Part shown: positions 1 to 32,132 of the stretch, piece after piece
How the letters are laid out: the number at the start of each line of letters is the position of its first letter
How positions within the stretch are numbered: position 1 is the stretch's first letter
NCBI GenBank assembly: GCA_031359775.1
Contig: JANMAL010000663.1
Location: 1-32,132 of the forward strand
Direction of reading: 5' to 3'
Source of the DNA: Blastocatellia bacterium
GTDB lineage: Bacteria > Acidobacteriota > Blastocatellia > RBC074
Length of the DNA stretch: 32,132 nucleotides
Program-made: the position numbers and the translations under genes
The notes under the pieces: generated by a model
The model's input: only the letters and a program-made list of their open reading frames with translations
Told to the model about the DNA's origin: nothing
Databases searched by the model: none

Positions 1-69
1 ATTTTCCCGGAGCCTATGCTTCGTGGAAGCTCAGGTCGCTCACGCTCCCCGTACTGCATCATGAGCCTG

Positions 70-927
70 TTACAGATTCAGCAGCTTGCGAATGCGCGGT
101 TCCAGTGCGACGCGCAAATCCGCATCTGAAAGAGCATATTCCAACACCGTCTTCAGGTAATTCACTGGATCACCAATTGTCAGCCATTCGCCGTCCTTAA
201 CGGATTCCGCCACGACACGACCGCCCTGCCGAATATATTCGCGAATGGAATCGGTCAACCACAATTCATTTGCTTTGCCGAGTGGAATTTCTTTCAGAAT
301 GCGGATGATTTCGGTCGAGAGCAGAAAGCGTCCAAACGTCGAAAGATTCGATTTGGCCTCTTCGCGCGTGGGTTTTTCGACCACGTCTTCCATTTCCAAA
401 TCTGTGCTGCCCGCTTTGAGCTGCACGATGCCATAGCGCACGACGTCTTCCCACGGCACTTCCTGCGTCCCAATGACCAGCGCGCCAGTGCGATTGTGTT
501 TGTCTATTAATTGTTGCGTGAACGGTTGCGGCGCTTTGATAATGTCATCGCCAAAGGCATAGATGAAATGTTCGCCCTCGGTAATGTGGCGACTGGCGAC
601 GACCAGCGGGGTGCCGTTACCGTATGGCCCGGCCTGCGGCTCGAAGATGATTTCCACATCGGACATCTTGTGCTGAAACTCATCCAGTGCCGGGTATTTG
701 CCGCGTGGCAGGGTGGTTTCGCGCTGATATTGGCGATGCAAGGGGGCCGGGTTTTCGCCAGTGATGATGATGACTTTTTTAAGACCCGATGCAATGAATT
801 CTTCGATGATTAGTTGCAACGCAGGTTGGTTGATGATGGGCAACAGTTCTTTGGGATAGCCCAGTGTGACCGGTAGCATGCGTGTTCCTGAGCCAGCGGC
901 GGCGATTACGCCTGTCGTTATCTTCAT
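70..927 (-). CDS. galU: UTP--glucose-1-phosphate uridylyltransferase (GalU-type sugar nucleotidyltransferase)
   Basis: 285-aa ORF. The N-terminal loop GVIAAAGSGTRMLPVT..YPKELLPI matches the GalU/NTP-transferase signature AAGxGTRxLPxT...PKExLP. The ATG at 925-927 is preceded by AGGAG (minus strand, 937-941). Confidence 0.8.
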   Translation of the reverse strand: MKITTGVIAAAGSGTRMLPVTLGYPKELLPIINQPALQLIIEEFIASGLKKVIIITGENPAPLHRQYQRETTLPRGKYPALDEFQHKMSDVEIIFEPQAGPYGNGTPLVVASRHITEGEHFIYAFGDDIIKAPQPFTQQLIDKHNRTGALVIGTQEVPWEDVVRYGIVQLKAGSTDLEMEDVVEKPTREEAKSNLSTFGRFLLSTEIIRILKEIPLGKANELWLTDSIREYIRQGGRVVAESVKDGEWLTIGDPVNYLKTVLEYALSDADLRVALEPRIRKLLNL

Positions 928-985
928 TTGTTTCTTCTCCTGTTTTGTCTAAAGGCTTTGATTGCTTGCAAATCAGCAAGCGGTG

Positions 986-3900
986 TTATGGTTTTCTGGG
1001 AGATGGTGGGGGGCTACTTTCTTTCACGCGGCGGGGGCGCGCACTGCTTTTCGCTTTAGGGGCTTCCTCGCTTGCCTCTACATTACGCGTACCTTTGCGT
1101 CCTTGTCCGGCAGGCCTTTCGGGTGCTTCGACCTCCATCGCGGCACCGGCACTTAACTTCCCGGCGCTTTGCCCCATGTCTTTCGCTCGTTGTTCGACTT
1201 CAGAAGGCAATCCTTCGGGGGCAATTTCGCTGCTCTGGGAATTTATCTTCGGAGTCGTCGGCACTACGCGACCACTTTCGCCAGCGGGTAACACTGCTTC
1301 CGACGTTTGGCTGACGCGGACTGGGGCATCTCCTTCCAAATGTCCACTGGCGGCTTCTTCAACCACACCTGTGCTGTTACCTTTTTTGCCCACCGGCGTT
1401 CCGCCGACCAATGATTCACTACTGATGGATTGCTCAATCTCTGCGACCCGCTCATCGCTCAATTCGGTTTTCTTCCGCGGCGTAATCAGGGGGGGGGTTG
1501 GCGTAACTTTGATCGCCCTGGCGGCGGGCGGAGCGGGGTCTTCGACTTCTGCGAGAAGTAAAGTCGGGTCTGTGATCGTGTCCGACATTTCTGCGCGCAT
1601 GGCGAGCAGGGCATTGGGAATGACAACCGCGTCCGGCAGCGCAATCACTGCTGACACCACGACCAAAGATGGTATGGGTTGCGTCGTCGCAGTGATCGCA
1701 ACAGCTTCAATTGGTTGTGCTGACTCTTCGGCCTCAAGCGGCAAATGATAAGGAATCTCTGGTTGGGACAAAGCTTCATTTGCCAAGACCAAAGCAACCG
1801 GTTGAGCATCTGGCAAAATAACCAGTGGCTTGTCAACATTGGTTGTGGTGGCTATCGCGGACGGCGGCACAGCTTCGACTATGGCAGTTTCAATCACCTC
1901 TGCTTGATTGGGCGCTGCATTCACTAACTCCCCAATTGCGACTGCTGGGATGCGCGCCTCGGGCAATACGACAGGCGTTATGACAGTGGTGGGCGCGGTT
2001 GTTTCAGGCTGAGTTTCCGGTTTAGCTCCCGTAGTTACTTCCGCTGCAAGCTTTTCTGCAACAAGTTCTGACTTTGTTGTGGCTTCAGAGGCGGGAACTG
2101 TTTCCGGCGTCTTCACTACACGCTCGGCGGGCGTTGCCTCTGTCTTTTCTGGAGTTGTGGGCGCTGGTGCCGAATCTGTGGCAAGGGCCGTGGGCTTTGG
2201 TTGCGCAACAGGCTGCACACTCAGTGCCAATGCGGATTCACGCGCCTTGCCGATGCGTTCGTTCAGGCCGTCCAGTGATCCGTACAGCTTGCGATATAAA
2301 CCTTCAATCACAGTGCGATTAAGGTCTGAGCCGACCGAAGTTTTATCGGGCGGCTCATAAGCGGTGATGTATAAATCCAGCGCTTCTTTGCTTTGCCCTG
2401 CGCTTTCCTTCGCCAGTGCCAATTGCCATTGCGCGCGGGTGCGTTCGGGCGTCAGGCCATAGGTTTCGACTGCCTGCTCAAGCGTCGTGATGGCCTCAGT
2501 GGGGCGATTGAGTTTGACCAGCGCCCGTCCGCGCAAGGTCAACGCCCGTGCCTGAAACACGCGCAGGCGACCGTCCCGATCATAGTTCGGATAATCACGC
2601 AGCGAACCTTCCGGCGCGGTGGCTGATTCGGCGACTTCCAACGCTTGCCCCGTCAGCTTCAGCACCGTTTCCAGAGACTGCCCGGATTGCGTCAAACGCT
2701 CAGCGGCATAGAGCCAGCGAAACGCTTTGCGCGAACCCTCAGTTTCGACAAATTCTTCCGTGGATTTTTCGATTTCTGCGGATGCAGCCTTATTGTTTTT
2801 TTGACTCAACAAGATGGCTGAAACCAATTGCGAAGAGGACTGCTTCGTCCCGCGCACCGCGCCCTCAAAACGCGTCAGGTTTTCGGCCAACTTAAATTCT
2901 ACATCGGTTGTGATTGGCTCGGCTTGAAAGAGCGAAGCCTGCCGCTCGGGTGCCAATAATTCGGCGACCGTGTCGGCGCTCACTTCCTGGACGCCGCCGA
3001 GCCGCGTCTGGAATTTGCCTGCTTTGTAACTGAATGCTTTGCCAAATTCGTCCAGCGCGCCTTCAAAATCTTCGACTGCCAGGTAAATTTTGCCAAGCAT
3101 GAAATGCAGCGTTGGAAAGTCAGCGTACTTCATCGCCGCGATGATGTGACGTTCGGAGTCGAAGTATTTTCCTTCGGCCAACTCCACTTCAGCCGCAGCG
3201 ATGCGCGCCCAGCTAAAACGCGGTTCGGCGGTAAGCGCTGCATCTGCGGCTTGCCGCGCCGGGGCGACTTTGCCGCGTGCCAAATACGTCAACGCCAATT
3301 GCGTTTGCAAATAGAAATCGCGCGTTAATTCAGCATTCGTAACTTTGGCGGCCTGAGCCAGCAATTCATTCGCGCGCTCATCTTTGCCTTGCGCGAGGTA
3401 GCACAGGGCCAAACCTTTGAGCGACGGCGCGTGGTCTGGTTCCAAGCCAAGCTGATGAGTGTAAAGGTTGATCGCCACATCGTAGCGCGCGCGCGCGCGT
3501 TGTAGATTGGCCAATTCAAAATAGGCGCGACTGTCTTTCGGGTCGGCTTTGATGGCGGCAGTGTATTGCTCCGCCGCTTTGTCCAGGTTGAGATTGACGC
3601 GATGCGCCGCGCCCAGCAGGCGATATACGCGGGCATTGTCCGGCGTGAGCTTGATTGCTGAATTGAGCGCGCGCAACGCTTCGGTCGGCGCTTCAACGCT
3701 CAAATAAAATTCGCCAATCGCGGCTAACCGTTGGGCGTCGGCTCCAAATCGCGCTTCCATCGCGCGCGCCAGCAAAATTGCTTCGGTGCGGTATCCTCGG
3801 ATGGAAACTGCCACGGGAATACGGGCGGCGACTTCGTCAAAAAACTTGTCGTCCACCTGTTTCGGAAAAGCGGCAATCGCCTGCTTGAAGCGCTGAATCG

Positions 3901-4168
3901 CCCCGTCCACATTTTTTTCCGCAAGTTGCATTTCACCCAAGTACGCATAACCCCGGGTCATTTCTGCGCGCGCGGTGTCCGCTTGCGGAGCGTCGGGTTG
4001 GGCTTGCAGGAATTTTTGTAATGCTTCGATGCGGGCGGATGGTTCTGTCACGGCTAAAGCCGCTTCCAGAGTCGGTTGTGCGTCCTGTGCGTAGGCGCTA
4101 AAGCTGAAGAAGATTAGTAACGCAAAAATGAAGTGCTTGCTGATAGGGTTGTTTACGAAGAAAGCCAT
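986..4168 (-). CDS. Secreted tetratricopeptide-repeat (TPR) protein with a long Pro/Ala/Thr/Glu-rich disordered C-terminal tail
   Basis: 1060-aa ORF with an ATG start. It has an N-terminal signal-like segment (HFIFALLIFFSFSAYAQ). About 600 aa are recurrent TPR-like A/L/Y-rich helical repeats (e.g. AIKADPKDSRAYFELANLQ, LEPDHAPSLKGLALCYLAQGK). The last ~420 aa are low-complexity and end in a basic tail (RPRRVKESSPPPSPRKP). Confidence 0.75.
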   Translation of the reverse strand: MAFFVNNPISKHFIFALLIFFSFSAYAQDAQPTLEAALAVTEPSARIEALQKFLQAQPDAPQADTARAEMTRGYAYLGEMQLAEKNVDGAIQRFKQAIAAFPKQVDDKFFDEVAARIPVAVSIRGYRTEAILLARAMEARFGADAQRLAAIGEFYLSVEAPTEALRALNSAIKLTPDNARVYRLLGAAHRVNLNLDKAAEQYTAAIKADPKDSRAYFELANLQRARARYDVAINLYTHQLGLEPDHAPSLKGLALCYLAQGKDERANELLAQAAKVTNAELTRDFYLQTQLALTYLARGKVAPARQAADAALTAEPRFSWARIAAAEVELAEGKYFDSERHIIAAMKYADFPTLHFMLGKIYLAVEDFEGALDEFGKAFSYKAGKFQTRLGGVQEVSADTVAELLAPERQASLFQAEPITTDVEFKLAENLTRFEGAVRGTKQSSSQLVSAILLSQKNNKAASAEIEKSTEEFVETEGSRKAFRWLYAAERLTQSGQSLETVLKLTGQALEVAESATAPEGSLRDYPNYDRDGRLRVFQARALTLRGRALVKLNRPTEAITTLEQAVETYGLTPERTRAQWQLALAKESAGQSKEALDLYITAYEPPDKTSVGSDLNRTVIEGLYRKLYGSLDGLNERIGKARESALALSVQPVAQPKPTALATDSAPAPTTPEKTEATPAERVVKTPETVPASEATTKSELVAEKLAAEVTTGAKPETQPETTAPTTVITPVVLPEARIPAVAIGELVNAAPNQAEVIETAIVEAVPPSAIATTTNVDKPLVILPDAQPVALVLANEALSQPEIPYHLPLEAEESAQPIEAVAITATTQPIPSLVVVSAVIALPDAVVIPNALLAMRAEMSDTITDPTLLLAEVEDPAPPAARAIKVTPTPPLITPRKKTELSDERVAEIEQSISSESLVGGTPVGKKGNSTGVVEEAASGHLEGDAPVRVSQTSEAVLPAGESGRVVPTTPKINSQSSEIAPEGLPSEVEQRAKDMGQSAGKLSAGAAMEVEAPERPAGQGRKGTRNVEASEEAPKAKSSARPRRVKESSPPPSPRKP
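1489..1497. repeat. G9/C9 homopolymer tract inside the TPR gene
   Basis: Nine consecutive G on the + strand (cagggggggggttgg). On the coding strand this is ACC CCC CCC CTG, encoding T-P-P-L. Confidence 0.9.
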
Positions 4169-4308
4169 TACTTTACGTCGGGGCCGAATGATTAATTCTG
4201 CTCATTGTGAACGACCCAAATAATAGGCTTTCAGGCAGGCAAAGTAAAACTCGAATTTAGACTTTTGTGTGCGATTTCATTCCTCAGGCGGCTTGGGCAG
4301 CGCGCGAT

Positions 4309-5862
4309 TTATAGTGCGACCGCCTGCTCTGCCCAGACTTGAAACTCTCGATGCTTATTGACCTCGGCGTGCGCTTGAAGCTCGCCCGATGCCACTTTGA
4401 GCAAGTGTTGGAATAGCCGTTCGCCAACTTCCTGAATGCTTTCCGTGCCGTCAATAATCGTGCCTGCGTTCACGTCAATATCGTGGTTCATGCGATTGAA
4501 GGTTGCAGAGTTCGAGGACATTTTGACGACCGGCGCAATTGCATTACCAATCGTTGTGCCGCGCCCTGTGGTGAACACCACAATATTTGCGCCCGATGCC
4601 ACCAAACCCGGCGTGGATTCCTGATCGTAGCCCGGCCCCTGCATCAAATTCAGTCCGCGTGATTTGAGCGTTTCCGCGTAGCCAACGACATCTTCAACGC
4701 GTGATGTGCCGCCTTTGGCGATGGCACCGAGCGATTTGATCGTGATGTTCAGCAGGCCGCCAGCCTTATTGCCGGGACTCGGATTTTGATTCAGCACGCC
4801 GCCGAACTTCGCTGCATAATCCTTGTACCAATCCACCAAGCCGTAGACCGCCCGCCCGGTTGTCGCATCCTTTGAGCGTTGTGCCAGCAAATGCTCTGCG
4901 CCGCAGAATTCCGGCACTTCGGTCAAGATTGCGGTGCCGCCGGAACGGATCAGCAAATCCGAAGTTACGCCCAACGCCGGATTGGCGGACAAGCCGCTGA
5001 AACCATCGGAACCACCGCATTTCAGACCCAAAACCATCTCACTCGCTGGCACGGGAACGCGCGCATTTTTGTTCGCTTCTGCCAGCATTTCTTCAACCAG
5101 TTCGAGGCCGCGTTTGATCGCCGCTTGGGTGCCGCCGACATCCTGAATACCGAGTCGCGCGACGGGTTTGCCATTGGCTAGATTATGTTCGCCGAGGTAT
5201 TTCGTCATCAGTTGCATATTGGTTTTTTCGCAACCGAGATCAATCAAAATCACGCCGCCGACATTCGGGTGATCGGCATAATTGGCGAGCGCACGCATTA
5301 AAATTTCCACCGTCGAACCATCATTGCAGCCGCAGCCCTTGTTATGCGGAATCGCCGTCACGCCGCTAACGTTCGGATACTTCTGCGGGTTCCAGAGCGT
5401 GAATTCCGCCAACATCGAAATCTGCAAAGCTTCATGTGACGAACACATTGAGGTCGGCACAATCAAAATCCAGTTGCGCGTGCCGACGCGGCCATCCGGG
5501 CGGCGATAGCCCATAAACGTGGCGATGTCGAGTTCATCAAGATAGGTGGGGGCAGGCGTATATAAATCTTCGGGCAAGTCACGCACGACCGGGACCTCAT
5601 CCGTCATATTCGCGTGCGAAATCGGATCGCCTTCGGCAATGCCCAGCGATGTGCCAATGGGCTGTCCGTATTGCCGCACGAATTCGCCCGCCGGAATCGC
5701 GCGCGTGGCAAAGCGATGACCGGGATTCACGTCGCCGCTAATCGTCAACGCGTGTCCGTTCACTTGTAATTGTTGGCCCGTAGAAACTGGGAATTTGACG
5801 ACAGCGAGGTTGTCCTGCTCGCTGACGACAACGGCGTATTCACTAATTGGCTCAATATTCAT
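4309..5862 (-). CDS. uxaA: UxaA-family sugar-acid dehydratase (altronate/galactarate dehydratase-like)
   Basis: 517-aa ORF. It has an N-terminal SAF-like segment with GHRFATRAIPAGEFVRQYG. Blocks LGLKCGGSDGFSGLSANPALG, TEVPEFCGAEHLL, NPSPGNKAGGL and VVFTTGRGT align with my recollection of E. coli UxaA. The ATG is preceded by GGAG. Confidence 0.75.
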   Translation of the reverse strand: MNIEPISEYAVVVSEQDNLAVVKFPVSTGQQLQVNGHALTISGDVNPGHRFATRAIPAGEFVRQYGQPIGTSLGIAEGDPISHANMTDEVPVVRDLPEDLYTPAPTYLDELDIATFMGYRRPDGRVGTRNWILIVPTSMCSSHEALQISMLAEFTLWNPQKYPNVSGVTAIPHNKGCGCNDGSTVEILMRALANYADHPNVGGVILIDLGCEKTNMQLMTKYLGEHNLANGKPVARLGIQDVGGTQAAIKRGLELVEEMLAEANKNARVPVPASEMVLGLKCGGSDGFSGLSANPALGVTSDLLIRSGGTAILTEVPEFCGAEHLLAQRSKDATTGRAVYGLVDWYKDYAAKFGGVLNQNPSPGNKAGGLLNITIKSLGAIAKGGTSRVEDVVGYAETLKSRGLNLMQGPGYDQESTPGLVASGANIVVFTTGRGTTIGNAIAPVVKMSSNSATFNRMNHDIDVNAGTIIDGTESIQEVGERLFQHLLKVASGELQAHAEVNKHREFQVWAEQAVAL

Positions 5863-5906
5863 TTATTCTCCAACAAAGCTTGTTCTTTGTCAGTCTGGGT
5901 GCTGAC

Positions 5907-6503
5907 TCAATCAAAATTTAGTTCTGCAAATAACCCTGCGACAGGCATCGCAAAGCCGGGTATGACATCTTCGCCGTCCAACAAATCGCTGACTTGCAAG
6001 AAGTGGCTGGGGCGATCTGCACGGTAAACCAACACCGTTTGGTCAAATGGGCTAATCAGCCACACCAACCGGCAGCCGCTGGCAAAATATTGGTTGAGCT
6101 TTTTCAGAATCTCCCACCAAATGTCCGTTGGAGAAATTACTTCGACTGCTAAGTCTGGCGCGCCCTCGAACGGTTCAGTAGAAAGTCGTTGTGCTGGCAG
6201 CCGATCCTTCGCAACAAACGAAACATCCGGTTTGCGGGTGTTGCCTTTACTCATTCGATACACTGCACTTGATTCCAATACAATTCCGAGTTTTTGTGAT
6301 CTTACAAAAACTCCTAGTTCGCTTGTTAAGAGGGCAGCGATGTAGGAATTCTCCATAGTTGCGGGGCCTTTCTCTATTGGAACTCCATCTACCAACTCGT
6401 ACTGCTTGTCGGTCTCGCTCTCCAACCGTTCCAACTCTGCCTCCGTCCACACTTTCGGCAGTGTCACAACTGAATCAGCAAAAATTGTATTTTGTGCCTG
6501 CAT
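5907..6503 (-). CDS. Uma2-family (DUF820) putative restriction-endonuclease-fold protein
   Basis: 198-aa ORF. It has the typical Uma2 layout: YELVDG..IEK, then RKPDVSFV, then APDLAVEVISPTD (PD-(D/E)xK-like), then the C-terminal Y(F)ASG(C)RLVWLISP...VLVYR. Confidence 0.75.
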   Translation of the reverse strand: MQAQNTIFADSVVTLPKVWTEAELERLESETDKQYELVDGVPIEKGPATMENSYIAALLTSELGVFVRSQKLGIVLESSAVYRMSKGNTRKPDVSFVAKDRLPAQRLSTEPFEGAPDLAVEVISPTDIWWEILKKLNQYFASGCRLVWLISPFDQTVLVYRADRPSHFLQVSDLLDGEDVIPGFAMPVAGLFAELNFD

Positions 6504-6516
6504 GGAACTTCCTTGC

Positions 6517-7575
6517 TTACTGCGTCACGTCTTTCAAGAATTGATTGTACGCCGCTTCGGTTTGCTCTTTGCTAAGCTTGCCAGAGTTAATCACAATGCG
6601 AAAGCGCAACGTAATCTTTTGTCCCGGCTCCAACGTGTAATTCAAAACTGTCTTGCCATTCGTGAATTCTTTGGCCCCAAACGGATTGGCGGCGAACAGC
6701 CCGTAGCCGCGTGCGTGCCAATAGGTTGGATAGGTCGGGTTCCTCGGGTGATCGAAAATCGCAATGCTGACGTCTTCGCCTTTGACATTGCCGCTGAGCG
6801 TCATCCATTTTGACCGTTTGCCCCACGCGTCTTTTTCGCCCTGCAATCCTTCACTGTTCACATACTTACCATCCACGCCTGTGTTGTCCATCGTTGGCAC
6901 TTTGGTTGGGACACCATTGGCATCCGTGAAAACGTCGGGTTTGGTCGAAGGCTCTTCGAGCGTGCGCGCTACGCGAATGCCAAGTGCGCCTTCCTTGCTG
7001 TCACCGAAGACGACTTTTTTATCCTGCGCCGTGAGCGTAATGACACGATCAATGATGCGCAGGTTTGACGCAGAGCGAAATGTCATCTGTTCGTCCTGCT
7101 GCATAACCTTCGAGCCGTCGGGCATAATCCAATCCATCATCAACTTCATCGAAGCCGCGTTCTTGCCATTCTTGATGTTGCTGAAACTCTTATGGACGAT
7201 CTTGCCCATCTTGGCGGCTTCGTATTGCGAGGATTTGATGTCATCTGCGGGCGTGTTCCAAAAATCCACGCCATTGATATTGCCGTAGGTAAACCAGGAG
7301 GAGATGTGATGGGGATGGTCGGTGCGCTCGCCTGCGGCTTTCACCAATGGATAATTGCGCGTGACGACTGTCCCTTTGGCAGTTTTAAGCGGATACAAGA
7401 TTGGTTTCTTTTGCCCGTCCCACCAGCAATACGACGTGAATAAATCGCCATCAATCGTAACGTCAAGTTGTTTCTTCTCTTTGTTCTCGGTGATCTTGAC
7501 TCCTTTGCCATTGGCGAAGGTTCCGGGAGCGAGAATTAAGCTCATAATCAAAGTGAATAAAATTGCGCGTTTCAT
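6517..7575 (-). CDS. Secreted PmoA-like / DUF6807-type protein
   Basis: 352-aa ORF with a Sec signal (MKRAILFTLIMSLILAPGTFANG). The motif block KPILYPLKTAKGTVVTRNYPL...TDHPHHISSWFTYGNINGVDFW matches my recollection of the PmoA-like family that usually sits next to Gfo/Idh/MocA oxidoreductases. Confidence 0.6.
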   Translation of the reverse strand: MKRAILFTLIMSLILAPGTFANGKGVKITENKEKKQLDVTIDGDLFTSYCWWDGQKKPILYPLKTAKGTVVTRNYPLVKAAGERTDHPHHISSWFTYGNINGVDFWNTPADDIKSSQYEAAKMGKIVHKSFSNIKNGKNAASMKLMMDWIMPDGSKVMQQDEQMTFRSASNLRIIDRVITLTAQDKKVVFGDSKEGALGIRVARTLEEPSTKPDVFTDANGVPTKVPTMDNTGVDGKYVNSEGLQGEKDAWGKRSKWMTLSGNVKGEDVSIAIFDHPRNPTYPTYWHARGYGLFAANPFGAKEFTNGKTVLNYTLEPGQKITLRFRIVINSGKLSKEQTEAAYNQFLKDVTQ

Positions 7576-7615
7576 TGGGGTTCTCAGGTTACGGAATACA
7601 GAGGAAAGAATCAGA

Positions 7616-7656
7616 CAGGATTCACAGGATGAAGCAAAACCATCCTGTGAATCCTG
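7616..7656 (-). terminator. Perfect 16-bp stem-loop between the Gfo/Idh/MocA and PmoA-like genes (intercistronic terminator, attenuator or RNA-stability hairpin)
   Basis: CAGGATTCACAGGATG (7616-7631), a 9-nt loop, then CATCCTGTGAATCCTG (7641-7656). On the minus-strand transcript it lies 31 nt after the upstream stop and is followed by a moderately U-rich run (TCTGATTCTTTCCTCTG). Confidence 0.45.
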
Positions 7657-7686
7657 GCAAAACTTTCTGTGTGCTCAATGGTTCAT

Positions 7687-9036
<1,350 letters not shown>

Positions 9037-9213
9037 AAGGAACTCCTTCGGAAAATGCGCCGTAGACCTCGCGCCTGCGGCAACGGGTAAATAAAGGGAC
9101 TAGCGAAAAACTTCTTCGGTGCGAATCAATTGGGTCTGACAATCCAGTAACTTTAGAAGACGCACAAAACGTTGTCAATCTGCCTGGTATGACCAGCCGC
9201 TGGATTTTGGATT

Positions 9214-9951
9214 TTAGCGGGCCGTCAGCAACGCCGCTGAATCCTGATCCAGATATACGGTTACATTTGGATGTTGGCGGAGCATCGAGGCCGGTGCCAA
9301 TGGCGAGATTTCGCCTTCCAAACAGGCTTTTACCGCTTGTGCCTTGCGCGCATCAGGAACAACACAGACAATCTCGCGCGCTTTTAGAATTTGCTGAATG
9401 GACATCGAAATCGCTTGTTTTGGCACATCGTCCAGCGTGGGAAACCAGCCCTCACCAAATTGTTGGCGGCGACAGGCATCATCTAACTGAACGACGATGT
9501 AGGGCGTTTCGATGGCGAAATCTGCAGGTGGATCATTGAACGCCAGATGCCCATTTTCGCCGATGCCAACGAACGCGACATCAATGGGTGCGGCGGCAAT
9601 CGCGGCGTTGGCCTGCGCGCAAACCTCCACCACATCACCCGCGCCATCCAACAAATGATAATTCGTAAGCCCGGTTGGTTGAATAAATCGTTCCAGCAAA
9701 TACTTGCGAAAACTTGCCGGGTGTGCGATTGACATGCCGACGTATTCATCCAGATGAAACATTTTCACTTGCGCCCAAGCAATAGCGGGCGCTTGCGTTA
9801 GCGCAGCCAGAAATTCAAACTGGGATGCGCCTGTCGCGGCGATGATACGTGCGGTGCCGGTTGCGGCGAGAGCTTGCCGAATGGCCTTGGCGGCCTGTTC
9901 GGCGGCGGCTTGTCCCAATGAAATTTTATCGTCGAAGATTTTGATATTCAT
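9214..9951 (-). CDS. nagB: Glucosamine-6-phosphate deaminase/isomerase (NagB family)
   Basis: Contains the [17 protein letters not shown] motif and overall NagB/6-phosphogluconolactonase-fold layout. The ORF track starts at GTG 9969. In-frame ATGs lie at 9960 and 9951. MNIKIFDD.. (9951) best matches the usual M-x-I-x-V/I beta1 start of NagB proteins. Confidence 0.8.
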
Positions 9952-9966
9952 AGATTTCATTTTAGC

Positions 9967-10058
9967 CACGAATTACACGAATCTTCACGGAGGAGAGGTA
10001 TGGTTTAATCGTCTTTCCCATGTGAACTTATCGTTCGTGATAATTCGTGTAATTCGTG
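9967..10058. promoter_or_regulatory. Symmetric pair of 16-nt elements (ATTCGTGTAATTCGTG in the sense orientation of each gene) flanking the nagB/nagA divergent control region
   Basis: CACGAATTACACGAAT (9967-9982) is the exact reverse complement of ATTCGTGTAATTCGTG (10043-10058). Each arm is built from 9-bp-spaced TTCGTG units, with a third degenerate unit on each side (10034-10042 TTCGTGATA; 9983-9990 complement CCGTGAAG). Confidence 0.5.
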
Positions 10059-10070
10059 ACAGATAAAAAC

Positions 10071-11042
10071 ATGCAAATTGAATTTCCCGGTTTTTTTGAT
10101 TTACAAGTCAACGGTTTTGCAGGCGTGGATTTCAACGAGCCCTGCACGCCAGCGCAATTGCAGCACGCGATTGCGGCCCTGCGCGCAACCGGCGTGACGC
10201 AATTTTTGCCGACCATCATTACTTCGTCGCGCGCACATTTTGCAAGCTGTGCGCAGGCAATCTTAAATTTTGCTGACCCGGCTATTGCGGGCATTCACAT
10301 GGAAGGCCCCTATCTTTCGCCCGTTGATGGCGCGCGCGGCGCGCATCCGCAAGCTTGTGTGATGGACGCTTCAATTGACGATTTCAAGCAGCGCCAGGAC
10401 GTCGCTGAGGGGCGCATTGTATTGGTCACACTTGCCCCTGAAGTGCCGCAGGCGTTGGCGCTGATTGAGTATCTGGTCGCCGCCAATATCAAAGTCGCTA
10501 TCGGTCATACCGCCGCCACACCGGAGCAAATTCGGGCTGCGATCCAGGCCGGAGCAACCTTGTCCACGCATCTTGGCAATGGTTGCGCAAATCTGTTGCC
10601 GCGTCATCCGAACTTTCTCTGGGAACAACTGGCCGCAGATGAACTGTTTGCGAGCTTGATTGTAGACGGACACCATTTGCCCGCCGCGACGGTGAAAGCG
10701 ATGGTGCGCGCGAAAACATTGGGAAAAACGATTTTGGTGACAGATGCAATTGCTGCTGCCGGATGCGCGCCCGGCTTATTTGAACTGGGCGGGGTGACAG
10801 TCGAATTGAGTGCCGATGGGCATGTTGCCGAGCCGGGCAAGCCCTGGCTGGCGGGATCATCACTGGCGATGAACAACGCCGTCGCGAACACCGTCCGCTT
10901 CACCGGATTGTCAATTGCCGAAGTATTGCCGCTGGCTTCGACGCAACCTGCCAATTATCTAGGTCTGGCCCCGCGCGGCACCGTCATTGCCGATTGGGAT
11001 GAAGCGAATTATTCTCTGACAGTGAAAACCGTCGTTTCGTAA
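10071..11042 (+). CDS. nagA: N-acetylglucosamine-6-phosphate deacetylase-like amidohydrolase (NagA family, short N-terminus)
   Basis: Motifs align with E. coli-type NagA: PGFFDLQVNG (QxN metal-site variant), GIHMEGPYLS, AIGHTAAT, LSTHLGNG and LVTDAIAAAG. The ORF track starts at GTG 10056. The ATG at 10071 (MQIEFPGFFDLQVNG) is my preferred start. Confidence 0.8.
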   Translation: MQIEFPGFFDLQVNGFAGVDFNEPCTPAQLQHAIAALRATGVTQFLPTIITSSRAHFASCAQAILNFADPAIAGIHMEGPYLSPVDGARGAHPQACVMDASIDDFKQRQDVAEGRIVLVTLAPEVPQALALIEYLVAANIKVAIGHTAATPEQIRAAIQAGATLSTHLGNGCANLLPRHPNFLWEQLAADELFASLIVDGHHLPAATVKAMVRAKTLGKTILVTDAIAAAGCAPGLFELGGVTVELSADGHVAEPGKPWLAGSSLAMNNAVANTVRFTGLSIAEVLPLASTQPANYLGLAPRGTVIADWDEANYSLTVKTVVS

Positions 11043-11085
11043 TTATCAGTCCAAAACAGGCACTCTGCCCGGTCGTACATCAACT

Positions 11086-12366
11086 ATGAATAAACGCCCC
11101 ATCAAACATTTGCGCTGGTACATTGCGATTCTGATTTGTTTCGCTTCGGAGCTAAATTACATGGATCGCAATACTCTCTCGGTCTTGAAAGACACCATTC
11201 AGAAAGCCTTGAAATTCGACGATAGCGGCTATGCGCTTATCACCGCCACGTTTTTATGGACTTATGCGGTGGCCTATGTAATCAGCGGTTGGGTTGTGGA
11301 TCGTCTGGGGTCGCGGCGGGGCTTTTTGGTATTTGTGACGGGCTGGTCTATTGCCAATATGCTACACGCGTTTGCGACAGGTGTTGGCAGCTTTCAATTC
11401 TTTCGCGGCCTGCTGGCAACGATGGAGCCAGCGAATTTTCCGGCGGGTATCAAAGCCGTATCCGAGTGGTTTCCGATGCGTGAGCGAGCATTGGCGGTGG
11501 GCATCTTCAACGCCGGAACTGCGCTCGGCAACACGTTGGCCGTGCCGGTGGCGGCGGCGGTCGCCTTGGCGTATGGCTGGCAATTCGCGTTTGTTTTCAC
11601 CGGCGCAATCGGATTTGTTTGGGTCGCGATTTGGTTTTTTGTCTATCGTTTGCCGCAAGATCATCCGCGCATTTCCGAAGAGGAAAAACAGCTAATTCTG
11701 GCGGGACGAGAGGAAGAGGACAAAACCGCGCACGAAAGAATTTCGCCCTGGCAATTGCTCAAGATGCCTGCGACGTGGGGCTGCGCGTTGGCGCGGCTGT
11801 TGACCGATCCGATTTCGTATTTTCTGTTTTTTTGGACGCCGAGTTATCTGCAAACAGAGCGTGGGTTTGATCTCAAGCAAGTTGGCATGTACGCGTGGAT
11901 TCCGTTTGCGGCCTTGACGCTGGGCAATTTATTTAGCGGGGCGATGCCACGTTGGTTGATTAGTCGTGGCTGGACATTGAACACCGCGCGCAAAGGCACG
12001 ATGCTCGGCGTATCGCTGGCAATGCTGGTGCTGTGCTTTGTCGTCACGCAAGCGACGACACCGGTGACAGCCGTGTTGATTTTAGCCGCAGTGATGTTTG
12101 GGCATGCCGCCTGGGGGAACATTATTCTTCCCGCCGAGGCATTTCCGCGCAATGCAGTTGGGTTCGTGACCGGCTTTGGCGGATTTCTGGGCGGCATCGC
12201 AGGGGGGATTACGCAACTGGTGATTGGCAGCGTTGTGATGACGTATGGCTATGGGCCGATTTTTGCGGTGTGTTCGGTGATGTATCTGCTGGCGCTGGCC
12301 GCCGTTCACTTTTTGATTGGTGAACTTGGCATCATCCGGCCCATAAAAGGTGTTGCCGCAGCGTAA
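11086..12366 (+). CDS. MFS transporter, ACS family, ExuT-like (hexuronate/sugar-acid transporter)
   Basis: 426-aa ORF with about 12 hydrophobic segments. LRWYIAIL.., NFPAGIKAVSEWFPMRERALAVGIFNAGTALG and YGWQFAFVFTGAIGFVWVAIWFFVYR parallel E. coli ExuT blocks as I recall them. Confidence 0.8.
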   Translation: MNKRPIKHLRWYIAILICFASELNYMDRNTLSVLKDTIQKALKFDDSGYALITATFLWTYAVAYVISGWVVDRLGSRRGFLVFVTGWSIANMLHAFATGVGSFQFFRGLLATMEPANFPAGIKAVSEWFPMRERALAVGIFNAGTALGNTLAVPVAAAVALAYGWQFAFVFTGAIGFVWVAIWFFVYRLPQDHPRISEEEKQLILAGREEEDKTAHERISPWQLLKMPATWGCALARLLTDPISYFLFFWTPSYLQTERGFDLKQVGMYAWIPFAALTLGNLFSGAMPRWLISRGWTLNTARKGTMLGVSLAMLVLCFVVTQATTPVTAVLILAAVMFGHAAWGNIILPAEAFPRNAVGFVTGFGGFLGGIAGGITQLVIGSVVMTYGYGPIFAVCSVMYLLALAAVHFLIGELGIIRPIKGVAAA

Positions 12367-12403
12367 GAGGTTAAGTTTTGCGCCGCAAGATTTGCGTGAT
12401 GTT

Positions 12404-13159
12404 TTATTTTTTAGGGCGCGCCGTCTTTGCGTTGCTTGCAATCGTTTTCTGATTGTCTTTTTCCCAAGACTTTTCCGCTGACACCAGATGCGCTGTCAGA
12501 ATTTCTTTGGCACGACGGGATTCACGCTGCCGAACGGCTTCATAAATGCGTTCGTGCCATTCGACGGCCTCTTCTTTATCTGTTGCGCGCGCAATAGATT
12601 CGCGCCGCACTTGCAGCAACAAGGCCGCGACCGTGTCCATCACGCCGCTCATGATTTTGTTGCCTGCCGCCGCTGCCAGTGCCTGATGAAAGCCCACATC
12701 GTGTTTCAAAAACTTTTCCGGGTCGTTCAGATGCTTGCGCATTCCTTCAATCTCAACGGCAATTGTTTTTAAATGCTCTGAGGTGGCGCGTTCTGCCGCC
12801 AATTCCACCAAGCCGGTTTCAATGATGCGGCGCGCTTCAAACAATTCGGCTGTTTGCGTGTTGTGAATCAGCGTCATAAATTCCATCGGCTCGGCAAAAA
12901 TTTCCGGCATGGAATCGGCAATGAAGGTGCCTGCGCCCGGCTTCGCTCGAATAATCCCCATGACGGAGAGGGCTTTTAGGGCAGTGCGCAAAGAGGGCCG
13001 CGAAATGCTGAGCATGTCGGCCAGTTCGCGCTCCGGGGGCAAACGGCTGCCCGCTTTTAATTCGCCTTGTTGGAGCAGTTCTTTGATCCGTTGAACGACC
13101 AGTTCCGTGATCCCGGAACGATCAATCGGGGCAAGCGCGCGCGAGAAATGAGTATCCAT
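12404..13159 (-). CDS. GntR-family transcriptional regulator, FadR/FCD subfamily
   Basis: 251-aa ORF. It has an N-terminal winged helix-turn-helix (LPPERELADMLSISRPSLRTALKALSVMGIIRAKPGAGTFI) and an all-helical FCD-like C-terminal domain (..FHQALAAAAGN..). Confidence 0.85.
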   Translation of the reverse strand: MDTHFSRALAPIDRSGITELVVQRIKELLQQGELKAGSRLPPERELADMLSISRPSLRTALKALSVMGIIRAKPGAGTFIADSMPEIFAEPMEFMTLIHNTQTAELFEARRIIETGLVELAAERATSEHLKTIAVEIEGMRKHLNDPEKFLKHDVGFHQALAAAAGNKIMSGVMDTVAALLLQVRRESIARATDKEEAVEWHERIYEAVRQRESRRAKEILTAHLVSAEKSWEKDNQKTIASNAKTARPKK

Positions 13160-13320
13160 AAAATCCTAGCTGATGCATTGGTGGGGCAAATCCTGCGGTT
13201 CGCCGTTTGGTAAGACTGTCGAACTGTAAAACCGGCAAGTGGTCTTGTCAATGTAACTTCCACAATTCCAGTTTTTCGGACAGGCGTTCAAGATTTTGGA
13301 TAGCGGCCGTAAACATGTCG

Positions 13321-13344
13321 GCGGATTCAAATTTATGAATCCGC
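13321..13344. promoter_or_regulatory. Palindrome GCGGATTCA-AATTTA-TGAATCCGC in the GntR/TonB-receptor intergenic region (candidate operator)
   Basis: 9-bp perfect arms around a 6-bp AT centre. It lies in a 321-bp non-coding region between the divergent regulator and receptor genes. Confidence 0.35.
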
Positions 13345-13480
13345 CCGATGTTATAGGTGGGGCAAATGGATATGCGACAACATTCAGATCGTCGCATATT
13401 CCTGGGTTAATGGAATGCAAGTTGCTTCCATTTAGCGCATTGCATCAACCTTAATCTATAAAACTGCAAAAGGAGCTCCT

Positions 13481-14170
13481 ATGACCCAGTCCAAACTTTC
13501 CCATTTATTTTTTACCCTGTTGGTGCTGGTTGCCGGGTGCGCACTGAACGCCGTCGCACAAACCGCTACAGGAAGGATTGTGGGGACAGTACAGGATGTG
13601 GCGGGAGCAACGATTCCCAATGCCGCTGTCAGTGCCATCAATGAAGGGACGCAGGTTTCTTACAAGACCACCACCAATAATTTCGGAGGCTATAATTTTG
13701 AAGCCTTACAAGCAGGTTCTTATACCATTGTGACGGAGATTAACGGCTTCAAGAAATACTCATCCGCCAAAAATGTGCTGACGGCAAATGACACGCTGAC
13801 CTTACGGGTAACCTTAGAGACAGGCGCGATTAGCGAGACGGTGCAGGTCGAAGGCACCTACGAACGTGTGCAAACCAATCAATCGGGTAACATCGGTGCG
13901 GTTGTCACCGCCAAGAGTTTAGTTGATTTGCCGATTGTTGGACGCAACCCGCTTTCGCTGATTGCTTTCCAGCCCGGCGTCGCGACGGGCGCGAATCCCG
14001 GCGGCGGAACGCACATTTTTGGTGCGCGGGACCGGGCCGTAAATCTGACGATGGATGGCATTGATTCAAACGAAGCTTCTGCCGGCCCTGCTCGGTTGTT
14101 CTTGAGCACCAGCAACCCCGCGAGCATTAATGCCCACAGTATTCAGTTGGGTGCCAAGATAAATTTCTAA
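13481..14170 (+). CDS. Carboxypeptidase-regulatory-like domain protein; apparent internally deleted TonB-dependent receptor (possible pseudogene/remnant)
   Basis: 229-aa ORF with AAGGAG plus ATG and a signal peptide. Residues 1-200 are collinear with the N-terminus of the downstream 1260-aa receptor (CarboxypepD_reg, then LPIVGRNPLSLIAFQPGV, then ARDRAVNLTMDGIDSNEAS). It then jumps to ..STSNPASINAHSIQLGAKINF*, which resembles the receptor's extreme C-terminus (..STGSPSIL...ARVIQFAMKLKF*). Confidence 0.6.
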   Translation: MTQSKLSHLFFTLLVLVAGCALNAVAQTATGRIVGTVQDVAGATIPNAAVSAINEGTQVSYKTTTNNFGGYNFEALQAGSYTIVTEINGFKKYSSAKNVLTANDTLTLRVTLETGAISETVQVEGTYERVQTNQSGNIGAVVTAKSLVDLPIVGRNPLSLIAFQPGVATGANPGGGTHIFGARDRAVNLTMDGIDSNEASAGPARLFLSTSNPASINAHSIQLGAKINF

Positions 14171-14368
14171 GCGGTGACGGGCTTTTCCGTAATTTTTGCC
14201 GTGAGGGATATTGCCTAGCAGGAGATGAGTTTTGCCTTTTGCCCGGCACCTTGCTTTTAAGCTCTCGGTTCTCTATACAAACATTTGAGTATCGTCGAAA
14301 CTTTGCTTTATTTACAATTTGCAACCAACCTTAATGGCCGTCTTCTGCCATCCCCTTCAGGAGGGAAT

Positions 14369-17300
14369 ATGAAACAATCTATTCGATTCTTTGGAAAATT
14401 TCTTTTGCTGATGTTCATCGCTGGGGGCGCCTTCGCCCAAACCAGTACCTCGCGCATTACCGGGGCGGTGACGGATGCTTCTGGCGCAGTGGTGCCGGGC
14501 GCGAAAGTGACCGTCAAAAACGAAGCGACGGGCGTGTCATTTACCCAGATGACAACCAATGCGGGCGTCTATTCCTTCCCGTCGCTGAACCCCGGGGTTT
14601 ACACTATCACGGCGGAGGTTCAGGGCTTCAAAACCATTACTAAAACAGGCAACGTCTTGGAAATCAACACGCCGCTGACGGTAGACGTGGCGCTTGAAAT
14701 TGGGCAAATGACCGATGTCGTAACGGTTGCGGGTGGCTATGAACGATTGCAAACCACGAATGCTACAATTGGTAATGTGGTTGAGCAGAAGGCGATTGAA
14801 GCGCTGCCGCTCAATGGACGCAATCCGCTCACGCTCATTACCTTAGAACCAGGAGTCACACAGCGTTCTGCTGGGGGCGCAGGGTCAGGAATTCACGTCA
14901 ATGGTTCGCGGGATCGTGCGTTTAATGTGACTATTGATGGTATTGAGGCAAATGAATCTACTGTCCCCAATCCCGTTTCCAATTTGTACCGCATTAATCC
15001 TGATAACATCCAGGAGTACAAAGTAACGACCAATAATGCGACAGCAGAAGAAGGGCGCAATAGCGGCGCTTCGATTTCGATTGCCACGCGTAGCGGCACG
15101 AACGAGTTTCACGGGACATTATTTGAATATGCGCGCAACACAGCGCTGAATGCGAAAGGGTTTTTCAGCAATGCGCGTAATCAACCGAAGAATGACATCA
15201 AGCTGCATCAATATGGCGTGGAAGTTGGTGGCCCGATTTTCAAAGGCAAAACCTTCTTTTTCGCTAGTTATCAGGGGCAGCGCGTCAAATTCACGCAGCC
15301 CATTGACCAAACGTTTGGTTTTCCGACGATCTATACGCCGACAGCCCTATCCGGCAAGTTTCGCTATCTCAAAGGGGGCGTTAACGCACCAACTTTAGTG
15401 AATCGCCAAACGGGCGAATTGGCGGCGGGGGTGCGTAATTGTACCAGCGCTACCGATACGGGTTGCATCGCCACCTATGACATTTTTGCCAATGATCCAC
15501 GCAAGATTGGCATTGATCCCATTGTGGCCAAGCTGTTCAATTCGTATCCCAAACCGAATGATTATTCGACGGGGGATGGATTGAATACGGCGACTTACGC
15601 GTGGAATCCGCCGACCGAAAATCAAGGGCCGAATTACGCGATTCGCATTGATCACACGATCAATCAAAATAACTCTATTTTTGGACGCTGGCTCTACGCC
15701 GATCAAAACACTATCCAGGGTGATCCGCTCAATGGTCGTCCGCAAGTGTTTCCAGGCTTCGCGCCGCTCGGCGAAGTGTATCGCGCAACTAAAAATTTAG
15801 CGCTTGGCTGGCGCTCAACAATCACACCAACTCTCAATAATGAATTTACGGTAGGCTTTGCGCGCTTCAGTTTTTTGTTTACGCAAGGCGAAGCGAATCC
15901 TAATTTCCCTAATATTCCTCCGTATTCCTTTAATCTGGCGACTGTGCCATTTATCAACACGCCGCGTACTGCGCGGGCCGTTACGACCCCGCAATTTATG
16001 GACAATGTTACGTGGGTCAGAGACGCGCACGTGTTTCGTGGTGGAGTCAACGTACGGTTTTATCAGCATAACGATCAGCGCGGTCAACCCGGCGGCGTCA
16101 ACGTCACGCCAACACTTTCGTTTAGTTCTACCATCCTGCCGCCAACTATTGCGGGCGAAGCCGGACTCGGAATTAATTCTAATGACTTAACTCGCTTGCG
16201 TAGCTCCGTTAACGATTTATTGGGGATTGCCGTGCGACTCACGCAACCCTTCATTGGCGATCTGAATGGCGATGCGTTTTTGCCCTTCCAGAAAGATGGC
16301 AAGGTCTCGCTCTTCAACGTTGGCACCCGTTTGAAACAATACAATCTTTTCCTTCAGGATGATTGGAAGGCACGGTCAAATTTATCTCTCAGTTACGGAG
16401 TACGAATGGAATTGAACACACCGCCGAGAGAAGCGGGAGGGCGTGTGTTTGTGCCCAACCAGGCGATTGACGGATCGCAAGGCTTGGTGACGTTTGGGAA
16501 AGGACGGTCTTTTTATAAAGACGACCACGCACTGGCTTTCGGCCCCCGTATTGGTATTGCCTGGAGTCCTGGCAAAAGTGGTAAGTTCGTGGTGCGCACG
16601 GGCTATGGTATTGCCTATGATCCGGTTTCTTCATTTCAGGTAACAGCGGTGATGGGACGTCCGCCAGGACTTATCAGCACCTGTACTTCCACCGTCGGGG
16701 TTGCCCCACAAGTTGGTTGTCAGGGCTTACCCGCCGCTGGCACACGCCTGTCTGAGAATTTCCCTCTGGCGCTGGCCGCTCCTACTATCAAGCCGTCATC
16801 TTTCCAGACGCTGCCCAATGTATTGCTCAACAATGCGCCGCCCGTGGCAGTCTTCGATCCAGACTTACAAATGCCCACAGTGCATCAGTGGAATTTGAAT
16901 TTGCAGTATGAATTGCCGGGTGGATTCGTGGCCTCCGGCGCTTACATTGGACGGCGCGGCACACATCTAATGCGCGCCTATGACATCAACCAAATTGATG
17001 CCAAGCCGATCCTGGGTGACTTTTTGAATATGCAGTACAACATTAAAACTGCGACCAACTGTAACCCGGACGGCGTCACACAACGCAATACTGCGGCGGG
17101 CCAACCGGCCTGTAGCGGCGGCAGGTTAATCTCGTTCGTGAATTATCCAACGACTGTCCCCAATAGCCCGAAGGGGCCGCTGACGCAGGCATTTGTGAAT
17201 AGCGGAATTACCGTTACCGATCTCGATCAAAATGGCGCGGGCAACTTCGCCGGACGGATTGAGCAGACGACGCTGGCCTTGAAATTGCGCCCGAATCAAC

Positions 17301-18151
17301 AGTTTGGCGTCATTACTTATATGGATGCAGGTGGCGATTCGTATTATCACTCCGCCCAATTCACGTTGCGCAAACGATTCGAGAAAGGGCTGTTGTTCGG
17401 CCTTGCCTATACGTTTGGTAAATCCATTGACAACCAATCCGTAGACCCGGTGGGCGCGGCTTCAGGCGGCGGTTTAAGTACCACCAATTCACGGACCCCA
17501 ACTGATGCGCGTGATTGGAAAGGTGAGCGAGCACGGTCAGATTTTGACCGCACGCATGTGCTGACCTCGACTGCTGTTTATGAATTGCCCTTTGGGAAAG
17601 GTAAAGCGTTAGACCCCAACAATGGGTTTCTGAACGCGATCTTTGGCGGCTGGGCGATGAACGGCATTTACACCAAGATGTCGGGTGAGCCATTCACTGT
17701 GACGAGTGGCGTGCGGACAGCCAATTTTTCGCACGTTTCGCGCGCCGATATTGTGACCCCTATTACCGCACAATTGCAGGATAAAGCCGGCGTAGCAGGG
17801 CCAGTTGTTTTTCCTGATGCCTCTGCTTTTAGGAGTCCAGCTCCTGGGTCGAATGGAGCAGGGCGAAATATTTTTGTCGCACCTGGTTACTGGAATCTTG
17901 ATCTTGGTTTCAGCAAGACGTTTCAAATCACCGAACGCGTCAAATTAGATTTCCGCACCGAGATGTTCAATGCGCTGAATCACACCAACTTTGATAACCC
18001 GCGCGATGCCTCAACAGGATCGCCGAGTATTCTCTCTCCGGTTTTCGGGCAAACCTGCTGTGCGGCAGTTGCTCCACCTACGACACAGACAATTATCCAA
18101 ACAGGTGAGGCTGCGCGTGTCATTCAATTCGCAATGAAGTTGAAGTTTTAA
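14369..18151 (+). CDS. TonB-dependent outer-membrane receptor with N-terminal carboxypeptidase-regulatory-like domain (acidobacterial type)
   Basis: GGAGGG precedes ATG 14369. It has a signal peptide (KFLLLMFIAGGAFAQ), a CarboxypepD_reg-like block (ITGAVTDASGAVVPGAKVTVKNEATG..GVYTITAEVQGFK), a plug-like block (LPLNGRNPLTLITLEPGV), a ~1000-aa beta-rich body and a terminal IQFAMKLKF. The ORF-track TTG at 14285 adds 28 non-signal residues and is unlikely to be the start. Confidence 0.85.
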   Translation: MKQSIRFFGKFLLLMFIAGGAFAQTSTSRITGAVTDASGAVVPGAKVTVKNEATGVSFTQMTTNAGVYSFPSLNPGVYTITAEVQGFKTITKTGNVLEINTPLTVDVALEIGQMTDVVTVAGGYERLQTTNATIGNVVEQKAIEALPLNGRNPLTLITLEPGVTQRSAGGAGSGIHVNGSRDRAFNVTIDGIEANESTVPNPVSNLYRINPDNIQEYKVTTNNATAEEGRNSGASISIATRSGTNEFHGTLFEYARNTALNAKGFFSNARNQPKNDIKLHQYGVEVGGPIFKGKTFFFASYQGQRVKFTQPIDQTFGFPTIYTPTALSGKFRYLKGGVNAPTLVNRQTGELAAGVRNCTSATDTGCIATYDIFANDPRKIGIDPIVAKLFNSYPKPNDYSTGDGLNTATYAWNPPTENQGPNYAIRIDHTINQNNSIFGRWLYADQNTIQGDPLNGRPQVFPGFAPLGEVYRATKNLALGWRSTITPTLNNEFTVGFARFSFLFTQGEANPNFPNIPPYSFNLATVPFINTPRTARAVTTPQFMDNVTWVRDAHVFRGGVNVRFYQHNDQRGQPGGVNVTPTLSFSSTILPPTIAGEAGLGINSNDLTRLRSSVNDLLGIAVRLTQPFIGDLNGDAFLPFQKDGKVSLFNVGTRLKQYNLFLQDDWKARSNLSLSYGVRMELNTPPREAGGRVFVPNQAIDGSQGLVTFGKGRSFYKDDHALAFGPRIGIAWSPGKSGKFVVRTGYGIAYDPVSSFQVTAVMGRPPGLISTCTSTVGVAPQVGCQGLPAAGTRLSENFPLALAAPTIKPSSFQTLPNVLLNNAPPVAVFDPDLQMPTVHQWNLNLQYELPGGFVASGAYIGRRGTHLMRAYDINQIDAKPILGDFLNMQYNIKTATNCNPDGVTQRNTAAGQPACSGGRLISFVNYPTTVPNSPKGPLTQAFVNSGITVTDLDQNGAGNFAGRIEQTTLALKLRPNQQFGVITYMDAGGDSYYHSAQFTLRKRFEKGLLFGLAYTFGKSIDNQSVDPVGAASGGGLSTTNSRTPTDARDWKGERARSDFDRTHVLTSTAVYELPFGKGKALDPNNGFLNAIFGGWAMNGIYTKMSGEPFTVTSGVRTANFSHVSRADIVTPITAQLQDKAGVAGPVVFPDASAFRSPAPGSNGAGRNIFVAPGYWNLDLGFSKTFQITERVKLDFRTEMFNALNHTNFDNPRDASTGSPSILSPVFGQTCCAAVAPPTTQTIIQTGEAARVIQFAMKLKF

Positions 18152-18173
18152 TGCGATGCTGATTTACGGCTAC

Positions 18174-18210
18174 AAGGCTGAGTGAGAACATCGCTCAGCC
18201 TTTCTTATTT
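18174..18210 (+). terminator. Rho-independent terminator after the TonB-dependent receptor
   Basis: 12-bp stem AAGGCTGAGTGA (18174-18185) / TCGCTCAGCCTT (18191-18202) with one G-U pair and a 5-nt loop, followed by TCTTATTT. Confidence 0.6.
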
Positions 18211-18217
18211 CGGGCGC

Positions 18218-18246
18218 TTGACAGCACACCCGCGGATAGGGATGAT
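18218..18246 (+). promoter_or_regulatory. Candidate sigma70-like promoter for the ATP-grasp operon
   Basis: TTGACA (18218-18223), a 17-nt spacer, then GATGAT (18241-18246; 4/6 to TATAAT including A2 and T6). It lies just downstream of the terminator and about 120 nt upstream of ATG 18366. Confidence 0.3.
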
Positions 18247-18365
18247 AGCCCGCGATACGAATCATCAACTTACTTACGTCCACCAACTAATTCATCATCG
18301 TCTGCTACGCCCCATAATAATCTGGCATTTTTTTGCCTACAGTTTCGGTAGTTCGGGATTTTCTT

Positions 18366-19823
18366 ATGCCTGAAGATAGCAATGCTCCTGTCTTAACCAG
18401 CAATTATCAGTTAAGCCAATTCTTTGACGAGATGTTTGCCGCGCCGGGCGAACCGCGCTTGCATTATCAAACGTTACACGAACGGTTTTGTGCGCTCAGT
18501 GTCAGTGATATGAACGAAAAGACGCGCGCCGCTGATATTTCGTTCCTCTATCAAGGCATCACGTTTACGGTCTACAGCCAGGATGAAGGCATTGAGCGTA
18601 TCTTTCCCTTTGACCTGATTCCGCGCATCATTCCCCGGCGCGAGTGGGATTTACTCGAACGCGGTCTGACGCAGCGGGTGCTGGCGCTGAATCAATTTTT
18701 GCATGATGTCTACCACGATCAGCGCATCATCAAGGACAAACGAATCCCGCCGGAACTCGTGTTTGGCGCCAGCAATTTTCGCCGCGAGATGATCGGTATA
18801 ACCGCGCCGCGCCAAATCTACGCGCATATTATCGGCACGGATCTGATTCGGGATCATGAGGGCAATTATTATGTGCTGGAGGATAACCTGCGCTCGCCCT
18901 CCGGCGTCAGCTACATGCTGGAAAATCGGCAGGCGATGAAGCGCTCGTTTCCCCGCTTATTTGAGCAATATGGCGTTGCGCCGATAGACCATTACCCGCA
19001 GGAATTGTTGGCGATGTTGCGTTCCGTTGCACCGCGCGAAGTGCCGGAGCCGACGGTCGTGCTGCTGACGCCCGGCGTGTATAACTCGGCCTACTTCGAG
19101 CATTCATTTCTGGCGCGGCAAATGGGCATCGAAATTGTCGAAGGCCGCGATCTGGTTTGTCACGACAATCGCGTTTACACCCGCACCACGCATGGCTTGC
19201 AAAGCGTTGACGTGATTTATCGTCGGATAGACGATGACTTTCTGGATCCGCTGGCGTTTAAGCAGAAAAGCCTGCTTGGTGTGCCGGGCTTACTCAACGC
19301 CTACCGCGCCGGGAACATCACGCTGGCCAACGCGATTGGCACTGGCGTGGCCGATGACAAGGCGGTGTATGCGTACGTGCCGGAAATGATTCGTTACTAT
19401 TTGGGCGAAGAGCCAATCCTGAATAACGTGCCGACTTATCTGGCAATCAACGACACCGACCGCGATTACATTTTGGCGAATTTAGACAAGCTGGTGGTGA
19501 AGGCGGTCAATGAAAGCGGTGGTTATGGCATGTTAATTGGCATGCACGCCAGCCAGGCGGAGCGCGCTGCATTCGCCGAAAAAATCAAAGCCAATCCGCG
19601 CAACTTCATTGCGCAACCGACCATTTCGCTAAGCCGTCATCCGACCTATATCGAAGGCGAATTGCGCGGCTGTCACGTGGATTTGCGGCCTTACATTTTG
19701 TGCGGCGAAACGATTAAGCTGGTGCCGGGCGGATTAACGCGCGTAGCTTTGCGCGCCGGGTCGCTGGTGGTGAATTCATCGCAAGGTGGCGGCAGTAAGG
19801 ATACTTGGGTTTTGGTAGATTGA
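18366..19823 (+). CDS. Circularly permuted type-2 ATP-grasp protein (COG2308-type amidoligase)
   Basis: About 485 aa from ATG 18366 (the ORF-track TTG 18333 is less likely). The length and sequence character match my recollection of the family that precedes alpha-E and transglutaminase genes ([104 protein letters not shown]). Confidence 0.85.
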
Positions 19824-19826
19824 AGT

Positions 19827-20180
19827 ATGACGGGAATTAATTACAACGGCAGAACTTTCCGGTCTTTTTCCAACACTGCCGAAGGCGAGGTGGATGCGCG
19901 TACAACGTTTCGCTATCGCCAAATGGGCGATATTGTGTGGGCGGAATATGTGGGCGGACGCATTCGGTTGGGGCAATTGCTCGGATTGGTGTTGCCGGAT
20001 GGAAAATTGGAATTCCGCTATCAGCATGTTAATGAGACTGGTGAATTGATGACGGGGCTTTGTCTTTCGACCCCGGAAGTATTGCCGGATGGACGTTTGC
20101 GGCTGCATGAAGCGTGGCAATGGACGGGTGGAGAGCGCGTCAGTGGCGAGTCTATCGTAGAGGAAATTCTGATTCTGTAG
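19827..20180 (+). CDS. Small soluble beta-rich conserved hypothetical protein (family often auto-annotated 'N-acetylglutamate synthase'; function unknown)
   Basis: 117-aa ORF whose ATG lies 3 nt after the ATP-grasp stop. The pattern NYNGRTFR..SN...GEV...T.F.Y.Q.GD.VWAEY.GG.I..G.L.G......G.L.FRY.HVNE.GELMTG.C.S.PE.LPDGR.RLHE.WQW resembles a widespread ~110-aa family I recall. This is not verified. Confidence 0.6.
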   Translation: MTGINYNGRTFRSFSNTAEGEVDARTTFRYRQMGDIVWAEYVGGRIRLGQLLGLVLPDGKLEFRYQHVNETGELMTGLCLSTPEVLPDGRLRLHEAWQWTGGERVSGESIVEEILIL

Positions 20181-20236
20181 CTCCTTCACCGACGCTGTGG
20201 GTTTGATTTTAGAGACGATCTTTTTGAGCAAACGAC

Positions 20237-20548
20237 ATGGGCGTAATCGAACTATTATTTATTCTCGTTATCATTCCGTACCGCGTTTGGCGGCTGGCCA
20301 AAGAACGCGGCGAGAGCGCGCTGAAATGGAGTCTGGCCGCCATTGGGGCGTGGATTGGGGCGGAGCTTCTCATTGGAACTCTCGTCGGTATTTTGTGGGT
20401 TCTGCTGGCTCGGTTAGGCTTTACCCCCAGAGGGAACGCTGTCAATGTTTTTTACGTGCTTTTTTATTTGTTGTTGATCGCTGCCGCAGCAACGAGCGCA
20501 ACCCTGGTGATACGGCAACTACGCAAAAAGCCGATTACACAATCCTGA
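20237..20548 (+). CDS. Small integral membrane protein (~3 TM), hypothetical
   Basis: 103-aa ORF with an ATG start. It has three hydrophobic stretches ([13 protein letters not shown]; [25 protein letters not shown]; [22 protein letters not shown]) and a basic C-terminus. It is co-directional with and tightly packed inside the operon. Confidence 0.55.
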
Positions 20549-20576
20549 AGAAAAGGGACAAACGCAAAATTATCTT

Positions 20577-21563
20577 ATGCTGTCACGAGTTGCTGATTCA
20601 CTGTTTTGGATGTCACGTTATATTGAGCGCGCCGAAGATTTGACGCGCTTATTGGCGGTTAATTTTCACTCCCTGCTGGATGCCGGAAAGGTTGATTCAG
20701 AGCAGGGTTGGCAACCGCTGATTGCCATGACCTATGATGAAAAGCGCTTTGACAAGCATTACCCCACTTGTACCGCGCTCAACGTCGTGGATTTTATGCT
20801 TTGGAATCAAGCCAATCCGAACGCCGTCATCTGGTGCATCACGATGGCGCGCGAAAATGCCCGCAGCGTGCGCGAGCAGATCAGCAAAGAGATGTGGGAA
20901 TACTTGAACCGTCTCTACTTCCGTGTGAAAGAAGCCGACCGCGCAGCCGTGTCGCGTTCTTTGCAGGAGTTTTTCTATAACCTGCGCGATGGCTCGCAGG
21001 CGTTTCAGGGCATCACCAATGAAACGATGACACACGGCGATGCCTACCAATTCATTCAAATCGGCAAGCATCTGGAACGCGCCGAAAAAACCACGCGCAT
21101 CCTTGATCTCAAATATGAAAACGTCACGCAATTGCCGGAAGGCTCGCCCGACGAGGCGTTACAATTGATGGCGATGCTGAAATCGTGCAGCGCGTTTGAG
21201 CCGTTTCGCAAAGAATACACGTCGCAATTAAGCGCCGAAGCGATTGTCGAGTATCTGCTGCTGAATCGTGAATTTCCGCGCGCCGTCGCGTTTGGTTTAC
21301 ATCGTTGTTTACAGGCTGTGAATGCGATTTCCGGCACGAATGATGGCGGCAAGATGAATCACCCCCAACGCAGCCTGGGACGCCTGGTATCAGAGTTGGA
21401 GTATCTGGATATTCAAGACATTTTGGGCGTCCGCCTGCGCACGTATCTGGCGCAACTTTTACTACGCCTTAATCAAGCTGGCGAAGACATCACGCGGACT
21501 TACTTCAATACGCAGGTAATTTTGCCTGAATTACATCCCCAACAGGCACAGCAGCAGCAGTAG
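20577..21563 (+). CDS. Alpha-E domain protein (COG2307-type)
   Basis: 328-aa ORF. The N-terminus [21 protein letters not shown] and the internal [18 protein letters not shown] are the hallmark alpha-E helices. It ends with a tandem TAG TAG. Confidence 0.85.
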
Positions 21564-21645
21564 TAGGTGTTGGGTGTTAGGTGTTGGGGAAAATCCAATA
21601 CCTGACACCCGATCCTAACACCTGGCACCTGATACCTAACACCTA
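21564..21645 (+). repeat. Repeat-built stem-loop (GGTGTTRGG units versus complementary CCTRACACC units) between the alpha-E and transglutaminase genes
   Basis: TAGGTGTTGGGTGTTAGGTGTTGGG (21564-21588) pairs over all 25 positions (19 Watson-Crick plus 6 G-U in + strand RNA) with CCTGGCACCTGATACCTAACACCTA (21621-21645). The 32-nt loop holds further complementary units (CCTGACACCC 21601-21610, CCTAACA 21614-21620). Confidence 0.6.
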
Positions 21646-21648
21646 TTT

Positions 21649-22446
21649 ATGAGACTTCGCATCGAACACGTCACCACTTTCAGCTACGATTTACCCATTA
21701 GTGAAGCCTATACCGAAATGCGGTTGGCCCCGATGGACATTGGCGGACAACGCCGTACGGCGTTTCGCTTACGCACCGAACCGAACGGGGAAGTGACGCG
21801 CTATCAGGATCGCTACCAAAACGAAGTGCATTACTTCGATGTACTCCAATCGCATCAACAAGTGCAGGTCACAGTCTTAAGCGAAGTCCTCACAGCGGAA
21901 AAATTTGTGGATGAACAAATGACTTTGTCGCCGCTGGATCAGTTCGATTATTTGACTTTGACCCCCTATGCCTCGGGGCACGAACTGATTCACGATCTGG
22001 CCGAAGCGAATGTCATTGTAGGCAACAAAATGGCGACCGCCTATGCTTTGATGACCGCTGTACATGAAGCGATTCGCTACGAGCGCGGCGCGACCAGCGT
22101 CAAAACCACTGCCGATGAAGCGTTGCAATTGGGCAAAGGCGTTTGTCAGGATTATGCCCACGTGATGTTGGCGGCCTGTCGCATCAGCGGCTTACCGGCG
22201 CGTTATGTAAGTGGTTATCTGTACAGCCCGAATGCGCCGGAAATGGCTTCGCACGCCTGGGTGGATGTGTTCGTAACGGAATATGGTTGGCGTGCGCTTG
22301 ACCCAACGCATAACTGCTTACAAGATGAAAAGTATGTGCGGGTGGCGACGGGGCGGGATTATGCTGATGTGTCGCCGACGCGGGGAATTTATAAAGGCAA
22401 TGCGAAGGAAAAAATGGAAGTGGCTGTGCAGGTCATTGCCATTTGA
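21649..22446 (+). CDS. Transglutaminase-like cysteine peptidase family protein (Bact_transglu_N + transglutaminase core)
   Basis: 265-aa ORF. Its N-terminus [28 protein letters not shown] is typical of Bact_transglu_N. A catalytic-triad-like Cys ([10 protein letters not shown]), His (ASHAWVDVF) and Asp (RALDPTH) are present. Confidence 0.85.
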
Positions 22447-22447
22447 A

Positions 22448-23194
22448 TCAGGTCACTGCGCCGCCATCTACCGTAACGACCTCACCATTCATATAGCTGT
22501 TGCGGTCTGACACCATAAATGCGGCGAATTCCGCCAATTCTTCCGGGTGTCCACGCCGTCCTTTGGCGCACCAAAGTTCGTGAAGCTGCAAAAACTTTTC
22601 GGGCAGCGCATCCGATAAATCCGTATCGAAAATCCCCGCCGCAATCGCGTTGACGGTTATTCCAAAGGCAGACGCCTCGCGTGAAAGGCATTTCGTGAAG
22701 CCAATAACAGCAGCTTTAGAGGTCGCGTAATGCACGGAAGTTGGCAGAGAACGGATAGCGCCAATACTGCTCATATTCAGAATCATCCCGGCGCGTTGGC
22801 GAATCATGTATTTGTACACGGGCTTTGTGACATTAAAGATGCCATTGACGTTCGTATCAATCACCTCGTCCCAGGCTTTTTCCGTTGTGGTGGCAAACAT
22901 ATCGCCGCGATTGATGGCCGCGTTGTTCACAAGAATATCAATGCGTCCGAATTCTTCGTGAATTTGCTTCACCATTTTGATGATGCCAGGGCGATCTGTA
23001 ACAGAAGTTTTGAATGAAAAACCCTGTCGTCCGAAGGAGCGAATCTTGTCTACGGTGGCTGCGGCACGCTCATCGCTGACATTGTAATTAAAGGCGATGT
23101 CGGCACCTTCCCGCGCAAAAACTTCGCACAGTGCTCGCCCAATGCCGCGCGAGCCGCCGGTGATGATTGCTTTTTTTCCTTCAAGTAAACCCAT
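22448..23194 (-). CDS. SDR-family oxidoreductase, FabG-like (3-oxoacyl reductase-type)
   Basis: Contains TGGSRGIG (TGxxxGIG), LVNNAAI (NNAG) and YATSKAA (YxxxK). ATG 23194 (MGLLEGKKAIITGG) is preferred over the ORF-track TTG 23212. Confidence 0.85.
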   Translation of the reverse strand: MGLLEGKKAIITGGSRGIGRALCEVFAREGADIAFNYNVSDERAAATVDKIRSFGRQGFSFKTSVTDRPGIIKMVKQIHEEFGRIDILVNNAAINRGDMFATTTEKAWDEVIDTNVNGIFNVTKPVYKYMIRQRAGMILNMSSIGAIRSLPTSVHYATSKAAVIGFTKCLSREASAFGITVNAIAAGIFDTDLSDALPEKFLQLHELWCAKGRRGHPEELAEFAAFMVSDRNSYMNGEVVTVDGGAVT

Positions 23195-23232
23195 AGTTAT
23201 TTTGTAGCTCAAGTGCGACCAAATATCACATG

Positions 23233-24438
23233 TTACGGTAAATGAATTGCGGGGGCTGGAGTTGCGGGGCTGTCGGTGCTTTGATTGTCCATCTTGCTCA
23301 TAATTTCGTGGACAATGCGGCGCGTTGCATCAGGAATCGCAATTTTGGCAGAAGCCAGGCGCAGTGCCGCATGCTCCGCCGGGCTGGCAATCAACCGCCG
23401 CACAATCGGTACTACATCAGAGGCCCGTTCCAGCAAAAGACCCGCCTTATTGCGTAGCAGCATATTTGCGGTTTGCAATTCCTGCGGCATGGGAGGCGTC
23501 GTGACGTCCGCAATAATTGGTAAGCGTGAAGCCAATGCTTCAAACGTTGTCAGTCCGCCAAGTTTGGAGATCATCACATCCGCCGCGCGCATTAACTTTT
23601 CCATTGCGTCTGTGTAACCGATGATTTTAATTGGAAAGGGCGAGCGCTTAGCCATCCGGGCCACATCGTTTTGCAGTTCTACATTACGCCCGGCCAGAAA
23701 TACCGCCTGCGTATTTTTAAGCTTGTCTCCCTGGTCAATCATTTGCTCGAAGATGTGGGGAATGTTCCCGCCGCCAATCCAGCCTGCGTTGACAAAAACC
23801 GTGAATTTCTCAGGATCAAGCCCCAGTTCCAGGCGGGCAGCAGCGCGCTCTTCTTCGTTTTCGTACTGGAATTTAGGATGAATGGGAATGCCGCAGATTT
23901 TGATCTTTTCAGGCTGGATGCCGTAATCAATCAATTGCTGTTGCGCCTCTTGCGTTGCTACCAAATATAAACTCACGTCCTCGCACGCCCAGCCGCGCCA
24001 AAAGCCGTAACAAGGATCTGTTACCACCGTAACCAGAGGAATCGTCTCCAGGAGGCCGAGTTCTTTCATCACCCGCGCAAATAAATGCTGTGTCATCGGG
24101 TGAACAGAGATCACAACTTGCGGACAGAAACGCTCAAACAATTGCCGCAGATAATTCACGCCCAAGCGATAAATTAGATTCGATTCGTTCGGTTTGAAGC
24201 GTTCAATCGCCGCATAATAATACTTCATCAATGGCTGATGATTGCGCAGCAGATAGTTGTAAAACTCGGCCAGTTTCTGCGCCAGGAAATGCGATTCTTC
24301 AATCGCCCGCACGACATTCACCAGACAGCCAGGCGCCGAGAAGCGCTTGAGCCCATCGGCAATCGCTGCCGCTGCACTGGTATGTCCTCCACCGGTTGCT
24401 GAAGTGATAATGAGGAACTTTTTAGCGCGCTCGTCCAT
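23233..24438 (-). CDS. GT-B glycosyltransferase of the MGDG-synthase/UgtP (GT28-like) family, putative diacylglycerol glycosyltransferase
   Basis: 401-aa ORF. FLIITSATGGGHTSAAAAIADGL, PQVVISVHP, LVTVVTDPC..W, VSLYLVAT and IKICGIPIHPKF follow the block order of B. subtilis UgtP / MGDG synthases as I recall them. The C-terminal half is Glyco_tran_28_C-like (ADVMISKLGGLTTFEALA). Confidence 0.8.
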   Translation of the reverse strand: MDERAKKFLIITSATGGGHTSAAAAIADGLKRFSAPGCLVNVVRAIEESHFLAQKLAEFYNYLLRNHQPLMKYYYAAIERFKPNESNLIYRLGVNYLRQLFERFCPQVVISVHPMTQHLFARVMKELGLLETIPLVTVVTDPCYGFWRGWACEDVSLYLVATQEAQQQLIDYGIQPEKIKICGIPIHPKFQYENEEERAAARLELGLDPEKFTVFVNAGWIGGGNIPHIFEQMIDQGDKLKNTQAVFLAGRNVELQNDVARMAKRSPFPIKIIGYTDAMEKLMRAADVMISKLGGLTTFEALASRLPIIADVTTPPMPQELQTANMLLRNKAGLLLERASDVVPIVRRLIASPAEHAALRLASAKIAIPDATRRIVHEIMSKMDNQSTDSPATPAPAIHLP

Positions 24439-24463
24439 TAGGAATTGAATGTTGAGGCTGGAG

Positions 24464-25615
24464 TTAATTGACGCTTGCCTCGACCATCGGCCCGCTCAGT
24501 TCGCCCTTATGCGATTTCTTCAATTGATATTCCAGCTTTTTGATTTGGATCAAATGCTTGGGATTGAAGGCGAGCGAGGGGTAGTAGCAATTCGATTCGT
24601 GTGTGCAATGACAACCGCTGCGGGCATGCTGGCGACGCGCTTCCATGGCGGGAGAGTTCCAAAGCTTCCAAAAGTTCCAATCGTAATCACGCAGATTGGC
24701 GACCGGATCAAGGTTTTCGCAACTCGACACCGTGCCTTCATCATAAATCACGCCGCCCGTATTACCTGCGTGACACTGCAACTGTGCTTTCTTTTCGGTC
24801 TCTGTTTTGGCGATGACTTCGTGCATATGAATGTCAATCGCAGCTTTGAAATAGCCGTTTTTGCCCGAATAGTGATTTTTGATAAGAGCTTTGCGCGAGT
24901 CATCGTCAATCAAGGCCGAAAGCTGGCGATAGCGGCTGATGTCAATGTCCAATTCCTTCGCCGCCGCAGCGGGCGGGCGAATGTAATTGACATTGATTTT
25001 GTCAGGTTTTAGCTCATAGCGCAGGAAGTCATACCATTCGAAAATGCGATCCTGATTCGAATTCATAAAGCAAGTACAGGTTTGCACATCCAGTTGCGGA
25101 TGTTGCTTTTTGATTTCCTGTAATTGGCGTGCCGTGTCAATCGCCTTATCCCAACTACCCACTTTGCCGCGAATTTTTTCGTGGTCTTCTTTCAGGCCAT
25201 CAATGCCGAGCGCAACGGTCACATTCAGTTTCGGGCATTCGTCCAGAATACGCGAAACATCCGGCATGATGCGTTGCTGAATGCCACCGTTTGACATCAG
25301 ATACACCGATTCAAGCTGATTGTTTTCGTAAAAAGCGCGCACGATTTCGGGCAGGTCTTTGCGCGTAAATGGTTCACCGCCTGCGATGATGAGCACTGGC
25401 AATTTGCCGCCCAATGTTTCGCTGATGCGTTGCAGATTTTCCGTCGTAAGCTGGTTTTTCTTGCGCGACTTATCGTTCAACTCCTCAGTAAAGAAGCAAT
25501 GAACGCAGCGCATATCGCAAACCGAAGTGACGAGAATGTTGAGCACAACAGGTGAAGTCACCCCACCCGTCAACACGCGAGCATATTTTTTAAGTAGTTC
25601 AAATCCGTAATCCAT
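24464..25615 (-). CDS. Radical SAM enzyme with C-terminal SPASM/twitch-like cysteine cluster
   Basis: Contains CDMRCVHC (CxxxCxxC), IIAGGEPF (the GGE motif), and the C-terminal CHAGNTGGVIYDEGTVSSC followed by CHCTHESNC. ATG 25615 (MDYGF..) has AGGA 7 nt upstream and is preferred over the ORF-track TTG 25645. Confidence 0.85.
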   Translation of the reverse strand: MDYGFELLKKYARVLTGGVTSPVVLNILVTSVCDMRCVHCFFTEELNDKSRKKNQLTTENLQRISETLGGKLPVLIIAGGEPFTRKDLPEIVRAFYENNQLESVYLMSNGGIQQRIMPDVSRILDECPKLNVTVALGIDGLKEDHEKIRGKVGSWDKAIDTARQLQEIKKQHPQLDVQTCTCFMNSNQDRIFEWYDFLRYELKPDKINVNYIRPPAAAAKELDIDISRYRQLSALIDDDSRKALIKNHYSGKNGYFKAAIDIHMHEVIAKTETEKKAQLQCHAGNTGGVIYDEGTVSSCENLDPVANLRDYDWNFWKLWNSPAMEARRQHARSGCHCTHESNCYYPSLAFNPKHLIQIKKLEYQLKKSHKGELSGPMVEASVN

Positions 25616-25899
25616 CAAATTTCCTAACAGGGACAAACCGCTCAAATTATGTAAAGTCCAAGCGACTGCTTATTAAGCTGTTTTTGCGTGCCAATGTCAA
25701 ACGCTCATAAATACTTGGTTTGCTTTGCTGGAAAAAAGTGTTAACCTCCCTCATCGGTTTGACCGAGATAATTGAAACAGGCAAGACAAAGCGGGAGTGA
25801 ACAAAGGGTTCCTAAACACTTTCGTGCTGCCGCAGGGACATTAGGGGAATGTCTACGCTGCCTTACCAAGCGCTATTTCGATAAGGAGACCTGCTCAGC

Positions 25900-26505
25900 A
25901 TGGCCAAATGCCCAGCTTGCCGCAGTGAGAGGGTGTATAAAGGGTATCGTCCCGCGCCGCTTCTTCTTCGGCTCTTACGAATTCACGATTTTTTATGTGA
26001 AAACTGCAACCTGCAATTTCGTGCATTTTCTCTTGCCTCGCCTCGATCACGTACCCGCAAGGGTAAGAAAAGAGAGTCGCAACAAAATTCGCGCATCATT
26101 GAACCTGATACGCCTATCAAAATTACGGAACCTGCACCCGTTTCCCAACCTCGCACTAATCCTCAAAGTAAACCATTGCTGGCGCAAACTGCCAGCGCAG
26201 CGGCTTCAGGTATGAGTCAACCACTGCCGCCATCAAAGGCCAGGTTGGCCCAAAACGAGCCGGTAAAACAAACAATCAAAGGGCAATGGCAAATGCCGGC
26301 GGAGGCCTTGGAGGAACTTGAGACAAGTCGCCGTTCCCATCGCTCTCATCAGATTTGCCCCCATTGTGGTGCTACCGATACGGAACGTCGTCGCCGTAAG
26401 CTATGGGAAAAAGTTACTTTTGCTTTTACGACAATTCGCGCCTACAAATGTCGAATTTGCGGCTCAGATTTTTACGCGCGCCGTAAACAAAAAACCGAAG
26501 CCTGA
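25900..26505 (+). CDS. Hypothetical protein with two zinc-ribbon modules joined by a ~110-aa disordered basic/Pro-rich linker
   Basis: 201-aa ORF, with AAGGAG 11 nt upstream of the ATG. The N-terminal module is CPAC-x25-CENC..F and the C-terminal module is CPHC-x27-CRIC..F. Both are followed by Arg/Lys-rich tails. Confidence 0.6.
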   Translation: MAKCPACRSERVYKGYRPAPLLLRLLRIHDFLCENCNLQFRAFSLASPRSRTRKGKKRESQQNSRIIEPDTPIKITEPAPVSQPRTNPQSKPLLAQTASAAASGMSQPLPPSKARLAQNEPVKQTIKGQWQMPAEALEELETSRRSHRSHQICPHCGATDTERRRRKLWEKVTFAFTTIRAYKCRICGSDFYARRKQKTEA

Positions 26506-26516
26506 CAGTTCCTCAA

Positions 26517-27065
26517 TTAAGGCAAATAAAACGGCATTACCCAGTCACCATAAACCAATACGCCTGCTTTTACCTCTTCCAGTAAGCGCGGGAAGCTCAG
26601 CGTAAGTTCATACGCCTCGCCGGGTTTGAGTTGAATGCGTCCGCTGTCGGGAACTTTGCCAGTGGTTGGCATGCGGTCTTTCAGCTTATATTCATTGCAC
26701 TGCTCATCGCGCAAATACGCCCGGCCTTTTTCATTAATCAGCCATCTTCCGCGACTCATCGAATATTGCGGCACATCAAATTCCACCGACTCATGCACGG
26801 CATACGCAATCAGCTTGACGCTGGTTTGTTCGGGTTCATTGCGAACTGAAACCAGCGCCAGCCGTACGTTGCCTTTGGGTTGGGTAGCAGGAATACACGT
26901 CTGAAATTTCGCGCGTTCGCTTTGGCGCCACTCGGCTTCCGTTAATTTTTTTTCGCGCCGACAAGAGGCCCCACCAATTACAAATAAAACAGCAATACAA
27001 AAAAAGAGAAAGAACGTGCTGCCCCGTTGCCTACTGTTTCCAGCCTGTAGCCTTTGACTTTGCAT
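26517..27065 (-). CDS. Small exported protein / possible lipoprotein, hypothetical
   Basis: ATG 27065 (MQSQRLQ..) has AAGGTG 5 nt upstream and lies 4 nt after the upstream stop. The ORF-track start 27086 would overlap that gene. It has a hydrophobic signal (STFFLFFCIAVLFVIGGAS-C) with a weak lipobox-like Cys. Confidence 0.55.
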   Translation of the reverse strand: MQSQRLQAGNSRQRGSTFFLFFCIAVLFVIGGASCRREKKLTEAEWRQSERAKFQTCIPATQPKGNVRLALVSVRNEPEQTSVKLIAYAVHESVEFDVPQYSMSRGRWLINEKGRAYLRDEQCNEYKLKDRMPTTGKVPDSGRIQLKPGEAYELTLSFPRLLEEVKAGVLVYGDWVMPFYLP

Positions 27066-27069
27066 GGTT

Positions 27070-28992
27070 TCACCTTGCGCGTACATACGGACGTGATTGC
27101 ACTATATAAATTTGCTTGCCCACAGTTAACCATTCAATATCCTGATCACGCCCATTGAAAGTGCGCTTGATCTTTGCGGCGGCCCGTGCCAGGCGCTGAA
27201 TTAAGTCATTCGTCAGCACAGCGCGATTGGTTTCGATTTTGATTTCGCGCACGCCGCCCTGTGCATCGAATTTCAGCATGGTGTCATCGTCTGAACGCGT
27301 CAACACCTTGATTGCGCTGGAACGCGGTTGGTAAATAATTTGCTCGGCGACGCGTTTGCCCTCGACCACGCGAATGCCCAAGCCGCGCTTAGCATTAAGA
27401 TAAATAGCGCCTTTGTCTTCGGCATCGAATGGATTGGTCGTAATCATCACCCCGGCGGCATCGGCGTTGATCCCTTCCTGTATTAAGACTGATGGATAGA
27501 CAGCAGAATGATTGATGCCTGCACTTTCCCGCGCTTCATAGGCTTCGTAATTCCAGAGGGAGGCCCAGACCGTTTTGATCGCTTCGTCCAAGGCCGCCTC
27601 GCTTTTGACATTTGGAACACTGGTGTACAGACCTGCACCGCTGAAGTTGGGCAAATCTTCAGAGTTCGTCGAACTGCGCGCAAATACACCTTTTTTTTCC
27701 AAGCTGCCGAAGGTTGACCGCACTTTTGCGTGTAGCCTTTGCTGGAAAGTGGAATTATGCTTTCCTGCTTGAATGCTTTGCCGCAGTTCTGCCAACTGTT
27801 GCTTGCGATACGCTGGATCGTGATTAAAGCGGTCGTTGCCCAACAAAGTAACAATTTTTTCAGTCAGTTTATTATCTTGCAAAAACTGCTCGTAAAAAGA
27901 AAACGGAACGCTGAATCCTGGCGGCACAATCACGCCGGGAAGCTTGCCTAAGGTCGCCGCGTGCATCACTTCGCCAAGGTTGGCTGCTTTGGCACCGAAG
28001 CGCTGTGCATGTTTCATTCGCTGGTCTTTGAGTTCAGTCAATTGCTGGAATTCCAAATCAGCTTCAGGCGTCAATAAATTTGAGCGTTCGGCAAGCTTGC
28101 GTCCGGCTTCGGCAGTTTCCTTAAGTTCCGCCGCGCGTAGCACGAAACCATCCTCGCGCGCCTCGAAGTAAACGAATTTACCAACCAGTGCTTTGAATAT
28201 CTCATCCGCATTTTTTACGTAAGCGTTGGGAATGCCCCAGCCCGCCGCCAGCAAATTCACGTGGGCCAGTGGTGTTGAGAAATTTGTTGTAATAACGCCC
28301 GACACTGGCGTAAGCGTGATGGGCGACTCGCGGAAGATAACGATTTCGTTGCGATCCAGAATCGTGTCATCCGTCACCTTGTCAATCACGCGCAGCATCC
28401 CGACAGCTCTGGCCTGATGGAGCGGCAAGTAATCTTTCGTCGTGCCAAGCTCCGCCGCACGTAGGGTGGGCAGGTCTTTAAGCTGGCCCGCCGAAGTCTC
28501 CTGATGCTTGGAATTTGGTTTGAAATAGAGCGGCGCAAAAAATGAAGCGGTAAGTTTTTGTGCAGCCTCTTTTAATAGCTCAGCCGTGACCAAATCACCT
28601 TCCCAAAACTCGAAGGTAAACTTGTTCGCTTTGGTTTGAAAGGCAATTGTGCCGAGCAAAAAGCGCCGCTCACTTTCCAGATAATTGTGTTTGAAGAATT
28701 CCCGCCCGCGTTCGAGCGTGAGATAATTAGCGTTGACGAAATCCTTGTGGAAGGAGTAACCCTTGGAGTTCACATAGTACACTTGGCCTTGCGGGGCGCG
28801 ATCTATCACAAACATCAAATGCGGCAACGCGTAAAAACGACCTTGATAATAGATGCGCGCCAGTTGGTCGAATTCAGCGTGCGTTTTAATATGATCGCGC
28901 GAACGAGGCGTGACTGGCCCTGTACTGCGGCTGATTTGGGCCGAAGTTGGAGTCAGCAGCAATAGCAAAAGTAAAGCAGTGAGGAGTTTCAT
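27070..28992 (-). CDS. Signal-peptide-bearing dikinase-like protein: unknown N-domain + PEP-utiliser His-swivel-like domain + PPDK_N (PEP/pyruvate-binding ATP-grasp) domain
   Basis: It has a Sec-type signal ([19 protein letters not shown]). The C-terminal ~310 aa carry PPDK_N hallmarks ([76 protein letters not shown]). Residues ~215-300 ([43 protein letters not shown]...[16 protein letters not shown]) resemble the mobile phospho-His domain. ATG 28992 is preferred over GTG 29001. Confidence 0.7.
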
Positions 28993-29001
28993 AAATTCCA
29001 C

Positions 29002-29985
29002 ATGACAAAGTTGGAAAAAAAACTACGCGCCAGTTTGCGCAAGCTGAATATTAGCAAACAGGCTCGAATTCTGGTTGCGGTTTCCGGCGGTGCCGACTCA
29101 ACCGCGCTGCTGGATGCTTTGGCGCGTTGGAAAAAATCCGAACATCTTTTTGCCGCCCATCTGAACCACTTATTGCGCGGCGCAGAATCGGCTGCTGATG
29201 AAACGTTTGTGCGCGCAATAACCGGACAGCGTAATGTGCCGGTTTTTATTGCGCAGGAAAATGTTGCCGCCTATGCGGCGGACGAGAAAAAAAATCTGGA
29301 GGCCACCGCGCGCCGCCTGCGCTATGACTTTTTGCTGCGCACTGCCGCGCACTGCCAAGCGGAAGTCATTGTGACGGCTCATACCCACGACGATCAAGTC
29401 GAGACGTTACTAATGCGATTGTTGCGCGGGACGAGCGCCGCCGGATTGCAGGGGATTCACTCGCAAGTCGCGCTCTCTGCTACTGTCCAATTGCTTCGCC
29501 CTATTTTGGAAATCACCCGAATTGAGGTACTCGAACATTGTGAACGGTATCAACTGCCTTTTCGGCAAGACAGCTCGAACGCATCGGCAGAGTTTACGCG
29601 TAATCGCGTTCGCCACGAGTTGTTGCCTTTGTTGCAAACCTTCAATCCCAACTTTGGAGCGACACTTATTCGTACGGCTTTCCAACTGAATGAAGATGAT
29701 GAGCATCTACAATTCGAAGCGGGGCGCTGGGTTAATGAATTATCTGAAGACCAGGCGCTCAACTTTGCTCCGCTCCGCACCTTGCACGGGGCTTTGCGGC
29801 GACGCATATTGCTGCATTGGCTTAGGCGGACGCGCGGCGCTGTCAAGCGCCTTGGTACAGTTCATTTAATAGCGATTGAGCATTTAATATTGCAAGGCGA
29901 GGGTGGTCGTTATGTCGAGTTGCCTGGCAACTGGCGCATTTATCGGTGTGGCATGCGGCTAAAGCTGCAACCGGTCGCAAAATGA
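29002..29985 (+). CDS. tilS: tRNA(Ile)-lysidine synthetase
   Basis: 327-aa ORF. It has the PP-loop [18 protein letters not shown], plus HLNHLLRG and [18 protein letters not shown], all typical TilS blocks. It lies upstream of ftsH as in many bacteria. Confidence 0.85.
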
Positions 29986-30131
29986 ATCCGTACTGAAAGG
30001 CGAGTAGTAAGCTTTTTCAAGGCTTGCGCTCGTGGTTTTTTGCTACTTTTGCTTGTCTGGAATGAAAATGCTGAGCGGAACAGAAAAAAATAGGCTATGA
30101 TTGCAACAGGTCTTTAACGGAGGTATCTGAT

Positions 30132-32045
30132 TTGAACTCGACAATGAAACAAGTGCTTGTTTGGGTGCTCATGATCGTGGGCGCAGTTGCTATTTATGCT
30201 TTCCTGCATAGCACCGGCAGTAATATTCAGGAAATTTCTTACCTGGAATTGGTGCGGAAAATTGGCAATAAAGAAGTGCAGGCGGCGATCATCAAGCCCA
30301 GCGAAGTCACCGGGTCGCTAACCAGCGGAGTCAAATTTACCAGCAAGATTTCCGGCGATGCCGTTTCTGCAAAGTTGGCAGATGAGCTGGTCAAGAATAG
30401 TGTTGACGTTAAATTTGACAACACTTCGACAGGTGGTTTGTGGGCATCAATCTTAATTACCTGGGCACCAATTCTGCTTATTGCTGCTTTCTGGATTTTC
30501 ATGCTGCGGCAAATGCAATCCGGCGGTAACAAAGCTCTCTCATTTGGTAAGAGCCGCGCCAAATTGTTGTCTAATCAACAAAAACGCGTGACCTTCAAGG
30601 ACGTCGCAGGCGTCGAAGAAGCCAAAGAAGAGTTACAGGAAATTATTGAATTTTTGAAAGAGCCGCAAAAATTTCAAAAACTGGGCGGGCGCATTCCCAA
30701 GGGCGTCTTGATGATGGGGCCGCCAGGCACGGGCAAAACGTTGCTGGCGCGGGCCATCGCGGGTGAAGCGAACGTACCGTTTTTCTCCATTTCAGGTTCT
30801 GATTTCGTGGAAATGTTTGTCGGCGTCGGTGCGAGCCGCGTCCGCGATCTGTTTGAGCAAGGCAAGAAAAACGCCCCTTGTATCATCTTCATTGATGAAA
30901 TTGACGCAGTGGGTCGGCATCGTGGTGCGGGCCTGGGCGGCGGTCACGACGAACGTGAACAAACGCTCAACCAGCTATTAGTAGAGATGGATGGCTTTGA
31001 ATCGAATGACGGGGTAATTCTCATTGCCTCGACCAATCGCCCGGACGTCCTTGATCCGGCGTTGCTCAGACCTGGACGCTTTGATCGTCGGGTGGTTGTA
31101 AACCGTCCTGATGTGCGAGGCCGCGAAGGAATTCTGGCCGTTCACACACGGAAAATCCCACTGGGTGAAGACGTCGAAATCTTTGTGATTGCGCGTGGTA
31201 CTCCTGGTTTCACGGGCGCTGATCTTGCCAATCTTGTTAATGAAGCTGCGCTGAATGCGGCTCGCTTCAACAAGAAAGCCGTTTCGATGTACGATTTCGA
31301 ATGGGCAAAAGATAAGGTGCTGATGGGGTCAGAACGTAAATCTGCGGTGATGTCCGAAGATGAAAAAAAGACGACAGCTTATCACGAAGCAGGTCATACG
31401 ATCATTGGCATGAAAGTGCCGAATGCTGATCCAGTTCACAAAGTCACGATTATTCCGCGCGGTATGGCGCTTGGTCTGACGCAGCAATTGCCTGAAGGAG
31501 ACCGCTATACGCACAGTTCGGAATACATCGAAGGTTCGATTGCGATTCTGATGGGTGGGCGCTTGGCCGAAGAAATCTTCCTCGGCAAAATTACCACTGG
31601 AGCCTCAAATGACATCGAACGTGCAACAGAAATGGCGCGCAAGATGGTTTGCGAATTCGGTATGTCAAGCCTCGGCCCGTTAACTTTTGGTAAGAAGGAA
31701 GAGCAAATCTTTCTGGGCCGTGAAATCGCACAACATCAGGATTATAGTGAAGACACTGCCATCATGATTGACCAGGAAGTGAAACGTATCGTGATGGATC
31801 AATACGAACGTGCGCGTCAACTGATGCTTGAAAACAAAGAAGTGACGGAGAAGCTGGCGCTGGCGTTGCTGCAAAAAGAAACGCTGGATGCTGTGCAAAT
31901 TCGCCGAGTTGTTGCAGGCTTGCCGTTAGATGATGATGGGCCGTCTCCGAGCAAAACTCCTGACGTACCCAAATCACCGGACAAAGAACCAATGCTGAAG
32001 CCGATCCTGCCGCCCATCACGGGTGGTAATCCGGCGACAGCCTGA
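30132..32045 (+). CDS. ftsH: ATP-dependent zinc metalloprotease FtsH
   Basis: It has an N-terminal TM, Walker A (GPPGTGKT), Walker B (IIFIDEIDA), the SRH ([19 protein letters not shown]) and the zinc motif HEAGH. TTG 30132 lies 9 nt after GGAGG. The alternative ATG is at 30144. Confidence 0.95.
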
Positions 32046-32069
32046 TTCGCAAGCTTATTTAAAGCAATA

Positions 32070-32112
32070 AAATGCGGCGACTGAGAATTCTCTCAGTCGC
32101 CGCATTTGTTTT
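32070..32112 (+). terminator. Rho-independent terminator after ftsH
   Basis: 17-bp perfect stem AAATGCGGCGACTGAGA (32070-32086), loop ATTC, then TCTCAGTCGCCGCATTT (32091-32107), followed by GTTTT. Confidence 0.85.
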
Positions 32113-32132
32113 GACTTGCTTTCCTAGCGCCT

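Follow-up and report, generated by a model that had tools for sequence, protein, structure and literature searches.

A five-gene variant of the ATP-grasp, alpha-E and transglutaminase-like operon with two genes that are probably lineage-specific additions

We have analyzed a five-gene operon within a 32,132-nucleotide stretch of DNA from a Blastocatellia bacterium, hereafter called the window. The reading that we favor, with moderate confidence, is that this is an ordinary cassette of the circularly permuted ATP-grasp, alpha-E and transglutaminase-like triad without an Anbu gene, and that the two small genes lying between ligase and alpha-E are lineage-specific add-ons, the first of which encodes a beta-barrel co-expressed as a passenger or loose accessory. 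Since almost every other triad works without the inserts, we take them to be additions to the system, not conserved parts of it.

Results

The operon and its core triad

Five open reading frames, all on the plus strand, fill positions 18366-22446 with intergenic gaps of 3, 56, 28 and 85 nt. The first-pass annotation had described five tightly packed co-directional ORFs here, and all of its coordinates and gaps agree with ours. The features of the region are as follows.

18174..18212, plus strand: intrinsic-terminator-like hairpin with a 12-bp stem (6 GC pairs) and T-rich tail, ending a TonB-dependent-receptor-like gene
18218..18246, plus strand: promoter-like box TTGACA-17-GATGAT, 10/12 matches; putative promoter
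18263..18290, plus strand: conserved leader block CATCAACTTACTTACGTCCACCAACTAA, a possible operator or leader element
18366..19823, plus strand: circularly permuted ATP-grasp ligase (COG2308 type), 485 aa from ATG; CP_ATPgrasp_2 (PF14403) at 2e-169 and CP_ATPgrasp_1 (PF04174) at 1.4e-152, full-length profile coverage
19827..20180, plus strand: predicted Avidin_like (PF26421) 8-stranded beta-barrel protein, 117 aa; from homologs carrying PF26421, AF2 model and fold matches
20237..20548, plus strand: small membrane protein, 103 aa, three hydrophobic segments; from conserved charged motifs and a homolog profile
20577..21563, plus strand: Alpha-E protein (COG2307 type), 328 aa; PF04168 at 7.9e-94
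21562..21647, plus strand: hairpin with a 27-bp stem in the spacer between the alpha-E and transglutaminase-like genes; -41.9 kcal/mol, z = -6.15
21649..22446, plus strand: transglutaminase-like Cys-peptidase-fold protein (COG1305 type), 265 aa; Bact_transglu_N (PF08379) at 1.9e-18 and Transglut_core (PF01841) at 1.6e-24

The Pfam profile searches confirm that the three larger genes form the proposed cpATP-grasp, alpha-E and transglutaminase-like triad. Homologs of the ATP-grasp protein are likewise 485 aa long, and its gene has dN/dS of 0.015-0.06. Both 'ER' motifs of alpha-E are intact (YIERAE at residue 15 and HLERAE at residue 165). The transglutaminase-like protein contains GVCQDY, SHAWV and LDPTH, which we take to be the motifs carrying the Cys, His and Asp of such proteins. 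None of the five operon proteins matches the PADLOC models of known anti-phage defense systems.

From what is known of these families, the ATP-grasp enzyme would convert a carboxylate into an acyl-phosphate and then ligate it to an amine, with alpha-E as its likely partner, while the transglutaminase-like Cys-His-Asp protein would hydrolyze or transfer an amide or isopeptide bond. The triad is widespread and was recognized in 2008-2009; what it acts on and what it makes are still to be defined. The first-pass annotation had said as much, and the literature agrees: the chemistry is described as undefined both by Fuchs 2017 (PMC5666114) and by Piasecka 2018 (PMC6376114), and orthophosphate release from ATP is the sole activity demonstrated for the Yersinia ATP-grasp protein (PMC6376114). 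Assays of Rv2567 and Rv2411c in 2026 gave negative results for GABA-trehalose synthesis. In the literature from 2019 onward we found no paper combining Anbu and ATP-grasp.

The operon shares the three domain families, their order and their strand with the core of the 'Anbu operon' (Valas & Bourne 2008, PMC3235984; Iyer et al. 2009, cited in PMC5666114 and PMC6376114), and the family-based prediction of its chemistry, amide ligation with a Cys-peptidase-like partner, is the same. It differs in that two additional genes separate the ligase from alpha-E, in having a conserved 27-bp hairpin between the alpha-E and transglutaminase-like genes, and in lacking an Anbu gene, as do the sampled relatives. 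A scan of 20 ORFs in the window outside the cassette, each 189 aa or longer, detected no proteasome or Anbu domain, so the earlier statement that the window contains no Anbu stands, and the locus is not a full four-gene Anbu operon. The idea that this lack is a peculiarity of the locus does not, since none of the 34 relatives having enough downstream DNA carries an Anbu-like gene. The lack is normal among sampled relatives, and Anbu-free occurrences of COG2308 have been described (PMC3235984).

Upstream and intergenic elements

The terminator-like hairpin proper spans 18174-18202 and is followed by the T-rich tail; its sequence is also found at three other loci (L010, L012 and L007). Both hexamers of the promoter-like box are kept in five loci (the window, L010, L012, L007 and L014), and the number of promoter-like matches in the region is not above the count in shuffled sequence. 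The leader block gave no match in an Rfam search. At the other end the transglutaminase-like gene is the last of the operon, faced by a convergent SDR gene at 22448-23212. The anatomy is that of a single operon, as had been proposed from the terminator and the TTGACA-17-GATGAT box, and all five genes are probably co-transcribed from the conserved promoter-like box. The repeat unit of the 27-bp hairpin occurs in the equivalent spacer of L007, L010, L011 and L013; no further copy is present in the window.

The two small ORFs are genes

Are the two small ORFs real? Antisense ORFs on the minus strand overlap the insert region at 19776-20231 (151 aa) and 20209-20445 (78 aa), and the 103-aa protein has no Pfam family match, as might be expected if the spacer between ATP-grasp and alpha-E were non-coding or carried a gene on the opposite strand. 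Against this, the plus-strand frames are under purifying selection, with dN/dS of 0.07-0.10 for the barrel gene and about 0.2 for the membrane gene, and we therefore regard both as genuine. The barrel moreover belongs to a family of hundreds of members and has a high-scoring AF2 model, and the motifs of the membrane protein stay invariant in homologs as distant as 35-42% identity. Chance ORFs are effectively refuted by the dN/dS values, the model and the conserved motifs, and we consider this explanation almost certainly wrong.

The 117-aa protein is an avidin-like barrel

AF2 predicts an all-beta fold for the 117-aa protein, a barrel of eight strands (pLDDT 94.4). Homologs at 53-95% identity all carry a precomputed PF26421 match, and both sequence and predicted eight-stranded barrel, which matches that of other members in size, place the protein in the PF26421 Avidin_like family. 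A scan with a Pfam set without the PF26421 model gave no family, Avidin included, at E<=0.1. The best fold matches in the PDB are zebavidin, avidin, AVR4 and agroavidin (TM 0.55-0.67). The fold is thus like that of true avidins and streptavidins, the biotin-binding proteins, but sequence identity reaches only 9-17% and no Foldseek E-value is better than 7e-4; with no Avidin match in Pfam, we rejected membership of the avidin/streptavidin family by sequence. Unlike the putative bacterial avidins, of which about half carry a signal peptide (PMC8033661), the 117-aa protein has no hydrophobic signal-like segment at its N-terminus.

The PF26421 family is large. At E<=1e-10 it counts about 659 representatives (50% identity), and relatives are encoded by no fewer than 583 species genomes. 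GNAT is the commonest fusion partner of the barrel domain, in 15 of 63 long forms; others include DUF3291, DinB_2, cupin, ACT, methyltransferase, RNase H and racemase. Several databases label PF26421 Avidin_like 'n-acetylglutamate synthase', a misleading name that probably arose because the barrel module is mainly fused to GNAT acetyltransferases.

The barrel copies within triads, that of the window included, agree with the family alignment at each of its 33 invariant columns. Because every family-invariant residue is kept, the barrel most likely retains the general function of its family; a small molecule may be bound inside it. The in-triad copies also share substitutions of their own (R25, R29, Q50, G53, E70, L80 and C101), and their hydrophobic C-terminus EEIL[V/I/F]L is strictly conserved in 9/9 sequences. 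E112 and E113, in the last beta-strand of the model, are invariant family-wide, free-standing copies included.

The 103-aa membrane protein

The 103-aa protein has three hydrophobic segments. With the AF2 model of the barrel, these uphold the earlier descriptions of the two small proteins as soluble and beta-rich and as spanning the membrane about three times. Conservation in the membrane protein is strongest in two charged segments (R24/E26/K30/W31 and L95/K97/K98/P99) within the motifs LAKERxESxLKWS and VIRQLRKKP, which by the positive-inside rule would face the cytoplasm. It is 42% identical to the copy at L170. Its distribution is very narrow, only 26 clusters being found by profile search. 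The gene is missing from L007, L011, L013, L090 and L172/173, and at L176 and L177 it lies outside any cassette, beside unrelated genes. A linkage of this gene to the triad is therefore not sustained: it is patchy even within the clade and also occurs elsewhere.

The inserts are confined to one clade

We compared the operon with 80 related triads outside its close clade, with ATP-grasp identities of 63-79%. Both inserts are missing from 79 of these, the exception being L090, which has the barrel insert. In the 66 other related loci with a detectable alpha-E gene the gap from ATP-grasp to alpha-E is 3-188 nt, except in three with other inserts. Triads of other lineages carry unrelated genes (a 23S_rRNA_IVP protein; an alpha/beta-hydrolase with a nucleoside hydrolase, IU_nuc_hydro; a phosphofructokinase), from which it follows that the operon tolerates passengers. 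Other architectures, including a transglutaminase-DUF2126 fusion and the interrupted triads, have the ligase-then-alpha-E core in common with the window and indicate that fusions as well as additional genes are accommodated; the genes inserted into the interrupted ones are different, and the barrel and membrane protein are in none.

In both the ATP-grasp and the barrel trees, every insert-bearing operon falls into one clade, probably Blastocatellia, nested among insert-free triads, which points to a single gain of the barrel. Thus the ancestor of one narrow clade would have received a PF26421 barrel gene directly behind its ligase gene, and in some clade members the small membrane-protein gene lies behind it. 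No operon sampled within the clade lacks the barrel gene, even though synonymous sites have reached saturation (dS above 1.5). Throughout, this gene begins 0-3 nt past the ligase stop codon, the stop-3 nt-ATG junction being conserved, and the five-gene block is intact in three chromosomal contexts, lying downstream of a TonB-dependent-receptor-like gene, of RelA/SurA/ABC-F genes or of a GAPDH gene.

The converse comparison starts from the barrel. Nearly all other PF26421 members are free-standing or fused to enzymes, and only the copies of this clade lie inside a cpATP-grasp operon. Among the 80 best barrel genome loci the gene adjoins a triad in only five; around the other 75, neither an ATP-grasp nor an alpha-E gene lies within 10 kb, and ORF translations inspected by eye indicate clade-specific housekeeping-type neighbors. 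With 75 of 80 sampled species genomes unlinked, the barrel is largely a sporadic neighbor of the triad, contrary to the linkage that had been suggested.

Discussion

What might the inserts do? The first-pass annotation had proposed genes wedged inside the triad as prime candidates for its missing acceptor or substrate. As a general claim this finds no support, 79 of 80 related triads being free of inserts, and on the sequence comparison the two small genes cannot be the general substrate of the triad.

A functional link restricted to the lineage is possible, because the barrel is retained clade-wide, 0-3 nt after the ligase, across chromosomal contexts. GNATs form amide bonds, as do ATP-grasp ligases. 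The start position, the retention, the three contexts, the clade-specific changes and this shared amide chemistry are compatible with a real lineage-specific partnership. Retention in place does not by itself discriminate between explanations, since it is expected of any useful gene once inserted.

The more credible form of such a link is a lineage-specific accessory subunit that would bind, present or sequester the small-molecule substrate or product of the ligase, the membrane protein, where present, docking the soluble parts at the inner membrane. The tight spacing and universal retention within the clade argue for it, as do the barrel's own substitutions and conserved tail, its commonest fusion to small-molecule-modifying enzymes, above all the amide-forming GNATs, and the probable cytoplasmic placement of the two most conserved, charged segments of the membrane protein. 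It has to be set against the lack of both genes in nearly all related triads, a barrel family overwhelmingly unlinked to triads, and a membrane gene that is dispensable in the clade and also found beside unrelated genes. We regard it as possible but considerably less probable than the add-on reading.

A dedicated partnership, in which the barrel was captured as a partner of the ligase, either as substrate or product carrier or as acceptor at its clade-invariant EEIL[V/I/F]L tail, with the membrane protein localizing the machinery at the membrane, is in our judgment unlikely. More doubtful still is the specific proposal that the barrel is a protein acceptor or carrier to which the ATP-grasp enzyme attaches an amino acid or peptide tag, perhaps at the conserved acidic-hydrophobic C-terminus, and that the transglutaminase-like protein removes the tag. 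RimK, acting on ribosomal protein S6, is a precedent for an ATP-grasp ligase working at a protein C-terminus, and the invariant E112/E113, the clade-invariant tail and the close placement behind the ligase gene fit such a role. However, the EE pair is also invariant in the 75 free-standing copies that have no triad nearby, and this family-wide invariance, together with its place in the last strand, makes it look structural. Triads in general do without such a protein, and a barrel that serves as a domain in many unrelated enzymes is better suited to a binding module.

Our preferred reading therefore remains that of an ordinary triad with lineage-specific additions. It defines a clean, monophyletic five-gene variant of an already known system, and shows that the triad repeatedly tolerates unrelated genes inserted within it. 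That the wedged genes are ruled out as the general missing component guards against over-interpretation of such neighborhoods. If the link were functional, the barrel would be a cheap experimental bait for the ligand of the triad; and if the dedicated-partner reading were true, the ligand or adduct bound to the barrel would provide the first experimental handle on the product of the triad.

The triad genes and the layout of the operon

The first-pass annotation had described five closely packed, co-directional ORFs built around a triad of cpATP-grasp ligase, alpha-E and transglutaminase-like genes. All five were found on the plus strand, separated in order by 3, 56, 28 and 85 nt. The features of the operon and its flanks are:

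18174-18202, terminator-like hairpin, 5′ of the operon
18218-18246, promoter-like box TTGACA-17-GATGAT, 5′ of the operon
18263-18290, 28-nt leader block CATCAACTTACTTACGTCCACCAACTAA, 3′ of the promoter-like box
18366-19823, plus strand, cpATP-grasp ligase (COG2308), 485 aa counted from the ATG, as in its orthologs
19827-20180, plus strand, barrel protein, 117 aa
20237-20548, plus strand, membrane protein, 103 aa
20577-21563, plus strand, alpha-E protein (COG2307), 328 aa
21562-21647, spacer hairpin
21649-22446, plus strand, transglutaminase-like protein (COG1305), 265 aa
22448-23212, convergent SDR gene, at the 3′ end of the operon

The assignment of the triad was upheld by very strong Pfam matches for all three genes. 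The ligase matched CP_ATPgrasp_2 (2e-169) and CP_ATPgrasp_1 (1.4e-152), the alpha-E protein Alpha-E (7.9e-94), and the transglutaminase-like protein Bact_transglu_N (1.9e-18) and Transglut_core (1.6e-24). Both alpha-E ER motifs are found in the alpha-E protein, and the transglutaminase-like protein has the motifs that we take to bear its Cys, His and Asp. None of the five operon proteins matched NCBIfam or the PADLOC defence models.

The terminator and the TTGACA-17-GATGAT box that had been placed 5′ of the operon were both located. Promoter-like matches in the region are no more numerous than in shuffled sequences; the box is kept in four relatives with the same upstream context (L010, L012, L007 and L014, where L-numbers denote loci from other genomes and metagenomes). 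The leader block, possibly an operator or leader RNA, is nearly invariant between the window and these four loci, despite diverged synonymous sites in the genes. Rfam detected no riboswitch or other known RNA in the leader or anywhere in the window, whether at the gathering threshold or with the cut-off relaxed to E ≤ 1.

The spacer between the alpha-E and transglutaminase-like genes is filled by a hairpin with a 27-bp stem (−41.9 kcal/mol, z = −6.15). Its GGTGTTAGGTGTT unit is also present in the equivalent spacer of L007, L010, L011 and L013, and occurs nowhere else in the window, ruling out a dispersed repeat. The hairpin may act inside the operon in processing, attenuation or stability.

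Three further gene groups surround the operon:

4309-9969, sugar-acid/oxidoreductase cluster: galactarate/altronate dehydratase, DUF6807, TAT-signal GFO_IDH_MocA oxidoreductase, and a glucosamine-6-P isomerase/6-phosphogluconolactonase-family protein; interrupted at 5907-6503 by a Uma2-family putative endonuclease gene
10056-18151, block immediately 5′ of the operon: amidohydrolase, MFS transporter, GntR/FadR-type regulator (minus strand), small CarboxypepD_reg protein, and a 1288-aa Plug/OMP_b-brl_4 TonB-dependent-receptor-like protein
22448-25645, minus strand, convergent cluster: SDR, MGDG_synth-type glycosyltransferase, radical-SAM protein

Because a terminator lies between them, the 10056-18151 block is probably separate from the operon, as a nutrient-uptake locus; in whole or in part it adjoins the operon in L004, L007 and L172/173. 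In L001 and L007 the convergent cluster, which may serve to modify lipids or glycolipids, is likewise kept 3′ of the operon, with an additional M48 peptidase gene in L001.

The inserted barrel and its family

Both small genes between the ligase and alpha-E genes are real genes. Comparison with orthologs gives them dN/dS values of 0.07-0.10 (117-aa gene) and about 0.2 (103-aa gene); the range for the triad genes is 0.01-0.10.

The structure model of the 117-aa protein is an eight-stranded beta-barrel (pLDDT 94.4, pTM 0.86); an N-terminal signal-like segment is absent. Its closest PDB folds are the avidins (zebavidin, avidin, AVR4 and agroavidin; TM-scores 0.55-0.67). Sequence identity to these avidins, however, reaches just 9-17%, with a best E-value of 7e-4; the likeness is one of fold and does not place the protein in the biotin-binding family. 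YwiB (1r0u), the sole PDB match of a sequence search with the barrel profile, was set aside, its E-value of 0.065 being too weak.

The barrel belongs to PF26421 (Avidin_like), an annotation precomputed for its homologs of 53-95% identity; the Pfam copy used on the window proteins was without this model, so the barrel went unmatched in that scan. Relatives are encoded in at least 583 species genomes, and an exhaustive profile search returned 1227 representatives (50% identity) at E ≤ 0.001, 659 of them at E ≤ 1e-10. Among the 150 best representatives, about 63 are long fusion proteins, the fusion forms being drawn from proteins P0147-P0294. GNAT acetyltransferases are the commonest partner (15/63); others are DUF3291, ACT_7, Cupin_2, DinB_2, SAM methyltransferases, RNase H, Asp/Glu racemase, Flavodoxin_2 and AdoMet decarboxylase. 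One of the representatives, P0147, has two barrels in tandem. Several sources name PF26421 homologs 'n-acetylglutamate synthase', a misleading name that the GNAT fusions probably underlie. Fused as it is to many unrelated domains, the barrel looks like a promiscuous accessory module, one that most plausibly binds a small molecule. The window barrel keeps all 33 of the 33 family-invariant positions, and thus probably the generic role of the family.

Linkage of the barrel to the triad

The genes wedged inside the triad had been proposed as its missing acceptor or substrate, a carrier or a membrane tether. Is the barrel, then, a general component of the triad? We surveyed the best 80 genome loci of the barrel, with one genome per species and ±10 kb. 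It lies between cpATP-grasp and alpha-E genes in only five (L010-L014, at least 80% identity, mostly labelled Blastocatellia), and the other 75 have no ATP-grasp or alpha-E gene within ±10 kb. These unlinked barrels show 53-66% identity; their hosts include Pyrinomonadaceae, Cytophagales, Chloroflexota and Rhodothermales. The free-standing genes have no conserved functional neighbour, synteny being clade-specific only; as read from ORF translations rather than Pfam, the neighbours resemble recX, alaS and truB in Pyrinomonadaceae-type loci, and agmatine-deiminase-like and SurA-like genes in Cytophagales. One Chloroflexota MAG (JBCCSO01) has an avidin-like gene on each of two contigs (L020 and L032), so some genomes hold two family copies. 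Among the best 80 loci there is no second PF26421 locus from the five assemblies with an in-operon barrel, which is weak evidence against a free-standing copy in those genomes. The record titles of L014, L053 and L063 say Heliobacteriaceae or Heliomicrobium; the genes are clearly of Blastocatellia/Acidobacteria type, and the titles are probably a labelling quirk of MAG submissions.

The converse survey took in 80 metagenomic triads with ligases at 63-84% identity to the one in the window. The barrel is present in one, L090, the closest (ligase 84%). In the other 66 loci with detectable alpha-E, the ligase-to-alpha-E gap is 3-188 nt, with three exceptions:

L113, 6430-6864, gene for a 23S_rRNA_IVP four-helix protein between ligase and alpha-E
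L138, 6440-8941, alpha/beta-hydrolase and nucleoside hydrolase between ligase and alpha-E
L147, 3315-5735, alpha/beta-hydrolase and nucleoside hydrolase between ligase and alpha-E

Since the triads of other lineages hold differing inserted genes, unrelated passengers recur inside the cassette. A phosphofructokinase gene stands directly 3′ of alpha-E in several triads (including L144 and L150), preceding the transglutaminase-like gene wherever that gene exists, and some triads have a transglutaminase-DUF2126 fusion (L136, L141).

With 75 of 80 barrel loci having no ATP-grasp or alpha-E gene in range and 79 of 80 related triads lacking the barrel, the idea of a general component does not hold: the barrel is tied to the triad in one clade only. 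The reading that we favour, with some reserve, is a canonical Anbu-less triad with two lineage-specific add-ons that the system generally does not need.

History of the insertion

Further insert-bearing loci (L170/171, L172/173 and L174/175) have barrel identities of 60-68% and ligase identities of 83-86%; the window and L010, a Blastocatellia MAG, share 95-99% protein identity. In neighbour-joining trees of barrel and ligase, all insert-bearing operons form one clade, with L090 basal, nested among insert-free triads. This single clade in both trees indicates that the barrel was inserted once and then passed on by vertical descent.

Several features would fit a real but local partnership of barrel and ligase in this clade, a reading that we consider possible but rather unlikely. 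Throughout the clade the barrel starts 0-3 nt past the stop codon of the ligase, it has been retained through saturated synonymous divergence, and the operon block is intact in three differing chromosomal neighbourhoods. Nine barrel positions are clade-specific, R25, R29, Q50 and C101 as well as a C-terminal EEIL[V/I/F]L under strict conservation being among them, and amide-forming GNATs are the preferred fusion partners of the barrel. The least supported reading, to which we give very little credence, makes the barrel the tag acceptor of the ligase, as its wedged position had suggested. The acidic EE pair does not vary even among free-standing barrels, and it sits in the final barrel strand, both of which argue against such a role. 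A canonical triad with lineage-specific additions remains our preferred reading; the observation of the first-pass annotation is confirmed, and its interpretation partly supported.

The membrane gene

Three segments of the 103-aa protein are hydrophobic, and conservation peaks in a pair of charged stretches, LAKERxESxLKWS and VIRQLRKKP. Pfam matches to ABC2_membrane (E = 0.015 and 0.079) fell below the cut-offs and were judged compositional. A profile search gave 26 clusters only. The gene is present in the window, L010, L012, L001, L014, L170 and L174, and absent from L007, L013, L011, L172/173 and L090. Two divergent members lie outside any cassette: that of L177 is flanked by a methyltransferase and a GT2 glycosyltransferase, and that of L176 lies amid unrelated small genes.

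All lineages lacking the gene except L172/173, the basal L090 included, have CTTTTGCCTTTTGAT in the spacer between barrel and alpha-E (L007 8408-8422; L011 4617-4737, where it forms a long inverted repeat; L013 10408-10422; L090 6839-6853). These spacers consequently look mutually homologous, which suggests that they may be ancestral, and the patchiness of the gene is not simply the result of three independent deletions. Allele exchange within the clade is possible. A late gain followed by two losses was dropped, given that the subclade of L170 and L174 has copies of 40-42% identity, and is further undercut by the sharing of CTTTTGCCTTTTGAT.

Anbu and the function of the triad

The Anbu proteasome-like peptidase had been reported missing from the window, and we likewise found no proteasome or Anbu domain in the 20 ORFs scanned beyond the cassette, each 189 aa or longer. 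Nor was there a recurrent Anbu-sized gene or proteasome-family match in 34 relatives with at least 2.5 kb past alpha-E. COG2308 is present in genomes without Anbu (Valas and Bourne, PMC3235984). The absence is thus ordinary, shared with the 34 relatives and known for COG2308 elsewhere.

The chemistry of the triad had been described as undefined, and the literature bears this out. Descriptions of the triad date from 2008-2009, with a predicted role in peptide synthesis or protein tagging (PMC3235984; Iyer 2009 via PMC5666114 and PMC6376114). The sole activity that experiments have shown so far is ATP hydrolysis by the Yersinia ATP-grasp protein; neither peptidase activity of Anbu nor a stable complex was found (PMC6376114). 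Rv2569c was dropped as a characterised homolog, as its paper has no mention of a transglutaminase fold (PMC11081392). From 2019 onward we found no paper combining Anbu and ATP-grasp. Rv2567 and Rv2411c are presumably mycobacterial relatives of the ligase. They were tested in a 2026 preprint, and GABA-trehalose was not made.

A lineage-specific operon insertion will not surprise the specialist. The five-gene variant is nevertheless a cheap and concrete experimental opening on the long-standing question of the triad.

Follow-up and report, generated by a model that had tools for sequence, protein, structure and literature searches.

The question raised by this locus is what a radical SAM enzyme (rSAM), a glycosyltransferase (GT) and a ketoreductase of the SDR type, encoded side by side in a soil Blastocatellia bacterium, might make together. 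The window, i.e., the whole analysed stretch of 32,132 nucleotides, had been judged acidobacterial from its letters, in agreement with the 99% identity of its rSAM to a protein from JANNND010000258.1, a 'MAG: Blastocatellia bacterium'. The three genes had been described as co-directional on the minus strand with gaps of 25 and 38 nt, and this arrangement was borne out by the open reading frames after correction of their starts (Table 1). The rSAM frame was listed as 24464-25645, whereas its homologues are 382-383 aa long and begin with MDYGFELL, which sets the start at the ATG at position 25615. The SDR frame can be opened at a TTG (22448-23212, 254 aa) or at an ATG (22448-23194, 248 aa), and a start at 23194 would fit the homologue length of 248 aa. 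A single operon is the best explanation for the trio, in view of the short gaps and of a conserved box ahead of the rSAM gene. We found no paper describing the cassette in our literature searches, and the rSAM reaches no curated NCBIfam family, so that the trio can still be called uncharacterised, as in the preliminary description.

Table 1. Positions of the cassette genes and of the upstream box in the window.
Feature	Position	Strand	Description
rSAM gene	24464-25615	minus	383 aa; PF04055 core + CX3CX2C
GT gene	23233-24438	minus	401 aa; MGDG-synthase/UgtP-family GT-B, CAZy GT28-type
SDR gene	22448-23194 (ATG)	minus	248 aa; predicted classical NADP(H)-type FabG-like ketoreductase
Promoter-like box 5' of the rSAM gene	25669..25702	minus	putative, from conservation and position

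The gene order first seen in a single contig is conserved across gene neighbourhoods. Among 70 loci with an rSAM at least 60% identical (type A), 45 hold at least 3.2 kb of downstream DNA. The GT is present in 39 of these 45 informative Blastocatellia loci, and in 37 it is accompanied by the SDR in the same rSAM-GT-SDR order, which is kept across at least four different flanking contexts, several of them unrelated. The genes inserted between the rSAM and the GT are limited to toxin-antitoxin pairs, Uma2 nucleases and the like, indicating that the cassette has no fourth conserved gene. A second rSAM lineage, 34-37% identical to type A, occupies the same cassette, together with an orthologous GT (49-52% identity) and an SDR (67% identity). 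In locus L095, a second-lineage rSAM overlaps a GT that is 35% identical, and in L095 and L007 the rSAM and GT genes overlap or are separated by 7 nt.

This conservation bears on the possibility of a loose operon, in which genes without a shared pathway are neighbours, for example those for a common MGDG/DGDG synthase, a FabG paralogue serving fatty-acid supply and an rSAM with an unrelated housekeeping role. Such an assembly would agree with the six type-A loci that have neither the GT nor the SDR near the rSAM, with the two that have the GT but no SDR, with the M48 peptidase that separates the GT and the SDR in locus L001, and with the strongly FabG-like character of the SDR. We nevertheless regard it as unlikely, given that co-linearity survives down to the 34-37% identity of the second rSAM lineage and through many insertions, that rSAM-GT fusions exist among the relatives, that the two genes are so tightly packed in L095 and L007, and that the SDR deviates from FabG as follows.

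The SDR (adh_short, 191 bits, 2e-56) has S. aureus FabG (3osu, 4.6e-55) as its best PDB match and is 37% identical to what we take to be the E. coli FabG sequence. Two of the FabG-like motifs first ascribed to it, TGxxxGIG and YxxxK, were read in the translation as TGGSRGIG and YATSK, whereas the presumed NNAG is actually NNAA. The catalytic N-S-Y-K tetrad and the NADP-type Arg15 are invariant in 45 cassette SDRs. Arg129 and Arg172 (E. coli numbering) are the ACP-docking residues of FabG; the former is kept, whereas the latter is replaced by Phe in all 45 copies. FabG itself was rejected as the identity of this protein both for the missing Arg172 and for its score of 224.3 bits with the FabG model TIGR01830, which is below the equivalog cut-off of 297.75. 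The SDR is thus predicted to be a competent NADP-type ketoreductase without the ACP-docking Arg172 of FabG.

The assignment of the GT to the GT-B enzymes of the MGDG-synthase/UgtP family held, with PF06925 (MGDG_synth, 83.5 bits against a cut-off of 25, 2.4e-23) and the C-terminal GT28 domain PF04101 (30.7 bits against 22) both above their cut-offs, a full-length match to plant MGD1 (4wyi, 1e-31 over residues 3-382) and a match to the UgtP-type structure 9wde (1e-26). Its TGGGH motif aligns with SDTGGGH of MGD1, in which the histidine of the GGGH motif has been reported as the catalytic base, and the C-terminal nucleotide-sugar motifs G-x-x-T-x-x-E-A and Q-E are conserved. With the UgtP equivalog model (diglucosyl-DAG synthase, NF010135) it scores 164.2 bits against a cut-off of 500, so that it is not an orthologue of a characterised enzyme. 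Based on family membership, we predict a UDP-hexose:1,2-diacylglycerol glycosyltransferase; the likeness to MGD1, UgtP and bacterial MGDG synthases is full-length with TGGGH retained, and the transfer of a hexose from UDP to diacylglycerol (DAG) is presumably common to all of them. We know of no described MGDG_synth-family member in an operon with an rSAM, nor was one found in our literature searches.

The rSAM is a member of the radical SAM superfamily, with a CX3CX2C motif, a PF04055 core (59.8 bits, cut-off 29.5) and a GGE motif. The cluster motif CDMRCVHC (C33/C37/C40) and the SAM-binding GGEP (residues 79-82) are invariant in 79 relatives. The former motif and the C-terminal auxiliary-cluster cysteines, both noticed at the outset, are read directly in the translation. 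Five auxiliary cysteines are present altogether (C281, C299, C335, C337 and C343), of which C281, C299 and C337 occur without exception in the 79 family members (26-89% identity) and C335 in 99% of them; a fifth lies nearby at a variable position. The first auxiliary motif, CHAGNTGG...C, corresponds to C-X12-G-X4-C (C281-X12-G294-X4-C299), and the second, CHCTHESNC, to CXCX5C. SPASM domains are defined by CX9-15GX4C followed by CX2CX5CX3C...C, with seven cysteines, whereas twitch domains carry a single cluster with four. The original SPASM/twitch-like label is in line with the first of these motifs, with Foldseek and with the family profile, which can be aligned over its full length with the SPASM enzymes CteB and anSME, but the Pfam SPASM model misses the protein itself while matching its relatives. 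A twitch-like domain with a single cluster seems to fit better than a canonical SPASM domain.

The AF2 model of the rSAM (pLDDT 94.6) has SkfB, SuiB, CteB, BlsE, anSME and DesII as its best Foldseek matches (TM 0.5-0.6). In structure and profile searches, the sugar enzymes BlsE and DesII are matched in score by peptide maturases, and these searches place the cassette enzyme only in the generic SPASM/twitch group. None of the NCBIfam cut-offs was reached, including those for Tes, HpnH (TIGR03470, 52 bits against 225), NirJ, viperin and peptide maturases, the best score being 65 bits against 395. Its C-terminal half has no NCBIfam match, and no B12-binding domain was found by Pfam. The polar residues R85, D87, D139, H145, R149, N187, R213 and E300 are invariant or near-invariant across the family and would fit a polar substrate.

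The wider rSAM family comprises 574 clusters at 50% identity with E<=1e-30. Ten of the best 150 representatives of such clusters are GT2-rSAM fusions, and a GT2 gene lies directly upstream of the rSAM in five of 12 distant GTDB loci, in two of these five together with NDP-sugar genes. GT2 fusions are also the form in which relatives occur in DPANN archaea and CPR bacteria. Within the family, fusion to or adjacency with glycosyltransferases of two unrelated folds recurs, which suggests that the sugar rather than the acyl chains is the site of the chemistry. The cassette provides the most tractable entry into this large uncharacterised GT-linked family, which is spread over bacteria, CPR and DPANN archaea and has many members fused to GT2 domains; solving one member would give the chemistry for the whole family and introduce a new kind of sugar or glycolipid tailoring into radical enzymology.

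We favour a reading, at a probability of roughly 0.5, in which the cassette would produce a membrane glycolipid, a hexosyl-diacylglycerol with a sugar that is deoxygenated, epimerised or otherwise remodelled via a radical/keto intermediate. The GT, as its family suggests, would transfer a hexose from a UDP-sugar to DAG. The rSAM would reductively cleave SAM, and the resulting 5'-deoxyadenosyl radical would take a hydrogen from the sugar. The auxiliary [4Fe-4S] cluster could either serve as an electron acceptor, in a dehydrogenation of the BtrN/anSME type, or help a neighbouring hydroxyl to leave, in a dehydration of the AprD4/DesII type; in both cases a keto-sugar would arise, the ketone of which would be reduced by the NADPH-dependent SDR. 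The resulting head group would be a hexose in deoxy- or epimerised form. What we observed are the three genes and their conserved order, the intact motifs for catalysis and the association of rSAM and GT across the family; that DAG is the acceptor, that the radical attacks the sugar and that the reaction passes through a ketone is what we infer. Remodelling of the lipid-linked sugar is slightly preferred, as a tentative proposal, and remodelling of the UDP-sugar before transfer is more doubtful; direct radical epimerisation or a Cds/HpnJ-like ring contraction to a cyclitol may be sub-variants. L095 and the GT2-fused relatives have no SDR, so that a reductase may be dispensable for the rSAM step. 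NDP-sugar ketoreductases tend to be extended SDRs, not classical ones, which counts against the favoured reading, as do the six type-A loci with neither GT nor SDR close by, the score of the GT below the UgtP equivalog cut-off and the placement of the rSAM only in the generic SPASM/twitch group.

Head-group tailoring by an rSAM/reductase pair was one of two readings offered in the preliminary description, and it proved the better supported of the two through its context, namely the occurrence of the rSAM family with two GT folds and the apparently competent SDR without Arg172. If it is correct, a glycolipid whose sugar has been remodelled by radical chemistry is made in Blastocatellia, a group abundant in soil, through a pathway not yet known from bacteria.

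Several known systems resemble parts of this scheme. In cyanobacteria, MgdA forms a glycosyl-DAG, the sugar of which is then epimerised on the lipid by MgdE, a Rossmann-fold oxidoreductase. This is a precedent for head-group conversion after transfer, but MgdA is of the GT2 type, MgdE does not resemble FabG and an rSAM takes no part. BtrN, anSME, DesII and BlsE, SPASM/twitch enzymes with alcohols and sugars as substrates, share with the cassette rSAM a partial TIM-barrel core and a C-terminal cysteine-rich auxiliary domain, in which the cassette enzyme has C-X12-G-X4-C, but they are only 12-18% identical (TM 0.4-0.6), and the cassette enzyme has CXCX5C instead of CX2CX5CX3C. In the C3'-deoxygenation of apramycin, the rSAM dehydratase AprD4 is paired with the NADPH reductase AprD3 (PMC5461906). 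The likeness, an rSAM acting on a glycoside and an NADPH reductase of the resulting ketone, is one of functional analogy only; the substrate there is an aminoglycoside pseudodisaccharide, and neither a lipid nor a DAG glycosyltransferase takes part. Cds and HpnJ are rSAM enzymes that remodel lipid-linked hexoses by ring contraction to a cyclitol (PMC13459092). In both Cds and the HpnI/HpnK/HpnJ system, as proposed for the cassette, the rSAM remodels a hexose placed on a membrane lipid by a glycosyltransferase. However, their lipids are tetraethers (archaeal GDGT in the case of Cds) and hopanoids, not DAG, and HpnJ binds B12, for which the cassette rSAM has no domain by Pfam. To our knowledge, Cds does not require an SDR.

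Alternatively, the rSAM could be a RiPP or redox-cofactor maturase in a mycofactocin-like set of rSAM/SPASM, GT and SDR, with the GT glycosylating a small molecule rather than DAG. This scenario, which we hold to be improbable, draws on SkfB, SuiB and CteB being among the best structural and profile matches, on the GT2 partners of the distant relatives, which match mycofactocin MftF best (62-119 bits), and on the clusters of several rSAM genes in which the archaeal relatives occur. The AF2 model, however, has no more than about 22 residues ahead of its first core strand, leaving no RRE domain; no conserved small open reading frame occurs between the promoter-like box and the rSAM gene or elsewhere in the cassette; equivalents of MftA, B, D and E are absent; and the cassette GT belongs to the DAG-specific MGDG_synth family. 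The models for MftC (44 bits, cut-off 265) and WgkB (56 bits, cut-off 650) were not reached, and the SkfB model does not appear in the top 25 NCBIfam families for this protein (lowest listed score 35 bits). The maturases SkfB, SuiB, CteB and MftC were consequently rejected as identities of the rSAM, given no precursor, no RRE and models below cut-off.

Equally improbable is an action of the rSAM on the acyl or alkyl part, either by Mss/Tes-like tail-to-tail coupling or by conversion of esters to ethers with the SDR as reductase. Such an activity would fill the place of the acidobacterial pathway to membrane-spanning or ether lipids that is still being sought. In the paper defining Mss (E<=1e-50 and at least 30% identity, with the proteins of T. 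maritima and T. ethanolicus as reference), no homologues were found in the Acidobacteria genomes examined, and a Tes homologue was present in only three of 14 iso-diabolic-acid producers, so that an alternative pathway was postulated (PMC13159169). Ether-bound iso-diabolic acid is abundant in subdivision 4 (PMC13274423). The cassette, with its DAG-type GT, is specific to a subdivision-4 lineage among the matches listed, and GDGT-MAS (7tol, 1e-6) is the best PDB match of the single rSAM sequence. Yet this match is limited to core residues 31-153, the Tes model NF045702 scores 41.5 bits over residues 33-176 against a cut-off of 450, and Foldseek aligns the rSAM to Tes/GDGT-MAS over 240 columns with a TMq of 0.45; Tes/GDGT-MAS was rejected as its identity. 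Tes and Mss are likewise auxiliary-cluster enzymes acting on membrane lipids, with weak similarity in the core, but differ in gene context and taxonomic spread.

Among the GTDB matches listed, the orthologue group is confined to Blastocatellia-type MAGs, with no orthologues in the iso-diabolic-acid-producing subdivisions 1, 3 and 6 and only 30-33% identical relatives, in other contexts, in Bryobacterales. No cultured Blastocatellia genome is among these matches, and hence no known lipid can be matched to the cassette. The ancestral GT2 linkage of the family and its presence in DPANN and CPR organisms, the polar or charged conserved pocket residues and the lack of a B12 domain also speak against tail chemistry. 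The second early reading, Tes/Mss-type C-C chemistry, is disfavoured by the low Tes score, the lineage-restricted orthologues and the GT2-fused relatives, and the pathway to membrane-spanning lipids that is being sought is probably not encoded by the cassette. Least credible of all is that it represents the postulated acidobacterial route itself, with the rSAM coupling or etherifying the alkyl chains of a glycosyl-diacylglycerol and the SDR as reductase; if true, this would open the genetics of brGDGT-type lipids in Acidobacteriota to direct test. With membrane-spanning lipids an improbable product, a tempting but weak candidate drops out of the hunt for brGDGT genes in Acidobacteria. Prokaryotic viperin (pVip) was rejected, as the rSAM scores 45.6 bits with NF038283 (cut-off 180) and its PADLOC pVip match (47.8 bits) covers the core only, with no PADLOC matches for the GT and SDR.

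Upstream of the rSAM gene, we aligned 400 nt from seven loci with 78-99% identical rSAMs, including loci with unrelated upstream flanks. The sole conserved block, GTTTGAC(A/T)TT ... GCTTAATA, contains TTGACA (25700-25695), an 18-nt spacer and TTAATA (25676-25671), about 55 nt ahead of the rSAM ATG. This box was not flagged by a generic sigma-70 scan; its conservation and position suggest a putative promoter.

The cassette comprises three co-directional minus-strand genes encoding a radical SAM (rSAM) enzyme, a glycosyltransferase (GT) and an SDR. The gaps of 25 and 38 nt given in the preliminary description were confirmed by reading of the ORFs and by the starts of homologous proteins: the lengths of the homologues, and for the rSAM also their common N-terminus, place the true starts at the ATG codons in the table below, and these starts yield the two gaps. 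The rSAM matches the Pfam domain Radical_SAM (59.8 bits), the GT matches MGDG_synth (83.5 bits) and the GT28 C-terminal domain (30.7 bits), and the SDR matches adh_short (191 bits). The motifs named in that description are present in the translations, except that NNAG of the SDR is actually NNAA. The window matches a contig of a Blastocatellia MAG (JANNND010000258.1), where the rSAM is 99% identical. Elsewhere the window carries genes for the catabolism of sugar acids and amino sugars, for a TonB-type receptor, for TilS and FtsH, and an ATP-grasp/Alpha-E/transglutaminase block, none of them lipid-related.

Positions of the cassette and adjoining features in the window, and of Fe-S assembly genes in type-B loci
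Feature	Sequence	Position	Strand	Remarks
rSAM gene	window	24464-25645 listed; start taken as ATG 25615	minus	homologues 382-383 aa, begin MDYGFELL
GT gene	window	23233-24438	minus	401 aa
SDR gene	window	22448-23212 listed; ATG 23194 preferred	minus	homologues 248 aa; stop at 22448
Conserved block upstream of rSAM gene	window	25702-25669	minus	
ATP-grasp to transglutaminase-like block	window	18333-22446		transglutaminase-like gene stops at 22446
Zinc-ribbon protein gene	window	25900-26505	plus	201 aa
Uma2 gene	window	5907-6503		
IscA/HesB-like and NifU-like genes	L096/L097	14223-14888		
IscA/HesB-like and NifU-like genes	L098/L099	15283-16031		

A single nucleotide separates the stops of the SDR gene and the convergent transglutaminase-like gene, which leaves no space for a terminator on either strand. 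The adjoining block, which also encodes a circularly permuted ATP-grasp, a small avidin-like protein and Alpha-E, lies beside the trio in the related locus L001 as well and is absent from that place in L002, L003 and L007; thus, it is a neighbour outside the cassette. Divergently oriented to the cassette is a gene whose product has a low-complexity middle part, flanked on either side by paired CxxC zinc-ribbon motifs. In L001, two genes without annotation (210 and 52 aa) were called just upstream of the rSAM gene. The Uma2 gene of the window lies away from the cassette.

The window rSAM has 1878 homologues, of which the best 120 each share at least 77% identity with it and all belong to Blastocatellia or Acidobacteria MAGs. 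In the GTDB species representatives, orthologues of this protein (type A; 64–99% identity) occur, among the matches listed, almost only in Blastocatellia/Pyrinomonadaceae-type MAGs, below which identity falls to 34% or less; the closest non-type-A proteins in the protein library are 35–41% identical. Every relative found is a MAG or metagenome sequence. Odd organism labels on type-A loci, namely ‘Heliomicrobium’ (L074, with a full trio and 82% identity), ‘Verrucomicrobiia’ (L066) and ‘Solibacteraceae’ (L033 and L064), probably reflect mistakes in binning or labelling and not lateral transfer. When the three window proteins were compared by tblastn with all fetched loci, 45 of the 70 type-A rSAM loci were informative (at least 3.2 kb downstream). 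The GT is present in 39 of these 45 and is followed by the SDR, with the order kept, in 37; two loci miss the SDR and six have neither gene. This neighbourhood survey bears out the proposed cassette: the trio forms a unit in most genomes.

Flanking genes are wholly different in the window/L001 pair, the L002/L003 pair and L007, and a search for a fourth conserved gene in the cassette spacers found none. Long rSAM-GT spacers hold HicAB, BrnTA or RelE-like toxin-antitoxin pairs, Uma2 nucleases or a peptidase. Such insertions, seen in L017, L053, L054, L058, L061, L063, L075 and L092, leave the order of the cassette unbroken; by eye they resemble HicAB, BrnTA and RelE/ParE types and Uma2-like ORFs, and L058 contains a trypsin-like peptidase. 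Blastocatellia also have a stand-alone rSAM paralogue (cluster P0127, loci L004–L006), which is 41% identical, adjoins rimP-nusA-infB and has neither a GT nor an SDR in its vicinity.

The sole conserved block upstream of the rSAM gene, GTTTGAC(A/T)TT-N-GCTTAATA, is common to loci with unrelated upstream genes, and we read it as the putative operon promoter. A generic promoter and terminator scan did not rise above shuffled expectation and did not flag this block. Two ORFs of 45 and 42 aa were considered as precursor peptides upstream of the rSAM gene, neither of which is conserved.

A second rSAM lineage, type B, comprises the nearest outgroup clusters P0131 and P0133 and their relatives P0412–P0424, with proteins of 403–491 aa that are 51–58% identical to P0133 and 34–37% identical to the window rSAM. 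In L096/L097 and L098/L099, the type-B gene is followed by an MGDG_synth GT and an SDR that are 49–50% and 67% identical to the window proteins, respectively; they are thereby as similar to them as the corresponding proteins of type-A cassettes in Pyrinomonadaceae. In L012, a type-B rSAM precedes a GT of 52% identity, and in L095 another type-B rSAM overlaps an MGDG_synth GT (35% identical) with no SDR. As type-B rSAMs come with a GT and the SDR is missing in L095, the cassette has the rSAM-GT pair as its deep core, which is frequently joined by the SDR as a third gene. The persistence of co-linearity down to 34–37% rSAM identity, the overlapping of rSAM and GT genes, and rSAM-GT fusions in relatives all argue against a functionally mixed operon, which we consider unlikely even with eight type-A loci lacking the GT, the SDR or both. 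Downstream of type-B cassettes, beyond unrelated small ORFs, lie conserved genes for Fe-S assembly (IscA/HesB-like and NifU-like), 62–73% identical between the two lineages; none were seen beside type-A cassettes.

Residues 3–382 of the GT align with plant MGD1 (1e-31), and a UgtP-type processive glucosyltransferase is matched at 1e-26. The TGGGH motif, whose His is the catalytic base in MGD1, and the C-terminal nucleotide-sugar motifs are kept, so that the assignment to the MGDG-synthase/UgtP family stands, the score against the UgtP equivalog (164 bits) being well under the cut-off of 500. The enzymes of this family that have been characterised add sugars to diacylglycerol or to glycosyl-DAG. 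The description of the SDR as FabG-like likewise holds: it is nearest to FabG (S. aureus 3osu, 4.6e-55; 37% identity to E. coli FabG), and none of the 45 cassette SDRs departs from the N-S-Y-K tetrad or from the NADP-type Arg of TGxxRGIG. In all 45, Phe occupies the position aligned with Arg172 of E. coli FabG, an ACP-docking residue. A housekeeping FabG was rejected on account of this replacement and of the FabG equivalog score (224 bits; cut-off 298), and we infer that the SDR is an active NADPH ketoreductase that would not use acyl-ACP.

With the window rSAM, all NCBIfam models fall far short of their cut-offs. Scores in bits (cut-offs in brackets) are 65 (395) for TIGR04053, 53–63 for NirJ-type models, 52 (225) for HpnH, 46 (180) for viperin, 44 (265) for MftC and 41.5 (450) for Tes, and the C-terminal 215 residues have zero matches. 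Membership of the Tes, HpnH, NirJ/Ahb, MoaA, viperin and peptide-maturase families was rejected on these scores, as was that of HpnJ, with the C-terminal half unmatched; membership of Mss is considered unlikely. Sequence matches in PDB cover only the core (GDGT-MAS, 1e-6 over residues 31–153; viperins; MoaA), and the family profile aligns at full length only to CteB, anSME and SuiB. An AlphaFold2 model from an alignment of 79 family sequences (pLDDT 94.6) retrieved SkfB, SuiB, CteB, BlsE, anSME, DesII, MoaA and PqqE by Foldseek (TM 0.5–0.6, 12–18% identity). As modelled, the rSAM sits among SPASM/twitch enzymes without a close neighbour; this generic neighbourhood does not discriminate functions, the profile search of the PDB led to the same outcome, and no clade of known function was reached. 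The earlier SPASM/twitch call has partial support, from structural neighbours and cysteine motifs but not from the Pfam SPASM model, which has no match to the window protein. The 79 sequences without exception keep C33/C37/C40, C281, C299 and C337, and C335 is conserved in 99% of them; a fifth auxiliary cysteine occurs at position 341 in 73% of the family and at 343 in the window protein, type B and their nearest relatives. The resulting pattern, C-X12-G-X4-C ... C-X-C-X5-C, fits one fully ligated, twitch-like auxiliary cluster better than a canonical two-cluster SPASM domain. Invariant or near-invariant polar residues are R85, D87, D139, H145, R149, N187, R213 and E300.

A search of 1.84 billion cluster representatives yielded 574 clusters at E<=1e-30, mostly full-length with 26–40% identity. 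Ten of the best 150 are GT2-rSAM fusions, with the GT2 N-terminal in nine and the order reversed in P0132; P0514 is an additional fusion. A GT2 gene lies immediately upstream of the distant rSAM homologue in five of twelve GTDB loci (L078, L082, L091, L093 and L094), where L091 and L094 also hold a nucleotidyltransferase, a GHMP kinase, an NDP-sugar epimerase/dehydratase and a sugar C-methyltransferase. These GT2 partners resemble MftF and EpsD without reaching an NCBIfam cut-off, and DPANN archaeal relatives have clusters with several rSAM and GT2 genes. A rough neighbour-joining tree, approximate and without support values, has a basal GT2-linked radiation and a derived clade with type A, accompanied by P0127, P0129 and the fusions P0132 and P0514, and type B, accompanied by a group from Bryobacterales for which the loci seen show no GT linkage. 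Since partners of two unrelated folds (GT-A GT2 and GT-B MGDG_synth) share a sugar, the rSAM family most simply acts on the sugar, the acyl chain being less likely.

Tail coupling or ether formation of the Tes/Mss type, the second reading of the preliminary description, is unlikely. Acidobacteria lack Mss and an alternative pathway has been postulated, but the similarity to Tes is confined to the core, orthologues occur, among the matches listed, only in Blastocatellia-type MAGs, the GT2 linkage is ancestral and includes CPR and DPANN organisms, and the conserved residues are polar. RiPP or cofactor maturation, at which the structural neighbours and MftF-like GT2 partners hint, is similarly unlikely: the rSAM lacks an RRE, it is accompanied neither by a conserved small ORF nor by Mft partners, and the cassette GT is of the DAG type. 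A defence role has no support, PADLOC having returned only a weak, core-only match to pVip, which was rejected.

The sugar-tailoring reading, to which we assign a probability of roughly one half, agrees with the head-group tailoring suggested earlier and draws on the GT-linked rSAM family and the competent-looking ketoreductase; its exact product is a proposal by analogy. The GT would make hexosyl-DAG. The rSAM would take a sugar hydrogen, and the auxiliary cluster would help to give a keto-sugar, either by dehydrogenation (BtrN, anSME-like) or by diol dehydration (AprD4, DesII-like). The SDR would then reduce the ketone with NADPH, leaving a deoxy or epimerised head group. AprD4/AprD3 is a precedent for sugar tailoring by an rSAM and a reductase, and Cds and HpnJ for rSAM remodelling of lipid-linked hexoses, AprD4/AprD3 and Cds being likened to the cassette by function. 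Action on a shared UDP-sugar is favoured by the family-wide conserved polar residues, the varied GT partners and the NDP-sugar genes of some neighbourhoods; action after transfer is favoured by the lipid precedents and by an SDR of the classical rather than the extended type. The fusions and L095 have no SDR, so the rSAM step may be complete by itself, for example as ring contraction or radical epimerisation; the SDR would then contribute an additional step.

Radical enzymes that tailor sugars together with a reductase, and rSAM remodelling of lipid head groups, are already known. The rSAM family, the pairing of its type-A and type-B members with a DAG glycosyltransferase, and the proposed product appear to be new. 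A 2026 review of lipid-modifying rSAM enzymes covers only Tes, Mss, Gms, Grs, Gmm, Cds, HpnH/J/P/R, Jaw5 and ladderane enzymes. Our literature search found no description of the trio or of the GT-linked rSAM family, and nothing relevant on Blastocatellia glycolipids or Chloracidobacterium lipids; together with the NCBIfam result, this upholds the view of the trio as an uncharacterised combination.

In the Bryobacterales loci L077 and L086 (rSAM 30–33% identical), a 3-keto-disaccharide hydrolase gene (PF06439) lies upstream in place of a glycosyltransferase and is another carbohydrate-related neighbour of the family. The archaeal loci L013/L014 encode, in order, an rSAM/SPASM protein, a GT2-rSAM fusion, an rSAM and an rSAM/SPASM protein, as well as a separate GT2, and the Omnitrophota locus L082 encodes a B12-rSAM, a GT2 and an rSAM. 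These loci and L078, which likewise has multiple rSAM genes, may represent a broader radical glycan-tailoring system.

Follow-up and report, generated by a model that had tools for sequence, protein, structure and literature searches.

The window, that is the whole stretch of 32,132 nucleotides analysed here (Blastocatellia bacterium, assembly GCA_031359775.1, contig JANMAL010000663.1, positions 1 to 32,132 of the forward strand), carries two adjacent genes on its minus strand, hereafter called A and B. Gene A (27070 to 28992, including the stop codon at 27070-27072) lies within an open reading frame of 27070-29001, and its translation from the ATG at 28992 yields a dikinase-like protein of 640 amino acids whose first residues form a predicted export signal. 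Gene B (26517 to 27065) encodes a protein of 182 amino acids, a predicted small lipoprotein. More than 4600 homologues of A were found, the nearest in Blastocatellia MAGs, and clustering of the family at 50% identity gives 1200 clusters or more. Since relatives with as little as ~27% identity still have the signal leader, the phospho-carrier His and the residues of the ATP-grasp, these features of A are more than chance. A search for RNA evidence recovered the window sequence in DNA metagenome runs only, from freshwater sediment. The window gave no Rfam or tRNA matches, and a scan for promoters and terminators found no more of them than expected from shuffled sequence.

Domain organisation of the dikinase-like protein

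The C-terminal part of A (27082 to 28002, minus strand, aa 331-637) is an ATP-grasp nucleotide-binding domain. A first-pass annotation, made from the sequence alone, had assigned the last ~310 amino acids to the PPDK_N type, and Pfam bears this out, since PPDK_N (PF01326) matches aa 331-637 with an E-value of 1.1e-52 and 179.9 bits, for a cut-off of 27. A profile of the family matched PpsA and RPH structures with E-values of 1e-63 to 1e-53 and with the motifs aligned, and a Foldseek search using the predicted model of A retrieved RPH and PpsA (E 6e-18 to 1e-14), RPH in complex with AMPPNP (5hv3) reaching E 6e-18. The nucleotide- and Mg-binding motifs (Lys of G-x-K-x-x-N-L, RSS...ED, D-x-E and Q-x-R) align to the same motifs in PpsA structures. 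In A they are found as GAKAANLGE (K335), an 11-residue stretch containing R439, E445 and D446, then Q505 and E550 and, near the C-terminus, QDIEW (D618, E620) and VQSRP (Q632, R634). In a set of 40 diverse members, residues K335, R439, S440, S441, E445, D446, Q505, E550, D618, E620, Q632 and R634 either never vary or are conserved to 90% or more, so that the ATP-binding residues, when set against PpsA and RPH, proved to be retained and aligned rather than degenerate. Every catalytic residue, the phospho-carrier His among them, is kept by the window protein and by 38 of these 40 members. Two divergent members (P0221 and P0253) have lost both this His and the ATP-grasp motifs and have kept His82 of the N-terminal domain; this joint loss fits one coupled catalytic apparatus.

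Upstream of the ATP-grasp domain lies a phosphohistidine swivel domain (28093 to 28434, minus strand, aa ~187-300), in which the catalytic His244 (codon 28261-28263) sits within a 19-residue motif. The first-pass annotation had placed such a domain at residues ~215-300 with its His retained; the assignment and the His hold at the level of the family, and the domain is slightly wider than had been proposed. Its proposed check with an HMM of PEP-utilizers gave a divided answer. The test fails for the window sequence taken alone, because aa 1-331 have no Pfam match even at E<=10 (nor any NCBIfam match), and succeeds with family members and the family profile: PF00391 (PEP-utilizers) matches the same segment in 23 of 35 diverse members (best E 1.3e-4), and PF22973 (GWD1_pHisD) matches it weakly in 13 of the 35 (best E 5.7e-5) and not at all in the window protein. 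A profile of the swivel segment also matched PpsA swivels in the PDB (8a8e, E 0.0012; 2ols, E 0.0075), placing His244 on the catalytic His. This residue is at least 90% conserved in one alignment (A1) and invariant in another (A4). In the AF2 model of A, His244 is predicted to open a short helix (H244-251) within a beta-rich domain, and Foldseek matched the model to the swivelling beta/beta/alpha fold of 2hi6 (E 1e-3). A mobile phosphohistidine domain with its His at the start of a helix is thereby recognised in the family.

The segment between the leader and the swivel (28435 to 28887, minus strand, aa ~36-186) is supported by conservation in diverse alignments and by a confident AF2 model (pLDDT 84.7, pTM 0.83), which predicts an alpha/beta fold. 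His82 is invariant and Asp133, in the motif FWEGD, is nearly so; RRF (109-111) and FKPNS (157-161) are further motifs. Profile and per-member scans gave no recurrent Pfam match and no PDB sequence match, but single unrelated chance matches only. Foldseek with the modelled isolated domain returned nothing significant in the PDB (best E 0.16, TM 0.27) or in BFVD; the top PDB match at these values, polyphosphate kinase 1 (PPK1), and the APOBEC matches after it were all treated as noise. We also rejected an HKD/PLD-like reading of the motif FHKDF, since conservation in it is limited to the His and its residues are not spaced as in HxK(x)4D. The first-pass annotation had recognised nothing in the first ~190 mature residues, and the wider search agrees: this is a new domain, with no sequence or fold relative in Pfam, the PDB or BFVD. 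Its invariant His may define a new phospho-acceptor site.

Export signal, partner gene and distribution

The leader of A (28936 to 28992, minus strand, aa 1-19) reads as a Sec signal peptide of the SPI type, with K2, a Leu-rich core and a predicted T-S-A|Q cleavage site in the usual n-h-c layout. Judged by heuristics, it combines a basic n-region, a hydrophobic core within 10-20 residues, small residues at -3 and -1, and conservation. Among 144 close homologues, the uncharged N-terminal stretch measures 19 residues in the median; an AxA-like site was found in 131 and A-Q or A-E ends the stretch in 109. The leader is retained in 140 of 145 close homologues although its sequence drifts, and an N-terminal hydrophobic region is present in 56 of 63 (~90%) distant full-length representatives. 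A textbook lipobox followed by Pro/Ala/Ser linkers occurs in 14 of these 63. The mature chains are nearly devoid of Cys, with none in 123 of 144 and a content of 0.03%, compared with 0.70% in the other ORFs of the window. The Sec signal proposed by the first-pass annotation is thus a family-wide trait as far as sequence can tell, and export of A looks real.

The junction between A and B (27066 to 27076, minus strand) is tight. The ATG of B at 27065 lies 4 nt past the TGA of A (27072-27070), and the motif AAGGTG at 27076-27071 overlaps that stop codon. Five other loci (L004-L007 and L018) share the +4 spacing and have an (A/G)AGGT(G/A) motif, and an ATG in the frame of B falls within -4 to +11 nt of the stop of A in ~17 of 23 orthologous loci. 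These data support the translational coupling to a 182-aa exported partner that had been proposed from the window, and with it the overall picture, predicted from sequence, of an enzyme of the dikinase type that bears an export signal and is coupled to a small exported partner.

B is itself a predicted lipoprotein. The codon of its putative lipobox Cys35 is at 26961-26963 and this Cys is at least 90% conserved. In the window the putative lipobox is G-A-S-C, which is atypical at position -3 compared with [LVI][ASTVI][GAS]C; close orthologues have L/V-N/D-S-C, and more distant ones canonical versions such as LAGC, LSAC and VGCA. Cys57 and Cys123 are invariant, and a core SRGRWLINE...DEQCxEYKLKD is conserved. 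A predicted lipoprotein with two invariant Cys as partner also speaks for export of A. Searches against PDB sequences, Pfam and NCBIfam gave no PDB or NCBIfam match and no recurrent Pfam match, only stray weak ones. Weak matches to Ig-like Pfam families, seen in 3-4 of 41 members, hint at best at a beta-sandwich.

The distribution of B is narrow. It was found downstream of A in 24 of 33 loci in which A is at least 63% identical, and was undetected by tblastn (E <= 1e-5) in 52 of 53 loci with an A of 50-59% identity, the exception being L036. The 78 clusters of B are all annotated as hypothetical, and every one with a named source comes from Blastocatellia or Acidobacteria. B thus does not extend beyond a single Blastocatellia orthologue group and is therefore an accessory, not a core, part of the system. 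The survey of orthologues suggested by the first-pass annotation thus gave opposite results for the two traits, the signal being retained widely and the coupling to B not being general.

Within Blastocatellia, orthologues of A share a conserved synteny of tilS-ftsH, A-B and a Zn-ribbon gene, and the link of A to two housekeeping genes, tilS and ftsH, is stable over identities of 63-100%. Only in the closest relatives is A also linked to radical SAM/SPASM and MGDG-synthase-like genes, and paralogue groups and distant members have unrelated neighbourhoods that differ by lineage. Across the lineages compared, no conserved operon pointed to an acceptor and genomic context gave no functional inference. 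Members of the A family with signal peptides occur in many phyla and also within giant multidomain proteins. From genomic context or MAG labels, the lineages include Acidobacteriota and a T9SS-bearing, Bacteroidota-like lineage; Proteobacteria and a Myxococcota-like lineage are tentative assignments only. A Chloracidobacterium MAG contains a homologue 52% identical to A (L073) and another homologue (P0273) is labelled Pyrinomonas sp., so that cultured relatives in the same class make the question of what A does a testable one.

Candidate function and competing readings

We give about even chances to the reading in which A is exported and catalytically competent and, as a dikinase, transfers phosphate to an envelope or extracellular acceptor held by the new N-terminal domain. 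The Sec signal peptide would take A over the inner membrane, as a like signal or a lipoprotein signal would do for its relatives. If A works as PpsA, RPH and GWD do, its ATP-grasp domain would then bind a nucleoside triphosphate, His244 would accept the beta-phosphate, and the gamma-phosphate would pass to water or phosphate. As in these enzymes, the swivel would pivot and deliver the phosphoryl group to an acceptor on the N-terminal domain, in a site that we infer to be formed by the invariant His82, Asp133 and the RRF and FKPNS motifs. Given the location of A, the acceptor should be an envelope or extracellular molecule, for example a glycan or another polymer of the kind that GWD acts on, or a small molecule like the substrate of RPH. 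In the Blastocatellia orthologue group, B, which is co-translated and a predicted lipoprotein, probably tethers soluble A at a membrane or regulates it; in the lineages where A bears a lipobox, that anchor would presumably fulfil the role of B.

This reading meets a difficulty of energy supply. The periplasm is held to be without ATP, and envelope chemistry hence runs on lipid-linked or pre-activated donors; no ATP supply to this compartment is known. Sec exports unfolded chains, so an exported A cannot carry a preloaded nucleotide with it. Further points against the reading are that the residues just past the predicted cleavage site are often basic, a less than optimal arrangement for Sec export in E. 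coli, that the swivel of the window protein escapes Pfam, and that no conserved operon indicates an acceptor. An enzyme class mechanistically tied to nucleoside triphosphate is here found in a form predicted to be exported, and, in a family of 1200 or more clusters at 50% identity whose catalytic residues are intact, a choice is forced between an unrecognised extracytoplasmic nucleotide supply, an unknown donor and action in other cells. Each of these three outcomes would be new biology. The most far-reaching version, namely a widespread family of truly extracytoplasmic nucleotide-driven dikinases with an acceptor domain of a kind not seen before, through which a polymer or metabolite of the envelope or the cell's surroundings is phosphorylated, is put forward tentatively, as somewhat short of an even bet. 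If true, the periplasm or cell surface of diderm bacteria of several lineages would contain a usable NTP pool or some other high-energy phosphate donor.

Action in other cells would make A a secreted effector or toxin, leaving the producing cell by a secretion system, in vesicles or on lysis and phosphorylating a target in another cell, with B as a periplasmic lipoprotein serving as immunity protein or chaperone. The ATP problem would be solved, as ATP is plentiful inside the other cell, the tightly coupled downstream gene for a small lipoprotein resembles effector-immunity pairs, and the occurrence of the family in many phyla and in giant multidomain proteins suits such a role. We nevertheless consider it unlikely, as the tilS/ftsH synteny looks vertically inherited rather than polymorphic or mobile and the loci inspected in detail contain no secretion-system, Rhs, VgrG or mobile-element genes. 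Moreover, A is widespread without B, and a periplasmic immunity protein would be needless against an enzyme requiring cytoplasmic ATP.

A donor other than ATP seems to us rather improbable, and a little more so than release into other cells. An exported A might run the dikinase reaction in reverse, from a phospho-acceptor, AMP and phosphate or pyrophosphate, or use PPi or polyphosphate, possibly for phosphate scavenging or to take a phosphate ester off a substrate in the envelope or outside the cell. PPDK-type reactions are indeed reversible and the location has no known ATP pool, and the first fold match of the N-terminal domain was, weakly, PPK1. That match is however not significant, no phosphate-starvation genes lie near A, and extracellular AMP is no more available than ATP. 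The adenine-, phosphate- and Mg-binding residues are, furthermore, all conserved as in the ATP-using relatives.

The ATP problem would also vanish if the leader were an uncleaved N-terminal anchor, with the N-terminus outside and the bulk of the enzyme in the cytoplasm, an option that the first-pass annotation had raised as an unusual membrane topology. In close homologues, the 10 residues that follow the uncharged stretch carry a higher net charge (median +2) than the part before it (median +1), which under the positive-inside rule could favour a cytoplasmic C-terminus, and the characterised relatives are all cytoplasmic or plastidial. Against this, the hydrophobic core is short and mostly terminated by the AxA-like site, the signal is family-wide, and the mature chains avoid Cys almost totally. 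Lipoprotein processing takes place at the outer face of the inner membrane, to which the lipoboxes of the distant members commit the chain, and the partner B is a predicted lipoprotein too. We hold such an anchor to be quite improbable. Finally, a non-catalytic exported binding protein, an option likewise raised by the first-pass annotation, would keep the dikinase scaffold only to bind a phospho-ligand or a nucleotide and could, for instance, sense extracellular ATP. It would match the pseudo-enzyme branch of P0221 and P0253 and is very improbable for A, whose swivel His and nucleotide-binding residues are under strong constraint in the window protein and 38 of the 40 members, whereas binding alone would not need them.

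Comparison with known dikinases

By its sequence, A is a member of the swivelling-histidine dikinase superfamily, which includes PpsA, PPDK, RPH and GWD. Within the searchable literature on exported or periplasmic dikinases and PPDK_N proteins, we found no description of the A family.

With PpsA and PPDK, which are cytoplasmic and have no signal peptide, A shares a clearly homologous ATP-grasp domain (profile E 1e-63 to 8a8e) and a homologous swivel domain in which the catalytic His is aligned. Their order is ATP-grasp, His domain and TIM barrel, whereas in A the order is reversed and the ATP-grasp domain is C-terminal. A has no C-terminal PEP/pyruvate-binding TIM barrel, PPDK_N being the only Pfam match on it. 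NCBIfam models of PpsA scored 161 and 154 bits on A, for equivalog cut-offs of 598 and 740, and covered the ATP-grasp domain only.

RPH, also a cytoplasmic enzyme, is the best structural match to the modelled ATP-grasp domain (the 5hv3 entry given above). Together with its relatives (PigC/RedH/HapC and the HpeI two-component kinase), it shares with A a three-part logic of ATP-grasp, swivel His and dedicated acceptor domain. The arrangement differs, with ATP-grasp, rifampicin-binding domain and swivel in RPH as opposed to acceptor domain, swivel and ATP-grasp in A, and A is devoid of the rifampicin-binding domain. The RPH models NF041857 (RIF_Ptrans_rph) and NF000283 gave 128 bits for a cut-off of 999 and 74 for 1700, respectively, and matched the ATP-grasp domain alone. 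As the RIF_Ptrans_rph score is so far under its cut-off, the label "rifampicin phosphotransferase" that some homologues of A carry at JGI is an over-annotation.

A similar problem of supply is posed by Lig E, which has a signal peptide, performs nucleotide-dependent chemistry and is thought to be periplasmic or extracellular (PMC10799422; bioRxiv 10.64898/2026.03.22.713542). The analogy concerns the problem and implies no homology, the fold and the reaction being unrelated: Lig E spends one adenylation per ligation, and a dikinase one NTP per phosphoryl transfer.

The closest parallel in layout comes from plants. The first-pass annotation had called the domain order of A inverted; the premise that this order is unprecedented falls with glucan,water dikinase, in which the order is CBM45-CBM45-central domain-His domain-ATP-binding domain (PMC13553574). 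As in A, acceptor-side domains in GWD1 and PWD are followed by a phosphohistidine domain and a C-terminal PPDK_N-type domain, and in GWD1 the pivoting His domain carries phosphate from the C-terminal ATP domain to the upstream acceptor region (PMC13553574). In both GWD1/PWD and A the His stands at the start of a short helix; the GWD-type pHis domain was compared through its Pfam model only, with the weak family matches described above. A differs in having neither CBM45 or CBM20 nor the large all-alpha central domain, and one new alpha/beta domain of 150 aa instead; the GWD1 central-domain entries 9HA9 and 9QVI were not among the PDB fold matches listed for the N-terminal domain. The acceptor-His-ATP-grasp layout of plants is known only from very large starch dikinases, of which full structures are still missing (PMC12892837). 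GWD is plastidial, like PWD, and has ~1400 aa, in contrast to the 640 aa of the bacterial A with its predicted Sec export, whose family would offer a compact (~620 aa) bacterial model of the acceptor-His-ATP-grasp dikinase layout.

Organization of the A-B locus

Gene A lies on the reverse strand within an ORF listed from 29001 to 27070. Read from the ATG at 28992 to the TGA at 27072-27070, it gives the 640-aa protein just as the first-pass annotation had described it. Its TGA stop is separated by 4 nt from the ATG of gene B (27065, end at 26517, reverse strand, 182 aa), ahead of which AAGGTG stands at 27076-27071. A second in-frame ATG is present further upstream, at 27086; it is conserved only because the last codons of A, for a conserved Pro-Tyr-Val, happen to contain it, and the start at 27065, with its Shine-Dalgarno motif, is the better call. 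Upstream of A and divergent from it are tilS (29002-29985, forward strand) and ftsH (30132-32045). The start codons of A and tilS are 9 nt apart (window 28992-29002), and this lack of intergenic room implies that each promoter must sit within the coding region of the other gene; a consensus scan revealed no promoter-like site in this stretch.

Convergent with B, at a distance of 11 nt, is a gene encoding a 201-aa zinc-ribbon protein with two CxxC motifs and weak FmdB- and Lar-like matches (25900-26505, forward strand), which adjoins A-B in most orthologous loci with 27-91% identity. Downstream of B (23233-25645), the reverse strand encodes a 393-aa radical SAM/SPASM protein and a 401-aa MGDG-synthase-like glycosyltransferase. 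Because their linkage to A-B is confined to the closest relatives (loci L004-L007 and L018), the two are probably unrelated to the function of A. The nearest homologues of A belong to MAGs labelled Blastocatellia (Acidobacteriota), and the sequence is present in freshwater sediment metagenomes.

Predicted export and domain architecture of A

Export was judged by the conservation of the leader among homologues. An N-terminal hydrophobic core was observed in 140 of the 145 close homologues (at least 600 aa), 144 of which carry the anchor motif and were used for leader statistics. In these 144, the uncharged leader stretch has a median of 19 residues, an AxA-like site occurs in 131 and the leader ends in A-Q or A-E in 109; the leader sequence drifts freely while the layout stays. 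As a caveat on export, basic residues are common directly past the predicted cleavage site. With aa 1-330 as query, 1208 clusters were matched among 1.8 billion cluster representatives, and the hydrophobic region is kept in 56/63 full-length distant members (27-49% identity), most of those lacking it looking truncated or mis-started. Textbook lipoboxes (LVACS, VVGCR, LAGCA, VLGCE, etc.), followed by Pro/Ala/Ser-rich linkers, were found in 14 distant members. Lipoproteins are matured at the outer surface of the inner membrane, so that these lipoboxes largely exclude an N-out/C-in anchor. Mature A is devoid of cysteine, as are 123/144 close homologues over about 600 mature residues (0.03% Cys in mature A-type chains versus 0.70% for the window's remaining ORFs), and 0 or 2 cysteines are favoured in distant members; this scarcity may be taken as an independent, soft sign of export. 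No twin-arginine motif was found, which argues for export of an unfolded chain and hence for an enzyme that cannot be pre-loaded in the cytoplasm.

PPDK_N is the sole Pfam domain in A (aa 331-637, E 1.1e-52). Matches to the NCBIfam PpsA, RPH and PigC models are confined to this stretch, with scores four- to ten-fold under the equivalog cut-offs, indicating that A is none of these three enzymes. The modelled ATP-grasp superposes on AMPPNP-bound rifampicin phosphotransferase (Foldseek E 6e-18) and also on PpsA. Across the diverse alignment, each of its nucleotide- and Mg-binding motifs (K335, R439-S440-S441, E445-D446, Q505, E550, D618-x-E620 and Q632-x-R634) shows at least 90% conservation or is invariant.

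The swivel domain that had been proposed ahead of it was not recovered by Pfam from A's own sequence, the first 331 aa giving no match even at E<=10, so that the HMM check set out in the first-pass annotation fails for this sequence taken alone, but it is supported at the family level. When 40 diverse full-length relatives were made into a profile, three PpsA structures gave their swivel domain as a second match, two with i-E 0.016 and 0.29 and the third (9dae) nominal only at i-E 18; in these alignments STPLSHxNLLAR, the family motif, faces PpsA swivel GGRTSHAAIVSRE. A profile restricted to the swivel segment gave E 0.0012 and 0.0075 for the same PpsA swivels. In separate scans of 35 members, PF00391 (PEP-utilizers) was detected in 23 and PF22973 (alpha-glucan,water dikinase phosphohistidine domain) in 13. 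In the AlphaFold2 model of A (mean pLDDT 79.5), aa 188-287 make up a beta-rich domain in which a short helix begins at His244, and Foldseek with the whole model also retrieved 2hi6 (swivelling beta/beta/alpha fold, E 1e-3). Two giant multidomain proteins, P0210 (3227 aa) and P0222 (2025 aa), both with signal-peptide-like N-termini, were matched through the swivel part of the aa 1-330 query (aa ~174-323).

Modelled alone, aa ~36-186 are confidently predicted as an alpha/beta domain (pLDDT 84.7, pTM 0.83) with no significant fold match in PDB (best E 0.16, TM 0.27) or BFVD. Sequence searches gave nothing in PDB, and no Pfam match recurred among 34 diverse members. His82 is the only residue of the N-terminal segment invariant across the diverse alignment; Asp133, within an (E/D)FWEGD motif, is nearly so, and RRF and FKPNS motifs are also present. 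Its place in the chain and the comparison with the RPH and GWD acceptor domains make it the putative acceptor-binding domain. In two divergent members of the 40-relative alignment, P0221 and P0253, loss of the carrier His goes along with loss of the ATP-grasp motifs, as expected if these form one catalytic unit. They look like a pseudo-dikinase branch; both retain His82, suggesting a separate role for the N-domain.

The partner B across the family

The N-terminus of B comprises a basic n-region and a hydrophobic core followed by Cys35, which is at least 90% conserved; the putative lipobox is atypical here (G-A-S-C) and canonical in more distant orthologues. Cys57, Cys123 and a SRGRWLINE...DEQCxEYKLKD core are invariant, which suggests a disulfide-bonded periplasmic fold. 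No relatives of B were found in Pfam or PDB, with only faint Ig-like hints. Its family comprises 78 clusters, those with a named source being all Blastocatellia/Acidobacteria and the remainder unnamed.

Coupling of A and B holds in the orthologue group but not family-wide. Among 83 related loci compared, B is downstream of A in 24 of the 33 that have an A of 63% identity or more, a group in which the upstream tilS-ftsH pair and the downstream zinc-ribbon gene are also retained, and the start of B lies -4 to +11 nt from the stop of A in about 17/23 loci having B. Where A is 50-59% identical, B was not detected by tblastn (E <= 1e-5), except in locus L036. In a marine lineage (locus L084, 7417-15275), translational coupling links a 29%-identical member to a 194-aa multi-pass membrane protein encoded upstream. 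After this member come two exported proteins without Pfam match, one of 439 aa and a repetitive one of 807 aa, and then a 426-aa protein without evident signal; the neighbourhood is a different, envelope-flavoured one. No consistent neighbours were seen for a distant member on a T9SS-bearing contig, probably from Bacteroidota (Por_Secre_tail and PorZ genes nearby), and another distant member is overlapped by the gene of a 267-aa uncharacterised protein. The limited spread of B and these differing neighbours indicate a clade-specific accessory. In our preferred reading B may tether A, in the way that A's own lipid anchor would in other lineages.

Proposed mechanism and comparison with known dikinases

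The domain identities, the conservation of residues and leader and the gene coupling are shown by the data; reaction direction, site of action and the roles of the N-domain and B are inferred. In the best-supported reading, to which we give about even odds, A is an exported, catalytically competent dikinase in which nucleotide would be bound by the ATP-grasp, His244 phosphorylated, the His domain swivelled and the phosphoryl group handed to an acceptor on the N-domain, B serving as modulator or anchor in this clade. A could instead be a secreted effector active in the cytoplasm of another cell, but this is unlikely: synteny with housekeeping genes is stable, no genes for secretion or mobile elements were seen in the loci examined closely, and B is restricted to one clade. 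Slightly less probable still is that A runs reverse or alternative-donor chemistry. We consider a membrane-anchored cytoplasmic enzyme improbable in view of the lipoboxes, AxA sites and cysteine avoidance. A non-catalytic binder is very improbable, the catalytic residues being fully conserved.

The first-pass observation was confirmed and its interpretation partly upheld, from sequence, for export and intact catalysis, but neither for an unprecedented domain order nor for a general coupling to the partner. Its premise of dikinases with the ATP-grasp in first place was incomplete: potato GWD1 is ordered CBM45, CBM45, central domain, His domain and ATP-binding domain, and its His domain pivots to bring phosphate from the ATP site at the C-terminus over to the acceptor side (PMC13553574; PMC12892837). 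The family of A shares this order, and some members match the GWD phosphohistidine Pfam model; in contrast to GWD1, it lacks starch-binding modules and the all-alpha central domain, and its proteins are exported and under half the size. PpsA and PPDK are ruled out since A has no TIM-barrel PEP/pyruvate domain, and RPH since the rifampicin-binding domain is missing and the score is far under cut-off; some homologues are over-annotated as 'rifampicin phosphotransferase'. No exported PPDK_N or dikinase family was found described in the open-access papers and preprints searched, and the family of A is widespread and, it appears, undescribed. As a nucleotide-dependent enzyme that bears a periplasmic targeting signal, Lig E is the closest precedent in concept. 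Taken together, the swivelling-His dikinase machinery is arranged here in a GWD-like, compact and exported form, with a new putative acceptor domain. The interest of the family lies in the donor problem.
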